Origin: Crocinitomicaceae bacterium
GTDB lineage: Bacteria; Bacteroidota; Bacteroidia; Flavobacteriales_D; Crocinitomicaceae
Reading direction: 5' to 3'
Length of the DNA stretch: 44,294 nt
Assembly: GCA_044370735.1 (NCBI GenBank)
Contig: JBILUY010000001.1
Location: forward strand, 1 to 44,294
Part shown: in pieces, positions 1 to 44,294 of the stretch
Layout of the letters: the number at the start of each line of letters is the position of its first letter
Numbering within the stretch: the first letter of the stretch is position 1
Notes under the pieces: model-generated
The model's input: the letters and a program-made list of their open reading frames with translations, nothing else
Told to the model about the DNA's origin: nothing
The model's database searches: none
Position numbers and translations under genes: made by a program

Positions 1-900
1 AACAGAAACTGCATCTTTATATCCAATTTCTGGTTCAGGATTCGCTAATGCAAAAACAATTGGATCATTTGCCATGGATGCAACCATTTCTTTGGATACT
101 AAATTTCCTTTCGAAAGTCCAACAAAAACATCAGCTCCAACAAACATTTCCTCTAACGATTTATCTCCACACGTGTGTGAACCGAAATGTAATTTGTTTT
201 CATCTAAATCATTACGTCCGATATGTAAAAGTCCTTTACTATCAAACATATAGATGTTTTTCACATCTGCGCCTAATGCTGTGTATAAACGAGCACAAGA
301 CATCGCTGCTGCACCAGCACCAGAAATCACGATGCGTACTTCTGAAATATTTTTTTCAGCAAGTTCTAATGCATTTAATAAAGCTGCAGATGAGATAATT
401 GCTGTACCATGTTGGTCATCGTGCATAATTGGAATGTCCAATTCAGCTTTCAATCTTCTTTCAATTTCAAATGCTTCAGGAGCTTTGATATCTTCCAAAT
501 TGATTCCTCCAAAAGTAGGAGCAATCGCTTTTACTGTTTGTATAAATTTTTCTGGATCACTTGCATCTACCTCTATGTCAAACACGTCAATATCAGCGAA
601 TATTTTGAATAGTACTCCTTTTCCTTCCATTACAGGTTTTGAAGCTGCCGGTCCGATATTTCCAAGCCCTAGTACTGCTGTACCATTTGAAATTACCGCA
701 ACTAAATTTCCTTTGGAAGTGTATTTGTATACATCATCAGGATTTTCAGCAATTCTTAGACAAGGTTCTGCAACTCCTGGAGAGTAAGCAAGGGATAAAT
801 CTCTTTGAGAAGCGTATGGTTTTGTGGGAATTACTTGTATTTTTCCGGGTCTACCTGTTGAGTGGTAATCTAATGCGTCTTGTTTGCGAATTTTAGCCAT
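1..900 (-). CDS. maeB: NADP-dependent malic enzyme, N-terminal 300 codons (gene runs off the left window edge)
   Basis: Absent from the supplied ORF track because no stop lies inside the window. Reverse-complement translation from the ATG at 900..898 stays open to position 1. It reads MAKIRKQDALDYHSTGRPGKIQVIPTKPYASQRDLSLAYSPGVAEPC...GTAVLGLGNIGP...GGINLEDIKAPEAFEIE...MHDDQHGTAII...ISGAGAAAMSC, the canonical MaeB-type N-terminus and NAD(P) Rossmann motif. Plus-strand track ORFs 48..896 are antisense shadows of this gene. Confidence 0.85.
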   Translation of the reverse strand, partial: MAKIRKQDALDYHSTGRPGKIQVIPTKPYASQRDLSLAYSPGVAEPCLRIAENPDDVYKYTSKGNLVAVISNGTAVLGLGNIGPAASKPVMEGKGVLFKIFADIDVFDIEVDASDPEKFIQTVKAIAPTFGGINLEDIKAPEAFEIERRLKAELDIPIMHDDQHGTAIISSAALLNALELAEKNISEVRIVISGAGAAAMSCARLYTALGADVKNIYMFDSKGLLHIGRNDLDENKLHFGSHTCGDKSLEEMFVGADVFVGLSKGNLVSKEMVASMANDPIVFALANPEPEIGYKDAVSV

Positions 901-993
901 AGTTATGCGTTTCTAAATCAAACGCTAATTTAACAAAAATAGGCGTACCTCAACGATTTCGTTGATGCTTTTAACACTTGAAAATGATTGATT

Positions 994-1320
994 TTAGTGA
1001 CGAACTACGAAACGAGCTGTTTCAAGTAATTCATCTTTTGAATAAACATTGATAATGTATACGTTGTTTTTGAAATCAGACACATCAATTTTTTTATAGT
1101 TTTCGATGTTTTCTGAATATACTTCAGTTCCTAAAGCACTGTAAATCTTTACAACAGCATCATTTACATTGCCTTTTACAGTAACATTAATAAAATCAGT
1201 TGCTGGGTTTGGGAATACACTCAATGTAATATCGTTATTATCGTGCACAGTTTTTAGGTTTGATTGAGAGAAACCAACCAAGCTAAACATCAATGATATG
1301 CACAATACTAACACCTTCAT
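994..1320 (-). CDS. small secreted protein: signal peptide plus T9SS (Por) C-terminal sorting domain, almost no passenger
   Basis: Track ORF 994..1356 trimmed to the ATG at 1320, which gives the signal peptide MKVLVLCISLMFSLVGFSQ. The rest (LSVFPNPATDFINVTVKG...VYIINVYS...RFVVRH) fits the type-A T9SS sorting domain pattern. Confidence 0.7.
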   Translation of the reverse strand: MKVLVLCISLMFSLVGFSQSNLKTVHDNNDITLSVFPNPATDFINVTVKGNVNDAVVKIYSALGTEVYSENIENYKKIDVSDFKNNVYIINVYSKDELLETARFVVRH

Positions 1321-1359
1321 ATTCTCAAATATAGCATTTTTTTGATACAGAACCAAATT

Positions 1360-3159
1360 TTATTTATTTTCTTTAAAATAATTTAAAATGACCATCGCTT
1401 TTGAAAGACCAATTGCTTTAGTAAGCTCTTCTTTACTAGCATTTTTGATAGCAGTAATTGTTTTGAATTGCTTCATTAATTGCTCAAATGTCTTTTCACC
1501 AATTCCTTTGATTTCACTGATTTCAGAGATAAATGCATTTTTACTTCTACGATTTCTATGATGGGTGATACCAAAGCGATGTGCTTCGTTTCGAAGGTAT
1601 TGAATGACTTTTAAACTTTCTGAACGTTTATCTAAATATATGGGAATACTATCTCCAGGAAAGAAAATTTCTTCTAATCGTTTTGCTATTCCTATAATGG
1701 CAATTTTTCCTCTTAATCCCAGTAAATCTAGAATTTCTAATGCAGCACCAAGTTGACCTTTACCACCATCAATAATGATTAGTTGGGGTAGAGGTTCATT
1801 TTCTGCTAATAATCTGGAATATCTTCGATGAACTGCTTCTTGCATCGTGGCAAAATCATTTGGGCCTTCTACCGTTTTTACATTAAAATGTCGGTAATCT
1901 TTTTTGCTAGGCTTGGCATTTTTGAACACTACACAAGCGGATACAGGATTGGTTCCTTGAATGTTAGAGTTGTCAAAACATTCAATATGGGTAGGTAATT
2001 CTTTTAAGCGTAAATCCTTTTTCAGTTGTTCTAATATTCGATTGGTATGTTGTTCGGGATCGGTGATTTTTTCGTGTTTGATTTTTTCTAAACGGTAAAA
2101 TTTTGCATTGCGTTGTGACAATTCAATCAAACTTTTTTTATCTCCAATTTGTGGGATAGCCAATTTGAAATCTGGAAATGCTTCCTCAATTTGGATATCT
2201 GTTAATACCTCTTTTGATGTACTTTTAAAGCGTTCTCTTAATTCAAATAATGCGTATATAATAACTTCTTGAAGTGTTTCTTCTAATTTTTTTTGAATTT
2301 CAAGTGTTATGCCGTGTATGATCGAACCATTTGATATTACCAAATAATTGACAAAATAGGATTTTTCATCTTCTATTCCAGTAATCACGTCAACTGCTTG
2401 AATTTTAGGAGAAACAATCGTCGATTTTGCTTTGAATTTTTCAAGTGCTTCTAGTTTCTCTTTCATCTTTTGCGCTTCTTCAAACTTATATTCAGAAGCG
2501 TAATCCATCATTTTTCCTTTAACGTACTGAATTACTTGGTGAATTTGTCCTTTCAATATAGATTCAACATGCTCTATAAAGGTATTATATTCCTTTTCAG
2601 ATTGATTACCTACACATGGACCTAAACAATTACCAATATGATATTCCAAACATACTTTAAACTTTTGTTGTCGAATGTTCGTTTGATTTAAGTCCAACGA
2701 GCACGTACGAAGAGGGTATAAATCTCGAATTAATTCAAGTAGTGTATTTAGCACTTTTACGTTCGGATAGGGTCCATAGTAGTTCGAACCATCTCGTATA
2801 AACGTTCGAGTTGAAAATACCCGAGGAAAAGGTTCTTTTTTGATACAAATCCAAGGATAGGTTTTATCGTCTTTTAGTTGAATATTATATTTCGGTTGGT
2901 ATTTTTTTATCAGGTTGTTTTCCAATAAAAGGGCATCTAATTCTGTATCAACAACGATGTATTTGATGTCTCTTATTTTTCGAACTAGAATGCGCGTTTT
3001 GGCATTATCGTGATTTTTTACGAAATAAGAAGTTACTCGTTTTTTTAAATTTTTTGCTTTTCCAACATAAATGATTGTTCCATCTTCATCAAAATATTGA
3101 TACACCCCTGGTTGATCAGGAATGGTTTTAAGTTTCAGTTGAATCTCTTCTGTTGTCAT
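1360..3159 (-). CDS. uvrC: excinuclease ABC subunit C
   Basis: 599 aa. GIY-YIG N-terminus (GVYQYFDEDGTIIYVGKAKNLKKRVTSYF), central UvrC region, and C-terminal endonuclease plus helix-hairpin-helix (IKGIGEKTFEQLMKQF). Confidence 0.95.
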   Translation of the reverse strand: MTTEEIQLKLKTIPDQPGVYQYFDEDGTIIYVGKAKNLKKRVTSYFVKNHDNAKTRILVRKIRDIKYIVVDTELDALLLENNLIKKYQPKYNIQLKDDKTYPWICIKKEPFPRVFSTRTFIRDGSNYYGPYPNVKVLNTLLELIRDLYPLRTCSLDLNQTNIRQQKFKVCLEYHIGNCLGPCVGNQSEKEYNTFIEHVESILKGQIHQVIQYVKGKMMDYASEYKFEEAQKMKEKLEALEKFKAKSTIVSPKIQAVDVITGIEDEKSYFVNYLVISNGSIIHGITLEIQKKLEETLQEVIIYALFELRERFKSTSKEVLTDIQIEEAFPDFKLAIPQIGDKKSLIELSQRNAKFYRLEKIKHEKITDPEQHTNRILEQLKKDLRLKELPTHIECFDNSNIQGTNPVSACVVFKNAKPSKKDYRHFNVKTVEGPNDFATMQEAVHRRYSRLLAENEPLPQLIIIDGGKGQLGAALEILDLLGLRGKIAIIGIAKRLEEIFFPGDSIPIYLDKRSESLKVIQYLRNEAHRFGITHHRNRRSKNAFISEISEIKGIGEKTFEQLMKQFKTITAIKNASKEELTKAIGLSKAMVILNYFKENK

Positions 3160-3310
3160 AGTAGATGCTCAAAACAAATAAGTTGTCCAAAAAGTACCAA
3201 CACATCGTTATTCTTAATTCAAAAATGCTCATTTACTAGAGTAAACTCAGCTTTTTTCATTCTCGAATGCCTCGATTTGACATTTTTTAACCAACTTCTA
3301 TAAATATAAA

Positions 3311-3339
3311 GAGGGTGTCTCGACTTTTCGGACACCCTC
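3311..3339 (-). terminator. stem-loop downstream of the ppiD-like gene
   Basis: GAGGGTGTC (3311..3319) pairs with GACACCCTC (3331..3339) across an 11-nt loop. On the minus strand it sits 24 nt after the stop at 3363 and is followed by T-rich sequence (TTTATATTTA). Confidence 0.55.
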
Positions 3340-3362
3340 TTAAACTATTGAATTATTATCAA

Positions 3363-5564
3363 TTATCTTTTAATACCTAATGAAGAGAATTTACGCGTGT
3401 CTTTCACTTCATTCATTTTGAATAATGCAGTTTTTACTTCACCATTCATATTGGCTCTTAGGTTATTTAATAATTGTGCTTGTTCCATTGAGAAATCTTT
3501 TGTTGCTGGCGCTTTAATAGTTTTATTCAAGCGAATTACATAAACACCTTGCTCTCCTTTTAATGGCAATGTTTTTTGACCATCTTTTAATGCAGAGAAT
3601 AATGAACCAACAACTTCTGGCTCAAAACCTGCACCTTGAATTTGAGGATTAGCAAATACCACTTCTGCTTTATTCACTGTTGTTCCACCTTTTTTAGCAA
3701 GTAATTCTAAATCTTTTGTTTTAGACATTTGTTGAATTAAAATAGCAGCTTTTTTCTCTTTAATTACTTCTGCTTTCATTACCTCTCTAACATCGATGAA
3801 CTCAGGAGCTCCTTTTTCTCTAATAGAAGAAACGATTGCAATAATGTATCTATCGTTATCTTCAATTGGAGCTGAACATAAGGTTCCAATTTCAGTTTCT
3901 TCGTCGTATGCTAATTTGATTAATTTATCTTCAGCAAATGGAGTTTGTACTCCTTGAATTTTTGGATTTTCATCTGAAATTCTGTAAGGTCTTACGATAT
4001 ATCCTTTTTGTCTTGCTATAGTATCGAAAGCATCTAATTTAGATTCTACAGAAGATTTGCGAGAAACTTTTTCATCTAAAGAATATAAAATATTATATGC
4101 TTCTTCGTTAATTAAGCTTTCTGTTTCTTCACTTGGTGTAAGTGTTTTCTCTATGAAAGAAACGATTGGGTATTTAACCGATTTACGCTCCATCACTTCG
4201 ATAATGTGAATACCAAATTGTGTTTTCACGGTGCCAATTGTTCCTATTGGTTTAGAAACTGAAAAAGCTGAAAACTCAGGAACCATTTCGTAATCTAGGA
4301 AGTTGTCAATTACCCCACCTGTAGATTTAGATCCACCATCATCAGAAAATTTAGTTACATATTCAGCAAAATTATCTTTGTTGATGAATTTCACTAAACT
4401 ATCAGCTTTACGTTGTGTAGCTCTCACTTTTAATGAATCTTCTTTTGGAGCAGATAATAAGATGTGTCTTACTTTACATACGTTGGTATTAAATCCACGC
4501 ACTTTAGCTAATCTGTATTTTCCTTTGTCTAAATATGGTCCAACAACTTGTCCAGGTACTGCCATTTTAAATACAGTATCCATGTTTGAAGGGAAAGTTA
4601 AACCAGGAGTTGCTCTTTGATCAGTTTCAGGACGTAAAGTTGATTGTCTTGTACTAGTATAGAATTTTAAATCACTATTTGTAAGAACGAAAATAGAGTC
4701 GTTTTTAGCAGTAGCGAATTGTGTTTTTAAAGTGTTTATTTTTTTTGTGAATTCTGCAGTATCTTTTTTAGATGGTGCTATGGCAATATCGAAGATTTTT
4801 AAATCACGTCCAGCTGTAACTTCATATTTCTTTTCGTTTTTGTGCTCTTCGTAATAAGCTTTCACCTCTTCATCCGAAACTTTGATTTTATCATCTTGGA
4901 TATCAGAGTATCTTCTAACTACATAAGAAATACTTTTTACTTCTTTTTGAGCTGTATATTCTTCTTTTGCTTCTAACGAGGTAACATAAACTCCTTGCGC
5001 TAATAATTGGAAGTATTTTTCACTTTTACGTTGATCAGTAAACGCTTGTTTTGTGTTTTTCCATTGTTCAGAAACTTGAGGATCAGTAGAAGATTCCATT
5101 TCTGTAATTCGTTGCTCTAATAAACGTGGATTGAATTGACCAGTTAAAGAATCAACAAAACTTTGAGCTAAATCAGGCATTACAGTAAATCCATCAGTAC
5201 CATATAAATATGCGTCAAATTCAGATTTGCTAACATCCAATCCTAATTTTTCGTATTCTTTTTCAAGGATTGTATTTTCAACTAACATTGTCCATGCTCT
5301 ATCTGCAGAAACCTGCTGATCTTGTGGTGTGTAAGGACGATTCATTTGTTGGTATTGTTGTGCATCTTGTTGCATAACAGCTTTCACCAAGTTATCGTAT
5401 TTGATAGGATCAACTTGTTCTCCAGCAACTTCTCCTAATCCTAAAACACCACTTGATTTTCCAAAAATATTATCCCAACCAGTCAATACAAACGCAAGCA
5501 TTGAAAGCCCTAATAAAACAATTGTTAATCCTGATTTCTCTCTGATTTTACCTATAATAGCCAT
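3363..5564 (-). CDS. ppiD: membrane-anchored periplasmic chaperone / peptidyl-prolyl isomerase, PpiD-like
   Basis: 733 aa. N-terminal anchor (LTIVLLGLSMLAFVL), long SurA-N-like chaperone region, and one parvulin PPIase domain (CKVRHILLSAP...FGIHIIEV). Confidence 0.8.
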   Translation of the reverse strand: MAIIGKIREKSGLTIVLLGLSMLAFVLTGWDNIFGKSSGVLGLGEVAGEQVDPIKYDNLVKAVMQQDAQQYQQMNRPYTPQDQQVSADRAWTMLVENTILEKEYEKLGLDVSKSEFDAYLYGTDGFTVMPDLAQSFVDSLTGQFNPRLLEQRITEMESSTDPQVSEQWKNTKQAFTDQRKSEKYFQLLAQGVYVTSLEAKEEYTAQKEVKSISYVVRRYSDIQDDKIKVSDEEVKAYYEEHKNEKKYEVTAGRDLKIFDIAIAPSKKDTAEFTKKINTLKTQFATAKNDSIFVLTNSDLKFYTSTRQSTLRPETDQRATPGLTFPSNMDTVFKMAVPGQVVGPYLDKGKYRLAKVRGFNTNVCKVRHILLSAPKEDSLKVRATQRKADSLVKFINKDNFAEYVTKFSDDGGSKSTGGVIDNFLDYEMVPEFSAFSVSKPIGTIGTVKTQFGIHIIEVMERKSVKYPIVSFIEKTLTPSEETESLINEEAYNILYSLDEKVSRKSSVESKLDAFDTIARQKGYIVRPYRISDENPKIQGVQTPFAEDKLIKLAYDEETEIGTLCSAPIEDNDRYIIAIVSSIREKGAPEFIDVREVMKAEVIKEKKAAILIQQMSKTKDLELLAKKGGTTVNKAEVVFANPQIQGAGFEPEVVGSLFSALKDGQKTLPLKGEQGVYVIRLNKTIKAPATKDFSMEQAQLLNNLRANMNGEVKTALFKMNEVKDTRKFSSLGIKR

Positions 5565-5697
5565 ATAAAGTCTCTTTTTAAAGCACGCGAATATACATAT
5601 CTGAAATGACTTATGAAATATTGAGTAAGATTATTTTTTTGTGAACAAGTCTAAAATGGAAGAATTTAGTACGAAATCTTTTTCTTATTTTTACTTT

Positions 5698-7155
5698 ATG
5701 ACTTCTTCAGAAAAGGAAATTTTCACTCTAAAACAAGTTGCAAATTCTATTCAGAAAACACTCCAAGAACGGTATAATCGAACGTATTGGGTGAAGGCTG
5801 AAATGCATAAATTGAATTATACGATGAAGGGTCATTGTTATCCTGAATTAGTTTATAAAGAGAATGATATCATCGTGGCTGAAATGCGTGGTCAAATTTG
5901 GAAATCGAATTTCGAACGCATCATGGATACGTTTTCAAAGGAAGTAAAGGAACCTATTCAAGATGGGATGTTATTGCTTTTTGAAGTCAAAATTGTTTAT
6001 CACCCAGTTTATGGTTTGTCTTTAGACATCATTGACATAGACCCGTCATTTACCTTGGGTGAATTGCATAAAGAACGAGAAGAAACAATTAAAAGATTAG
6101 AAAAGGAAGGGTTATTTTATAAGAATCACCAAGTTTCATTTCCATTATTACCGCAACGAATTGCAGTAATTTCAGTCGAATCGAGTAAAGGTCTTTCTGA
6201 TTTTTATAGCGTTACAAAATCTAACCCTTGGGGGTATGCTTTTTTCTTTATGTTGTTCCAAGCACAATTAAATGGAGATGGAGCAGTAAACTCAATTATT
6301 GCTCAGCTAAAACGAATTGAAAAAGTCAAAACACATTTTGATGCTGTTGTTATAGTTCGTGGAGGTGGAGGGGAAATAGGTTTATCTTGTTATAATAATT
6401 ATGAATTAAGTAAGGCAATTGCTACTTTTTCTTTGCCAATTTTAACGGGTATCGGACATTCAACCAATGTGACTGTAGCAGAATTAGTCGCACATAGAAG
6501 TGCAATTACTCCCACTGAATTAGGAGAATTTTTAATTCAACAATTTCATAATTTTTCTGTACCAATCAAAGATGCAATAAAAACAATAAAAAATAAAGCT
6601 CAAGCAACATTTAGATTTTCAAAAGAATTGTTTCAGAGTGAGCTAAAAATGTTTAGGCAAGTTTCTATTAACCGTTTTATGATTGAAAGAAATACGCTTA
6701 AAGATTTATCTCAGATTGTTTCAAGTGAAGCTCAAGGAAGATTAAAGTTACAGCACAAAGAAGTATATCGATTTTCCGAATTAATGAAAATACAAGTTGA
6801 AAATTTTACTCGTAAAGAAGAAGTACAATTAAATTTTCTACAAAAGCAGTTATCGAATTGGAGTGTAAATCAAAAACCATTTTTAACATCAAAAGTAAAT
6901 CAACTTCAACAACAACTCATTTTTAATACGAAAAATAGGTTTAAGTTGGAATTGCAAAAAATAAACGAAAAAGCACAGATTGTTTCGATACTTGATCCAA
7001 AAAACATACTAAAAAGAGGGTATGTAATTCCTATTTACCAAGGAAAAATTTTAGAAGAAACTAATTTACCTGATGTAAATGCAGAAATAGATCTTATTAT
7101 GCATTCACACATTTTAAAAACCAAATTAATTAATATTCAAAAAAATGATGACTGA
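5698..7155 (+). CDS. xseA: exodeoxyribonuclease VII large subunit
   Basis: The track ORF begins at GTG 5641; the ATG at 5698 (MTSSEKEIFTLKQV) is preferred. OB-fold-like N-terminus (WVKAEMHKLNYTMKGHCYPELV) and catalytic core (VVIVRGGGGEIGL...LTGIGHSTNVTVAELVA) are typical of XseA. The stop abuts the xseB start. Confidence 0.85.
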   Translation: MTSSEKEIFTLKQVANSIQKTLQERYNRTYWVKAEMHKLNYTMKGHCYPELVYKENDIIVAEMRGQIWKSNFERIMDTFSKEVKEPIQDGMLLLFEVKIVYHPVYGLSLDIIDIDPSFTLGELHKEREETIKRLEKEGLFYKNHQVSFPLLPQRIAVISVESSKGLSDFYSVTKSNPWGYAFFFMLFQAQLNGDGAVNSIIAQLKRIEKVKTHFDAVVIVRGGGGEIGLSCYNNYELSKAIATFSLPILTGIGHSTNVTVAELVAHRSAITPTELGEFLIQQFHNFSVPIKDAIKTIKNKAQATFRFSKELFQSELKMFRQVSINRFMIERNTLKDLSQIVSSEAQGRLKLQHKEVYRFSELMKIQVENFTRKEEVQLNFLQKQLSNWSVNQKPFLTSKVNQLQQQLIFNTKNRFKLELQKINEKAQIVSILDPKNILKRGYVIPIYQGKILEETNLPDVNAEIDLIMHSHILKTKLINIQKNDD

Positions 7156-7342
7156 GATGAAATACACGGAAGCGTTTGAAGAGTTACAAGAGATTGTACA
7201 AGAAATTCAAGATGGAGAAATTTCCCCAGATGATTTGGCGATAAAAGTTAAAAGGGCTGCAGAATTAATTAAGTTTTGTAAACAAAAGTTGACAACTACG
7301 GAAGAAGACGTAAATCAGATACTAAAAGAGTTGGAAGATTAA
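7145..7342 (+). CDS. xseB: exodeoxyribonuclease VII small subunit
   Basis: About 62-65 aa helical protein (FEELQEIVQEIQDGEISPDDL...) placed directly after xseA. Alternative in-frame ATGs at 7148 and 7157 cannot be resolved from sequence alone. Confidence 0.8.
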   Translation: MMTEMKYTEAFEELQEIVQEIQDGEISPDDLAIKVKRAAELIKFCKQKLTTTEEDVNQILKELED

Positions 7343-7457
7343 TTGAACGGATTTTTTCGGGAACTTATCGATTTCTTTGAAATTAAGGTATTTTAAATCG
7401 TTAGATTTGGGCAAACAATTTTTAATTGGGTTTGTTTATTAAGTAAATTTTTAATGT

Positions 7458-9767
7458 ATGAAGTATTTTTTAATAGTCTTTTTTTTAAGCTCTTTTACTG
7501 TTTTTTCACAGGATAAGTTTACTATTAGTGGAACAGTAACAGATAGTACAAAAGGGGAAGCATTAATTGGAGTAAAGGTAAAAGTAAAAGGTGTTGCAGC
7601 TGGATCATTTACAAATGAATATGGTTTTTATTCAATTACCATTCCTTCAGGTCAATATACATTGGTTTACAATCAAATTGGTTTTATTCCAATTGAACGT
7701 GAAATCAATTTGCAAGCAAATACTCGTTTAGATGTTAAGCTTGTGGCAGGAGAAAAAGTGAAAGCGTTGAAAGAAATTGTAATTTCTGCTCAAAAAGCCG
7801 ATGCAAATGTGAAACAAGCAACTATGGGAGTAGAAAAAATTGACCCAAAAGCTGTTTCAAAAATTCCTGTATTGTTAGGAGAAAAAGATATAATCAAAAC
7901 GATGCAGCTACTACCTGGTGTTAAAAGCGCAGGTGAGGGTAATTCTGGATATTATGTTCGAGGTGGTGGTTCAGACCAAAATCTTATTTTGTTAGACGAA
8001 GCACCTGTTTATAACGCTTCTCACTTATTAGGATTCTTTTCAACTTTTAATTCTGATGCAATAAAAGACGCGACTTTATATAAAGGAAATCAACCAGCTA
8101 ACATGGGAGGTAGATTGTCTTCCGTTCTTGATATTAAAATGAATGAGGGTAACAACCAACGATATAATGTGAGTGGTGGTTTAGGATTGATTTCTTCTAA
8201 ATTAAATGTAGAAGGACCTCTTGTTAAAGACAAATCATCTTTTTTAATAACTGGAAGAAGAACCTATGCAGATGTATTTTTGAAAGCTACTGATGATTAT
8301 AAAGATAATACTTTGTATTTCTATGATTTGAATGCTAAGTTAAACTATAAATTAGGTCAAAAAGATAAATTATATCTATCAGGGTATTTTGGACGAGATA
8401 AACTTGGATTCGGTAATTCATTCGGGATAGATTGGGGAAATGCAACAGGTACTCTTCGATGGAACCACATCATATCACCTAAATTATTTTCAAATACTTC
8501 ATTAATTTATAGTTCGTACGATTATAAAATTGCGATTAGTGGTGATGGAGTAGATTTTACAATTACTTCTAAAGTGTTGGATTACAACATTAAACAAGAG
8601 TTTCAATACTATGCTAATACGAAAAACAAAATTAAATTTGGTTTTAATGTAATCAATCACGCAATTACTCCTGGACAATTTAATGGAACAGGTATTGATT
8701 CAAAGATTTTAAATCCTGCAAAGTCTTTTGAAAATTCCATTTTCGTTTTAAATGATTGGGAAGTAAATGAAAAATTAGCAGTAAACTATGGCGTTCGAGT
8801 AAGTGGTTTTTCAATTCTAGGCAATGGTCAGGAAATGTACACGTATGATCAATTTGGGAAAGTTGCACAAACTATTACTTATAAAGAAAACGAATTAATT
8901 AAAACTTATTATAATGTAGAGCCACGTGTTTCGATGAGTTATGCTTACAAAGAAGATCAAAGTTTTAAAATGGCCTATGCTCGAAATGCACAGAATATAC
9001 ATTTAGTTTCGAATTCTACTACTGCTTCTCCAACTGATGCGATCATGGGATCTACTATCAATATTAAACCTGAAGTAGCGGATCAAGCATCAATTGGTTG
9101 GTATAAAAATTTCAAGGATAATATGTATGAATTCAATGTAGAGACTTATTATAAGTATATGCAAAATCAAATAGATTATCGTAATGGTGCAAATACACAA
9201 GCAAATGAAAAATTAGAGGGAGAATTATTGTATGGTTTAGGAAGAGCATATGGTTTAGAGATGATTTTAAAGAAAAAAACTGGTAAGTTTTCAGGTTGGT
9301 TATCATATTGTTTATCACGTTCTGAAAGAAAAATTGAAGGTATAAATAATGGTGAATGGTATCGTGCTAAGCAAGATAGAACACATGACATTTCTGTAGT
9401 TGGAATGTATGAAATCACACCTAAATTAACAATTTCTGCATTGTTTGTTTTCTATACTGGTAATGCTGTTACTTTTCCTTCAGGAAAATACACTCTAGAC
9501 GGCCAAACTCAATTTGTTTATACAACAAGGAATGGATATAGAATGCCTAATTATCATCGTTTGGATTTAGGTATAAATTGGGTGCGTAAAAACACAGATA
9601 AATATGAAAGTAGTTGGAACTTCTCAATCTATAATGTGTATGGTAGAGAGAACGCTTACACTATTAATTTTAGAGAAAATGCAGATAATCCAAAAGTAAC
9701 AGAGGCAGTTCAAGTTTCATTATTCCGTTGGATTCCAGCTGTTACTTATAATTTCAAATTTAAATAA
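7458..9767 (+). CDS. TonB-dependent receptor with N-terminal carboxypeptidase-regulatory-like domain
   Basis: 769 aa. Signal peptide, CarboxypepD_reg-like beta-sandwich (FTISGTVTDSTKGEALIGVKVKV...GFYSITIPSGQYTLVY), plug region (DIIKTMQLLPGV...YVRGG), and a long barrel with an aromatic C-terminus. Confidence 0.85.
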   Translation: MKYFLIVFFLSSFTVFSQDKFTISGTVTDSTKGEALIGVKVKVKGVAAGSFTNEYGFYSITIPSGQYTLVYNQIGFIPIEREINLQANTRLDVKLVAGEKVKALKEIVISAQKADANVKQATMGVEKIDPKAVSKIPVLLGEKDIIKTMQLLPGVKSAGEGNSGYYVRGGGSDQNLILLDEAPVYNASHLLGFFSTFNSDAIKDATLYKGNQPANMGGRLSSVLDIKMNEGNNQRYNVSGGLGLISSKLNVEGPLVKDKSSFLITGRRTYADVFLKATDDYKDNTLYFYDLNAKLNYKLGQKDKLYLSGYFGRDKLGFGNSFGIDWGNATGTLRWNHIISPKLFSNTSLIYSSYDYKIAISGDGVDFTITSKVLDYNIKQEFQYYANTKNKIKFGFNVINHAITPGQFNGTGIDSKILNPAKSFENSIFVLNDWEVNEKLAVNYGVRVSGFSILGNGQEMYTYDQFGKVAQTITYKENELIKTYYNVEPRVSMSYAYKEDQSFKMAYARNAQNIHLVSNSTTASPTDAIMGSTINIKPEVADQASIGWYKNFKDNMYEFNVETYYKYMQNQIDYRNGANTQANEKLEGELLYGLGRAYGLEMILKKKTGKFSGWLSYCLSRSERKIEGINNGEWYRAKQDRTHDISVVGMYEITPKLTISALFVFYTGNAVTFPSGKYTLDGQTQFVYTTRNGYRMPNYHRLDLGINWVRKNTDKYESSWNFSIYNVYGRENAYTINFRENADNPKVTEAVQVSLFRWIPAVTYNFKFK

Positions 9768-9778
9768 TTCAACTCAAT

Positions 9779-10642
9779 ATGAAAAAGATACTTTATACAT
9801 TTTTAGCTATTTCAGGATTAGTATTGACTTCGTGTGAAAAAGTGATCAAAGTTGATTTGAATTCTGAAGATCCAAAATTGGTTGTAGAAGCTTCTGTCAT
9901 TGCAGATTCATCAACCCATTCTGTAAAGTTGACACAGTCGATAAATTTTGATCAAGATGTTACACCACCTGTAGTCTCAGATGCACAAATCACGATTAGT
10001 GACGTTACCGATGCAACTTCAGCAAAATATACCTTTGATGTTACATCACAAACATATAAAGTAACTAACTTTTTAGCTAAAGAAGGTCACACTTATAAGT
10101 TGACTATTCTTGTTGGTGGGAAAACATATATTTCGACCAATACTATTCCTAAACGTGTTACTTTAGATTCGTTGAAAGTGGCTGAATATCCATTTGGACC
10201 TCAAACAATTTATTCAATTGTACCTTTAAGAAATGATCCAGCTGGCATTACCAATTACTATTTATTTAGGTTGAAAAAGAACGGTAAATCTATTAATGGT
10301 ATTTACACGGAAGATGACCAAGGGTTAGATGGACAGTTGACATTAAAACCAATTTTTACACCAAATAACGATTATACACCAGATACAACTATCAATAATG
10401 TGCGTAAATTCAAATGGAAAGAAAATGGTCTTGTATCAGTATTAGATTCGATTGAAGCTGAGATTCAAATGTCATGTATCAGTGAAAAAACATATCGTTT
10501 CTTTTATTCTTTAAGTTTAAATGGTGGAGGACAACAGTCAGCAACACCTTCCAATCCTGACTCTATGTTTGAAGGTGGCGCACTGGGTTATTTTTCAGCT
10601 GAAACTAGACAAATAAAAAAGTTGACAATTAAAGGTAAATAA
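9779..10642 (+). CDS. DUF4249-like lipoprotein partner of the TonB-dependent receptor
   Basis: 287 aa with lipobox LTSC, starting 12 nt after the receptor stop. The pattern KLVVEASV...SVKLTQS resembles the lipoproteins that usually follow this receptor class in Bacteroidota. Recognised from memory, not searched. Confidence 0.6.
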   Translation: MKKILYTFLAISGLVLTSCEKVIKVDLNSEDPKLVVEASVIADSSTHSVKLTQSINFDQDVTPPVVSDAQITISDVTDATSAKYTFDVTSQTYKVTNFLAKEGHTYKLTILVGGKTYISTNTIPKRVTLDSLKVAEYPFGPQTIYSIVPLRNDPAGITNYYLFRLKKNGKSINGIYTEDDQGLDGQLTLKPIFTPNNDYTPDTTINNVRKFKWKENGLVSVLDSIEAEIQMSCISEKTYRFFYSLSLNGGGQQSATPSNPDSMFEGGALGYFSAETRQIKKLTIKGK

Positions 10643-10665
10643 AAAGATTTCTTATTTTTGCTTGT

Positions 10666-11484
10666 ATGGAAGGGTTACCAAATCATTATCAGCGAGCAAT
10701 TTCAATTGGAATAAATGCATCATTTATTTTAATGGATTATTATAGAGGTCACGTAGATTCTACAGATAAGTCCGATGGAACTCCTGTAACCATTGCAGAT
10801 AAAGCTTCATCGGACTTTATTGTTTCTCAATTAGCTGAAACAGGTTTTCCCGTGATTTGTGAGGAAATTGCAAACGAGCCATATTCGATTAGAGAAAAAT
10901 GGGTGCAAAATTGGTGCGTTGACCCTTTAGATGGTACAAAAGAGTATTTAAAAAAGAATGGTGAGTTTGCCATTAATATCGCTTTTGTAGAACAACAGAA
11001 AGCAACATTTGGAATTATAGTTTCACCAGTCAATAAAGAGGTATTATTTGGAGGCAAAGAAACGGGTGTTTTTATTGCCCAATTTGATGATTCAGGTGTA
11101 ATTATCAGCAAGCAAAAAATCGAAACCAAATCAACGAAAAATAATCCATTAGTACTTTTAGCTTCAAGAAGTTATGATACACCTGCAACTTTAAAATTTG
11201 TAGCAAACTTAGAAAAACAGTTTGGTGAAGTAGTTTATAAACAAAAAGGAAGTTCCTTGAAATTTTTTGATTTTGCAAGAGGTATTGCTGATATTTATCC
11301 ACGTTTTGCACCTACGATGGAATGGGATATTGCTGCCGGACAAGCTATTTTAGAAGCTTTAGGAGGTGAAGTTTTACATTTGGATACAGGAAAACCTTTA
11401 ATTTACAATAAAGAAGATTTAAAAAATCCTAATTTCATTGGAAAATCAGCTGCGTTAAAAGTTGAACTAATACCTAATCCTTAA
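10666..11484 (+). CDS. cysQ: inositol-monophosphatase-family phosphatase, CysQ-like 3'(2'),5'-bisphosphate nucleotidase
   Basis: 272 aa. Family motifs ICEEIANE, WCVDPLDGTKEYL and WDIAAGQAILEALGG. Confidence 0.7.
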   Translation: MEGLPNHYQRAISIGINASFILMDYYRGHVDSTDKSDGTPVTIADKASSDFIVSQLAETGFPVICEEIANEPYSIREKWVQNWCVDPLDGTKEYLKKNGEFAINIAFVEQQKATFGIIVSPVNKEVLFGGKETGVFIAQFDDSGVIISKQKIETKSTKNNPLVLLASRSYDTPATLKFVANLEKQFGEVVYKQKGSSLKFFDFARGIADIYPRFAPTMEWDIAAGQAILEALGGEVLHLDTGKPLIYNKEDLKNPNFIGKSAALKVELIPNP

Positions 11485-13067
11485 TGAAAATTTTTACTTT
11501 TTTTTTCGTAATATTTTCAGGATTTGTTTTCTCACAACAACGATTAATTCCACTAAATTCATTTTACAAAGAAAATTTTATTAGACTTACTTCATCTAAA
11601 AGTATAACAACGTTTTATCCTCAAAATGAGAATGAGTTTAACACGCAGTTTTATAATAGAGATTCTACAGCTCAATTTTTTGATTTTACTGAGTATTTAT
11701 ATAAAAATCATATCTTGTCTTATGAGACTGAAATTGGTAAAATAAATATTGATCCAATTTTAAATTTTTCTAGAGGTAAATTCAATTTTGATACATCAGC
11801 ATATAATACCTATACTGGTTTTGAGCTTTATAAAAACACTAGAGGCTTATTTATTGATGGACAGATTTACAAAAAAGTTTCTTTTCAATTTACTTTAACT
11901 GAAAATCAGGCTCGATTTCAAAATTATGAGCGAGAATACATGGAGTCACGGGGAGAACTATATATTTTTCCGGGACCAAGATATAGCATACAAAATGCAG
12001 TAGTTCCAGGTGGTTCGAGGACAAAGCCTTTTAAGGTTAAAGGGTATGATTATGCCTTTTCTTCAGGGGTGATTCGTTATGCACCTCACAAAAAATTTTC
12101 TATAGAAGCAGGAAATAACCAGCATTTTATAGGTTCTGGTTATCGTTCTTTATTACTTTCTGACAACAGTTTTTATGCACCAAATGTGCGATTGAATTGG
12201 AAAATACATCCTAAACTTGAGTACCAAGTGTTGTATCAAAAAAATACTAATTTATATCGCAAACCTTTAACAAAAGCAGTTGAAGCAAATTATGAAACCA
12301 AATTTTTTGCCTTAACTTATTTGACTTTTAAACCAACAGAATCACTTTCAATTAGTTTGTTCTCTGCAGGAAATCAATTGTTAGGTGATTCAATGGTGAA
12401 ACATCCTTTCATTACCGATCAATTAATTCCTTTGCCTTTTTTCCAAAATGATTTTACTTTGGGTAGATCTTCAGTTGTAAATGGAATAGGTGGATTGAAC
12501 TTAGATGTAGCCTTAAAATCAACGCGGATTTATGCTCAACTAGCCGCAGATAAAGTGAATAATGTGTTTTTAGTTGCGAATCAACTTGGGTTTTATTGGT
12601 TTGACGCATTTAAAATCAAAAATGCAATGATTCAATTGGAGTGGAACCAAGTACCTAAAAATTTCTATTCAGCAACTAATCCAAAATTAGCTTACAGTCA
12701 ATTTAATTTGCCTGCTGCACATCCGAAAGGAAATAATTTTAATGAATTGTTTTTGAAATTGTTTTATGAAAAAGAAAGAGTTTACATTCAAGCAACAACG
12801 AGTGTTTATTTGACTCAAGGAGGAACTTTTACTGAACAAATCAATGCGACATCTATCTTTAATGGGTTGAAAGTAGGTAATTTGGAATATGGTAACACCA
12901 TCACCGGAGATTATGAATTAGGTTGGCGCTTTAACCGTTTGTACAATGGAAGTATTTTTGTGAAATACCAAGGTCGTGTGAGTGTGTATGACAAATTTCA
13001 TCAAACCACCAATTGTATTTGGTTTGGTTTAAAAACATCTTTGACTAACGAATATTTTGACTTTTGA
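11484..13067 (+). CDS. predicted outer-membrane beta-barrel protein (tentatively Wzi/RemB-like)
   Basis: 527 aa. Signal peptide MKIFTFFFVIFSGFVFSQ and aromatic C-terminus NEYFDF. Shares AHPxGxNFxEL and RSxxxSxN motifs with the next ORF. The family name is tentative. Confidence 0.55.
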   Translation: MKIFTFFFVIFSGFVFSQQRLIPLNSFYKENFIRLTSSKSITTFYPQNENEFNTQFYNRDSTAQFFDFTEYLYKNHILSYETEIGKINIDPILNFSRGKFNFDTSAYNTYTGFELYKNTRGLFIDGQIYKKVSFQFTLTENQARFQNYEREYMESRGELYIFPGPRYSIQNAVVPGGSRTKPFKVKGYDYAFSSGVIRYAPHKKFSIEAGNNQHFIGSGYRSLLLSDNSFYAPNVRLNWKIHPKLEYQVLYQKNTNLYRKPLTKAVEANYETKFFALTYLTFKPTESLSISLFSAGNQLLGDSMVKHPFITDQLIPLPFFQNDFTLGRSSVVNGIGGLNLDVALKSTRIYAQLAADKVNNVFLVANQLGFYWFDAFKIKNAMIQLEWNQVPKNFYSATNPKLAYSQFNLPAAHPKGNNFNELFLKLFYEKERVYIQATTSVYLTQGGTFTEQINATSIFNGLKVGNLEYGNTITGDYELGWRFNRLYNGSIFVKYQGRVSVYDKFHQTTNCIWFGLKTSLTNEYFDF

Positions 13068-14566
13068 GAATTTCTGTAATCATAGCACTTTTTATTTCTT
13101 TGGTTTCTTTGGGACATCCAGGAGATACCATTGTGACCAATAAAAATGAAAAGTTAACGAATATTTTACCAGATAAAAAAAGAGATTCTTTAAGGAAGTT
13201 TTTAAAATTTGCACCTGATCTTGTATTTTCTACTACTTCCAAAAAGCCATTTTATCAAACAGGATTGAGTGGTTTAATTGGTTTCCAAAAAATTGAAAAA
13301 TCGAGTGCAGCGTGGGGAACTTACGCCTATCTTAGATCTGGATTAACGACTCAAGGTAGCATTCCTTATTTTTCTGACCCTCAAACAAAATCTTTTGTAC
13401 TAACACCGGTTAAAGATTCTATTTATGGACAGCCTACTAGTTTGTATTTTGATATTATTGGTTCGTTTTGGTATTCATATAAAAATTTTAACATCGAATC
13501 TGGAGTAGAACAAATGAAATATCCAATGTATAATTTTAGTTCTAGAAGTATTTTTAACTCTTACAATCGAATTGCTAATCCGTATGTGATGATTGATTTA
13601 AAGTTTAGTGAATCTTTAAATTACAGTTTACGACAAGATATTCTTCGAGAAAAAATCGGAAATCATTTTGAACCGAAAGGTAATGTTACTCACACATTGA
13701 CTTATAATCATAAAGGTAAATTCAAACTCAGATTATTTGAAACGGTGGTTTATCAAATGAAAGATACCTTGTATAACCGTGGTTTTGAAGTAGAATATTT
13801 AAATCCCTTTTTGTTTTTCCGTCCCCAAGAATATAATATGGGTTCGGCGGATAACATCTTATTGGGTTCTGAATTTTCTTATTCTTTTAAAGAAAAGGAA
13901 ACCCAAAAAAGAAGCATATTTTCAACAATTTATGGTCAAGTATTGATTGATGATTTTTTGCTTTCTGCATTTCGTGCACGAAATGGTTGGTGGGGAAATA
14001 AGTATGGATTTAACATAGGATCTCGATTTTTCATCTGTCCAAAAGATTCATCTGGAAATACAAAATCTTATAATCATTATACTTTCGAATTTACTTATAT
14101 GCGCCCCTATGTTTTTTCTCAAACAAATCCAGGGATTGTTTATGGAAATCAAGGGTTGCCAATTGCCCATCCGTTGGGATCTAATTTTGCAGAATTGTAT
14201 CAAGAATATAAATGGCAAAAAGTGGATAAGAATTTTAATATTCATGCATTTTTACAAGCCTACATCAAAGGAGTGGATTCAGTTGGATTGAAAAATAGTT
14301 CTTATGGAGGAGATATATACCAATCATATAGTAAACATCCATATGAGTTTAAAAACAAAGTAGGCCAAGGGATTACATTAAGAACTGTACAATTGGGTAC
14401 TACTTTAAGTTATATTTTTAGTGATAAATATTTTAGAGACTTATGTTTCTATATTGAACCCCGTTACCGTTTGATGTTTTTTGAAAATCACCGTCAAGAG
14501 GATTTCTTTTTGACGATTGGAATACAATCTGGAATTTGGAGAAATCAAGACCGATTAAATTATTAA
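13064..14566 (+). CDS. predicted outer-membrane protein, distant paralogue of the preceding gene
   Basis: 500 aa. The start is TTG at 13064, giving a signal-peptide-like RISVIIALFISLVSLG and overlapping the upstream stop as TTGA. Shares LPIAHPLGSNFAELY with LPAAHPKGNNFNELF in the upstream protein. Confidence 0.5.
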   Translation: MRISVIIALFISLVSLGHPGDTIVTNKNEKLTNILPDKKRDSLRKFLKFAPDLVFSTTSKKPFYQTGLSGLIGFQKIEKSSAAWGTYAYLRSGLTTQGSIPYFSDPQTKSFVLTPVKDSIYGQPTSLYFDIIGSFWYSYKNFNIESGVEQMKYPMYNFSSRSIFNSYNRIANPYVMIDLKFSESLNYSLRQDILREKIGNHFEPKGNVTHTLTYNHKGKFKLRLFETVVYQMKDTLYNRGFEVEYLNPFLFFRPQEYNMGSADNILLGSEFSYSFKEKETQKRSIFSTIYGQVLIDDFLLSAFRARNGWWGNKYGFNIGSRFFICPKDSSGNTKSYNHYTFEFTYMRPYVFSQTNPGIVYGNQGLPIAHPLGSNFAELYQEYKWQKVDKNFNIHAFLQAYIKGVDSVGLKNSSYGGDIYQSYSKHPYEFKNKVGQGITLRTVQLGTTLSYIFSDKYFRDLCFYIEPRYRLMFFENHRQEDFFLTIGIQSGIWRNQDRLNY

Positions 14567-14650
14567 TTTATTCTTCTAATTTTCTACTAATTATTTGTCA
14601 TTTCAATCAAATACGTATATTTGTTAAAGCATCGAAATATTGCTTTGTTT

Positions 14651-15634
14651 ATGGATAAGTTGATTGCCGCGTTTCCGCATAATATTACTGAATCTTTGGA
14701 GATTGCTTCCAAGTATCAATTTAAAAAACCTGCTCACGAGATTCACAATGTGGTGATATGTGGTATGGGGGGCTCTGGAATTGGAGGAAAGATTGTTTCT
14801 CAATGGATTCAAGATGAAGTAAAAACTCCTATTACTTTAGTACAAGATTATACTCTTCCAGCGTTTGTGAATCTACATACGTTGGTGATTGGATGTTCTT
14901 ATTCTGGAAACACAGAAGAAACACTTTATTCATTAGAAGCGGCTAAACAAGTAGGTGCTCATATTGTTGGGTTATGTTCTGGAGGTAAACTTCAATCTTT
15001 TTGTGAGTCAAATGGATATGAGGTTATTTTAGTTCCAAGAGGAAAACCACCAAGAACAACTTTAGCATTTTCTTTAGGTCAGTTGTTAAATATTTTTTCT
15101 CAACTTGGTTTAATATCACATGATAACTTGGAAAAGTACAGAAGTTGTGCGTCATTTTTAATTGATAATCAAGAAGAATTTAAAAACGAAGCGCGATGTT
15201 TAGCTTCTTTTATTAAAGGGAAAAACTTATTAATGTACTCTGCTTCTAATTATGAAGCGGTAGCTATTAGAGCAAGACAACAATTCAACGAGAATTCTAA
15301 AATATTATGCATTCACCATGTTATTCCTGAGATGAATCATAACGAATTAGTTGGTTGGGGATTAGGAAATGATAGCTACGGTGTATTGTTTTTCGATTCT
15401 AAAGATTGGTTTGACCGTAACCGAGTTAGAATGGAATTTTCGAGAGAGCATATTTCAAAGAAAAACGCTCATATATACACACTAGAAGCTAAAGGGGAGA
15501 ATATTCTTGAAAGATCGTTGCATTTCATTAATGTAGTGGATTGGGCATCTTTTTACTTGGCTGAATTAAATGATGTAGACCCGATTGAAATTGATGTGAT
15601 TAATGAATTAAAAGGGAAATTAGATAAGTATTAA
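14651..15634 (+). CDS. bifunctional phosphoglucose/phosphomannose isomerase (SIS domain)
   Basis: Starts at ATG 14651 (the track ORF begins at TTG 14621). SIS motifs VVICGMGGSGIGGKIV and CSYSGNTEET. Size and C-terminal region fit the PGI/PMI family. Confidence 0.75.
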   Translation: MDKLIAAFPHNITESLEIASKYQFKKPAHEIHNVVICGMGGSGIGGKIVSQWIQDEVKTPITLVQDYTLPAFVNLHTLVIGCSYSGNTEETLYSLEAAKQVGAHIVGLCSGGKLQSFCESNGYEVILVPRGKPPRTTLAFSLGQLLNIFSQLGLISHDNLEKYRSCASFLIDNQEEFKNEARCLASFIKGKNLLMYSASNYEAVAIRARQQFNENSKILCIHHVIPEMNHNELVGWGLGNDSYGVLFFDSKDWFDRNRVRMEFSREHISKKNAHIYTLEAKGENILERSLHFINVVDWASFYLAELNDVDPIEIDVINELKGKLDKY

Positions 15635-15653
15635 TTACAATAATTTGATAATC

Positions 15654-15684
15654 AAAGGGAGAAAATTATTTCTCCCTTTTTTTT
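15654..15684 (+). terminator. rho-independent terminator after the isomerase gene
   Basis: AAAGGGAGAAA (15654..15664), loop ATTA, TTTCTCCCTTT (15669..15679), then a T-run. Lies 20 nt after the stop. Confidence 0.7.
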
Positions 15685-15725
15685 GTTACAAATTTTTATT
15701 ATTTTCATACAAAAACTTAAAAAAG

Positions 15726-16277
15726 ATGTCTTTACCTATTTTAAATGTTTTAGAAAATTTAGGAGTGCCGAGTGTTGCCTCTGAAGTTCTAATATTAAAT
15801 GAACCATTTGATTGGACTAATACAAATGATATAATTGTACAAATAGAAGAGCGTTTAGCGGTTATAAATTTGGAAGTTTCTACAAAGAAAAAGGTGTTGA
15901 AAGTGGTTACTGAAGCTTTGGATAATGTTTGCAAACATGCTTCAAAATTTCCGACACAGCAAGTTTCAAGTTTTATTTGTCATTTAGGCGAAAACGATAG
16001 TTTATATATTTCAACTCGAAATTTGGTGCCAAATGCTCATGTTGGTTCGTTAATTTCAACAATACAAGAGTTGAATCAAGCAAACCAAGATGAATTAAAT
16101 CAATTGTATAAAGATCAATTAAAACACGGTAAATTATCTTCAGAGGGTGATGCAGGGCTAGGTCTAATTGAAATAGCAAGAAAATCAAATGATGCGATAA
16201 AATTCACTGTTGAGTTTTTTGATATTTTAACTTCAAATTTTACTTTTTTAATAACAATTGATTTAAAGAAATTTTAG
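15726..16277 (+). CDS. SiaB-like GHKL/anti-sigma-type protein kinase
   Basis: About 183 aa from ATG 15726; the longer track ORF would overlap the terminator. N-box-like EALDNVCKHA and ATP-lid-like EGDAGLGLIEIARKS. Sits 1 nt upstream of a DUF1987 gene, the arrangement of SiaB-SiaC pairs. Confidence 0.6.
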   Translation: MSLPILNVLENLGVPSVASEVLILNEPFDWTNTNDIIVQIEERLAVINLEVSTKKKVLKVVTEALDNVCKHASKFPTQQVSSFICHLGENDSLYISTRNLVPNAHVGSLISTIQELNQANQDELNQLYKDQLKHGKLSSEGDAGLGLIEIARKSNDAIKFTVEFFDILTSNFTFLITIDLKKF

Positions 16278-16278
16278 T

Positions 16279-16650
16279 ATGGAGAAATATTATGTTGAGG
16301 CTACCAAAATGACACCAGAAGTAGTATTAGATCCTATTCAAAGTATTTTTTCTATTTCTGGAAATTCACGTCCTGAGAATCCAATGCAATTTTACAGGCC
16401 AGTATTTGATTGGATTTCGGAGTATTTAACAAACACAGAAACAAAGTTTGTATTTAAAGTACAAATGGATTACTTCAATACTTCAACAAGTAAAGTGTTT
16501 TTAGATTTATTTGAACTTTTCGAAAAATTCAAAGATGATAAAGATATTCATGTTGTTTGGTTGTATCAATCCGATGACGAAGAAATGCAAGAAGCAGGGG
16601 AGGAATTACTTGATTTAGTGGATTTATCACATGAAGTAAAAGAGATCTAA
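16279..16650 (+). CDS. DUF1987 / SiaC-like regulatory phosphoprotein
   Basis: 123 aa. Pattern TPEVVLDP...ISGNSRPENP...YRPVFDWI...MDYFNTSTSK...VVWLYQSDDEEM is typical of DUF1987. Confidence 0.7.
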   Translation: MEKYYVEATKMTPEVVLDPIQSIFSISGNSRPENPMQFYRPVFDWISEYLTNTETKFVFKVQMDYFNTSTSKVFLDLFELFEKFKDDKDIHVVWLYQSDDEEMQEAGEELLDLVDLSHEVKEI

Positions 16651-16670
16651 AATTAATTGGAATAGATAGT

Positions 16671-16693
16671 AATGGGGGCTAAATGCCCCCATT
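16671..16693. terminator. bidirectional stem-loop between convergent genes
   Basis: AATGGGGGC (16671..16679), loop TAAAT, GCCCCCATT (16685..16693). A T-run follows on the plus strand. Confidence 0.7.
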
Positions 16694-16699
16694 CTTTTT

Positions 16700-19600
16700 T
16701 TAAATCTCTACGCAAATTAAAACAACATCATCCATCTGTTCGTAGTTACCTTTCCAGTTTTCATAGGTATCATTAAAGAATACTTTTTGATCAGATGTTT
16801 TCAAATTACCGACCTCTAAAATTGCTTTTTTAAGATTGGCAATTTTAAATCTATTCTCTTCCTCGTTCATTTGATCTGCATATCCATCACTGAAAGTATA
16901 GATTTTATCTCCAGTTTGAAGTTGTATCGTATTTTTACTAAATGGGGTCATTTTTTTGTAAATTCCTATAGGTTGTTTGTCACCCTTTGTTTCAATTAAT
17001 TCATTATCTCTTAATATATACATTGGGTTATTTGCTCCTGAGAAAGAAATTTCATTAGTATTTAAATCCCAGCAACAAAGAGCTATATCCATTCCGTTTC
17101 TCATTTTTTCATCAGAATCCAAATCAATATTTTTATTGAGTGTTTTAATTACAGAATCTCTTAAAGCGTCTAGAATTAAGTTTGTTTCTTCGATTTCTTT
17201 TTCAATTATGATTTCATTTAATAATGAGATTCCTATCATAGTCATAAATGCTCCAGGTACGCCGTGACCTGTACAATCGGCAGCAGCCCAGAAAATTTTA
17301 TTTGATTTTGTTTTATAGGCCCAATAAAAATCACCACTGACAATATCTTTTGGTTTGAAAAGAATAAATAAATCAGTAAATAATGTATTGAAGTATTCAT
17401 TTGAAGTGATAATCGCCTCTTGAATCGTTTTGGCGTATTCAATACTTTCAGTAATCATTTCATTTTTTTCTTGAATTTCATCTCTTTGTTTTACGACTTC
17501 AGCAGTTCGTTCAGCTACAATTTTTTCCAATTTGATATTGGCTTCACGTAGTCGTTTAGTGTAAATTCTAACAGTAACGTAGATAATCAAAATGAAAAGT
17601 GCTGTGTATATGATATAAGCTAAAATTGAACGATACCAAGGCGGTCTGATTTTAAACGTAAAGTGGCCAACTTCTGAAATTTCTCCATATACATTCATTG
17701 CTCTAGCTTTGAAAGTATATTTTCCCTCAAATAAGTTTGTGTAATTTTTGTAATTATCCGTAGACCATTCAGACCATTCCTCATCAAATCCTTCCAATTT
17801 ATATTGAAATAGTGTTTTTTCTTCTTCTAAAAAATAAGGACTTGAAAAGAAAAAACTAACTTCATTAAAGTCATAATTAACTTTTGAAATTTTATGGTGT
17901 TTTTGTGTATTACCTCCATATAGTAAGGAATCTTTACCAATAATGACTTGTCTAATAAGGGTTCTAAATTTATATTTTTCTTGTTTATGTTCTGCAGGTT
18001 CGTATTTATATAGACCATCTGGTGTACCTAACCAGATATTGTTTTGATCTCCAAAGAATGAATAAATATGAAACTTAGGAAGTTTTTTTAAGTCAGTGGT
18101 ATCTCTATGTTTATTTTTTAATGAAATTTTTGAAACACGTGCTGTATTATCTCCATATGTGGAAGTATAGATATGATTCTTTCCATCATATTTTAATCGA
18201 AATATTCCTAATTCATCATTACACAGAAATGGATGGATTTGGCAAGATTTTTTTAATTTTTTTGATTGGTAATCATATTGGTATAATGCATTTTTTGTAC
18301 CAATAAACACATTGTCTTTTATGGTAAATATTTGATTATATCCAAGATTTTTCAAGCCATGTTTTTGATCAATAAAGTAAATGTGTCTTCCATCGATATA
18401 ACCGATACCTGTATTATCTGTAGCAAACCAAATGTATTTATTTTGATCAATTCCAATACTCCTTACAGCACTTTGAGTAGAAGTAAGTTTTATTGGTTGT
18501 TTCGTTTTTAAGTTATATAGGTAGACTCCATTGTCACATCCCAATAGAATTTCAAGATCGTTTTTCTTTTCGATATAGAATAAGTTACAAAGATAAATTG
18601 GTTCTGCTGATTTGGTTAGTTCGTTTATTTGATATAATCCTTTTGAGTTCGCAATAAATAGTTTCGAACCAACTTCACAAAATTTCCAAGTTTCAGCATG
18701 TAACCCAGAAATTGGTAGAAATTTGCCATTTTCTAAATACTTCACATTTGTGCTTGAAGCAATAAACAGTTTATTCTTGTATTTAATAACATCTTCAACC
18801 GTATTTTCAATACCTTCATTTAAGCCCCAATTTTTAATTCCTGTATTAATTTCTAATCTCGATACTCCTTTATCTGTACAAAGCCAAATATTTCCTAAAT
18901 GATCGTTAACGATTTTATTAATCGCATTATTTATTAATCCATTGTTTGTTGTAACTTCGTTTATTAAATTCCCTTGGATATCAAATAATTGAAGTCCTTT
19001 ATAGATGGTTCCAACAGCAATTTTATTGTTGATGGTTTTTTCTAAACTGTAAACATAGGCATCTCTAAGGAACGTTTTGTATTGAAGAAATTTTGAACTT
19101 TTTCGATCTATTTCCCCTGTTTTTTTATTGTAAAGGGTAATCCCTTCTTTCCCATTTAGAAATATAATTTCCTCATTATTCAATCCGACCGCTCCTGCGA
19201 TTGGTGCGTCAATGAAATAGGTGTTATTCTTCGCTTTGTGTAATCCCTTTTTGTTTATTACATATAAACCATCTTTTTTGTTATTGAAATATATTTCATC
19301 ACCTACTTTGTTTAAGGTGAAGAATATAGGAATATTTACAAAATTGATTTTGGTTCCATCGTAATCAAAATATCCTTCATCAGTAGAGAAATAAACGTGG
19401 TTATTTAAATATACTGATGTCCATACGTTTTGAAAATTTTGTTGTTTTTTTGGAACTTTATTTTTAAGTGAAATATATTTAATAACTCCTTGTTTATCTG
19501 CTTCTAAATAACCTATTTCTCCAACACCACCTACATATATTTTTCCTTTTTCATCTTTGCAAAAAGATAAAGGAGGTGCATCATTTTTTAGATGTAGAGA

Positions 19601-19810
19601 GGTCCAATTTCGACCATCATAAATTGATATTTTATTTCCTGAAGCAAAATACAAAACCCCATTAATGTCTTCAATACCGGTCCAAGTTTGAGCATTTAAT
19701 CCTGAAATTTTTGGATCAAAATTTTTAAGAAAATAATTCCCTTTTTCTTGATTATAAGAAAAATTACCTATAAAAAGTACTAATATAGAGAAAAGAATAA
19801 ACTTAGGCAT
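16700..19810 (-). CDS. SiaA-like sensor phosphatase: beta-propeller + Y_Y_Y sensor, TM helix, PP2C/SpoIIE domain
   Basis: 1036 aa. Long N-terminal two-component-regulator-propeller-like region, Y_Y_Y domain (FQYKLEGFDEEWSEW...GKYTFKARAMN), TM helix (ILAYIIYTALFILIIYVTV), coiled coil, and C-terminal SpoIIE/PP2C motifs (SGDFYWAY, AADCTGHGVPGAFMTMIG, FSDGYADQ). Confidence 0.8.
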   Translation of the reverse strand: MPKFILFSILVLFIGNFSYNQEKGNYFLKNFDPKISGLNAQTWTGIEDINGVLYFASGNKISIYDGRNWTSLHLKNDAPPLSFCKDEKGKIYVGGVGEIGYLEADKQGVIKYISLKNKVPKKQQNFQNVWTSVYLNNHVYFSTDEGYFDYDGTKINFVNIPIFFTLNKVGDEIYFNNKKDGLYVINKKGLHKAKNNTYFIDAPIAGAVGLNNEEIIFLNGKEGITLYNKKTGEIDRKSSKFLQYKTFLRDAYVYSLEKTINNKIAVGTIYKGLQLFDIQGNLINEVTTNNGLINNAINKIVNDHLGNIWLCTDKGVSRLEINTGIKNWGLNEGIENTVEDVIKYKNKLFIASSTNVKYLENGKFLPISGLHAETWKFCEVGSKLFIANSKGLYQINELTKSAEPIYLCNLFYIEKKNDLEILLGCDNGVYLYNLKTKQPIKLTSTQSAVRSIGIDQNKYIWFATDNTGIGYIDGRHIYFIDQKHGLKNLGYNQIFTIKDNVFIGTKNALYQYDYQSKKLKKSCQIHPFLCNDELGIFRLKYDGKNHIYTSTYGDNTARVSKISLKNKHRDTTDLKKLPKFHIYSFFGDQNNIWLGTPDGLYKYEPAEHKQEKYKFRTLIRQVIIGKDSLLYGGNTQKHHKISKVNYDFNEVSFFFSSPYFLEEEKTLFQYKLEGFDEEWSEWSTDNYKNYTNLFEGKYTFKARAMNVYGEISEVGHFTFKIRPPWYRSILAYIIYTALFILIIYVTVRIYTKRLREANIKLEKIVAERTAEVVKQRDEIQEKNEMITESIEYAKTIQEAIITSNEYFNTLFTDLFILFKPKDIVSGDFYWAYKTKSNKIFWAAADCTGHGVPGAFMTMIGISLLNEIIIEKEIEETNLILDALRDSVIKTLNKNIDLDSDEKMRNGMDIALCCWDLNTNEISFSGANNPMYILRDNELIETKGDKQPIGIYKKMTPFSKNTIQLQTGDKIYTFSDGYADQMNEEENRFKIANLKKAILEVGNLKTSDQKVFFNDTYENWKGNYEQMDDVVLICVEI

Positions 19811-19827
19811 ATCTAATTATTTTGTAA

Positions 19828-19835
19828 CAAATTTA
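19828..19835 (-). promoter_or_regulatory. candidate Bacteroidota -7 box (TAAATTTG) upstream of the sensor phosphatase gene
   Basis: The minus strand reads TAAATTTG, matching the TAnnTTTG consensus, 17 nt upstream of the ATG at 19810. No convincing -33 TTG at the canonical spacing. Confidence 0.3.
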
Positions 19836-19885
19836 CAATTAATAATTTATTATGAAAATAGTTTGAAATTTTAGTAGTGTTATTA

Positions 19886-20926
19886 CTACCTTTTTGGCTC
19901 TGATATTAATGTGTCACCGATCATTGAATAATCGGTTAGAGTAAATAAAAATTTCATCAAATTCTTTTTATCTGTAGAAGATAAATTCAAATTTTTATTT
20001 AGTGTTGGATCAAGGTTTGAATGTGATTTTATTCCTGAATTATAATGATTAATCACGTCCATAATACTTGCAAATCTCCCATCGTGCATAAATGGATAGG
20101 TAAATTCAACATTTCGTAAGGTAGGAACTTTGAATTTAGCTCGATCACTTTCTATTTTAGTCACATTATATCTTCCATCGTCTTTGTAGATACTATCTAG
20201 ACCATTATTTCTAAAAGAATAATCCGTAAATAAAGGTTCTTTGTGACATTGAGCACAATTCGTTTTAAATAATTCATATCCTGCTTGTTCGTTTGCTGTG
20301 AACGTAGCTTTACCAGCCTTCACTTGATCGTATTTAGAATTTGCAGAAACAACAAATGCCATATACTGACTTAAAGCTAGTTGAAGGTATTTGGGGGTGA
20401 TACGATTAATATTATATGCTTTTTTAAATTGAGTTGAATAGAAATTGTTTTTATTTAATTTTTCAAAAAGATGCGTTGTGTCTTCTTTCATTTCAATCGG
20501 GTTTAAAATAGGATGCATTGAGAAATCATCCATTTTTGTAACATTTCCATCCCAAAAGAAATAGGGGTTCCAAGCCATATTAAACACAGGCGGTGCATTA
20601 CGATTTCCAAAAGCGCCATTTACTCCTTTGCTAAATGGAATATTGTGGTCTGCAAATCCGTGCGTTTGTGCGTGACACGTTGCACAAGATATGGAACTAT
20701 CTAACGATAGAATTGGGTCGTAAAATAAATACCTTCCTAGTACAAATTTGGCCCTGCTGACTGTATTCCCTTCAAAAGAATAAATTGAGCTCGGAAAATT
20801 GGAAGGAGCATTGAAAGCAAAATTATCTTGTGGTACAGATGGAATAGGAGATATAACGGGCTTATCTTTTTTACAACTACAAACAATTGTAAAGATGAGA
20901 ACCCCTATAACCCCTAACTTTTTCAT
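19886..20926 (-). CDS. di-haem cytochrome c peroxidase / MauG / MbnH superfamily lipoprotein (copy 2)
   Basis: 346 aa. Two CXXCH sites (SCATCHAQTHGFADH, NCAQCHKEPLF) plus FFWDG and YPFMHDGRF motifs. Lipobox-like VCSCKK. Confidence 0.85.
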   Translation of the reverse strand: MKKLGVIGVLIFTIVCSCKKDKPVISPIPSVPQDNFAFNAPSNFPSSIYSFEGNTVSRAKFVLGRYLFYDPILSLDSSISCATCHAQTHGFADHNIPFSKGVNGAFGNRNAPPVFNMAWNPYFFWDGNVTKMDDFSMHPILNPIEMKEDTTHLFEKLNKNNFYSTQFKKAYNINRITPKYLQLALSQYMAFVVSANSKYDQVKAGKATFTANEQAGYELFKTNCAQCHKEPLFTDYSFRNNGLDSIYKDDGRYNVTKIESDRAKFKVPTLRNVEFTYPFMHDGRFASIMDVINHYNSGIKSHSNLDPTLNKNLNLSSTDKKNLMKFLFTLTDYSMIGDTLISEPKR

Positions 20927-20936
20927 ATTTTTAAAT

Positions 20937-21536
20937 TTAAAAATTTTTCTGTATTCCTACAAAACAATCTTGGTGAAATTGATTGTTTGTTGTGTTATAT
21001 TGTTGAAAATAGGAGAGTTCATATCGACCATATACACCCCATTTTTGATTGAAGAAATAATGGATTTCTGGTAATAGAGTAACTCCGATACCGTTTGTGT
21101 AAAATCGGGTCCAAAGAGGGGATTTAATCATCCATTTTGTTTTGGAAAAATAGGGGAAAATTGACACAAGAGGCTCCAAACTAGACGCTTGAGTTCCTCT
21201 ACTGTCATTATCTAAACGTAAACGTAGATCGACACCAATTCCGGCATATAATCTCCAAGCAGCTTTATCTATCCATTTGTATTCGAGTATAGGTGTAAGA
21301 TCGTAAGCTGTTTTTGAAAAGTAAAAAAGTGTCCCATATGAACGGATCCGAGCAGAAAATAACAAATCATTTCTGTATGAAGTGGTATAAATTACATTCG
21401 TAATAGGATAGATATAGCGATTGCGGTAACTTCCAATATCGGTACTTATGGTACTTTTCAATTGTTTCATTTCCTGTGTATATCCCAATGAGAATATACA
21501 TAGTAACAAAATCACTAAACTATTGAATTTCATCAT
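20937..21536 (-). CDS. small predicted outer-membrane beta-barrel protein
   Basis: 199 aa. Signal peptide MMKFNSLVILLLCIFSLGYTQ and a C-terminus ending in F (GIQKNF). Its start overlaps the upstream stop as ATGA. Confidence 0.5.
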   Translation of the reverse strand: MMKFNSLVILLLCIFSLGYTQEMKQLKSTISTDIGSYRNRYIYPITNVIYTTSYRNDLLFSARIRSYGTLFYFSKTAYDLTPILEYKWIDKAAWRLYAGIGVDLRLRLDNDSRGTQASSLEPLVSIFPYFSKTKWMIKSPLWTRFYTNGIGVTLLPEIHYFFNQKWGVYGRYELSYFQQYNTTNNQFHQDCFVGIQKNF

Positions 21537-22333
21537 GGTTGCACACTGTTAAAAGTTGGACCAATCTTTACTTCATCAAAATACACAACATTATTATTTT
21601 TTGGTTGAATGTGTCCGTGATATTGCCCGAATTTGAAATAGTTTCCTGCTCGGTTGTAAAGATTTGGGCTATAGAATTTGTGGTCTTTTCCGTTATTTGG
21701 AGTGATATATTCCTTATTTAACCAAGCTTCGATAAATCCTTTGTCTGTATCATCCCAATAAATATGTGCAGTAAAGTCATACCATTTTCCTTTTTCGATG
21801 GGAATGCTATTTCCAATCAAATAGGTTTGATTACTGCTTCTCGGGTTTGAATTTCCATGTAATTCCATTTTCCCATCCACATAGGTAAATTGAATGGGAG
21901 GGGGAGAGCCGTGAAGTACGGGTGTGCTTGTCCAACTTTCACCGCGAAGGTAGTCAGGCAAATCTTGCCATTGACAGAGTAGGGTATAGGAGTCATCTTG
22001 GTAATTAGTATCGATATAGAAACTAAAACCATAATAAGCTTCGGATTGGTAGTTTGCCGAATGATAAACAGCTAATTCTGTTCGATAACCATTAAAGACA
22101 AAATCTTCTGTATGTAAGGTTGTTTTCAATGCTGTTTTTCCAGAGCGAGTAGGGTAATTTACTAAAGAAAGATTGGCATTGGTATCTTTCACTAAAAGCA
22201 AATCATACGATTTTAATTTGTTGATCTCAAAACGATCTTCAAACGGTGCTATCGGTTGATTGGGTTCGTTCAGCGGAACTTTCCCACAGGAAAGTAAAAC
22301 AAGAAGAAATAGTATAACCCCAAATTTCATCAT
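21533..22333 (-). CDS. concanavalin-fold lipoprotein, polysaccharide-lyase (heparin lyase I / PF14099)-like
   Basis: 266 aa with lipobox LLSCGK. The pattern GYRTELAV...FSFYID...LCQWQD...SPPPIQFTYVDGKMEL...GKWYDFTAHIYW...GFIEAWLN...YFKFGQY...VYFDEVKIG matches my recollection of that family. The start overlaps the upstream stop as ATGA. Confidence 0.5.
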   Translation of the reverse strand: MMKFGVILFLLVLLSCGKVPLNEPNQPIAPFEDRFEINKLKSYDLLLVKDTNANLSLVNYPTRSGKTALKTTLHTEDFVFNGYRTELAVYHSANYQSEAYYGFSFYIDTNYQDDSYTLLCQWQDLPDYLRGESWTSTPVLHGSPPPIQFTYVDGKMELHGNSNPRSSNQTYLIGNSIPIEKGKWYDFTAHIYWDDTDKGFIEAWLNKEYITPNNGKDHKFYSPNLYNRAGNYFKFGQYHGHIQPKNNNVVYFDEVKIGPTFNSVQP

Positions 22334-23349
22334 CGGATTGGTTCAGCATATTTTGTACTTCCAATATACGAATAATCACTCAAGGTTTTTAAAAATTCAA
22401 TTAAATCCGATTGGTCTTTGTCGTTTAACGGAAAACCATTGACGAGTAAAGGGTCAGTTGTTGGTGAAATTTGAATTCCGGTAGCTTTGAATTTTACCAC
22501 TTCTTTTAAGTTTGCAAATCGTCCATCGTGCATGTAAGGATAGGTAAATTCAATATTGCGTAGGGTTGGAACCTTGAATTTTCCTTTATCTGCCGGAGCT
22601 TGCGTTACTTTTTCTACACCGATATCTACGATGTTACTTTCTAAGCCACTGTTTCTAAAACTATAATTTGTAAAAAGAGGTTCGGTATGACACGAATTAC
22701 AATGTTGTTTAAATAGCTCATAGCCATGTTGTTCATTCGATGTAAAAGTTGCTTTCCCTAATTTCACTTGATCGTATTTGGCATTCGCTGATATTAGCAT
22801 TGAGGTAAATTGAGCCAAAGCATGCAGAAATTTTTGATCCGTAATGGTATCAACTCCAAAGGCTTTTTTAAACTGTTTGCGATAGAAAGCACTTCGATTT
22901 AGCTTTTTCATTAAATTGCTAAATGTTTCACCCATTTCATGTTCGCTGGTAATTGGTACAAGAGGTTGTACTTCGATGTGATTTACTCCTCCATCCCACA
23001 TAAAAGTAGGTGACCAAGCAAGGTTCATCAAAGCGGGAGCATTTCGTGTTCCAAATTTTCCGTGAACTCCTTTACTTAAGGGAACGTTATGATCAGCAAA
23101 ACCATGTGCTTGAGCATGACAGGAACTACAAGATAAAGAACTATCTGCAGATAGGATAGGGTCGTAGAATAAGAACCGTCCTAACTCAAAACCTGCTTTC
23201 GTTAATGGATTGTTTGAGTAAGAATAAACTGGTTTTGGAAAATGACTTGGTTGGTCAAATGTGAAAGTATCAATTGCAGAAATTATTGGTTCATCTTTTT
23301 GACAAGACAAAAGAATGAAAAGTAGAATAAATGGTAATATTATTTTCAT
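22330..23349 (-). CDS. di-haem cytochrome c peroxidase / MauG / MbnH superfamily lipoprotein (copy 1)
   Basis: 339 aa. Two CXXCH sites (SCSSCHAQAHGFADH, HCNSCHTEPLF) plus FMWDGG and YPYMHDGRF motifs. Lipobox LLSC followed by QKDE. Confidence 0.85.
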   Translation of the reverse strand: MKIILPFILLFILLSCQKDEPIISAIDTFTFDQPSHFPKPVYSYSNNPLTKAGFELGRFLFYDPILSADSSLSCSSCHAQAHGFADHNVPLSKGVHGKFGTRNAPALMNLAWSPTFMWDGGVNHIEVQPLVPITSEHEMGETFSNLMKKLNRSAFYRKQFKKAFGVDTITDQKFLHALAQFTSMLISANAKYDQVKLGKATFTSNEQHGYELFKQHCNSCHTEPLFTNYSFRNSGLESNIVDIGVEKVTQAPADKGKFKVPTLRNIEFTYPYMHDGRFANLKEVVKFKATGIQISPTTDPLLVNGFPLNDKDQSDLIEFLKTLSDYSYIGSTKYAEPIR

Positions 23350-23368
23350 ACAATTGTTTTAAAAAAGA

Positions 23369-23391
23369 GGGTGTCTCATAAAGAGACACCC
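23369..23391 (-). terminator. intrinsic-terminator-like hairpin between the MbnP-like gene and the peroxidase operon
   Basis: GGGTGTCTC (23369..23377), loop ATAAA, GAGACACCC (23383..23391). On the minus strand it is followed by TTTTTT, and the next ATG comes 19 nt after the stem. Confidence 0.6.
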
Positions 23392-23401
23392 ATCCAATTA
23401 A

Positions 23402-24214
23402 CTATTGATTATTTGTTACTTTTTTAACAGAGAATCCATAAGGACTGTTAAATAAACCAAATCCTCCATTTTCGCCCAGAGCCATAGTCACAGCAGGAGT
23501 TCCTGGCATGTGAATCATGTTTAATGTTTTCACACTTGGTGCTGAATGCCACAATAAACCTGGGTTAACTTCCATAGAAATAGTACTTTTCTTGTTTGCA
23601 GTTACTGTTACTTTTGTAGTGTTTTCTAACGCTATTGATTTTTTTGTAACCACATTGTTCGCACCACTAAATCCACCTAAATGGAAAGCAAACATTTTTT
23701 GTTTTGCGGTATCTAAATATTTACCTTCTGCTTTTAACATGATGTAACCACTTTTCCAGCTCCAGTACATATCATTTGTTACAGCTAAATCACCTGTTTG
23801 AGCTCCAGAAACGTTTCTTGCACTATCCACACCTAACGTATATTCTAGGGAAGTATAATCACCTGCTGGAACATTTGCTAAACTAATTGTCAAAGAACTT
23901 GGTTTAGAAAGGTCAATCAAATGGTAGCTTTCAGTTTCAGTCCAGTAAGTACCATCCGCTTTTTTCAATTTTACATTCGTAAAGAAATATTTGAATTTAG
24001 AAAAATACATCGTATCCTTTTTCATTGGGTGAATGAAAATACTATCCAACATAAAGTCTTTCTCATTCATCATACCATACTTATGAGCAAACTCGATGTT
24101 TACAGTACCATTTCCTACTGTATTAGGTGTAGTAGTTGTGTCATCTTTTTTACAAGAGGTTAATCCTAAGATTAAAGTCGCAGCAGCTGCGATTGTTAAT
24201 TTGATTGTTTTCAT
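23402..24214 (-). CDS. MbnP-like lipoprotein (WxW motif)
   Basis: 270 aa with lipobox LTSCKKDD. Beta-rich pattern YFSKFKYFFTNVKLKKADGTYW...VPAGDYTSLEYTLGVD and the motif DMYWSWKSGYIMLKAEG (WSW at 23756..23764). Sits next to a MauG/MbnH-like di-haem enzyme. Confidence 0.5.
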   Translation of the reverse strand: MKTIKLTIAAAATLILGLTSCKKDDTTTTPNTVGNGTVNIEFAHKYGMMNEKDFMLDSIFIHPMKKDTMYFSKFKYFFTNVKLKKADGTYWTETESYHLIDLSKPSSLTISLANVPAGDYTSLEYTLGVDSARNVSGAQTGDLAVTNDMYWSWKSGYIMLKAEGKYLDTAKQKMFAFHLGGFSGANNVVTKKSIALENTTKVTVTANKKSTISMEVNPGLLWHSAPSVKTLNMIHMPGTPAVTMALGENGGFGLFNSPYGFSVKKVTNNQ

Positions 24215-24277
24215 TTTGTTAATTTTTTAAAGTTTATTTTTTCCTTCCTTGAGGAGGGACAAAGGGAGGTGATTTTA

Positions 24278-26653
24278 TTATTCGATAATCAATTTCTCAA
24301 TATGTTTTCCGTTTACATATTCCACATGAATGAAATAAACACCAGTACTGAAAGCAGTTTCCAATTCTAAATCTGTTTTGTTAACAAATTGAATTTCTTT
24401 TACTTTCATTCCAAGTTCGTTGAAAATTACTACTTGTTGAATTGCTGCAGGAGCATTGATAGAAATATTTCCTTTAGAAGGATTAGGGTAAACTTGCGTT
24501 TTCGTAGCATTTATTTCCTCGATACCAGCGCATGCTTCTCTTGTTAATGAAATACTATCTCTGCTTGTAGTACCTACTTTATCAGTGATTTCAACCCAAT
24601 AGTTTCCTGTAGATAAATTACTTACTGATAACGTTGTATCACCCGTACTCCATTTGATTTTGTATGGTGCAGCAGGAGCAGCGAAGATTGTTCCACCTGT
24701 GAAAGCAATCGATAATTCTCCTTCTTTGTTAGCACATGTTGCTTTTTTCACTTCTGCAAAAGCTACATTTAAAGGAACTTCTGATAATGAATTTGAATAA
24801 ATACTATTATTTTCAGTTGAAACAAAAACGCGTTCTCCAGCAAAACCAATTTTGTTCACATCTGTGAAACTTGGTAAGTTGAATTGATTTCCACCTCTTT
24901 CCCATGTTTTCCCTTCGTCAGAAGTTGCTAATAAACCACCTTTGTATGAAGCGAATAAGTAACCACCGTAAGTACCTAATGCTTGAATAGCATCACCATC
25001 TAAACCTAACATTACTGTATGATCGATTGATGTTTCAGCGGTAGCTTTCCAATCTATGTTTTCGATGTTTGAAACATATACTCCACCGTGATGAGCACCT
25101 ACGTAAACATTTGTTCCTAAAGCAGTAATACTTGTTAAATGATCTGTCGGTAAGTTTTTATTGATATCTACCCAGTCACCAGCGTTCTCATTTTTAACAA
25201 AAGCACCTTGACCGTGAGCAGCTAAATATACTTTACCTCCTAAAAATGCCAATGACACAGGCTCCATTCCTTGTGGAAGTCCACCCATAATCATCGTCCA
25301 ATCATTTGTTCCGTTTGATTGCCAGATGTTTCCAGTACTACAAATTACATAGATAAAGTTTTTAGAAGCAAATACTTTTTCGATATTCATATTTGTCAAT
25401 CCTTTGTTAAAAGTAGACCAAACATTAGCTGCTGTATCAGTAACAAATACACCTGCATTTTCAGTCACTGCATATGCTTTAGAACCAAAAATTGCAAGGT
25501 CATTTACATTCAAACTATCCGTTAAACCTTTGTTTATTTTAGTGTATGAAGTAGCTAAATTTTTGGTTACATAAACACCTCTTTCATTTGCCACATAAAT
25601 TAGTTTTGCATTATTCGTTGCGAAAGAATTTGTTTTAATGTTATTGAAACCAGTGTTAGTTGCTACCCATTTGCTAGTGTTTTGATCTAAACGATAAATA
25701 CCATTGTTTTCAATACAAACATAAATTTGATTTTGATGAATGAAACCATTATTGATGTTTAATGAATCAGTAATGTTAAAATTATAAGAATCATATTTTT
25801 GACTAATTGGGTCTCCTAAACCTCTTTCAGTTATAAATAATGCGTTTGATCCGATTTCATCAATAATGATATTTTTTACTTTTTCCGAAAATTGAGAAAC
25901 AGTATAATCGAATTTAGTAATAGTATCAGCTTTTTCTAAAACTAATAAGTATGATTCAGTGAACACCGCTAATTCATCACTATTACCTAAGTAATTGATT
26001 GATAAAGCACCATTTAAATTTGTAGTTTTTATATCATTCAACGAAGCCCAAGTAGTGCCTAAATTTTCAGAATAATAAATACCTTTTGATTCCGTTAAAA
26101 GAAATACTCGTTTGCTAGATTGACTTAAACCAACAATTTTAGTACCCGCAAAAGAGAGATTTGTTACCTCTGTCCAATTGTCTCCTAAATCTGTTGATTT
26201 AAAAAGTTTACCAGATGTTGTTCCAGCTAATAAAGTGTTTGCATCCAAAGCTATTACCGAAGTTAAATCCAACGACGTTAACCCTTTGTTGATTTTCACC
26301 CAGTAACGATCTGATCCAACATATCCAGAAAAACGGAAGATACCACTATCTGCAGTAGCTGCAATCGCATATTTTCCTGTATGAGCTAATCCAACAATTT
26401 TACCGCTTTTTAAACCTACAGGTCTTGCTGACCAAGAAACAATGATGGTATCTTTTGCAGTTGCATCGTACTTACGTGTACCTGCATATACACCTCCATT
26501 TGCAGTACCAATGTAAACGGTATCTTTTTTAGTTACAGAACAAGTTACAGTTCCGCCACCATAAGGACCTTTCGATCCAAAGTGTGCAAAAGAAGTTGCA
26601 CTCACTAAAACACCGGTTAAGGCTAATCCAATTTTAGTAATTGTTTTTTTCAT
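24278..26653 (-). CDS. BNR/Asp-box (sortilin/Ycf48-like) beta-propeller protein with SprB-type repeat and T9SS sorting domain
   Basis: 791 aa with a signal peptide. Asp-boxes STDLGDNWTEV, SENLGTTWASL and SDEGKTWERG. SprB-like module KKATCANKEGELSIAFTGG...YKIKWSTGDT...GNYWVEITDKVG. C-terminal QVYPNPSKGNISINA...GVYFIHVEY...KLIIE. Confidence 0.75.
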   Translation of the reverse strand: MKKTITKIGLALTGVLVSATSFAHFGSKGPYGGGTVTCSVTKKDTVYIGTANGGVYAGTRKYDATAKDTIIVSWSARPVGLKSGKIVGLAHTGKYAIAATADSGIFRFSGYVGSDRYWVKINKGLTSLDLTSVIALDANTLLAGTTSGKLFKSTDLGDNWTEVTNLSFAGTKIVGLSQSSKRVFLLTESKGIYYSENLGTTWASLNDIKTTNLNGALSINYLGNSDELAVFTESYLLVLEKADTITKFDYTVSQFSEKVKNIIIDEIGSNALFITERGLGDPISQKYDSYNFNITDSLNINNGFIHQNQIYVCIENNGIYRLDQNTSKWVATNTGFNNIKTNSFATNNAKLIYVANERGVYVTKNLATSYTKINKGLTDSLNVNDLAIFGSKAYAVTENAGVFVTDTAANVWSTFNKGLTNMNIEKVFASKNFIYVICSTGNIWQSNGTNDWTMIMGGLPQGMEPVSLAFLGGKVYLAAHGQGAFVKNENAGDWVDINKNLPTDHLTSITALGTNVYVGAHHGGVYVSNIENIDWKATAETSIDHTVMLGLDGDAIQALGTYGGYLFASYKGGLLATSDEGKTWERGGNQFNLPSFTDVNKIGFAGERVFVSTENNSIYSNSLSEVPLNVAFAEVKKATCANKEGELSIAFTGGTIFAAPAAPYKIKWSTGDTTLSVSNLSTGNYWVEITDKVGTTSRDSISLTREACAGIEEINATKTQVYPNPSKGNISINAPAAIQQVVIFNELGMKVKEIQFVNKTDLELETAFSTGVYFIHVEYVNGKHIEKLIIE

Positions 26654-26734
26654 AGTTAAATTTAATTGTTTGATTGACTTATGGGTAAGTCTTTTTCTCT
26701 AATCTTCTTTTGTCTTTCTACTTTCCACTTTCTT

Positions 26735-27112
26735 CTACTTTCTCGCCCCTTGTTGTATCCATTTTAAAATTAAATCGGTTGTACACCCGTCTAATTTTCC
26801 TGTTGGAGGCATAGGGTTGGTTTTAGAAGTCATCGAAACATACAAAATGCTATTTTCTGGTTTCATCGTGTCAATGTAGCCACTTTTACTATCCATTAGG
26901 TTTGCGTATGCTTGATTACTTTCTAAATTCAAATTTCCAGCAGGTTTAGATCCAACATGACAACCTGAAGTATTACAATTTGCATTGAATATCGGTTGAA
27001 TGTCTTTACTAAAAGAAACAGTTGCTGGCGGTGTACACACAGGTTCTGCAGTTCCTTTTTTACAAGAAATCAATAGCGTAGGAAAAGAAAGAACTAAAAA
27101 GATTTTCTTCAT
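26735..27112 (-). CDS. small lipoprotein with cytochrome-c-like (PSCyt1-like) domain carrying CX4CH
   Basis: 125 aa with lipobox LISCKK. IQPIFNANCNTSGCHVGSKPAGNLNLES ... ILKWIQQGA resembles planctomycete-type cytochrome c domains, but with C-N-T-S-G-C-H instead of CXXCH. The start overlaps the upstream stop by 1 nt (TAATG). Confidence 0.45.
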   Translation of the reverse strand: MKKIFLVLSFPTLLISCKKGTAEPVCTPPATVSFSKDIQPIFNANCNTSGCHVGSKPAGNLNLESNQAYANLMDSKSGYIDTMKPENSILYVSMTSKTNPMPPTGKLDGCTTDLILKWIQQGARK

Positions 27113-27882
27113 TAATTTTCGTATCTAAACATCGAAGCGATGTTAGTTTTTAACGTTGAAACGATGGGTTTTTTGTTATCATCTAAACTTTGGACTTTCA
27201 AATTCTTGGCGTTGGTTAAATCTATGTTTTCAAAGAATTTACTGTAATCAATGACCATATGAGCGTATCCAATTTGTCCTTCCAAAATGGTAATGTTTTG
27301 CTCTGGCATAACTACACTTATTAAGTTCTCGTTTCCTCCAATGCGGTATTCAAATGGAACTTTGACTCCATTCATCGCTTTGGTTGTATCGATTTGACCT
27401 GCAAAATTTAAAAACACATATTCATCGGGTTTAGCCATAGTGCCAAACCACATTTCAGATTGATTGAGTAAGATGTTATATCCTTCAGTGGTAGGTAATA
27501 ATTTGTTTGTTGCTGGGATAAGACCTACTTTAAATCGTACTGATTTGTAGTTTCCAACGTTGACATCACCAATTACAACACTTTCAGATTCAAACACTTT
27601 TAACGCACCTTTACTAGGTACATTATAAACGCTTCCATCCAACTTAACCAACTGAATATCTGTTAGGTAAAATTGAGCGCGATTGAGTGAAATTTTTCTT
27701 CCTTCCGGAGTGGTCATTTCAATATCATACGCATCTACTTCCGAATCACCTATAAAGGTATGAAGGTGAAATACCAATCTTCCTTTCGGGGTGTTATCCG
27801 TTGTAGCGGTTGGTGTTGAAGTTTCTTTTTTACATGAAACAAGTACCAACAGCAGTGAAATAATATAAACCCAGTTTTTCAT
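27112..27882 (-). CDS. lipoprotein distantly resembling the MbnP-like protein, lacking the WxW motif
   Basis: 256 aa with lipobox LVSCKKE. Shares the layout RAQFYLTDIQLVKLDGSVY...VNVGNYKSVRFKVGL with the 23402..24214 protein, but has SEMWFGT where that protein has MYWSWKSGY. Confidence 0.4.
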   Translation of the reverse strand: MKNWVYIISLLLVLVSCKKETSTPTATTDNTPKGRLVFHLHTFIGDSEVDAYDIEMTTPEGRKISLNRAQFYLTDIQLVKLDGSVYNVPSKGALKVFESESVVIGDVNVGNYKSVRFKVGLIPATNKLLPTTEGYNILLNQSEMWFGTMAKPDEYVFLNFAGQIDTTKAMNGVKVPFEYRIGGNENLISVVMPEQNITILEGQIGYAHMVIDYSKFFENIDLTNAKNLKVQSLDDNKKPIVSTLKTNIASMFRYEN

Positions 27883-27886
27883 AGTA

Positions 27887-28942
27887 TTAAAATGAATAGT
27901 TTAAAGATGCGTGCCACGTATTTGAACTTTTGTTTTGAAGTCCATGCAATTGTTGGTAAAGTGGAATACCATATTCGAAAGCTATACGACAACCAGTTAA
28001 GAAGCCAAAGTCTAATTCATAAGAAGAACCAATGAAAGCAGATATCTTTGTCCCTCCATAATTAGCAGGATTGGCTCCTAACTCGTTGAAAATGTATAGT
28101 TGTGCGTCGTTACCGTGAATTTGTTCTGATATAGAACTCTCAACACGAAAAGTTGATCCAACTTGTTCTAACCAATTGTAACCAACCCAAGCCGTTGAGT
28201 TCCATTCATTTCCTAAACGATATCCTAATTTATTGTCATTCAATCGAATAATAGCACTTGTTTGTACACTTGTAGCCCATTTCGATTTTTGAAATACATA
28301 GGTAATGTTTGGAAGGTATTCCCAAGAGCCTGATCCCAATTGCATCATATAGGGATAACGTTTTCCTTCATACAACATATCCGAATTACTTCCTGTAGAT
28401 TGGTAATTACCAGAAGGAATATTAATTCCATTGGATAGTACTAATTGTTGTTGTTCCGTTTTTACCAAACCAAACATACCAACCAATTTTGTATCTCCCA
28501 AACCAGCAGTTTGCATTTCCATCGGAGTAGTTGCGTCCATTGTCATGCCTGACATGGTATGTGTATGGTTACCCAACATTTCCATTGGCATAGTATTTTG
28601 CATATAATGGAACATTCCCATTACTGTCCAACGGTCTGATAAACCAACCATAGCCATCAGCATATGCATATTCATTTGCATCGAAGGGGTGTACATCAAA
28701 TATTGATTGTAAATATCTGTTTTTGATACCGTTGTTCCATTTTGAATAGGTGTTCCCATATTCATTTGAGAAAAACGATAACTCAACATCCACTCCTTTT
28801 TTGGATGCACATGACTAATCATCACCCCAGCTGGAGTAAGATTTCGTATGCAATGACAAGTGTGATCGCATGTTGTTGTATCTTCTTGTGCACAAAGAGA
28901 AATACTTGAACACAGGAAGAAAATCCACGTTAAAAATTTCAT
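27887..28942 (-). CDS. Met/His-rich outer-membrane beta-barrel (transporter-like), candidate Cu(I)-binding porin
   Basis: 351 aa. Signal peptide, then CDHTCHC (28850..28870). By my count 18 Met fall in the 62 residues MYTPSMQMNMHMLMAMVG...TPMEMQ (28511..28696). The C-terminus SLNYSF is typical of OM barrels. The next gene starts 4 nt after the stop. Confidence 0.6.
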   Translation of the reverse strand: MKFLTWIFFLCSSISLCAQEDTTTCDHTCHCIRNLTPAGVMISHVHPKKEWMLSYRFSQMNMGTPIQNGTTVSKTDIYNQYLMYTPSMQMNMHMLMAMVGLSDRWTVMGMFHYMQNTMPMEMLGNHTHTMSGMTMDATTPMEMQTAGLGDTKLVGMFGLVKTEQQQLVLSNGINIPSGNYQSTGSNSDMLYEGKRYPYMMQLGSGSWEYLPNITYVFQKSKWATSVQTSAIIRLNDNKLGYRLGNEWNSTAWVGYNWLEQVGSTFRVESSISEQIHGNDAQLYIFNELGANPANYGGTKISAFIGSSYELDFGFLTGCRIAFEYGIPLYQQLHGLQNKSSNTWHASLNYSF

Positions 28943-28984
28943 CGTATCGATGATTCAAATTCGAAAATAGATAAGAATATTAAG

Positions 28985-29008
28985 TACATTCTAAAACACA
29001 AGAATGTA
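28985..29008. promoter_or_regulatory. perfect 8-bp inverted repeat (TACATTCT-N8-AGAATGTA), candidate operator
   Basis: Located in the 128-nt gap upstream of the Met-rich barrel gene, about 45-65 nt from its ATG at 28942. Confidence 0.3.
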
Positions 29009-29070
29009 ATAGATACATAGCTATTCAGTCAATTACTATTTGTAAAAGCTGAATAATATGTATAGGGAAA

Positions 29071-29472
29071 TTATGCTGTTGGGGGATGAAAAATAGCGTC
29101 TGTGTGTTTGTCAGACCAAACTATAGCATAATAAAAATCTTTTTTAGAAGAAGGTTGATTAGCTAAATCTACTTTGAAAGTTTCGAAAAACGACTGTTGA
29201 TCTAAAGTAAATTCACTTGTTTCAATTTTTGACTTACCAAAATCAATTTTATTTGATTGTTCTTCTTTGGCTTGTTCCTTCGCTAATTGTTTTGCTAAAT
29301 AACATTTACCATTACAATGTAGCATCGGTTTGGCTTTGTTTTCACAATATTTTCGTGTGATTTCCGCCTTATTGATTTGATAATTAATGAATAAACCTGT
29401 CTTAATCAGTGTGTTAGAAACAAACAGACTGATCATACAAAAAGCAAAAATCTTGTATGCTAGGTTTTTCAT
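29071..29472 (-). CDS. membrane-anchored protein with C-x9-C-x3-C motif, function unknown
   Basis: About 133 aa from ATG 29472; the track start at 29490 lies inside the upstream terminator stem. N-terminal TM segment (AYKIFAFCMISLFVSNTLI), then YCENKAKPMLHCNGKCYLAKQLAKEQ. Confidence 0.5.
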   Translation of the reverse strand: MKNLAYKIFAFCMISLFVSNTLIKTGLFINYQINKAEITRKYCENKAKPMLHCNGKCYLAKQLAKEQAKEEQSNKIDFGKSKIETSEFTLDQQSFFETFKVDLANQPSSKKDFYYAIVWSDKHTDAIFHPPTA

Positions 29473-29488
29473 GAGACAAATGTAAAAC

Positions 29489-29526
29489 AAAAAACGAACC
29501 TAAAAAGTGATTTAGGTTCGTTTTTT
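29489..29526 (-). terminator. strong 16-bp stem-loop terminator
   Basis: AAAAAACGAACCTAAA (29489..29504), loop AAGTGA, TTTAGGTTCGTTTTTT (29511..29526). A/T runs on both sides allow action in either direction. Follows the stop of the 29556..30167 gene. Confidence 0.75.
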
Positions 29527-29555
29527 CAAGAAGTTTAAAATTTAGTGTTTAGAAA

Positions 29556-30167
29556 TTACTGAATATCATACACTTTCACCCATCCTTTATTTTCGTGGTA
29601 AAGCATACAAATTACTTCATCCTTTTTTTCTGTACATTCTGTTAATGTGTAAAAGCTTCCCACAATCCAATCACCATCATTGTATTTGGCTAACAAGTCT
29701 TTATTACATACTTGATAATCTGCGTTTTCATATTGAACGTATGTTCCTGAACAATCTTTTACGACTTTCAATTTTTGATCAGTAATTTTTATCTCTTTCG
29801 TTGGACGGTATAGTAATTCACTTTTACGAACCTTGATATACGATGCATAAGCGTGAGCCATTTTACACGTATATTGATCAGGAGAAATAGTTGAACACTC
29901 ACTTAATTTAGTGATGGATGCATAGATTACATCTCCTGCTTCGTAGTTTGCTGTGCTTTCGAAATTACATACTTTGTAGTCATTCCCATCAATTTTCAAG
30001 TATGAACCAGTACAATCTTTAACGAACTCAGCCTTTACTTCTGTGTAAACAGTATCTGTATCCGAAGGTGTTGTTCCACCATCTCCTGGTTTGTCAAATT
30101 GAAACTTTTCACAAGATACAACTGCAAATGAAGCAATTGTCAACAATGTAAATATCCACTTTTTCAT
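29556..30167 (-). CDS. lipoprotein made of two tandem 4-Cys domains, function unknown
   Basis: 203 aa with lipobox VVSCEK. Residues about 46-113 and 133-199 align as VKDC[TS]G[ST]Y...DY[KQ]VCN...Y..GD.I...L.EC...C...KV. Confidence 0.6.
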   Translation of the reverse strand: MKKWIFTLLTIASFAVVSCEKFQFDKPGDGGTTPSDTDTVYTEVKAEFVKDCTGSYLKIDGNDYKVCNFESTANYEAGDVIYASITKLSECSTISPDQYTCKMAHAYASYIKVRKSELLYRPTKEIKITDQKLKVVKDCSGTYVQYENADYQVCNKDLLAKYNDGDWIVGSFYTLTECTEKKDEVICMLYHENKGWVKVYDIQ

Positions 30168-30228
30168 AACTTAACTTTTTGTTTCTTAAAATTATATTCT
30201 ATACACTTAATAAACAAGGATAGTTGCC

Positions 30229-30236
30229 TATTTTTG
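30229..30236 (+). promoter_or_regulatory. candidate -7 box (TATTTTTG)
   Basis: Matches TAnnTTTG 24 nt upstream of the ATG at 30261. Confidence 0.3.
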
Positions 30237-30260
30237 TTTTACATTTTCAATTTAAAATCA

Positions 30261-31130
30261 ATGAAAGTTAGCGGTTTCACCTTTATACGAAATGCCATCA
30301 AATACGATTACCCCATTGTAGAAGCTATACAATCCATTTTACCCCTATGTGATGAGGTTGTTGTAGCTGTAGGAAATTCGGAGGACGAAACACTTTCATT
30401 AATTCAAAATATTGATCCAAAGGTTCGGATTATTGAAACGATTTGGGATGATTCTGTAAGAGAGGGGGGCAGAACGTTGGCATTGGAAACGGATAAGGCT
30501 TTTGCTGCAATTTCTCCAGATGCTGAATGGGCTTTTTATATACAAGGTGATGAGGTACTTCATGAAAAATTTGTACCTGAAATCAAAGACGCCATGTTGA
30601 AATACAAAGATGATCTACGAGTGGAAGGTTTGTTATTTAATTATCTCCATTTTTATGGATCTTATGATTATGTTGGTACTTCAATTAGTTGGTATCCCGA
30701 TGAAATTCGTATCATCAGAAATCGAAAAGATATTTTTTCATACAGAGATGCTCAGGGATTTAGAAAACAATCAAATGAAAAGTTGAATGTAAAACGAATC
30801 AACGCTTGGATGTATCATTATGGTTGGGTAAAACCTCCTGAAAAAATGCAGTTGAAACAAGAATCGTTTCATAAAATGTGGCACGATGATGCTTGGTTGG
30901 AAGAAAATGTTAAAAAAGTAGCAGCATTTAATTACACAGAAAATATTGATTCACTTGCGGTATTTAAAGAAACACATCCAGCAGTCATGCAACATCGTAT
31001 TGATGCTAAAAACTGGAAATTTGATTATGACATTTCTTTTAATAAGGAAAAGACAAAAGATAAATTCAAACGATTTTTAAGAAAGTATCTTGGTATAGAT
31101 ATTAGGTATAAAAATTTTAAACAGATATAA
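30261..31130 (+). CDS. glycosyltransferase family 2-like protein
   Basis: About 289 aa from ATG 30261. The N-terminus MKVSGFTFIRNAIKYDYPIVEAIQSILPLCDEVVVAVGNSEDET and the YIQGDEVLHE acidic motif resemble a conserved Bacteroidota GT2-like family. Recognised from memory. Confidence 0.5.
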   Translation: MKVSGFTFIRNAIKYDYPIVEAIQSILPLCDEVVVAVGNSEDETLSLIQNIDPKVRIIETIWDDSVREGGRTLALETDKAFAAISPDAEWAFYIQGDEVLHEKFVPEIKDAMLKYKDDLRVEGLLFNYLHFYGSYDYVGTSISWYPDEIRIIRNRKDIFSYRDAQGFRKQSNEKLNVKRINAWMYHYGWVKPPEKMQLKQESFHKMWHDDAWLEENVKKVAAFNYTENIDSLAVFKETHPAVMQHRIDAKNWKFDYDISFNKEKTKDKFKRFLRKYLGIDIRYKNFKQI

Positions 31131-31131
31131 C

Positions 31132-31168
31132 AAAAAGAAGGGCTAATCATTGACTAGCCCTTCTTTTT
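31132..31168. terminator. bidirectional terminator between convergent genes
   Basis: AAAAAGAAGGGCTA (31132..31145), 9-nt loop, TAGCCCTTCTTTTT (31155..31168). Confidence 0.75.
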
Positions 31169-31173
31169 TATTT

Positions 31174-34100
31174 TTAATTTATTACAATCTGTTTTCTTTC
31201 GACACGATCACCTTCTAAGTGAACTTCTAAAATATAAACTCCTGCTCTTAAATTTTCTACATTGATTGTTGAAGAATTTTCTGTTCCTGTAAAACTTTCA
31301 GAATGAACTAAAACTCCATTTGAAGAAATTAATTTAATATCTTTTTTAACAGATGGATTTGCACCAACAATGTCAATATTGATTACATTATCCACAGGAT
31401 TTGGATAAACATTTAAATAGATTTCCTCTTTTACTTCGGCAGCATTTTCAGTTGAAATTTCGATAGTTTCTGTAGGGGTTATTTTTCTGTATATAGATGC
31501 ATTTCCTTTATTATCAACGATAAATTCATATCCTTGATATTTTTTACTATCACTTCCACAATATGCATAAATATCATAAATTCCAGGAGTTAATCCTGTT
31601 AGATTGATAGACTTACTTTCACCCATCTTATTGTAAAGAGAGATGAATGTTTGATTATTTACAGTAACAAAATTCCCATTTTTATCTTTCTTACGTATTC
31701 TATATTTATTATTCGTAGAACCATAAGAAACATTAAACTTAATTGATGAATCTACAACATCTATCGTAAGACGGATTCCAGTACAGTTTTCACGAACATC
31801 AGAGTAAAAATTATCTTTTACTTCTTGTTCTGAAATTGCCTTAGCAGAAAGTTTCAATTCGTCAAATAATAGTCTAATGATTTTATTTTTTCCATCATTA
31901 CCAACAATCAAATCAGTGTTATTATTAGATAAAACTGATGATTTAAATTTTGCTACTAATTGATCATTTACATAAACTTTATCAGAATCTTGATTATGAG
32001 TTAATACCAATTGATTCCATGTTCCAGCTTCAACTTTAAAACTAGTAGTATTCAAAACAGAGTTTTCACCAGCTCCAAATTGTACTTTTAGATTACCATT
32101 TTTATCCGCTAATATTTCAAACCTTTTTGAAGAAGTTGCGCTAGGAATGGACATGATAGTAGCATTATTATACTTTGGCATTTCTAATAGTTTATACCAA
32201 AATGAGATTGTATAAGCGGACAGTGTATCAATATCAACAAAGTTTTTGAAAGTTACATTATCCGTTGCATTGTAAATTCTATAAGCACCTGTTAAGTTGC
32301 CATAATTATCATCAACCTTAATTGCGCCAACTACTTGTGGTGCAGTAGCTCTCTTTAATGAATCATTATTGTTTTTATCGAACGAGTAGTATGATATTAC
32401 ATCTTTTAAAATCGATTTGCAATTTTCTTTGTAAATGCTGAATGAACTAGATTTAAAGTAGCTTACATCCTGAGAACAATATACATATAGTTCATATTCT
32501 CCTTCGGGAAGTTCATCAATAGTTACACGTTTTGTTTCTTTAGCTACGTTACCAATCGATACAAAAACAGGATTTGATATTACAGTAAATGTATTGTCTG
32601 GATTAATTCTTCTCAAACGATAGGTGAAATTAGGAGCTCCTCCAGAAATCGTAAAGGTAACACTACCATAAAGGTTGTCACAAGTGACCGGAGTTATATC
32701 ACTATTTTCGATAGTTAAACTCATATCTTTACATGTATAATTTTCAGATGAAGTATTTCCGTCACCACCTGAAGTTACAGTGTCACATAAAGATAAAATT
32801 GAAAAGTTATACACTTTTGATACTTTTGCATCTTGACCACAAAAAGCAAATAAGTCGTAATTTCCTTTCGCTAAGTTTGAAACAGTAATTGTTTTAGATT
32901 CACCTACGCCATTATTTAATGGTGCAAAAGCTGGACTAGTTAATATGGTAAATGTTCCATCATCGTTTTTCTTTCTTAAACGATATTTATTATTGTCAGA
33001 TCCATTTGCAATGGTAAATGTTATTTGACCATCATTTGTTGAAGTGCAAGTTGCTTTTTTAATGTCCTCAGATAAGACAGAAATTGAAATAGGTGTACAT
33101 GGGCCAGATAATACTGAATTTACTGTTACTCTTACTGTATCTTGTCCATAGCAACCATTTTTTAATCCTGACATGGTGTATGTAGTTGTTTTAGTAGGAT
33201 TTGCAGTAATAGAAGCTCCTGTAGAACTGCTTATAGTTGCAATCGGTGTCCAGCTATAACTATCGCCACCAGTACCGGTTAATGTTGTAGTTTCACCAGA
33301 ATTAATTGTATATTTTGATGCAGTTGCTGTTACTATAGGTAATTCTTTGATAGTTAGTGTGGTTTTATAATCATCAGATGAGCAGTTTCCATCATTACCA
33401 CTTACGATAAAACCATAACTTCCTATTGCTACGTTTTTAGGTAAATTGAATTTCCCAACTTGGTTATAAGAAACGTTTGTCAATGTTGGATACCCTTGTA
33501 TAGGATTATCTCCTAATGATACGTTAAAATATTTAGCAGCGACCTTACCAGTTAAAGTTAGTTCAGCTGCAGTATCGTTATAGCATGCTACTTTTAAAGA
33601 AGCTGTATAACTTGGTTTGTAGTAAAATTTAATGGTATTACTAGAATCTAATACTACATTAGTAAATCGTGCATCAGATACTGAAATAAGTTTTAATGTG
33701 TTAATTGTAGAATCTACTGTAATGGTATATACTTCTTTTGTAATATTCGTTATCGTTTTCTCTACTCCATTATTTGCGGTATATACAATTTTAAACGGTG
33801 CAACACCTTTCATGTAAATAAGTGCATTTTTTGTTTTTGGAGTAACACACTTTGTTGTTCCTTCAAAAAATGCTAATGGTTTTCTATCTACTATTAGTTG
33901 TGCTGATTTAGATGTAACATTTTCATATTTACCATATAATAGTACTCTAAAGTAATTCTTCTTGTAGTACAATCTGTTAGCAATGACCAATGTATCTTTG
34001 GTAACTTTGGTGAAATTACCCCCTTGTTTGATATCATTCCAAGTTAAGCCACCGTTGAAAGAATATTGCCATAAAAATGAAGTTGCAAATTGAGATGCCA

Positions 34101-35514
34101 CTGTAAATGTTGCTTCTCCATTTTCTAAATACACTTGTGAAACAGGTTGTTGGGTAATTTGTAGTTTGTTTTGTTTAGTATACACAGTTGTAGTAACCTT
34201 ATTTGTACATACATCATCATTTGTTGATAATGTAATTACAAAATAATAGGTTCCTGGAGTTGTTCCATCGTTTGGTATTGAAAATTTAACTTGATTATCT
34301 GTTATATTTTGATTCTCTAAGGTTGAAAAACCTGGAAAAATTCTCGTACCAGTTTGTACTTCAAATGATGTATAATTTGATCCATTTAAGGTAAATGTTA
34401 CATTCTTATCCTCATCCATTAAAGTATTGGTGTTACTTACAAGTGCATCTTTTTTATAGGCTAAAAATGAAGTTTGTCCTGTTAATAGATTGTTTGTGTA
34501 CTTATAATCAGAAACTTCAATAATATTAAAAGTTGTTTTAGCTCCTAACCCAGTAACTGGAAGGGAATAAGATGTAGAAGTAATATTTGAAACAACAATG
34601 TTTGAACCGTTATTTATTGCGTAAGTAAGTTTGAAAGGAGCCTTTCCTGTAAATTTGATTGGAATAGATTTTAAGTTAGTCGCATCACAATTTGAAATTG
34701 TAGTAAAAACAGCTGTTGGTAATTGTTCAATGGTAAGTTTAGCTGATGATGATGTAACTGAACCATAGATGTTTGAAACTATAGCTCTGAAATAATAACC
34801 GTTATAATTTACTCTGTTATTTACATCGAGAGTTGCACCATTTTGAGTAAAATCTACACCAGAAATATCTGACCAAGTTGTACCGTTTGCAGAAAGTTGC
34901 CATTTATATATTGTTGCATTCGAGGCAACTACAGAAAATGAAGTTGATCCATTTGCTAATACCGTAACCGCAGTTGGATGCGTAGTTATTTTAGGAAAAC
35001 CAGCCGTGATTGTCGGTATTGAAGCTGCTTGAAGATTAGCTAAATTAAAAGAATACAAATGAGTTATAACCTTGTTAAATGGATTTGTAAACTCGAAAGT
35101 TACAGTACCAACTGAGGCTAACTTCGTGCCATACGAACAATATACAACAGATGTATCCCCAGTATTTAAAGGAGCAGGAGGTCCAAAAATAGCTGAACTC
35201 AACGAGGTTTTCCCTGATAAATCTGTATACCAAACTTTCGTAATAACAGGAGCACTTGTTATATCCAAATCATGCCAAGAAAATGTAAACGTTCCGTTCT
35301 TAGTAGTTGGGTTTACTGTCAATTTCTGATACTGTGTATTTTCTACATTCGAAGCAACAGGATTATTTTGCGTGTAGTTAGGTCTAAAATCACCAGGAGC
35401 AATTGCCCAATTGGTGTTTCCATCCACTCGCTTATCAAGATTTATAGTTCCAGACTGTCCATATGTAAGAAAAGACAATGTAATTATAAGTATTGACAAG
35501 TATGATTTTACCAT
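31174..35514 (-). CDS. giant T9SS-secreted adhesin-like protein (Ig-like modules, LamG domain, T9SS sorting domain)
   Basis: 1446 aa with a signal peptide. Contains a duplicated ~275-aa module, three NNKYR[LI]RKK modules, and a LamG/concanavalin-like domain (about 31830..32410; AYTISFWYKLLE...FDELKLSAKAISEQEV). C-terminal YLNVYPNPVDNVINIDI...GVYILEVHL...KQIVIN. Confidence 0.8.
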   Translation of the reverse strand: MVKSYLSILIITLSFLTYGQSGTINLDKRVDGNTNWAIAPGDFRPNYTQNNPVASNVENTQYQKLTVNPTTKNGTFTFSWHDLDITSAPVITKVWYTDLSGKTSLSSAIFGPPAPLNTGDTSVVYCSYGTKLASVGTVTFEFTNPFNKVITHLYSFNLANLQAASIPTITAGFPKITTHPTAVTVLANGSTSFSVVASNATIYKWQLSANGTTWSDISGVDFTQNGATLDVNNRVNYNGYYFRAIVSNIYGSVTSSSAKLTIEQLPTAVFTTISNCDATNLKSIPIKFTGKAPFKLTYAINNGSNIVVSNITSTSYSLPVTGLGAKTTFNIIEVSDYKYTNNLLTGQTSFLAYKKDALVSNTNTLMDEDKNVTFTLNGSNYTSFEVQTGTRIFPGFSTLENQNITDNQVKFSIPNDGTTPGTYYFVITLSTNDDVCTNKVTTTVYTKQNKLQITQQPVSQVYLENGEATFTVASQFATSFLWQYSFNGGLTWNDIKQGGNFTKVTKDTLVIANRLYYKKNYFRVLLYGKYENVTSKSAQLIVDRKPLAFFEGTTKCVTPKTKNALIYMKGVAPFKIVYTANNGVEKTITNITKEVYTITVDSTINTLKLISVSDARFTNVVLDSSNTIKFYYKPSYTASLKVACYNDTAAELTLTGKVAAKYFNVSLGDNPIQGYPTLTNVSYNQVGKFNLPKNVAIGSYGFIVSGNDGNCSSDDYKTTLTIKELPIVTATASKYTINSGETTTLTGTGGDSYSWTPIATISSSTGASITANPTKTTTYTMSGLKNGCYGQDTVRVTVNSVLSGPCTPISISVLSEDIKKATCTSTNDGQITFTIANGSDNNKYRLRKKNDDGTFTILTSPAFAPLNNGVGESKTITVSNLAKGNYDLFAFCGQDAKVSKVYNFSILSLCDTVTSGGDGNTSSENYTCKDMSLTIENSDITPVTCDNLYGSVTFTISGGAPNFTYRLRRINPDNTFTVISNPVFVSIGNVAKETKRVTIDELPEGEYELYVYCSQDVSYFKSSSFSIYKENCKSILKDVISYYSFDKNNNDSLKRATAPQVVGAIKVDDNYGNLTGAYRIYNATDNVTFKNFVDIDTLSAYTISFWYKLLEMPKYNNATIMSIPSATSSKRFEILADKNGNLKVQFGAGENSVLNTTSFKVEAGTWNQLVLTHNQDSDKVYVNDQLVAKFKSSVLSNNNTDLIVGNDGKNKIIRLLFDELKLSAKAISEQEVKDNFYSDVRENCTGIRLTIDVVDSSIKFNVSYGSTNNKYRIRKKDKNGNFVTVNNQTFISLYNKMGESKSINLTGLTPGIYDIYAYCGSDSKKYQGYEFIVDNKGNASIYRKITPTETIEISTENAAEVKEEIYLNVYPNPVDNVINIDIVGANPSVKKDIKLISSNGVLVHSESFTGTENSSTINVENLRAGVYILEVHLEGDRVERKQIVIN
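33345..34995 (-). repeat. in-frame tandem duplication of a ~275-aa multi-domain module (approximate borders)
   Basis: Module A runs ITTHPTAVTVLANGSTSF...AKLTIEQLPTAVFTT...KFTGKAPFKLTYAINNG.... Module B runs ITQQPVSQVYLENGEATF...AQLIVDRKPLAFFEG...YMKGVAPFKIVYTANNG.... Divergent at the DNA level. Confidence 0.6.
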
Positions 35515-35592
35515 AAAAAATAAGTTTTAATCCCTAAAAATAAAAAAATTATTAATTATTTTGTTAAATAGTTGATTTAAAAACCAAAAATA

Positions 35593-38019
35593 TTATTCAA
35601 TAATTAATTTTTCTGAAATTGTTTGACCGTTTTCAGTTAGTTTTATTAGATACATTCCTTTATTTAAATCAGACAATTCCAACTCTGAATTAGTAAGCGC
35701 TCCTTTTTTAACTACCTTTCCGTTCATGTCAATAATACGTATTTCTGAAGTAGATGTTACATTATTAAAATTTAATTTTCGCCCATGTTTTACAGGGTTA
35801 GGGTAGATTGAAATCGTGTTATTTTTGATGTTTTCTACAGAAGAAATATTATCTACTGTTACTATCGTATTTCCTAATTCAGACCAACATTCTCCATTAC
35901 TTACTTTCAAATAATAGGTTCCAGCATTGGATGTCGTTGCATTATGTATCATAGGATTTTGTGATGTTTCTCCAAAAGATTGAGGACCTGTCCATTCGTA
36001 ACCAACAGCCGTTGTGTTTGCATGAAATTGAATCATTCCTCCAGTTGTATATGGTCCGTCATTAGTTGGTGACGGTCTATCTGGTCTTTGTTTTACTGTA
36101 ACTAACACTGAATCAGCATCACTTTTGCAATTTCCTAAAGTAGCAAATACTTTGTAGTACCCTGAATTTACAGTCGAAATATTTGAAATTGTAGTGTCTT
36201 TAGAATGACTTACAAATCCATTTGGTCCGCTCCAAACATATCCTGTGGCATTTGGAACTAATGAACTTTCAAGTACTATTGTTTGTCCAGCACAATTCGT
36301 TGTATTGTATAACTCACCGGTTCTATTAAAAGCCGTTGGTTTTGTGAGAGCATCACAACAATTTTTAATTACAATTGGTAATGAAACTAGTGTGTCACTT
36401 GGATTACTTGAAATTACGCGTAGTCGATATTGATTTCCAAAAGCCAAGTCAGATGGAATCGTAGTTGATACCGAACCAGAAAAACTACCAGAACCTGTTA
36501 AAGATAGTGTATGTAAGGTAGTGGGGGTTGCGAATGATCCTGTTTGGTCACTTAATTGAAATGTAAATTGATTTCCAACATTGTATAATCCTTTTATTAC
36601 ATATTGTATGGTTGCAGTTGAACCCAAACATAGTGTATCATTATTGAATGTTGCACTTAATAAGTTGTTTCTCAATTTAATTGTCCAAAAGTCTGTACTA
36701 CCTTTTGTAGCTTGAGATTTATTTCCTGAAATACTTGAGTTAGATTGACCTGTAACTAAAATTCCATTATCGTTAGCCAAGGTCATTCCAAAACAATAAT
36801 CACCTTGATCACCTCCGTAAGTTCCGTCCCACACTTTTGTTCCATTGGCTTTTAATTTCACTACCCAGTAATCAAACCAACTCATTTTATCTTCGGTTTT
36901 ATCACCAGTTCTTCCTGATCCGGAAGAAGCAGCAAAGATGAAAGAGCCATCAGCTTGTTCAACAACATCTTCTACACTTTCTTCACCGTCACCACCTAGG
37001 GTTTTGTCCCAAATTACACCTCCAAGTGTATCAACGTGAACCAACCAACTATCAAAAGAACCACGACAAGTGTCTGTTTTTTCAAAACTTAATGGTGAAC
37101 GTGAGCCACCTGCTAATAAATATCCTTTACTCGTTTTAATCGCTGCTTTTACATCCTCTAAATCACTACCTCCGTATGATTTATCCCAAATTTTAGCTCC
37201 ATTTTCACGGATACGAACAGCCCAATAATCTGCAGCACCAAGATTATAATTTCCACGTAAATACTCCGATTTTTCACCACCAGCATTGGAATAGGTAGTT
37301 CCAACCAACAGATATCCTCCATTGTGAGCAGGTACGATTTCTTTTAATTGGTCGTGACTATCACTTCCATAAGTTTTATCCCAAATTTTGGTACCAGTAG
37401 ATGATATTCTGACAACCCAAAAATCTGTTCTTAATCCATTTGGATCGCGTGTATCTTCTGTTTTATCTCCTGTATTTCTAGATTCTGAATTCCCACCTAA
37501 TAAAAAATCTCCGTTTGGAGTTTCTAACAATGCATTCAAATCTTCATCGCGTGTACCTCCAAAAGTTGCGTCCCATTGTTTGTTCCCATCTTTGTCGATT
37601 TTGATTACCCAATAGTCTTTTCCTCCGTTACCAGTTTGTGTTTTATCACCAGAAATATCTGATTCAGAGTAACCACCTAAAAGAAATCCTCCATCGCTTG
37701 TTTCGATAGCAGTTCTGAACATATCTGTATAACGTCCACCATAGGTTTTTGCCCAAAGTTTATTTCCTAAGGAGTCCATTTTAACAACCCAAAAATCGAT
37801 AAATCCATTTACACCTTTTCGGTCGTCTGTTTTATCAGCACCAATTCCAGAGTAAGAAATTCCACCTATGAATACTTGATGGTTTGAAGTATGTATAACT
37901 TTATATGGAGTTTCAGAATCAGTACCGCCATAGGTTTTATCCCATAATTTTGTTGGTCTTTGTTGGCTGAATCCAACAGAACTTCCTATAAGGATAAGTC
38001 CTAATATTAGTTTTTTCAT
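35593..38019 (-). CDS. T9SS-secreted protein with seven WDKTYGG-type repeats (probable beta-propeller) and Ig-like C-terminal modules
   Basis: 808 aa with a signal peptide. Repeats start KLWDKTYGG, KLWAKTYGG, KQWDATFGG, KIWDKTYGS, KIWDKSYGG, VIWDKTLGG and KVWDGTYGG, each followed by an sGDKT-like and DYWVVK-like segment. C-terminal ISIYPNPVKHG...GMYLIKLTE...KLIIE. Confidence 0.8.
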   Translation of the reverse strand: MKKLILGLILIGSSVGFSQQRPTKLWDKTYGGTDSETPYKVIHTSNHQVFIGGISYSGIGADKTDDRKGVNGFIDFWVVKMDSLGNKLWAKTYGGRYTDMFRTAIETSDGGFLLGGYSESDISGDKTQTGNGGKDYWVIKIDKDGNKQWDATFGGTRDEDLNALLETPNGDFLLGGNSESRNTGDKTEDTRDPNGLRTDFWVVRISSTGTKIWDKTYGSDSHDQLKEIVPAHNGGYLLVGTTYSNAGGEKSEYLRGNYNLGAADYWAVRIRENGAKIWDKSYGGSDLEDVKAAIKTSKGYLLAGGSRSPLSFEKTDTCRGSFDSWLVHVDTLGGVIWDKTLGGDGEESVEDVVEQADGSFIFAASSGSGRTGDKTEDKMSWFDYWVVKLKANGTKVWDGTYGGDQGDYCFGMTLANDNGILVTGQSNSSISGNKSQATKGSTDFWTIKLRNNLLSATFNNDTLCLGSTATIQYVIKGLYNVGNQFTFQLSDQTGSFATPTTLHTLSLTGSGSFSGSVSTTIPSDLAFGNQYRLRVISSNPSDTLVSLPIVIKNCCDALTKPTAFNRTGELYNTTNCAGQTIVLESSLVPNATGYVWSGPNGFVSHSKDTTISNISTVNSGYYKVFATLGNCKSDADSVLVTVKQRPDRPSPTNDGPYTTGGMIQFHANTTAVGYEWTGPQSFGETSQNPMIHNATTSNAGTYYLKVSNGECWSELGNTIVTVDNISSVENIKNNTISIYPNPVKHGRKLNFNNVTSTSEIRIIDMNGKVVKKGALTNSELELSDLNKGMYLIKLTENGQTISEKLIIE
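36664..37950 (-). repeat. seven tandem ~60-aa protein repeats (coding)
   Basis: Periodic W-D-K-T-Y-G-G ... G-D-K-T ... D-[FY]-W-V-V-[KR] pattern read directly from the translation of residues about 24-452. Confidence 0.7.
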
Positions 38020-38088
38020 ATGATAGAATTAGTGAATTCAATTTTTTTCTTGACAGATTTTCATTGAATTTTCAAATTTGTGACGAAA

Positions 38089-38595
38089 TTAATTAAAATA
38101 TTTATTCATCAGCATGTAATCAATACTCCCTGATTGTGAATGACATCCTATACAAGATGTACCTTTATTTGCAGTAGGAAAAGCCTCAGTTCCATCTTTG
38201 TTGATATAACCCCAAACCCATCCTTTCGTGTCAGCATCTTTGTTTTTGGTATCCTTATACAGGATAGCATATCTTTCAATCGTATAATCTTCATCCATTA
38301 ATTCTTTAACAATTAAAGAACCTTCCGGAAATTTAGCTGATGAATTTATTTTGCCTAATGAGTCCAACATTTCACTTGCTATTGCGTTATATCTAGTTCT
38401 CATATACGGTTGTGAATGTCCGGTCCCTGTACTTTTTTTTAGGTATTCACTTGATTTTTTATACCACGTAAATCCTTCGCTACTTTTAGACATATCAAAC
38501 AAACTTGAGGTAGTTGGTGAAGATGCTTCTTTCTTTTTACAAGCGAAAAGAGAAATTACAATGAAAAATAGTTTAAATAGCTGTTTTGTTTTCAT
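38089..38595 (-). CDS. cytochrome P460-like lipoprotein
   Basis: About 168 aa from ATG 38595 (the track ORF starts at TTG 38670). Lipobox LFACKK and a single C-terminal CXXCH in GWVWGYINKDGTEAFPTANKGTSCIGCHSQSGSIDYML. Size and motif position fit the P460 family. Not searched. Confidence 0.5.
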   Translation of the reverse strand: MKTKQLFKLFFIVISLFACKKKEASSPTTSSLFDMSKSSEGFTWYKKSSEYLKKSTGTGHSQPYMRTRYNAIASEMLDSLGKINSSAKFPEGSLIVKELMDEDYTIERYAILYKDTKNKDADTKGWVWGYINKDGTEAFPTANKGTSCIGCHSQSGSIDYMLMNKYFN

Positions 38596-38729
38596 ATAAA
38601 AATTTAATATAAAGATTTTTGAAATATAGGTATATTTATTATTTGTGTTAAAAATAGGTTTTTGATTCAATACTTACATCTTTTCACTTTCCAACTTTCA
38701 ACTTTTGTTTTCTTGAGTTTATCGAAGGG

Positions 38730-39929
38730 TTACTTCTTCCCCCTCACGACTATATTCGAAAAAATAATCCCAAGTACCAATGCCATAGAAGTAGTTAGCA
38801 TATTTAGTGCGATTTGAATACCCGCAACAACATCACTCTCGACAAGCTTGGAAATACTTAAAAATCCTAATGAACCAGGCACAAGTAAAATCATACCAGG
38901 TACGAGCATTACAGAAGGATTTCTTCCGCTAAATTTTGAAAATAAATTGCTACCAATCCCTAATAGGAGGGAAGCGAAAAATACAGCAAAAGTGTTGTTT
39001 GTAAATTGGTTACCAATTTTGAATGTGAAATAGGAAATCCAACAACCGATTAAAATCCAGATAAAATCTTTCGGTTTAGCTTTAAACAAAACGACAAATC
39101 CAAGTGGAACAAATATCAAGGCAATCCATTCTTTCCAAAAGGGGAGGGGTGCAAGTTGATGTATTCCAGTTGGTAAATGAAGATACGTAATGATTGATTT
39201 TCCAACGCCTATTCCGATTGCAAGCATCACAAAGGTGATAAAAGCGGTTGTGAAACGACTTAATCCAGCAACTAAATGATTATTTACCATTTCAGTAATC
39301 GATACCGTAAAGGTAAAACCTGGTATAAGTAAAATGAGTCCACAAATGGTCGCGATGTCAATACGATAATCCACAAACCAACTAGTAAAAAGTCCGGCTA
39401 CCACAACTGCCCAAATTGCAGATATTAATACATATACTTTTGACAATTGAGGTAGAAATCGAAGCAGTAACCCAAAAGTGCCAATACCTAATCCCATGAT
39501 AAACGAACTTAAAATTTCAGGAAGTTGTCCACCGAAAACGCATGCTGCAGCTGCAGTAGAAATCCCAATAAAAAATGCCGTTATTCCACCTGAATATCGA
39601 TTTGGATGCGCATTGATTTTATTTAGTTCTAAAATACCGTTTTTTGGTTCTAAAATTCCAAGTGAAACTTCTGTTATTATTTTTTCTACAAGATCTAAAC
39701 GCTCTAAATTTAACTCACTATCAGTGACTTTAACCATGTGAGATTGCGTTTCATCTAATATGGTAATACTAGCAAAAATAGAACCAGGTGTGGCAAAAAA
39801 TTCACTTTTTACCTGCAATCGTTCACACACCTCTTGCATACGCTCTTCTAGTCTGTGGGTTGGCAGACCATTTTCGTGTAACGATTTGGCACTTTGTAAG
39901 ATAAAATCAAGCGTAGTTTTGTTAGGCAT
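38730..39929 (-). CDS. threonine/serine exporter family (ThrE-like) membrane protein
   Basis: About 399 aa from ATG 39929. Soluble N-terminal region (LHENGLPTHRLEERMQEVCERL) followed by about 10 hydrophobic segments, the DUF1212+DUF3815 layout. Confidence 0.7.
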   Translation of the reverse strand: MPNKTTLDFILQSAKSLHENGLPTHRLEERMQEVCERLQVKSEFFATPGSIFASITILDETQSHMVKVTDSELNLERLDLVEKIITEVSLGILEPKNGILELNKINAHPNRYSGGITAFFIGISTAAAACVFGGQLPEILSSFIMGLGIGTFGLLLRFLPQLSKVYVLISAIWAVVVAGLFTSWFVDYRIDIATICGLILLIPGFTFTVSITEMVNNHLVAGLSRFTTAFITFVMLAIGIGVGKSIITYLHLPTGIHQLAPLPFWKEWIALIFVPLGFVVLFKAKPKDFIWILIGCWISYFTFKIGNQFTNNTFAVFFASLLLGIGSNLFSKFSGRNPSVMLVPGMILLVPGSLGFLSISKLVESDVVAGIQIALNMLTTSMALVLGIIFSNIVVRGKK

Positions 39930-39985
39930 AAGGTACAATCTTGTTCGATATCTCAAAGTTACATTTTTCTTTCTACCTTTGATTT

Positions 39986-40876
39986 ATGTCGCAAAAAACA
40001 CAAGCTTGGGTTTATCTTTCTCTTTTAAGTCTGATCTGGGGAAGCTCTTTTATTTTGATGAAACGCGGAATGATTTCCTTAGATGGTACACCTTTATTTT
40101 CGTCGTTACAAGTTGGAGTGTTGCGTATCGTAATTGCAGGTACCGTGCTTTTACCCTTGACTATCCTAAATCGTAAGAAGATTATAGACAAAAAGGATTG
40201 GTTGTATTTTGCCATTGTTGGGTATTTTGGAAATTTTTTCCCTTCACTTTTGTTTACTTATGCAGAAGAAGGACTTTCATCAGGATTGACAGCTATCATA
40301 GATAGTTTAACTCCTGTTTTTACCGTGTTAATCGGAGTTTACTTTTTCAAACAACGTATAAAATTGGCTCAAACGATTGGTTTATCAGTTGCGTTTGTTG
40401 GTGTGTATTTATTGATTTTCTTTGGTAAAAATGTTTCGTTTACAGGAAATTTACAGCATATCATTGCAGTGATATTGGCTACTTTGTGTTATGGAATTTC
40501 TGTAAATACGATTAAATACAAATTGGCTACCTATTCAGCCATGGAAATAACTTCGCTTTCATTTGGAACATCCATAATTCCTGCAACCTTGATTATGTTG
40601 TTTTCAGGTACAATTTCATTTATACAAACCGAACCAAAAGCAATGGAAGGACTGTTTTTTATTGCTATTTTGAGTGTGATTGGAACAACAGTAGCGCTAT
40701 ATTATTTCAATAAGTTAATTGCGATTTCTTCTACTGTTTTTTCAAGTAGTGTTACCTATAGTATTCCAATTGTTGCAGTTTTAATTGGAACACAATTTGG
40801 GGAGATGATTAATTCCCTGCAAGTGTTAGCAATGATTGTAATCCTTGCAGGGATTTATTTTGTGAATAGGAATTAA
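39986..40876 (+). CDS. EamA/DMT-family transporter
   Basis: 296 aa. Ten hydrophobic segments in two EamA halves, with an N-terminus YLSLLSLIWGSSFILMK typical of the family. Confidence 0.8.
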   Translation: MSQKTQAWVYLSLLSLIWGSSFILMKRGMISLDGTPLFSSLQVGVLRIVIAGTVLLPLTILNRKKIIDKKDWLYFAIVGYFGNFFPSLLFTYAEEGLSSGLTAIIDSLTPVFTVLIGVYFFKQRIKLAQTIGLSVAFVGVYLLIFFGKNVSFTGNLQHIIAVILATLCYGISVNTIKYKLATYSAMEITSLSFGTSIIPATLIMLFSGTISFIQTEPKAMEGLFFIAILSVIGTTVALYYFNKLIAISSTVFSSSVTYSIPIVAVLIGTQFGEMINSLQVLAMIVILAGIYFVNRN

Positions 40877-42945
40877 TGTGCTTCTACTTGCGAAATGTCC
40901 GTTGCAAATTTTATCACTTTAATAACGTTTCCTTCCGCGTTTTTAATTGGATTATAAATAGCGTTTAGCAGAATTTTCTTACCTGATTTACTAACACGTT
41001 CAAACACACCATGATTTTCCTTACCATGAGATAAGTTGTACCAAAATTCTTTGTATTCAACCAGTGTTTTCAGGTGCTCAGGAACAAACATAAAATGATG
41101 TTTTCCTTGTATTTCTGAAAGCGAATATTCAGTCGTGGTTAGGAAGTTTTCATTTGCAGTAATGATAGTACCATCAGGTTCAAATTCAATTACTGCCATT
41201 GTTGCATTAATACCTTCAAGAATTCCTTTTGTATATGAAGCATCTTCAGCAATTTTTTTGTTTTGAATTTCCATCTCCTCTTGCGTTGCTTTCATTTCCT
41301 CCATGTTTTGACGAAGTTCTTCCTCTTGCTGTTGCATTGCATGAACCATTTTCGTCATTTCACGTTCTTTTTTATTCATTTCAGATTGAGTAGCATTTAG
41401 TTCCTCAATATTCTGACGCATCTCTTCTTCTTGTGCACGCATTTCTTCTTCTTGTGCACGCATTTCTTCCGTTTGTTGTTGCGAGTGATATAGTAATTCT
41501 TTTGTTCTTTCATTGGTTTGAACACTCGTTATTGTACTCGCAATCGTTTCAGAAAGTTTATTTACAAATTCCATTTTATAATCTTCCAATGGATGGAAAG
41601 ATGCAATTTCGATTACCCCACAGATTTTTTCATTCACCATTAATGGAGTGATAAAAATACATCTTGGAGTAGCCTCACCGATACCTGAAGTGATATTTAC
41701 ATAGTCACCTGGTATCTCTGTAAAAAATAAAGGTTCTTTATCAAACCAACATTGTCCAACCAAGCCTTGTTTGTATCTGATAATATTTTTTTCTTCTAAA
41801 TAACGTTGTTTTCCATAAGCATATACTGCTTTTATTTCCATGAATGGCTCGTTATCATCTGTTTCGTTTAATACATAAAGATACCCTTGATTAGCACCTA
41901 AATAACGTAATAGGTTAGAAATGATATTATTGTAAAAACGTTCAATATCATCAGTATCCCTTATAATATCGGTGAATTTAGCTAACCCTTCATTTACCCA
42001 ATTACGTTTTTTATCTTCTTCAGCATTTGCCTTAATTTTTGTAGTCATTTGGTGTAATGACTCAAAGATTGGACCTTGATTTTTAAATATTTCTATTTCA
42101 GCTTCATAATTTCCATTTCCGACTTCGCTTACATAATTACGGACATTTGATAAATTATGAACGACGGTATTTAAAGAGCGAAGCATATTGGCTGTTTCGT
42201 CTTTACCTTCCACTTCAATTTCTTCTGTAATAGCTCCTTCAGAAATTTGATCTAATACATCTTCTGTGATTAAAATTGGTTTTTCAATTAATTTAGAAAC
42301 ATATAAACTCAATGTTAATGCAATGATAGCAACGATAATTCCTAAGATGAATAACGTTAATTGTATTTTATGTGTATAGTCTGTAAGTAAATCTTGTTGA
42401 TGTGTATATTCAACTTCGATTACTTCACTTAACTTCTCCATTTGAACAGCTAGTTGATCAAATGTGTTTTTATATTCTCGTATTTCTTTGTGTCCTATTG
42501 AAGAATGTAAATCATATTTAGTGTATAAGCCTTTATCAATAAAATACCTAGATGCTTTAATATAATTCTTAAGTGGAGTTTGAACTGCATCTACTTGTTT
42601 TTTTATTTTTATATCTATCTTGAAATGAGTTAATTCATGTAAAGATGTTTTGAAAATATGAACATGTTCTGCAAAATCTCGTTTTACTTCTTTTATTCCA
42701 TCAACATCTCCATCATCTGTCAAGAAAGCATTATACACATCTGCTCTAAGTGCATCATGCATCATGTCTGCTGTTAATTGACGTGATGCAGCTTTTCCTA
42801 CTTGTACAATATCATATTTAATGTCATCTACTTTATCTAATGATTGATGTGCAATAATCGACATCAAAGCGGTAAAAAATATATTGATTGAAATGATTAA
42901 TAATATCTTTTTACGTACACGTAGATTTTTAATCCAATTTAACAT
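40873..42945 (-). CDS. membrane sensor: 4-helix-bundle-like periplasmic domain, HAMP, GAF, signalling coiled coil, C-terminal PAS; no recognisable output domain
   Basis: About 690 aa from ATG 42945 (MLNWIKNL). TM1 (ILLIISINIFFTALMSII), helical periplasmic region, TM2 (LTLFILGIIVAIIALTLSLYV), and HAMP-like segment(s). GAF is YLGANQGYLYVL...CGVIEIASF. The coiled coil has EEMRAQEEEMRAQEEEMRQNIEELNATQSEM and EELRQNMEEMKATQEEM. PAS is IEFEPDGTIITANENFLTTTEYSLSEIQGKHHFMF...NAIYNPIKNAEGNVIKVIKFATDIS. Confidence 0.7.
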   Translation of the reverse strand: MLNWIKNLRVRKKILLIISINIFFTALMSIIAHQSLDKVDDIKYDIVQVGKAASRQLTADMMHDALRADVYNAFLTDDGDVDGIKEVKRDFAEHVHIFKTSLHELTHFKIDIKIKKQVDAVQTPLKNYIKASRYFIDKGLYTKYDLHSSIGHKEIREYKNTFDQLAVQMEKLSEVIEVEYTHQQDLLTDYTHKIQLTLFILGIIVAIIALTLSLYVSKLIEKPILITEDVLDQISEGAITEEIEVEGKDETANMLRSLNTVVHNLSNVRNYVSEVGNGNYEAEIEIFKNQGPIFESLHQMTTKIKANAEEDKKRNWVNEGLAKFTDIIRDTDDIERFYNNIISNLLRYLGANQGYLYVLNETDDNEPFMEIKAVYAYGKQRYLEEKNIIRYKQGLVGQCWFDKEPLFFTEIPGDYVNITSGIGEATPRCIFITPLMVNEKICGVIEIASFHPLEDYKMEFVNKLSETIASTITSVQTNERTKELLYHSQQQTEEMRAQEEEMRAQEEEMRQNIEELNATQSEMNKKEREMTKMVHAMQQQEEELRQNMEEMKATQEEMEIQNKKIAEDASYTKGILEGINATMAVIEFEPDGTIITANENFLTTTEYSLSEIQGKHHFMFVPEHLKTLVEYKEFWYNLSHGKENHGVFERVSKSGKKILLNAIYNPIKNAEGNVIKVIKFATDISQVEAH
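41423..41469 (-). repeat. perfect 21-nt (one heptad) tandem repeat inside the signalling coiled coil
   Basis: Plus strand 41427..41447 is identical to 41448..41468 (CTTCTTGTGCACGCATTTCTT). Perfect period-21 identity extends over 41423..41469, with a degenerate third copy upstream. Encodes EEMRAQE-EEMRAQE. Confidence 0.9.
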
Positions 42946-43041
42946 TATGTAAGTAAATTTAAGTTTTGTAAATACAAATAAACAATTAATTATTTTAATT
43001 GTTCTCATAAATTAAAATAATACATAATTTTTACACGTAAA

Positions 43042-43069
43042 AAAACGGATGAGTATTCCCATCCGTTTT
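43042..43069 (-). terminator. rho-independent terminator after the H-NOX gene
   Basis: AAAACGGATG (43042..43051), 8-nt loop, CATCCGTTTT (43060..43069). On the minus strand it is followed by a T-run. Lies 18 nt after the stop at 43087. Confidence 0.7.
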
Positions 43070-43086
43070 AAGTATTGTTTTGTAAA

Positions 43087-43605
43087 TTAACAGAAAGTAA
43101 TTTCTACTTGTGTTTCTGATAATTTTTTGATGTCTAGCATTTGTTTGAAATAGATACCTACCCCTTTTACTAGTGAGATGTATAAATCAATTAATCCTCG
43201 TTCAGATTTGTATGTAACAATGATAGATTCTCCTTTGTCTTCAAAATCAAATCTAGGAGGCTTAGCATTTGGAATTTCTTTCGTTACTGTTTCATGAATT
43301 TCATCCATTGCTAACAAAAATTCTTTAGCCGTTTTGTAGTTTTCAATGTATCCAAAATAGATTTTAGGAACATAAGCATTTACCCAATATTCCCCAAACG
43401 CATCACATACTTGTTGGAAAGAAATTCCAAGTATAGCTGGCATTTTTCCTAATAAATCCATTGTTAATTGTTCATCAACATCTTCATTTAACATGAACAC
43501 GTGATCTTCATCCAATCCAACAGATGCTAAACATTCATACCATTTTTCTTCACCGAATTTTTCGATTACTAATTTTTCAATACTCTTGTGAATTGTACCT
43601 TTCAT
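43087..43605 (-). CDS. stand-alone H-NOX (haem nitric oxide/oxygen binding, HNOB) protein
   Basis: 172 aa. N-terminus MKGTIHKSIEKLVIEKFGEEKW is typical of H-NOX. Candidate proximal His104 in LAMDEIHETV, and a Y-x-S-x-R haem-propionate motif (YKSER, residues 132-136, nt 43198..43212). Confidence 0.8.
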   Translation of the reverse strand: MKGTIHKSIEKLVIEKFGEEKWYECLASVGLDEDHVFMLNEDVDEQLTMDLLGKMPAILGISFQQVCDAFGEYWVNAYVPKIYFGYIENYKTAKEFLLAMDEIHETVTKEIPNAKPPRFDFEDKGESIIVTYKSERGLIDLYISLVKGVGIYFKQMLDIKKLSETQVEITFC

Positions 43606-43623
43606 TTTTCTGAATTTATGTAA

Positions 43624-44294
43624 TTAATTAGTTGAAGCTAGTTTTTGCTCCAATTCTACTATTATTTTTTTAGCTTTAAATAATTCTGCTTTTTTACCCT
43701 CTAATTCTTCATCTAGAGTTTCCATTTTCTTTTTGAAGTTTTGCGCTTTTTGTTTGTTTTTTTCTTGTTCTTGTTGAAGTGTAACCTGCATTTCCTCCAT
43801 CTTTTTGATGTTTTCGTTCATTTCAACTTCTTGTTTTTGCATTTTGTTCAACATGAAAGTCATTTCTCTTTCTTTACGGGTCATTTCTGCTTGTGTAGCC
43901 TGCATTTCTTCCATGTTTTGAAGCATTTCTTCTTCTTGTGCACGCATTTCCTCTGTTACTTGTTGGGATTGTTCTAATAAATATTTAGTACGTTCATTAG
44001 TTTTTACATTAGAAACTGTACTCGCAATCGTTTCTGATAATTTAGTAACAAACTCCATTTGGTGGGTTTCTAATGGATCGAATGATGCTATTTCAATCAC
44101 GCCATGAACTTGTTCGTTTACAATTAGGGGAACAATAAACACACAAGTTGGTGTTGCTTCTCCCATTCCTGAGGTAATGTTTACAAAATCCTGAGGAATT
44201 TCCGTAAAATATAATGGTTCTTTATCAAACCATGCTTGCCCTACTAATCCTTGTTTATAGTGAATAATTTTTTTCTCTTCTAAATAGCGTTGTT
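43624..44294 (-). CDS. C-terminal part of a paralogous GAF-coiled-coil sensor (gene runs off the right window edge)
   Basis: The track ORF starts at the internal Met at 44166, but the frame stays open to the edge. Translation of 44167..44292 gives QRYLEEKKIIHYKQGLVGQAWFDKEPLYFTEIPQDFVNITSG, colinear with QRYLEEKNIIRYKQGLVGQCWFDKEPLFFTEIPGDYVNITSG of the 40873..42945 protein. It ends in a coiled coil with no PAS. Confidence 0.8.
   Translation of the reverse strand, partial: QRYLEEKKIIHYKQGLVGQAWFDKEPLYFTEIPQDFVNITSGMGEATPTCVFIVPLIVNEQVHGVIEIASFDPLETHQMEFVTKLSETIASTVSNVKTNERTKYLLEQSQQVTEEMRAQEEEMLQNMEEMQATQAEMTRKEREMTFMLNKMQKQEVEMNENIKKMEEMQVTLQQEQEKNKQKAQNFKKKMETLDEELEGKKAELFKAKKIIVELEQKLASTN

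Follow-up and report, generated by a model that had tools for sequence, protein, structure and literature searches.

Gene organisation of the locus

We examined positions 19886–29472 of the window, i.e. the whole 44,294-nucleotide stretch of contig JBILUY010000001.1 (Crocinitomicaceae bacterium, assembly GCA_044370735.1) that was analysed. The list of ORFs with their translations contained ten ORFs in succession on the minus strand, named here G1 (5') to G10, in line with the original prediction. Of the nine junctions, only five showed the tiny gaps or overlaps that it reported (two ATGA overlaps, one overlap of 1 nt, and gaps of 4 and 10 nt), and the other four measured 128, 81, 63 and 52 nt. 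Its domain calls for the ten genes agreed with the HMM searches (Pfam and NCBIfam), and all the motifs it had named were present, namely C-x9-C-x3-C in G1, CDHTCHC in G2, CNTSGCH in G4 and WSW in G6. A lipobox (L-x-S-C or V-C-S-C) was read from the translations of G3, G4, G6, G7, G8 and G10. As also predicted, neither a TonB-dependent transporter nor a methanobactin biosynthesis domain was detected in the ten-gene block, and the same held for the flanking ORFs of the window that were scanned, apart from an unrelated Plug-domain gene (7458–9767, on the opposite strand to the block). A terminator-like hairpin (29489–29526, minus strand) that closes the upstream gene was located just upstream of G1 and delimits the operon on its 5' side.

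A recurring cassette in Bacteroidota

The synteny set comprised 80 Bacteroidota MbnP-anchored loci, plus the window. In this set, MbnH was present in 70 loci, the G1 family in 54 and the G2 family in 50, always as same-strand neighbours. The recurring Bacteroidota cassette is formed by a small Cys-motif protein (G1), a barrel of ~300 aa (G2), MbnP (G6) and MbnH (G7), while G3–G5 are restricted to close relatives and G10 is an extra MbnH paralogue. The order G1–G7 was retained in locus L113 (69% identity), and locus L112 (87% relative) lacked G5 and G8–G10; in both of them the operon stopped after G7 plus a 115-aa gene. The gap between G6 (mbnP) and G7 (mbnH) contained a predicted terminator-like hairpin with a T-run (23369–23391, minus strand). 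Hairpins with different stems occupied the corresponding position in L112, L113, L114 and L002, and a hairpin was present at 18 of the 56 MbnP-to-MbnH junctions.

MbnP-family proteins and di-haem enzymes

Both MbnP-like ORFs matched the MbnP-family model PF20243, as the original prediction would have it: the MbnP lipoprotein G6 (23402–24214, minus strand) at 5.5e-46 and the degenerate family member G3 (27112–27882, minus strand), also a lipoprotein, at 4.2e-18. The invariant residues of G6 were M149-x-W151-x-W153 and H178. Its AF2 model (pLDDT 83) had a sole strong match in the PDB fold search, MbnP 7L6G (E = 2e-8, TM 0.55–0.58); sequence profiles for G6 did not reach 7L6G, so a residue-by-residue mapping of the 7L6G copper ligands onto G6 was not possible. 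The known MbnP copper site is composed of His, Met and Kyn174 of the WxW motif (PMC11951088). Aligned with the G6 family, G3 had neither the WxW nor the conserved His, kept a conserved N-terminal H-x-H, and was otherwise confined to L002, L003, L112 and L113, which are close relatives.

G7 (22330–23349, minus strand; PF03150 CCP_MauG 2e-53) is an MbnH-like di-haem enzyme with two CXXCH motifs, and G10 (19886–20926, minus strand; PF03150 7e-51), also present in L114, is a second member of the MbnH family. The best NCBIfam match of both was TIGR04039 MbnH (213 bits for G7), with the TIGR04052 and TIGR04039 scores in the locus falling under their equivalog cut-offs. G7 aligned end to end with MbnH 6E1C (E = 2e-39), and so did G10, C-terminal tail included. 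A Tyr haem ligand is the defining mark of MauG-type enzymes. G7 has Lys288 at this position, in a K-F-K replacement common to L101, L112, L113 and L114, whereas G10 retains the H-Y motif of the family (Tyr295) and the Tyr is kept in 60 of 62 family members. Because G7 lacks the MauG-type Tyr ligand, the working of the adjacent G6–G7 pair may differ from that of MbnPH. The enzyme and its partner had been described as a duplicated pair, and we found no simple duplication, given that G3 lacks the WxW and His and that the two peroxidases differ at the Tyr position.

The small lipoprotein G4 (26735–27112, minus strand; PSCyt1 26 bits, cut-off 22) is probably a mono-haem c-type cytochrome. Its motif is C-x4-C-H, or C-x2-C-H in the L003 orthologue, and an N-P-M-P-P is conserved. 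The DNA of L002 contained a second small CXXCH ORF between mbnP and mbnH.

The G6/G7 pair resembles MbnP/MbnH of Methylosinus trichosporium OB3b (7L6G, 6E1C) in placing an MbnP-fold WxW protein beside a MauG-like di-haem enzyme. It differs in the low identity of G6 to 7L6G (just 13%), in the sub-equivalog scores, in the Lys that replaces the haem-ligand Tyr and in that both proteins are lipoproteins in the window; moreover, methanobactin genes and a TonB transporter are missing from the locus, and the partners that consistently accompany the pair are a FapF-like barrel and a Cys/PP leader. In gammaproteobacterial methanotrophs, MopE/SACCP and CorA/CorB likewise combine a surface-associated kynurenine-copper protein with a neighbouring di-haem peroxidase gene and are copper-repressed (PMC3621798, PMC11951088), but the fold of the partner protein differs and no sequence relation was detected.

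The outer-membrane barrel G2

G2 (27887–28942, minus strand) belongs to the FapF / PF13557 class of outer-membrane beta-barrels (PF13557 25.1 bits, cut-off 22), has C-D-H-T-C-H-C at its mature N-terminus and contains 7.7% Met. FapF is the amyloid secretion channel of Pseudomonas. The G2-family profile matched FapF 5O65/5O67 with E = 1.7e-8 over ~225 barrel residues, and weak PF13557 matches relate it to the PF13557 / COG4313 barrels. Unlike FapF, G2 begins, in its mature form, with a C-D-x-C-G-C that is invariant (C25 and C29 were invariant among 37 sequences), has a Met/His-rich insert in the lineage of the window and is coupled to MbnPH rather than to amyloid genes. Met enrichment (7.7–8.7% Met, with MxM motifs) was limited to the window, L002 and L003, and most members of the family were not Met-rich.

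G1 as a candidate copper-sensing leader

G1 (29071–29472, minus strand) encodes a 133-aa protein that was assigned as CutF/CruR-like from its motifs and operon position: an N-terminal hydrophobic segment, C43-x9-C53-x3-C57 and an F-H-P-P two residues from the stop. Its family comprises 8313 clusters at 50% identity, and both the motifs and their spacing are conserved. Invariance across the family is limited to the three Cys and the PP; among 146 representatives the PP lay within the last 15 residues in 144 and FHPP was found in 110, the PP standing 1–12 residues and the F-H-P-P 2–4 residues ahead of the stop. The hydrophobic segment was present in 96%, the stretch from Asn-x-x-x-Ile through the Cys motif was well conserved, and the spacer from Cys motif to PP (63–71 residues) was conserved in length and not in sequence. 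No Pfam match was obtained for G1, DUF2946 included.

The G1-family gene was the first gene of the operon in nine out of nine independent contexts, followed by a gap. Three of these operons contained a TonB-dependent transporter and PepSY_TM, one a TonB-dependent transporter and a BNR-like protein, four MbnP-MbnH-barrel and one SCO1/YtkA/MbnP. In the window, the 128-nt gap between G1 and G2 (28943–29070, minus strand) was predicted to be structured (folding z-score -3.56, equally stable shuffles 1/200), with a small predicted hairpin covering the G2 start codon, and it was alignable in L112. Across the family the gaps gave a median z of -2.7 versus -1.3 in control gaps (p = 0.015), a weak signal modestly above that of ordinary intergenic gaps.

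CruR (DUF2946, bp2923 of Bordetella pertussis) is a copper-responsive leader that heads TonB-transporter/PepSY_TM, Sco and MbnPH operons (PMC9426467), a repertoire shared with the G1 family. It shares with G1 its small size, the first position in the operon, an export signal, a Cys motif, a spacer of conserved length, a C-terminal PP-containing motif 2–3 residues from the stop and a long structured gap behind the gene. The two differ in the Cys motif (C-x9-C-x3-C versus CXXC), in the terminal motif (FHPP, neither RAPP, as in CruR, nor PPP), in the spacer (63–71 versus 45 residues) and in the DUF2946 HMM, which did not match G1; G1 is found in Bacteroidota. The published rules for CutF-like proteins (<150 aa, PP in the last 15 residues, N-terminal signal, same-strand downstream gene at ≤1000 nt) all apply to G1, which additionally has CXXXC and an upstream Cys, and 19% of the published CutF-like set comes from Bacteroidota (PMC9973294). 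By these rules G1 belongs with the CutF/CruR leader peptides that sense copper, and it is itself a putative sensor. In Rhodobacter capsulatus CutF, a stem-loop shields the Shine-Dalgarno sequence and a detoxifying oxidase is activated, whereas the downstream genes in the window look like uptake.

We considered it rather unlikely that G1 is instead a stable small membrane protein, such as a copper chaperone, a thiol-redox or barrel-assembly factor or an anti-sigma-like sensor. Its hydrophobic N-terminus, the conserved segment up to the Cys motif, the missing DUF2946 match and next-gene gaps of just 30–36 nt at some loci would suit such a protein. The spacer conserved only in length, the PP always close to the stop and the first position whatever gene follows are hallmarks of arrest-peptide leaders rather than of folded subunits, and for these reasons we read G1 as a putative arrest-peptide leader.

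A probable copper role and its likely direction

The locus had been predicted to be an undescribed metal (copper) system. An MbnP/MbnH-centred cell-envelope locus was recovered, and a role in copper is backed by the G1 family, since it also heads TonB-transporter/PepSY_TM, SCO1/YtkA and CutC-adjacent operons, as CruR does. The parts are not wholly undescribed, as the literature already describes MbnPH pairs from bacteria other than methanotrophs and CutF-like leaders from Bacteroidota (PMC3621798, PMC9973294).

The locus might serve copper detoxification or tolerance, with a CutF-like G1 switching it on when periplasmic copper rises and the barrel and MbnP sequestering or exporting Cu(I). We hold this to be improbable, though it has points in its favour: efflux or oxidase operons are the commonest for CutF-like leaders (PMC9973294), the G2 proteins of this lineage are rich in Met and MxM motifs, and in Hufsiella a CutC gene comes after the cassette. 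On the other side, the TonB-dependent transporter and PepSY_TM operons of the G1 family are built like the CruR operon for uptake, which copper represses, SCO1 in the G1-family operon of Parapedobacter points to cuproenzyme supply, and the majority of the G2 family is not Met-rich. As copper detoxification, too, typically involves Met-rich barrels and CutF-type leaders, uptake is no more than the likelier direction compared with resistance.

A locus unrelated to copper, i.e. a system for peroxide detoxification or another redox function built on di-haem peroxidases and a cytochrome c, or one for another metal, is very improbable. It would account for the missing Tyr of G7, for the canonical peroxidases among the top PDB matches of G7 and for G4 as a dedicated small cytochrome c, the type of protein from which such peroxidases classically draw their electrons, and some CutF-like leaders have nickel/cobalt links (PMC9973294). 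G7, however, has no canonical Met ligand at the aligned position either and carries the MbnH-specific C-terminal extension, its family nearly always keeps the Tyr, the MbnP fold and the WxW, His and Met residues are conserved, and the G1-family contexts (SCO1, YtkA, CutC, PepSY_TM) are typical of copper.

Accessory genes and extent of the operon

G5 (24278–26653, minus strand; HMMs, 8e-12) combines a Sortilin/BNR-type beta-propeller, a SprB repeat and a T9SS C-terminal sorting domain. It was found in L002–L004, L113 and L114, was missing from L112, and is a lineage-specific accessory gene. G8 (21533–22333, minus strand; PF14099 2e-32) is a PL20-like jelly-roll lipoprotein that resembles the PL20 glucuronan lyase of Trichoderma reesei (2ZZJ) by profile (E = 7e-13) and fold (E = 2e-14, TM 0.66–0.73). 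It differs from 2ZZJ in being a bacterial lipoprotein that always occurs with G9 (20937–21536, minus strand), a small putative outer-membrane barrel assigned by HMM and by this pairing. The G8–G9 pair is an independent two-gene module.

The original prediction had been a single dedicated machine at the surface, in which the ten genes, among them both peroxidases, both MbnP-like lipoproteins, the PL-like protein and the two barrels, work together. The ten genes are co-directional with several overlapping junctions, G5–G10 are shared with L114 (the only relative with the full order, MbnP 88% identical, with one extra 105-aa gene) and G7-G8-G9 with L101, but synteny has already largely refuted such a machine, since linkage to G8–G10 was seen in 0 of the 80 MbnP-anchored loci, none of which had G8 or G9, only one of the ~20 metagenome loci with the pair (L101) had a peroxidase gene in the fetched stretch, the L112 and L113 operons end without G8–G10, and the PL20 glucuronan-lyase fold has no known link to metals. 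The ten genes are a seven-gene (G1–G7) envelope operon, probably regulated by copper, followed by three unrelated or loosely related downstream genes.

Proposed function of G1–G7

We favour, with a probability of roughly 0.6, the reading of G1–G7 as a copper-regulated envelope operon, most likely for acquisition, built on a Bacteroidota-wide leader/barrel/MbnP/MbnH cassette. G3 and G5 would be lineage-specific accessories and G8–G9 an unrelated inserted module. In G6, one Trp of the M-x-W-x-W would be oxidised to kynurenine by a MauG-type di-haem enzyme, giving a Met/His/Kyn copper site. The neighbouring enzyme is G7, with Lys for the haem-ligand Tyr and perhaps the small cytochrome G4 as redox partner, and the Tyr-bearing G10 may be the true bis-Fe(IV) oxidant. 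G1, as the first gene to be translated, would yield a protein that inserts during its own translation and senses copper through its Cys motif while the ribosome is on the C-terminal F-H-P-P, and stalling there, or its relief, would set downstream transcription or translation across the structured gap, as in CruR and CutF. Finally, G2 would be a FapF-like outer-membrane channel whose N-terminal Cys motif, together with the Met/His-rich inserts of this lineage, binds or passes Cu(I), and it would stand in for the TonB-dependent transporter of the proteobacterial systems.

Gene content of the block and its surroundings

The ten consecutive minus-strand ORFs, numbered G1 to G10 along transcription, span 19886-29472 of the window, from G1 (29071-29472) to G10 (19886-20926). 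Nearly all the domain calls of the original prediction were confirmed by HMM scans (Pfam, NCBIfam). The tight spacing that it described was found at five junctions (spacers of 4 and 10 nt, one overlap of 1 nt and two ATGA overlaps); at the other four the genes are 128, 81, 63 and 52 nt apart. Two terminator-like hairpins were detected, one upstream of G1 and one in the G6-G7 gap. The HMM/domain scan recovered no TonB-dependent transporter and no methanobactin genes in the block, in line with the original prediction; domains of the MbnA precursor, MbnB/MbnC and the MbnT transporter were likewise absent, both there and among the remaining window ORFs covered by the scans. The sole Plug-domain gene of the window lies on the opposite strand, about 10 kb away.

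The remaining window is ordinary chromosome, comprising UvrC, a SurA-like protein, XseA, ThrE, large T9SS proteins and a SiaC-type signalling module. This SiaABC-like module (15645-19810) sits between G10 and the housekeeping genes and contains a DUF6272 protein (15645-16277), a SiaC-family phosphoprotein (16279-16650) and, on the minus strand, a 1036-aa Reg_prop/Y_Y_Y sensor fused to a SpoIIE (PP2C) phosphatase (16700-19810); it is missing from the same position in the loci of two relatives, L112 and L114. Relative to L112, two very large T9SS cargo genes are inserted between ThrE and the operon (31174-38019), one encoding 1446 aa with Laminin_G_3 and SprB repeats and the other 808 aa with an Ig domain. 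Directly upstream of G1 is a minus-strand gene for a 203-aa lipoprotein (29556-30167) without a Pfam match, which is built from a pair of repeats with conserved Cys in each (VKDC-x-G-x-Y...Y-x-VCN...EC...C). Its slot in L112 holds an unannotated 199-aa gene, a correspondence by position. One of the terminator-like hairpins separates the 203-aa lipoprotein gene from G1, and right after it, 4 nt upstream of the G1 ATG, lies a possible minus-strand promoter box, TACATTTG (29477-29484). It fits the Bacteroidota-type -7 promoter box, TAnnTTTG, and transcription from it would leave the G1 mRNA almost without a leader; such a match in AT-rich DNA could be chance.

Conservation of gene order

An alignment of G6 homologues yielded more than 585 relatives from a species-representative genome collection, mostly Bacteroidota (Crocinitomicaceae, Saprospiraceae and Chitinophagales), and 80 of the loci were kept. 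Synteny in these 80 MbnP-anchored loci was examined by searching them with each of the ten proteins (tblastn) and then clustering all of their ORFs. An MbnH-family gene came after MbnP in 70 of the 80 loci, a G1 homologue was present in 54 and a G2-family barrel in 50, and the usual gene orders were G1-barrel-(129 aa)-MbnP-MbnH or G1-MbnP-MbnH-barrel. G3, G4 and G5 were restricted to the three closest loci (L002-L004), and G8 and G9 were found in none of the 80. Three further relatives carry larger parts of the block: in L113 (MbnP 69% identical) a 115-aa gene comes after G1-G7, L112 (MbnP 87% identical) has the same order without G5, and L114 (MbnP 88% identical) has G5-G6-G7-G8-G9, a 105-aa gene and then G10.

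The view that the ten genes form a single unit, as originally predicted, was thus rejected by the tblastn synteny search. From the locus counts, the gene orders of close relatives and the separate occurrence of G8-G9, the block is a mosaic of a four-part conserved cassette, a lineage-specific insertion (G3-G5), an independent G8-G9 module and an extra peroxidase paralogue, G10. Within the insertion, G5 combines a Sortilin/BNR region with a T9SS sorting domain, the latter at residues 721-790 (PF18962 and TIGR04183, 8e-12 and 5e-9). G8 matched PF14099 (2e-32) and the PL20 glucuronan lyase 2ZZJ (profile E = 7e-13, fold E = 2e-14), and together with the small barrel G9 it is a separate module: a metagenome scan with G8 homologues recovered the two genes side by side in about 20 loci. 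Only the closest relative among these, L101, has a peroxidase gene within the fetched stretch, and G8-G9 as a substrate or partner module for G10 was rejected on this count.

Several other features of the relatives' loci were recorded. A frequent fifth member of the cassette, missing from the window, is the 129-aa His-rich lipoprotein, found in 24 of the 80 loci (including L005, L007, L009, L010, L012, L013, L024, L033 and L036). It carries conserved H-G-Y and H-E-H-W motifs, and one member weakly matches DUF4625; a comparable slot is filled in the window by the small cytochrome G4. Divergent from its G1-G7 operon, L113 has at positions 1-4391 a YHYH-domain T9SS protein, an arylsulfotransferase-like T9SS protein and a second pair of MbnP and CCP_MauG genes. 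Finally, MbnP-MbnH pairs of Bacteroidota type were present in two records labelled as Proteobacteria, the Glaciecola amylolytica chromosome (L025; MbnP 47% identical to G6) and a MAG labelled Azovibrio (L041; 39%), with an upstream G1-family gene in L025 only. These pairs may reflect horizontal transfer or, for the MAG, mis-binning.

MbnP-family lipoproteins

We found that both MbnP-like ORFs match the MbnP family, in agreement with the original prediction. On PF20243 (cut-off 27 bits) G6 scored 157 bits (5.5e-46) and G3 66 bits (4.2e-18), and on TIGR04052 they scored 46.7 and 19.6 bits, respectively, below the equivalog cut-off of 140. The AlphaFold (AF2) model of G6 (pLDDT 83) had the MbnP structure of Methylosinus trichosporium OB3b, 7L6G, as its sole PDB fold match at E < 1e-3 (E = 2e-8, probability 1.00, TM 0.55-0.58, 13% identity); PDB sequence searches with G6, G3 and a Bacteroidota MbnP profile never reached 7L6G. 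By HMM and fold, G6 belongs to the Pfam family MbnP.

M149-x-W151-x-W153 and H178 are invariant in the G6 family. The copper ligands of the solved MbnP are a His, a Met, a solvent-derived ligand and Kyn174 of the WxW motif (PMC11951088), and, judged from sequence conservation, the invariant residues of G6 may fit such a site. In the alignment of G3 and its orthologues both Trp are missing and Arg or Lys replaces the His. G3 is a diverged paralogue and no second substrate of the known kind, and the proposed duplication of enzyme and partner is not a simple one.

A hairpin with a T-run lies directly after mbnP in the window, L112, L113, L114 and L002, with a different stem in each, and at 18 of 56 MbnP-MbnH junctions overall, which suggests lower production of MbnH than of MbnP. 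From the lipobox Cys onward, G6 (23402-24214) reads C-K-K-D-D and G7 (22330-23349) reads C-Q-K-D-E. These residues resemble the K-(D/E)2 lipoprotein export signal for surface targeting, described for Capnocytophaga and Bacteroides; if the likeness holds, MbnP would be on the cell surface, as are MopE and CorA.

Di-haem enzymes and the small cytochrome

Both di-haem enzymes matched PF03150 CCP_MauG (G7 2e-53, G10 7e-51), and their best NCBIfam model was TIGR04039 (MbnH), with 213 bits for G7 and 187 bits for G10, below its cut-off of 363. Each has a pair of CXXCH motifs (CSSCH and CNSCH in G7, CATCH and CAQCH in G10) and the inter-haem Trp, in MWDGG and FWDGN, respectively. They aligned end to end with the MbnH structure 6E1C, also from M. 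trichosporium OB3b, including the C-terminal extension; canonical peroxidases aligned to them only to about residue 290.

The electron-transfer haem is ligated by His-Tyr in MauG-type enzymes (Tyr294 of MauG) and by His-Met in canonical peroxidases (PMC11892367). A Tyr ends the motif P-Y-M-H-D-G-R-F-x-T-L-x-x-V-L-x-H-Y in 60 out of 62 Bacteroidota MbnH-family sequences, and G10 keeps it as Tyr295, at MauG position 294 according to the HMMER alignment ranges. In the alignment of G7, Lys288 stands opposite the Tyr of 6E1C and MauG position 294, so that the His-Tyr pair is not retained. The same F-K occurs in the orthologues of L101, L112, L113 and L114, and the orthologue of L003 has Ile at the Tyr-ligand position. 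The replacement of the Tyr coincides with the lineage in which G3 and the small cytochrome c G4 occur; G4 matches PSCyt1 by HMM and has a C-x4-C-H motif (C-x2-C-H in L003) and a conserved N-P-M-P-P. Judged from sequence, both enzymes fall in the MbnH branch, G7 differing from it in the Tyr ligand. We infer an altered haem chemistry for G7, which may receive its electrons from G4, and G10 may be a conventional MauG-type oxidant.

Between mbnP and mbnH of L002 (about 5630-5990) there is an extra small CXXCH lipoprotein, which adds a case to the recurrent link between small c-type cytochromes and the MbnH of this lineage. A second CCP_MauG gene is convergent to mbnH in five loci (L008, L020, L027, L041 and L048); paired peroxidases therefore recur elsewhere, in an arrangement unlike that of the window.

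The outer-membrane barrel

The mature N-terminus of the G2 barrel family is an almost invariant A-C-D-x-C-G-C, and C25 and C29 are invariant in 37 sequences. The family profile matched the 12-stranded FapF barrel (E = 1.7e-8, profile positions 74-299). G2 itself matched PF13557 weakly (25.1 bits against a cut-off of 22), and 4 out of the 37 family members matched this model individually. Met content is 7.7-8.7% in the window's G2 and its two nearest relatives, compared with about 2% in the rest of the family, and the excess in G2 is due to MxM-rich stretches in the N-terminal half, where His is also present. In Bacteroidota, MbnPH has the G2-family barrel as its constant partner in the outer membrane; in proteobacterial systems that place belongs to a TonB-dependent transporter.

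A probable leader peptide at the head of the cassette

The only invariant features in a 39-member alignment of the G1 family were three Cys (C-x9-C-x3-C) and a C-terminal Pro-Pro, located 1-12 residues ahead of the stop and most commonly 2. The stretch from the last Cys to the Pro-Pro is variable in sequence and constrained in length, with 65-83 residues in the loci set. A search of 1.84 billion proteins returned 8313 clusters (50% identity) with E no higher than 1e-3. The spacer measured 63-71 residues in the best 146 representatives, of which 144 had the Pro-Pro within the last 15 residues, 110 carried F-H-P-P and 96% had an N-terminal hydrophobic segment. The family has no Pfam model, and its members are named only 'hypothetical protein' in the sources.

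Published rules define CutF-like proteins as shorter than 150 aa, with an export signal at the N-terminus, PP among the last 15 residues and a Cys or His motif, and with a gene on the same strand no more than 1000 nt downstream (PMC9973294). G1 passes all of them, with 133 aa, PP 2 residues before the stop, a downstream gene after a 128-nt gap, the C-x9-C-x3-C motif and, as export signal, a hydrophobic N-terminus judged by hydropathy, and the family as a whole shares these features. CutF of Rhodobacter capsulatus has further Cys residues ahead of its CXXXC and a PPP at the C-terminus (PMC9973294; also a 2025 preprint), and G1 fits this architecture as well as the rule-based definition. Bacteroidota make up 19% of the published CutF-like set (PMC9973294).

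CruR of Bordetella pertussis, about 145 aa long, combines an export signal and a CXXC motif with a length-conserved spacer of 45 residues and RAPP placed 3 residues from the stop. A 162-nt gap comes next, and CruR opens a copper-repressed operon of a TonB transporter and PepSY_TM; its homologues head Sco, PCuAC, CopC and MbnPH-like operons (PMC9426467). The G1 family agrees with it in operon architecture and synteny repertoire. It differs in that none of 39 members scanned matched DUF2946 at E up to 10, and membership of G1 in the DUF2946 (CruR) family was rejected.

The G1-family gene was the first gene in all nine contexts that were reached independently of MbnP, with a gap of 64-385 nt after it. 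It precedes a TonB-dependent transporter and PepSY_TM in Dyadobacter, Arcicella and Flectobacillus, and a TonB-dependent transporter and a BNR-like protein in Agriterribacter. It is followed by MbnP, MbnH and the barrel in Maribacter, Hufsiella (with CutC next) and a Bacteroidota MAG (L116), by MbnP, MbnP, MbnH and the barrel in Reichenbachiella, and by SCO1, an unknown gene, two YtkA genes, another unknown gene and MbnP in Parapedobacter. Taken together, architecture and context point to G1 as a probable copper-sensing leader peptide.

The 128-nt G1-G2 gap is more stably folded than shuffled sequence (z = -3.56), and the gaps after G1 in 40 loci were more structured than control gaps (median z -2.7 vs -1.3, p = 0.015). 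Ordinary same-strand gaps are structured too (19 out of 45 at z < -2), often containing terminators, and RNA structure after G1 was therefore kept as weak support and dropped as strong evidence. The first hairpin of the G1-G2 gap is not conserved in L112, and the second is partly changed in L113.

A probable role in copper handling

To our knowledge, copper acquisition in Bacteroidota is poorly understood, and the biochemistry of MbnP and MbnH has been characterised in a methanotroph alone. Our literature search found no description of the cassette in Bacteroidota, of its barrel or of the variant with Lys for Tyr. We infer that the locus functions in the manner of an MbnPH copper system headed by a leader of the CruR/CutF type. 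Regulation could serve uptake or tolerance; we favour uptake, because the G1 leader family also heads transporter/PepSY_TM and SCO1 operons.

In Bacteroidota, the MbnP/MbnH pair is part of a fixed cassette in which a small barrel replaces the TonB transporter and a probable copper-sensing leader peptide stands at the head. Through this probable leader, nascent-peptide metal sensing would reach a second phylum and use another arrest motif there. With the Tyr-to-Lys enzyme beside a Tyr-keeping paralogue, the locus would offer a natural experiment on the part that haem ligation plays in setting MauG-type chemistry.

A more far-reaching reading is tentative, and we put its probability at roughly three in ten: Bacteroidota would have a widespread TonB-independent copper uptake, in which an FHPP nascent-peptide sensor gates a barrel and a kynurenine-site lipoprotein, and this lineage would have a Lys-ligand di-haem enzyme with its own cytochrome c. 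If this were true, the sensor would be the G1 family, with its more than 8000 clusters at 50% identity and no Pfam model, and F-H-P-P would be its arrest motif; the barrel under its control would be the 12-stranded one with the N-terminal Cys motif, and the copper site of the lipoprotein would be made by Trp-to-kynurenine oxidation. The Tyr-to-Lys change would then add a third class of haem ligation to the bacterial cytochrome c peroxidase/MauG superfamily.

Follow-up and report, generated by a model that had tools for sequence, protein, structure and literature searches.

Two MbnH-like di-haem enzymes packed with a lyase-like lipoprotein and its outer-membrane barrel: probably a mosaic of two unrelated units

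Does tight packing of genes tell us which enzyme works on which substrate? The question is raised by a window of 44,294 nucleotides (the whole stretch of DNA that was analysed) from a Crocinitomicaceae bacterium, where two genes of di-haem peroxidases bracket those of a lyase-like lipoprotein and of a small outer-membrane barrel. A sequence-only reading of this DNA had taken the packing to imply co-expression at fixed stoichiometry, and had raised the hypothesis that one peroxidase may service a WSW-bearing MbnP-like protein and the other may modify a second substrate, possibly the tryptophan-rich lipoprotein. Our answer is that the stretch is probably a lineage-specific mosaic of two functionally unrelated units, whose packing would stem from operon capture rather than from a relationship between peroxidase and substrate. 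The features on which the argument turns are the following, all on the minus strand.

23402-24214, minus strand: MbnP1 (PF20243), with WSW at residues 151-153, 52 nt upstream of CCP1
23369-23391, minus strand: terminator-like hairpin between mbnP1 and CCP1 (9 bp, 6 G-C pairs, then a T-run)
22330-23349, minus strand: CCP1, 339 aa, PF03150 CCP_MauG, a di-haem lipoprotein of the MbnH family
22486-22488, minus strand: Lys288 codon of CCP1, aligning with NeCCP Met258, MauG Tyr294 and the MbnH Tyr
22330-22333, minus strand: ATGA in which the CCP1 stop codon overlaps the start codon of the lipoprotein gene, lineage-specific (a 5-nt gap in the related locus L001)
21533-22333, minus strand: PF14099 lyase-like lipoprotein, 266 aa
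21965-21967, minus strand: Gln123 codon of the lipoprotein, invariant in 33 homologues, where B. thetaiotaomicron heparinase I has its catalytic base His151 (CQWQD versus AQWHG)
21533-21536, minus strand: ATGA in which the stop codon of the lipoprotein gene overlaps the start codon of the barrel gene, a 4-nt overlap kept in 33 of 35 loci
20937-21536, minus strand: barrel, 199 aa, an outer-membrane beta-barrel with a signal peptide
20927-20936, minus strand: 10-nt gap between the barrel and CCP2, read from the sequence
19886-20926, minus strand: CCP2, 346 aa, a second MbnH-like di-haem lipoprotein
20042-20044, minus strand: Tyr295 codon of CCP2, at the MauG/MbnH-type E-haem ligand position

Open reading frames and sequence agree on four minus-strand genes, with ATGA overlaps at two of the junctions and a gap of 10 nt at the third. 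With such tight packing co-transcription is plausible, and to this extent the co-expression that had been proposed stands. A scan for sigma-70 promoters gave 36 sites, fewer than the mean of 44.7 in shuffled controls, and does not cover Bacteroidota promoters. The hairpin between mbnP1 and CCP1 has an equivalent, with a different stem sequence, in two genomes of the same genus (G246 and G423). Two contigs of the RNA library X24 lie over CCP2 only, and they are no proof of transcription.

Could the gene order be an assembly chimera of a fragmented MAG? The genome consists of 389 contigs, with 5.4% contamination. No independent metagenome contig was found to bridge the junction between barrel and CCP2, a place taken by a cytochrome c gene in related strains; in X2 the interval 20857-21007 is uncovered, hence nothing can be inferred from it. 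Yet the other two junctions are spanned by independent metagenome contigs, CCP1/lyase-like by X3 record 14 and lyase-like/barrel by X2 record 3, X3 record 13 and X4 record 21, and the gene order is the same in L001. A chimera is extremely improbable. The arrangement is shared by at least one more genome, that of L001, and probably by a third, represented by the metagenomic proteins P0009 and P0122, for both of which the longest contig measures 17,698; given this recurrence it is stably kept, and there may be selection for co-expression.

The two enzymes belong to the same broad family. PF03150 CCP_MauG matches both (Pfam, E 2e-53 and 7e-51), with haem motifs CSSCH at residue 74 and CNSCH at residue 217 in CCP1, CATCH at residue 81 and CAQCH at residue 224 in CCP2. 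They are 54% identical and sit in different clades. That they are of the MbnH/MauG type, not canonical scavengers of H2O2, is borne out by several features: both can be aligned with MbnH (6E1C) over its whole length, C-terminal tail included; TIGR04039 is the best-scoring NCBIfam model for both, at 212.8 and 187.3 bits, below its trusted cut-off of 362.85; and the His-Met ligation of canonical CCPs is absent, Lys288 and Tyr295 aligning with Met258, with no Met nearby. The motif P[FY]MHDGR, rightly noticed in both copies, had been misread as a guide to axial ligands: its Met is not an axial haem ligand, and canonical CCPs read PYFHDG, with the axial ligand 15 residues further on. It is at the distal-ligand position of the E haem that alignment with MauG, MbnH and canonical CCPs separates the paralogues. 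CCP2 has the Tyr of the MauG/MbnH type (Tyr295), hence a putative His-Tyr ligation, but CCP1 has Lys288 instead. The Lys of CCP1 is conserved across a monophyletic clade of 37 sequences (tree support 1.0), CCP2 falls in a separate Tyr clade (support 0.995), and neither is of the canonical His/Met type. Among 130 family genomes, none yielded an orthologue of CCP2 with more than 55% identity.

This difference may matter for catalysis. The E haem of MbnH has His-Tyr ligation (PMC11892367; also the 6E1C alignment), and the Tyr ligand is associated with bis-Fe(IV) chemistry (PMC11892367; PMC6405878), the signature of which is lost in Tyr-to-His mutants of MauG and BthA (PMC6405878). For this reason the Lys clade of CCP1, and a His clade also seen here, are predicted to differ in chemistry.

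CCP1 ends a copper-associated operon ordered o139, a Met/His-rich outer-membrane barrel, MbnP2, cytochrome c, (a T9SS protein), MbnP1 and CCP1. By analogy, MbnP1 is the expected substrate of the adjacent CCP1. In 29 of 30 Flavobacteriales loci the gene directly upstream of the CCP codes for an MbnP, which supports the part of the proposal that paired one paralogue with the WSW protein. CCP2 has no directly adjacent MbnP. In G246 the order is MbnP2, cytochrome c, MbnP1, CCP1 (82% identical), a small cytochrome c and a SpoIIE regulator, without any insert; the operon of G423 is as in G246, with the same ending of MbnP1, CCP1 and small cytochrome c, and this ending is ancestral.

The lipoprotein and the barrel tell another story. 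Their genes are adjacent in all 35 related loci, among which a di-haem gene adjoins the pair in L001 only. No CCP is found within 7 kb in 33 of the 35; in L026 an MbnP-CCP pair lies 2.6 kb away. Other neighbours are heterogeneous, and no sugar-catabolism genes recur beside the pair in these loci. The pair was not found in G246, and in G423 it is on a different contig from the CCP1 operon.

The lipoprotein matches PF14099 (Pfam, E 2e-32, 113.2 bits for a cut-off of 29.9). It has a lipobox (LSC16) followed by an invariant CGKVP N-terminus, and its AF2 model (pLDDT 86.9) has the beta-jelly-roll fold of PL20/heparinase I; Foldseek ranks the PL20 lyase 2ZZJ first (E 8e-14), with heparinase I and PL7 lyases next. 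Its motifs are equivalent to those of B. thetaiotaomicron heparinase I, with Q121, Q123, K234 and Y238, invariant in 33 sequences, at the place of Q149, H151, K353 and Y357. The catalytic residues are conserved in part: Gln121, Lys234 and Tyr238 are kept, but the set Gln149/His151/Tyr357 (with Lys353) is incomplete, the catalytic His being replaced by Gln123. Because this His is an invariant Gln, with the Gln, Lys and Tyr residues of the substrate site retained, the protein is most likely, as far as its sequence tells, a putative acidic-glycan-binding protein or a non-canonical lyase. The tryptophan motifs listed for it are present, Trp122, 134, 184 and 193 being invariant. A literature search for PF14099 with outer-membrane partners returned nothing relevant.

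The barrel, of about 180 residues and 10 predicted strands, has no Pfam or NCBIfam match, and the ESM Atlas gave generic outer-membrane-barrel neighbours only. Its Foldseek matches include OpcA, KdgM, NanC and VhGalP, with TM-scores of 0.43-0.54; the 12 strands and family signature of the KdgM/NanC porins are absent. It has many invariant Arg residues that have a common strand parity. Predictions of its complex with the lipoprotein gave ipSAE values of 0.81, 0.82 and 0.80, the best control scoring 0.00 (58 of 80 solved complexes come up to this mark, as do 2 of 110 mismatched pairs); at least 94% of contacts are common to the runs, with partner pLDDT of at least 87. In the predicted complex the interface residues of the barrel are all on its odd-numbered, longer loops, and the lipoprotein docks by its invariant post-Cys CGKVP tail and its 125-143 loop, part of its cleft, Tyr232 included, being at the interface. 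The lipoprotein is thus predicted on the extracellular-loop face of the barrel, surface exposure being assigned by the usual topology rule of outer-membrane proteins; the canonical Bacteroidota K-(D/E)2 export signal is absent from it. Invariant columns show clear enrichment on the barrel side of the interface (8 of 17, in 23% of residues) and are marginal on the lipoprotein side, an observation that we do not take as evidence.

How do other readings of the four genes fare? One, after the examples of MauG/preMADH and MbnH/MbnP, is that tryptophans of the lipoprotein are oxidised by one of the two di-haem enzymes, for which CCP2 with its Tyr would be the more plausible candidate, the other paralogue servicing MbnP1. 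The ATGA overlaps, the sharing of the arrangement with L001, the ligand of CCP2 with its tie to bis-Fe(IV) chemistry and the four invariant tryptophans all speak in its favour. Yet the constant partner of the lyase-like protein is the barrel, not a peroxidase, and the same tryptophans are equally conserved in the 33 loci without a nearby CCP. Trp122 is structural, as heparinase I has the same residue (QWH). Further evidence against it comes from the same-genus genomes, where the MbnP-MbnH operon lacks the insert and, in G423, the pair is on another contig, and from L001, where a small cytochrome c gene stands between the barrel and CCP2. The predicted extracellular position of the lipoprotein is also at odds with such oxidation, which we see as very unlikely. 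Modification in trans is another matter: as 382 of the 401 Flavobacteriales genomes searched carry MbnH-like genes somewhere, the lyase-like protein may be modified by an enzyme encoded elsewhere.

It might also be that CCP2 is a redox or catalytic partner within the copper operon, replacing a lost small cytochrome c or servicing the WxW-less MbnP2, with the lipoprotein-barrel pair a passenger. Downstream of the Lys-type CCP a small cytochrome c is present in three of three other loci, and downstream of the Tyr-type CCP in none of 28; this genome yielded no orthologue of it, and the locus has two MbnP-like genes for two CCPs. But L001 carries both the small cytochrome c and CCP2, MbnP2 is kept without CCP2 in G246 and G423, and CCP2 has no close orthologue in the family genomes, which leaves this reading unlikely. 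We give the same weight to the idea that the lyase-like protein works at the surface as an active lyase of some uronate-containing glycan, with the barrel as a KdgM/NanC-like channel that imports the acidic oligosaccharide products. Family and PL20/PL13/PL7 fold, the conserved Gln, Lys, Tyr and Arg residues, the presence of KdgM, NanC and VhGalP among the matches of the barrel, the part of the cleft at the interface and the barrel arginines of common strand parity would fit. However, the catalytic His is an invariant Gln, and a His151Ala mutant of heparinase I was crystallised with an intact heparin dodecasaccharide (3INA); the barrel has too few strands and modest TM-scores, and sugar-catabolism genes are not recurrent neighbours.

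We come back, then, to the mosaic. Unit A would comprise CCP1, and probably CCP2, as di-haem enzymes of the MbnH family that belong to a copper-associated outer-membrane/periplasmic operon, where CCP1 would use H2O2 to oxidise the WxW tryptophan of MbnP1, by analogy with MbnH and MbnP. Unit B would be a two-gene module that stands on its own, with translational coupling between its genes, and that came to lie downstream of CCP1 by insertion in this lineage; in it the lipoprotein would dock on the extracellular-loop face of the barrel to make a lipoprotein-capped barrel at the surface; the barrel may be an anchor or a narrow conduit. More tentatively, and with some doubt, the two units might each be undescribed: a rare Bacteroidota family of two-component outer-membrane complexes (10-strand barrel plus heparinase-like pseudo-lyase lipoprotein) and a Lys-type, MbnP-linked di-haem clade with a dedicated small cytochrome c. 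In that case the barrel would bind the tail that follows the lipidated Cys, and display, anchor, perhaps export the lipoprotein at the cell surface; the natural replacement of Tyr by Lys, judged from alignment, would imply a His-Lys or five-coordinate haem.

The lesson is that tight operon packing does not, here, mark an enzyme-substrate pair. Furthermore, the CCP that adjoins an MbnP is without the Tyr ligand thought necessary for protein oxidation of the MauG type, and a paralogue that does bear it lies at a distance of 2 kb, which makes the locus a natural experiment on the need for a His-Tyr haem in the formation of kynurenine in MbnP. The lipoprotein, for its part, is a candidate non-catalytic member of a lyase family, and with its barrel it makes a small, sharply conserved pair with a strong predicted interface, a minimal model for lipoprotein-barrel coupling outside the SusCD paradigm in Bacteroidota.

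Among known systems, MbnH-MbnP of Methylosinus trichosporium OB3b (6E1C and 7L6G) is the closest to unit A, with a CCP_MauG enzyme directly downstream of a WxW MbnP gene, alignment over the whole length and the axial Tyr kept in CCP2. It differs by the Lys of CCP1, by TIGR04039 scores (213 and 187 bits against 363), and by the setting, which in the window is that of Bacteroidota lipoproteins, with a second, WxW-less MbnP, a Met/His-rich outer-membrane barrel and small cytochromes, and without a methanobactin cluster. With the His-Tyr, bis-Fe(IV) enzymes MauG and BthA the window enzymes share two CXXCH motifs, the inter-haem Trp, Ca-site residues, the distal Glu and the lack of the canonical Met ligand, but their similarity to MauG is much lower (about 84 bits). 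The lipoprotein has the jelly roll of PL20 glucuronan lyase (2ZZJ) and of heparinase I (PL13, 3ILR/3INA), is a member of PF14099, and shares with heparinase I the QW and YFKFGxYR motifs; unlike heparinase I it has Gln123 in place of the catalytic base, and unlike both it is a lipoprotein, small and of a single domain, whose partner is always a dedicated outer-membrane barrel. The structures that come closest to the barrel model are OpcA, KdgM and NanC (TM-scores of 0.4-0.5), several of which handle acidic glycans, but they have no sequence similarity to it and no lipoprotein partner, and KdgM and NanC have 12 strands where 10 are predicted. Finally, the SusC/SusD-type transporters of Bacteroidota offer an analogy of architecture only: their barrel has a plug and a TonB box, absent from the window barrel of about 10 strands and 180 residues, and their lipoprotein a TPR fold in place of a jelly roll, but in both a surface lipoprotein would cap the extracellular face of a co-encoded barrel.

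The evidence favours reading the locus as a mosaic, made of an MbnP/MbnH-type copper-protein operon and a captured lipoprotein-barrel module. Four minus-strand ORFs fill positions 19886-23349 of the window, with the following Pfam assignments:

22330-23349, minus strand: CCP1, di-haem enzyme, PF03150 (CCP_MauG)
21533-22333, minus strand: lyase-like lipoprotein, 266 aa, PF14099 (Polysacc_lyase)
20937-21536, minus strand: barrel protein, 199 aa, no Pfam assignment
19886-20926, minus strand: CCP2, di-haem enzyme, PF03150 (CCP_MauG)

The tight packing described in the sequence-only reading is borne out by the ORFs and by inspection of the sequence: stop and start codons share an ATGA at 22330-22333 and again at 21533-21536, and 10 nt (20927-20936) separate the barrel gene from CCP2. 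The source genome, of which the window is contig C145, is a 3.0-Mb MAG in 389 contigs; judged by related loci, the window belongs with freshwater Flavobacteriales, close to Crocinitomicaceae. Independent metagenome contigs span the CCP1/lyase-like and lyase-like/barrel junctions; none of them spans the barrel/CCP2 junction, and in a related strain it is the C-terminus of the small cytochrome c (...WISQGKANN) that lies upstream of CCP2.

CCP1 and CCP2, the only PF03150 genes of the genome, share 54% identity. That they are MbnH/MauG-like, as had been proposed, was confirmed: TIGR04039 (the MbnH family) is the top-scoring model for both, with scores under its cut-off, and both align end to end with the MbnH structure 6E1C, including a C-terminal LxFLKTLTD...P.R tail which canonical CCPs lack. 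The P[FY]MHDGR motif shared by the two copies proved no guide to the axial ligand, the Met of P[FY]MHDG not being a ligand. In the alignment with MauG, MbnH and canonical CCPs, suggested in the same reading, the position of Met258 in the canonical His/Met peroxidase NeCCP, of Tyr294 in MauG and of the MbnH Tyr is occupied by Tyr295 in CCP2 and by Lys288 in CCP1. Among 153 aligned CCP homologues this column holds 106 Tyr, 38 Lys and 9 His. In the tree the Lys sequences form one clade (support 1.0) which includes CCP1, while CCP2 groups with its counterpart from L001, a locus in another genome, in a separate Tyr clade (support 0.995); because they belong to separate clades, the two genes are not a recent tandem duplication. 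His-Tyr ligation sets MauG-type enzymes apart from canonical ones (PMC11892367), and the bis-Fe(IV) signature is lost in Tyr-to-His mutants of MauG and BthA (PMC6405878), so that the chemistry of the Lys clade may be different. A third clade comprises the nine MbnH-like sequences in which His (NHH) takes the place of the axial Tyr (among them P0040-P0045, P0052 and P0089), a naturally occurring counterpart of the MauG Y294H mutant.

In 29 of 30 Flavobacteriales loci the gene immediately preceding the CCP gene encodes MbnP. A terminator-like hairpin followed by a T-run separates mbnP1 from the di-haem gene in the window (23369-23391, minus strand) and in two loci of other genomes (L066, 9955-9990; L082, about 10185-10215). 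Its stem sequences differ among the three same-genus genomes, and it may be an attenuator that sets MbnP high relative to MbnH. Many Flavobacteriales loci (L040, L042, L044, L046, L048 and others; 16 matching ORFs) have, shortly before an MbnP-CCP pair, a relative of the 139-aa membrane-anchored Cys-rich protein o139 (29071-29490, minus strand), which in this order may belong to the MbnP/MbnH system as a third conserved component. Between cyt c and MbnP1 is the gene for a T9SS-sorted BNR/sortilin-like protein (24278-26653, minus strand). Of two genomes of the same genus, G423 has it in this position (71% identical) and G246 lacks it, so its membership of the copper operon varies.

For the lyase-like/barrel pair, we compared 35 loci with lyase-like relatives (46-73% identity; one genome per species in the scan). 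In every one of them the barrel gene comes directly after the lyase-like gene, and the 4-nt overlap is kept in 33; a CCP gene flanks the pair in L001 only, and the remaining 119 neighbour genes are heterogeneous. The pair is thus an autonomous module, and the earlier proposal of CCP paralogues bracketing a substrate finds no support. In one further locus, L026, an MbnP-CCP pair is found 2.6 kb away. Modification of the lyase-like protein in trans by a di-haem enzyme is still conceivable. Neither family is large, the lyase-like subfamily comprising 109 clusters at 90% identity and the barrel family 64 of 1.84 billion representatives. Elsewhere in the window's genome (C144:9848-10444, plus strand) there is a second PF14099-like ORF, a very distant one (28.9 bits).

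How the mosaic might have arisen can be read from three gene orders:

G246: o203, o139, MetA-like OMP, MbnP2, cyt c, MbnP1, CCP1 (82% identical), small cytochrome c (115 aa), SpoIIE-type regulator
G423: G246-type operon plus the T9SS gene, ending with CCP1 then small cytochrome c; lyase-like/barrel pair on another contig
L001: CCP1, lyase-like, barrel, small cytochrome c, CCP2

The pair probably entered the operon at the boundary of CCP1 and the small cytochrome c, and the window later lost that cytochrome; a search of the window's genome yielded no orthologue. The small cytochrome c lies downstream of every Lys-type CCP with a known downstream context (three of three other Lys-type loci, versus none of 28 Tyr-type). 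It is a lipoprotein of 115-117 aa ending in ...CWI(S/N)QGK(L/A)NN (L066, 11065-11412; L082, 8652-9005, minus strand; L001, 2436-2783).

The barrel model (pLDDT 87.6, about 10 strands) resembles the small outer-membrane barrels OpcA, KdgM and NanC loosely. Complex prediction supports binding of the lipoprotein to it, with ipSAE values of 0.81, 0.82 and 0.80 against 0.00 for the best control, at least 94% of contacts agreeing between runs and partner pLDDT of at least 87; 58 of 80 solved complexes scored at this ipSAE mark or above, as did 2 of 110 mismatched pairs, a calibration that is approximate since the alignments were self-made. The modelled interface involves barrel residues 38-44, 67-77, 105-121, 146-151 and 177-188, all at the odd-numbered, longer connections, which would form the extracellular face given periplasmic termini. 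On the lipoprotein side it comprises residues 17-21, which form the post-Cys tail, the loop at 125-143 and the neighbourhood of Tyr232.

As for the lipoprotein itself, its AF2 model (pLDDT 86.9) best matches the PL20 glucuronan lyase 2ZZJ (E 8e-14), followed by TtX122, Cip1, heparinase I and PL7 alginate lyases. In an alignment of 33 sequences Cys16 is invariant and followed by a nearly invariant GKVP; YRTE, CQWQD and GNYFKFGQY are invariant. Profile search pairs CQWQD with AQWHG of heparinase I, and GNYFKFGQYRG with GYYFKFGIYRV, equating Gln121 with Gln149, Gln123 with His151, Lys234 with Lys353 and Tyr238 with Tyr357; the H151A structure 3INA has AQWAG at the same motif, which confirms the register. 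A check of the PF14099 catalytic residues therefore has a mixed outcome: the other residues of the heparinase I site, Gln121, Lys234 and Tyr238, are kept in the lipoprotein, but the catalytic base, His151 in heparinase I, is here the invariant Gln123.

What the first reader, a model, noticed from the sequence alone, without database searches (positions are those of the whole stretch)
40873..44294. Stand-alone H-NOX flanked by two paralogous 4HB-HAMP-GAF-coiled-coil sensors that lack any output domain
Seen in sequence:
- The H-NOX ORF (His104, YKSER motif) starts 18 nt after a gene that ends in GAF plus a long coiled coil.
- A terminator follows H-NOX.
- Next comes a full-length paralogue with the same GAF and coiled coil (EEMRAQEEEM.QN.EE..ATQ.EM), which carries a C-terminal PAS domain (KHHFMF type) where the first copy has the separate H-NOX gene.
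- Neither protein shows a kinase, cyclase, phosphodiesterase or MCP signalling domain.

Established knowledge:
- Bacterial H-NOX proteins normally partner with histidine kinases or diguanylate cyclases, or are fused to MCPs.

Inference:
- This looks like an unreported H-NOX partner class.
- H-NOX and PAS appear to be interchangeable sensory caps on a coiled-coil scaffold whose output is unknown.
Basis: partly seen in the sequence, partly recalled or inferred. Interest (0 to 1): 0.65.

Follow-up and report, generated by a model that had tools for sequence, protein, structure and literature searches.

The report
H-NOX paired with output-less receptor
A freshwater Bacteroidota genome pairs a haem nitric-oxide sensor (H-NOX) with a membrane receptor that has sensor domains and a long coiled coil but no enzyme output; this gene pair recurs in 14 loci from several Bacteroidota lineages and no paper in the held library describes it.

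Summary
On the minus strand lie the 3' end of a GAF + coiled-coil gene, an 18-nt spacer, a 172-aa H-NOX (Pfam HNOB 2.5e-37; His104, PP116-117 and Y132xS134xR136 conserved; model TM 0.9 to solved H-NOX), a hairpin terminator, and a paralogue with 4HB-HAMP-GAF-coiled coil-PAS.

The truncated upstream gene was recovered as a 595-aa protein with a PilJ/NarX-type periplasmic bundle, HAMP, GAF and a roughly 145-residue coiled coil. I found no kinase, cyclase, phosphodiesterase or MCP signalling domain. This held for Pfam, NCBIfam, 10 orthologues, the 120 best family homologues, hhalign against an MCP, profile searches of the PDB, and AF2 + Foldseek.

The "GAF-coiled-coil gene then H-NOX" pair is conserved in all 14 loci whose H-NOX is at least 45% identical, across several Bacteroidota lineages. 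A C-terminal tail motif (FKxKMExLDxELExK) occurs only in these partners.

"H-NOX and PAS are interchangeable caps" is only partly right, because one partner carries PAS, tail and H-NOX together.

Related H-NOXs elsewhere sit behind MCPs, are fused to MCP C-termini, or lie in or near che gene clusters. One family paralogue sits inside a Bacteroidota che cluster. A chemosensory output in trans is therefore my leading guess, but it is unproven. I rate this a new variant of H-NOX signalling.

The parts
43624..44292 (-). 3' part (222 codons + stop) of the H-NOX partner gene. Full product is P0235, 595 aa: PilJ/NarX-type periplasmic four-helix bundle, TM, HAMP, GAF, ~145-residue coiled coil.
   Evidence: (GAF_2 5.9e-10); AF2 model
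43987..43998 (-). NERT, an S-helix-like signature directly after the GAF domain
   Evidence: S-helix motif as quoted in PMC8199190
43882..43953 (-). Family-wide heptad coiled-coil motif EEMRAQEEEMLQNMEEMQATQAEM
   Evidence: Present in 118 of 120 family homologues, often once before each PAS domain; invariant columns
43681..43764 (-). Partner-specific C-terminal tail motif EKNKQKAQNFKKKMETLDEELEGKKAEL; proposed H-NOX docking site (inferred)
   Evidence: Found in the partner of all 14 H-NOX loci, seen at the C-termini (L014 in a shifted frame). Among the 120 family homologues it occurs in only 11, all with PilJ and/or HAMP plus GAF_2 and no PAS; 9 are 595-617 aa and 2 shorter. Gap-free over the motif itself in the 10-sequence alignment, which has gaps only at the C-terminal ends, with 22 invariant columns.
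43606..43623 (-). 18-nt spacer between the partner stop codon and the H-NOX start; no terminator inside it
43087..43605 (-). Stand-alone H-NOX gene (172 aa). His104 codon at 43294-43296; Y132xS134xR136 at 43198-43212.
43042..43069 (-). Intrinsic-terminator-like hairpin (10 bp) followed by a T-run on the minus strand, ending the partner/H-NOX unit
40873..43008 (-). Downstream paralogue (ORF 711 aa; likely start Met22 at 42945, giving 690 aa). Two TM segments around a ~160-aa periplasmic bundle; HAMP 42148-42288; GAF 41530-41952; coiled-coil motifs 41377-41469 and 41272-41325; PAS 40882-41223.
   Evidence: It is not a conserved part of the module.

Best explanation
The core of the locus is a two-gene nitric-oxide sensing module, probably transcribed as one unit. 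The first gene encodes a probably dimeric inner-membrane receptor. It has a periplasmic PilJ/NarX-type four-helix bundle with an N-box-like motif, which suggests nitrate or nitrite sensing. This is followed by TM, HAMP, a linker helix, GAF, an S-helix-like NERT signature, and a coiled coil of about 145 residues. The second gene encodes a haem H-NOX with an apolar distal pocket, the NO-selective type.

Shown here:
- the domain make-up of both proteins;
- the absence of any recognisable enzymatic or MCP output domain;
- the strict conservation of the gene pair;
- a tail motif found only in H-NOX partners.

Inferred:
- H-NOX docks non-covalently on the exposed charged face of the C-terminal tail (FKxKMExLDxELExK).
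- NO-driven rupture of the Fe-His104 bond shifts the H-NOX subdomains and so changes the register or packing of the receptor's coiled coil.
- The receptor integrates this with its periplasmic and GAF inputs.
- Because it has no catalytic domain, it passes the signal on in trans, through the family-wide coiled-coil motif (and the PAS modules of its paralogues).
- The most likely recipient is a Che-type chemosensory pathway. The next most likely is a separately encoded kinase core.
For: Pair conservation: all 14 loci with an H-NOX at least 45% identical have the GAF-coiled-coil gene directly upstream on the same strand. The gap is 12-91 nt, or about 38 nt in L014 once its frameshift is read through. 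N-termini and flanking genes vary.

Tail motif: it is found only in these partners.

Haem and NO type:
- His104, PP116-117 and YxSxR are invariant.
- The position of the O2-binding Tyr140 of Tt H-NOX is Leu, Phe or Ile.
- The review PMC8738867 states that this distal Tyr is required for O2 binding.
- The predicted fold matches solved H-NOX with TM about 0.9.

No output domain:
- Pfam and NCBIfam on the window proteins.
- Pfam on 10 orthologues and paralogues.
- The 120 best homologues carry only HAMP, GAF, PAS, 4HB and PilJ, apart from PF11483 in two (P0176, P0182), PF08670 in three (P0207, P0209, P0220) and PF17202 in one (P0289), which I did not look up.
- hhalign against an MCP gives probability 0.05%.
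- Profile searches of the PDB hit only generic or designed coiled coils.
- The AF2 model shows one 100-residue helix after the GAF domain, and Foldseek matches only GAF domains.

Periplasmic domain:
- Pfam PilJ matches.
- The motif (I/V)D(L/V)AGRNRMLSQ departs from the published nitrate N-box [IVL][ND]xAGxQRML[ST]Q only by Q to N, and keeps the nitrate-binding Arg (PMC6381276).

Chemosensory lead:
- H-NOXs 41-50% identical to this one are fused to the C-terminus of MCPs (P0307, P0314).
- One follows an MCP gene by 45 nt in Margulisiibacteriota.
- One closes a che operon in Patescibacteria.
- One lies 4-9 kb from a che cluster in Sericytochromatia.
- One lies 340 nt upstream of an MCP gene on the same strand.
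- P0175, 61% identical to the window's paralogue, lies between cheR and parA/STAS/cheY/cheA/cheW in a Bacteroidota che cluster. The soluble MCP of that cluster has PAS domains 38-41% identical to the window paralogue's PAS.
Against: - No direct evidence of binding, and no co-fold could be run.
- The tail region has low confidence in the monomer model (pLDDT about 50).
- No fusion of GAF-coiled-coil with H-NOX was seen among the best 150 representatives.
- The che link rests on one family paralogue. Two other family contexts (L040, L042) and all 14 H-NOX loci have no che genes within about 10 kb.
- Another relative of this H-NOX sits behind a response-regulator/guanylate-cyclase gene, so the clade is promiscuous in its partners.
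- The window's own N-box is degenerate (ANVIGRNRFLSQ). Single-sequence search of the N-terminal domain against the PDB hit only HAMP.
- No RNA data exist to prove co-transcription.
Confidence: 0.55

Rival explanations
1. The adjacency reflects co-regulation only. H-NOX acts on a classical histidine kinase or diguanylate cyclase encoded elsewhere in the genome, and the GAF-coiled-coil protein is an independent sensor.
For: Table 1 of the review lists two S. degradans H-NOX proteins (Sde_3804 and Sde_3557) against a single kinase, Sde_3803; from my own recollection, Sde_3557 is not encoded next to that kinase. Only about 10 kb on each side of the H-NOX gene was visible. Relatives of this H-NOX have varied partners.
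Against: The pair is kept in 14 of 14 loci while everything else around it changes. Spacers are short, 12-91 nt. A tail motif is exclusive to H-NOX-adjacent partners. tblastn with CheY, CheA, CheW, CheR, CheD and a 300-aa histidine-kinase-like protein found nothing in these loci; one truncated HATPase_c gene lies about 9 kb upstream on the opposite strand in L002.
Confidence: 0.15
2. The receptor is a membrane tether or sink. It holds H-NOX at the membrane and releases or captures it according to periplasmic or GAF signals, so that H-NOX itself is the diffusible output, or acts as a haem/NO buffer.
For: The receptor has no output domain. H-NOX is a separate polypeptide in every Bacteroidota locus seen.
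Against: The cytoplasmic partner of L004 (347 aa, no TM segment) would tether nothing to the membrane. The family-wide coiled-coil motif is more conserved than a passive tether would need. No downstream target of free H-NOX is evident.
Confidence: 0.1
3. The GAF-coiled-coil proteins are highly divergent chemoreceptors. Their coiled coil would be a cryptic MCP signalling or methylation region that binds CheA/CheW directly.
For: The N-terminal architecture is MCP-like (4HB or PilJ, TM, HAMP). EE/QE pairs are spaced by seven residues. JGI names several members 'methyl-accepting chemotaxis protein'. P0175 sits inside a che cluster next to cheR.
Against: There is no Pfam MCPsignal match at E<=1. 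hhalign of the partner's coiled coil against a true MCP gives probability 0.05%. Profile searches of the PDB find no MCP. AF2 gives a single long helix rather than a hairpin. The che cluster of L041 has its own canonical MCP.
Confidence: 0.05
4. The proteins are decayed sensor kinases (NarX-like proteins that lost DHp and CA) with no remaining function.
For: The domain order sensor-TM-HAMP-helix-GAF is that of NarX/NarQ up to the point where the kinase core would begin (PMC8199190).
Against: At least 670 homologues were found. Several intact paralogues occur per genome. Columns in the GAF domain and coiled coil are invariant across proteins only 30-40% identical overall. Only one of the 14 partners is frameshifted.
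Confidence: 0.03

Closest known systems
HnoX/HnoK and HnoX/DGC-PDE operons of Proteobacteria (Shewanella, Vibrio, Legionella; review PMC8738867)
   Same: A stand-alone, NO-type H-NOX encoded next to its signalling partner. The proximal His, YxSxR motif and apolar distal pocket are the same.
   Different: Here the partner has no HisKA, HATPase, GGDEF or EAL domain. It lies upstream of H-NOX, not downstream as in 8 of the distant H-NOX loci, where the downstream gene matches histidine-kinase motifs. This H-NOX is only 19-25% identical to the Shewanella and Kordia H-NOX structures.
H-NOX associated with chemoreceptors: the textbook H-NOX-MCP fusions of obligate anaerobes (PMC8738867; Tt H-NOX is the solved example), plus the MCP-then-H-NOX pairs and C-terminal fusions found here (P0307, P0314, L043)
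   Same: H-NOX sits at, or is encoded just after, the C-terminal end of a long coiled-coil membrane receptor with a TM-HAMP front end. These are the nearest sequence relatives outside Bacteroidota, at 41-50% identity.
   Different: The Bacteroidota partner has GAF and a plain coiled coil instead of the MCP signalling hairpin. The distal Tyr that makes Tt H-NOX an O2 sensor is absent.
NarX/NarQ nitrate-sensor kinases and the nitrate chemoreceptor McpN (PilJ-type sensor domain; PMC8199190, PMC6381276)
   Same: A periplasmic PilJ/NarX-type four-helix bundle with an N-box-like motif that keeps the nitrate-binding Arg, followed by TM, HAMP, a helix and GAF in the same order as NarX.
   Different: There is no DHp/CA kinase core and no MCP signalling domain. 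The N-box Gln is Asn in all 15 members that have the motif. The GAF domain is followed by a coiled coil and an H-NOX docking tail.
Soluble guanylate cyclase (H-NOX, PAS, coiled coil, cyclase)
   Same: It combines H-NOX, PAS-like and coiled-coil signalling elements. The predicted H-NOX fold superposes on sGC beta1 with TM 0.86-0.88.
   Different: The elements are on separate polypeptides and in a different order, a GAF domain is added, and there is no cyclase.

Membership tests
H-NOX (Pfam PF07700, HNOB) | Full-length match to the family profile and the H-NOX fold | tested here: met
   HNOB 2.5e-37 covering 1-162 of 163 positions. AF2 model pLDDT 91.6, Foldseek TM 0.86-0.91 to Tt, Ns, Cs and sGC H-NOX.
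H-NOX (Pfam PF07700, HNOB) | Proximal haem-ligating His and the YxSxR propionate-binding motif | tested here: met
   His104, Y132, S134 and R136 align to Ns H-NOX. They are invariant in 119-120 of 120 homologues.
H-NOX (Pfam PF07700, HNOB) | Actually binds haem and NO | not testable with these tools
   Needs expression and UV-visible spectra.
O2-binding H-NOX subclass (Tt type) | Distal-pocket Tyr (Tyr140 of Tt H-NOX) | tested here: not met
   The equivalent position is Leu141; it is Leu, Phe or Ile in the clade, and Tyr in 1 of 120 and 5 of 150. The requirement is stated in PMC8738867.
HnoX/HnoK-type or HnoX/DGC-type operon | Adjacent gene encodes a histidine kinase or a GGDEF/EAL enzyme | tested here: not met
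   Both neighbours, and the full-length upstream gene, have only PilJ/4HB, HAMP, GAF and PAS domains.
Methyl-accepting chemotaxis proteins | MCP signalling (MA) domain with the conserved hairpin tip | tested here: not met
   No MCPsignal match at E<=1. hhalign probability 0.05% against the MCP P0314. No MCP among the PDB profile hits. The model shows a single helix, not a hairpin.
NarX/NarQ nitrate-sensing histidine kinases | NarX/PilJ-type periplasmic sensor domain | tested here: met
   Pfam PilJ on P0235 (faint, precomputed), on orthologues at 1e-9 to 3e-7, and on P0232 at 8e-11.
NarX/NarQ nitrate-sensing histidine kinases | Nitrate-binding N-box [IVL][ND]xAGxQRML[ST]Q | tested here: inconclusive
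   None of the 120 members matches the strict pattern. Fifteen match it except for Q to N. The window's own partner reads ANVIGRNRFLSQ and keeps the key Arg, R51.
NarX/NarQ nitrate-sensing histidine kinases | DHp (HisKA_3) and CA (HATPase_c) kinase core | tested here: not met
Bacteroidota HAMP-GAF-coiled-coil(-PAS)n family (unnamed; defined here) | GAF followed by NERT and the motif AQEEEMRQNMEE(M/L)xATQ | tested here: met
   Both window proteins carry it. It is present in 118 of 120 homologues, with invariant columns.

The most novel reading that the evidence does not exclude
The HAMP-GAF-coiled-coil(-PAS)n proteins may be a Bacteroidota-wide class of receptors that signal without any catalytic or MCP domain. 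They would act purely through coiled-coil or PAS-mediated hetero-oligomerisation with other signalling proteins, such as a soluble PAS-MCP of a Che-like pathway in gliding, non-flagellated bacteria. The H-NOX pair would then be a dual nitrogen-oxide sensor, reading periplasmic nitrate or nitrite through the N-box bundle and cytoplasmic NO through H-NOX docked on a dedicated tail. It would be the first H-NOX partner that is itself only a signal integrator.
Probability: 0.25. Interest if true: 0.8.

Novelty: new variant of a known kind. Interest (0 to 1): 0.62.

Why it matters
Bacterial H-NOX signalling is currently described with three partner types: histidine kinases, c-di-GMP enzymes and fused chemoreceptors. 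A fourth partner, conserved across several Bacteroidota lineages and lacking any enzymatic output, would mean that NO sensing in this abundant environmental phylum runs through an unknown relay.

It also draws attention to a large family (at least 670 homologues, several per genome) of apparently output-less transmembrane sensors, whose mode of signalling is an open question.

The partner-specific tail motif gives a concrete, mutable site for testing how an H-NOX talks to a coiled coil. No H-NOX/partner complex structure was available as of the 2022 review (PMC8738867).

The N-box-like periplasmic domain, the nearby cytochrome P460, and the redox operons behind the pair in Cyclobacteriaceae- and Cytophagales-labelled MAGs suggest a role in sensing nitrogen-oxide chemistry in lakes.

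Tried and rejected
(1) Recovering the DNA beyond the window edge. The genome and metagenome scans found only relatives, at most 86% identical. I obtained the full upstream protein (P0235) instead. The cut 746-aa gene further upstream remains unseen. By synteny with L002 it is probably another multi-PAS paralogue.

(2) Searching with the 222-aa fragment returned only short fragments, not the full-length gene.

(3) The idea that the EE-heptad motif is a cryptic MCP methylation helix or MA domain is rejected. The PDB profile hits are designed or generic coiled coils, and hhalign gives 0.05%.

(4) A cryptic HisKA is rejected. The conserved positions of the coiled-coil alignments include no His, and there is no Pfam hit.

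(5) A hidden domain in the partner is rejected. Foldseek on the AF2 model finds only GAF domains.

(6) Single-sequence search of the N-terminal domain against the PDB gave only HAMP and did not find NarX, NarQ or McpN.

(7) I tried to co-fold H-NOX with the tail through the natural in-frame read-through. The tool also returns no interface measures, so I dropped this.

(8) The C-terminus of the MCP upstream of the Margulisiibacteriota H-NOX has no tail motif in common with the Bacteroidota partners.

(9) A general che linkage of the family is not supported. Only 1 of 3 non-H-NOX family contexts has che genes.

(10) No RNA runs hold the locus; only lake-water metagenome DNA runs do.

(11) The literature searches listed no title that pairs H-NOX with a GAF-coiled-coil protein or describes this family; I screened titles and abstract starts only.

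Full report
ANATOMY. All genes of the finding are on the minus strand. In the direction of transcription the window shows five features.
- The last 222 codons of a gene cut by the window edge (44292..43624). Pfam finds the C-terminal two-thirds of a GAF_2 domain (5.9e-10) followed by about 130 residues of coiled coil.
- An 18-nt spacer.
- A 172-aa ORF (43605..43087) that matches Pfam HNOB over its whole length (2.5e-37).
- A 10-bp hairpin followed by a T-run, 17 nt after the stop (43069..43042).
- A 711-aa ORF (43008..40873) with two TM segments around a ~160-residue periplasmic region, a sub-threshold HAMP match, GAF_2, about 100 residues of coiled coil and a C-terminal PAS domain. Homologues start at the position of Met22, so the real protein is probably 690 aa.

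The two GAF-coiled-coil proteins are 65.6% identical over 192 aa.

THE H-NOX.
- The closest solved relative by sequence is Nostoc Alr2278 H-NOX (8e-16).
- His104 aligns with the proximal His, and Y132-x-S134-x-R136 with the haem-propionate motif.
- Across 120 word-index homologues and 150 representatives of 50%-identity clusters, His104, P116-P117, Y132, S134 and R136 are essentially invariant.
- The position of the O2-binding Tyr140 of Tt H-NOX is Leu141 here, and Leu, Phe or Ile in the clade. This points to an NO-selective, O2-excluding pocket. That is an inference from the rule summarised in PMC8738867.
- An AF2 model (pLDDT 91.6) superposes on Tt, Ns and Cs H-NOX and on sGC beta1 with TM 0.86-0.91.

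THE UPSTREAM GENE BEYOND THE WINDOW. The identical H-NOX is also on a 38.7-kb JGI contig. Its gene table reads: 746 aa (cut), 129 aa, 670 aa (PilJ-HAMP-GAF-PAS), 595 aa (PilJ-HAMP-GAF), H-NOX, 711 aa, then the EamA, ThrE, cytochrome P460 and T9SS-cargo genes of the window. The 595-aa protein (P0235) and the 670-aa protein (P0232) were recovered as sequences. The C-terminus of P0235 is identical to the window fragment. So there are three paralogues in a row, and probably four, and none has a kinase or cyclase.

IS THERE A CRYPTIC OUTPUT DOMAIN? I tested this in several independent ways.
- Pfam at E<=1 and NCBIfam at E<=0.1 on the window proteins.
- Pfam on ten orthologues and paralogues, including a 1381-aa member with six PAS domains.
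- The precomputed Pfam content of the 120 best homologues of the 711-aa protein. These hold HAMP, GAF, PAS, 4HB_MCP_1 and PilJ, plus PF11483 (2 members), PF08670 (3 members) and PF17202 (1 member), which I did not look up. None has HisKA, HATPase_c, GGDEF, EAL, HD-GYP or MCPsignal.
- A profile of the conserved coiled-coil segment, and one of the whole partner tail, against all PDB sequences. Only designed or generic coiled coils were hit.
- hhalign of the tail profile against a genuine MCP gave probability 0.05%.
- An AF2 model of P0235 (pLDDT 81.7) shows a periplasmic helical bundle, TM, HAMP, a linker helix, GAF (329-443), one uninterrupted helix (449-548) and a low-confidence helical tail. 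Foldseek matches only GAF domains.

I conclude that the proteins have no recognisable enzymatic or MCP output.

THE PAIR IS A CONSERVED MODULE. I used the H-NOX to fetch loci from one-genome-per-species contigs, from metagenomes and by exact protein look-up. In all, 14 loci (counting the window) carry an H-NOX 45-89% identical to this one. In all 14 the gene immediately upstream on the same strand is a GAF + coiled-coil homologue. The annotated spacers are 12-91 nt; in L014 the frameshift-corrected reading ends about 38 nt before the H-NOX start. The MAGs are labelled Flavobacteriia, Luteibaculaceae, Cyclobacteriaceae, Cytophagales and Draconibacterium.

The flanking genes differ, and so does the N-terminus of the partner:
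- a PilJ bundle with HAMP in seven loci;
- only a short TM region in L007, L021 and L039;
- no membrane part at all in L004 (347 aa);
- a CHASE3-like region (sub-threshold Pfam match) in L014, and a long N-terminal domain with no Pfam match plus an inserted PAS in L008.

What is constant is the GAF domain, the NERT signature, the motif AQEEEMRQNMEE(M/L)xATQ, about 65 further coiled-coil residues, and a C-terminal tail with the invariant pattern EK..K....(F/Y)K.KME.LD...E.K. The ten-sequence alignment has gaps only at the ragged C-terminal ends, beyond the motif.

Among the 120 family homologues this tail occurs in only 11. All 11 carry PilJ and/or HAMP plus GAF_2 and no PAS; nine are 595-617 aa and two are shorter. 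In L014 the partner is frameshifted, but the tail is readable in the other frame.

The hydrophobic residues of the tail (F, M, L, L, L) follow an a/d heptad spacing. The invariant charged residues would therefore be solvent-exposed, which makes this the obvious candidate for the H-NOX docking surface. That is an inference.

The downstream 711-aa paralogue is present only in the window and its closest relatives (L001, L002), where it lacks PAS. It is not part of the conserved module.

PAS VERSUS H-NOX. In the family as a whole the coiled-coil motif recurs before each PAS domain, up to four times per protein. "Motif + PAS" is therefore a repeat unit, and PAS is optional. The Draconibacterium partner has GAF, motif, PAS, motif, a long coiled coil and the tail, and is followed by H-NOX. 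H-NOX thus goes with the tail rather than with the absence of PAS. "Interchangeable caps" is too simple.

WHAT THE PERIPLASMIC DOMAIN MAY SENSE. Pfam assigns the N-terminal bundle of the partner and of P0232 to PilJ. This is the family of the NarX/NarQ and McpN nitrate-binding domains (PMC8199190, PMC6381276). Fifteen family members carry (I/V)D(L/V)AGRNRMLSQ or a close variant. This differs from the published N-box [IVL][ND]xAGxQRML[ST]Q only by Asn for Gln, and it keeps the Arg that hydrogen-bonds nitrate in McpN. The window's own partner is more degenerate (ANVIGRNRFLSQ, with the Arg at R51).

The order sensor-TM-HAMP-helix-GAF matches that of NarX up to the point where NarX has its kinase core. 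A receptor that combines periplasmic nitrate or nitrite with cytoplasmic NO is a reasonable but untested reading. Two kinds of context fit it loosely:
- a cytochrome P460 gene three genes downstream in the window;
- a reductase/multihaem-cytochrome/Tll0287-like operon directly behind the pair in three loci (L007, L021, L039; Pfam assignments from L039 only, the other two matched by gene sizes).

WHERE DOES THE SIGNAL GO? This is not shown. There are three kinds of lead.

(a) Relatives of this H-NOX outside Bacteroidota (41-50% identity) are repeatedly tied to chemoreceptors.
- Two representatives are TM-HAMP-MCP proteins with the H-NOX fused to the C-terminus (P0307, P0314).
- In a Margulisiibacteriota MAG an MCP gene ends 45 nt before the H-NOX gene.
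- In Patescibacteria H-NOX is the last gene of a cheW-cheB-cheA-cheC/X-cheD-cheY operon.
- In Sericytochromatia a che cluster lies 4-9 kb upstream.
- One locus has an MCP gene 340 nt downstream.
- The clade is promiscuous, however. An Omnitrophota relative follows a receiver/guanylate-cyclase gene next to a hybrid-cluster protein.
In each of the MCP cases the H-NOX sits at the C-terminal end of a long coiled-coil receptor, which is the same topology as in the Bacteroidota pair.

(b) P0175, 61% identical over 96% of the window's paralogue, lies inside a che cluster on a 3.15-Mb Bacteroidota contig: cheR, P0175, parA-like, STAS-like, cheY, cheA, cheW, a soluble PAS-PAS-PAS-HAMP-MCP, cheR, an HK-like gene, cheD, cheB. 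The PAS domains of that MCP are 38-41% identical to the PAS of the window paralogue.

(c) Against a general link: two other family members (Fulvivirga maritima and a 934-kb contig) and all 14 H-NOX loci have no che genes within about 10 kb.

I therefore rank "relay in trans into a Che-type pathway" first. I rank "relay to a separately encoded kinase core" second; a 256-aa HisKA_3-HATPase protein with a GerE-type regulator lies 9 kb from one family member. Both carry low absolute confidence.

COMPARISON WITH WHAT IS KNOWN. The 2022 review lists HKs and DGC/PDEs as the neighbours of NO-type H-NOX genes, and MCP fusions in obligate anaerobes. In my own sample, the more distant (30-35% identical) H-NOXs of Bacteroidota and Proteobacteria show the classical arrangement: a downstream gene that matches histidine-kinase motifs (G2 box in all eight, H-box in five) in 8 loci. 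The GAF-coiled-coil partner meets none of the defining features of these partner classes. Full-text searches for H-NOX with Bacteroidetes or with GAF domain listed no title that describes it. I did not open the hits apart from the review. The family members are annotated only as "PAS domain S-box protein", "GAF domain-containing protein" or, misleadingly, "methyl-accepting chemotaxis protein" and "GAF sensor hybrid histidine kinase, putative".

VERDICT.
- The claim of a new H-NOX partner class is supported.
- The "interchangeable cap" idea is only partly supported.
- The output remains unknown, with a chemosensory relay as the best lead.

I class it as a new variant of a known kind (H-NOX two-gene sensing modules) and give it an interest of 0.62. 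The most novel reading still open is a Bacteroidota-wide class of receptors that signal only by coiled-coil or PAS contacts. I give that reading a probability of about 0.25.

Noticed in passing
window 38089-38595 (-): A cytochrome P460 gene (Pfam 4.7e-9) lies three genes downstream of the sensor array. P460 enzymes act on hydroxylamine and NO, so it may belong to the same nitrogen-oxide theme, or it may be coincidence.
   Followed up: partly
window 15726-16274 (+), 16279-16647 (+), 16703-19810 (-): DUF6272 + SiaC phosphoprotein, next to a Reg_prop/Y_Y_Y-SpoIIE (PP2C) protein of 1036 aa. This looks like a Sia-type partner-switch module. A SiaC + DUF6272 pair also lies about 4 kb from the Omnitrophota H-NOX (L045/L046, 12116-13049).
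   Followed up: partly
window 42945-43008 (-): The first 21 codons of the 711-aa ORF are probably not translated. Homologues (P0170, 690 aa; P0175) begin at the position of Met22 (MLNWIKNL / MKSWIKNL).
   Followed up: yes
L041 1340-22430: A complete che cluster (two cheR, cheY, cheA, cheW, soluble PAS-MCP, cheD, cheB, a parA-like gene and a STAS-like gene) on a 3.15-Mb Bacteroidota contig. It is preceded by B12-binding, ferredoxin-dependent bilin reductase and haem oxygenase genes and a HisKA_3 kinase with two GerE regulators. The 300-aa HK-like protein has Asn where the H-box His should be (FLSNIRNEINNPI).
   Followed up: partly
L039 6617-9715; L007 8440-11061; L021 10644-13274: In three loci (two from MAGs labelled Cyclobacteriaceae) the partner/H-NOX pair is followed on the same strand by three further genes. 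In L039 these are a FAD/NAD/2Fe-2S reductase, a multihaem cytochrome c and a Tll0287-like protein. The L007 and L021 genes match them in size only and were not scanned. Together they may form one redox operon.
   Followed up: partly
P0307 (605 aa), P0314 (660 aa): These are chemoreceptors with the H-NOX domain fused to the C-terminus (TM-HAMP-MCP-H-NOX). From my own recollection, not checked here, the H-NOX of the textbook Tt H-NOX-MCP fusion is N-terminal, which would make this the reverse order.
   Followed up: partly
L014 9500-10000: The H-NOX partner in this Cytophagales MAG is frameshifted after the coiled-coil motif. The tail motif reads on in another frame. This is either an assembly error or a recent pseudogene.
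   Followed up: yes
L012, L013, L026, L027 (gene directly after H-NOX): In several freshwater metagenome contigs and MAGs (two labelled Bacteroidota), a more distant class of H-NOX (181 aa, about 31% identical) is followed by a 356-aa protein that matched none of my kinase, GGDEF or MCP motif patterns. It may be another unexamined partner type.
   Followed up: no
L002 888-2875 and L041 1340-3305: A 231-233-aa protein with no Pfam match, followed by a 422-427-aa B12-binding protein, lies upstream of a family member in both loci: directly upstream in L002, and about 6.7 kb (six genes) upstream in L041.
   Followed up: no
window 24281-38019 (-): A run of large proteins with T9SS C-terminal sorting domains (791, 1446 and 808 aa). 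They look like typical Bacteroidota secreted cargo. The window's DNA is held by lake-water metagenome runs.
   Followed up: partly
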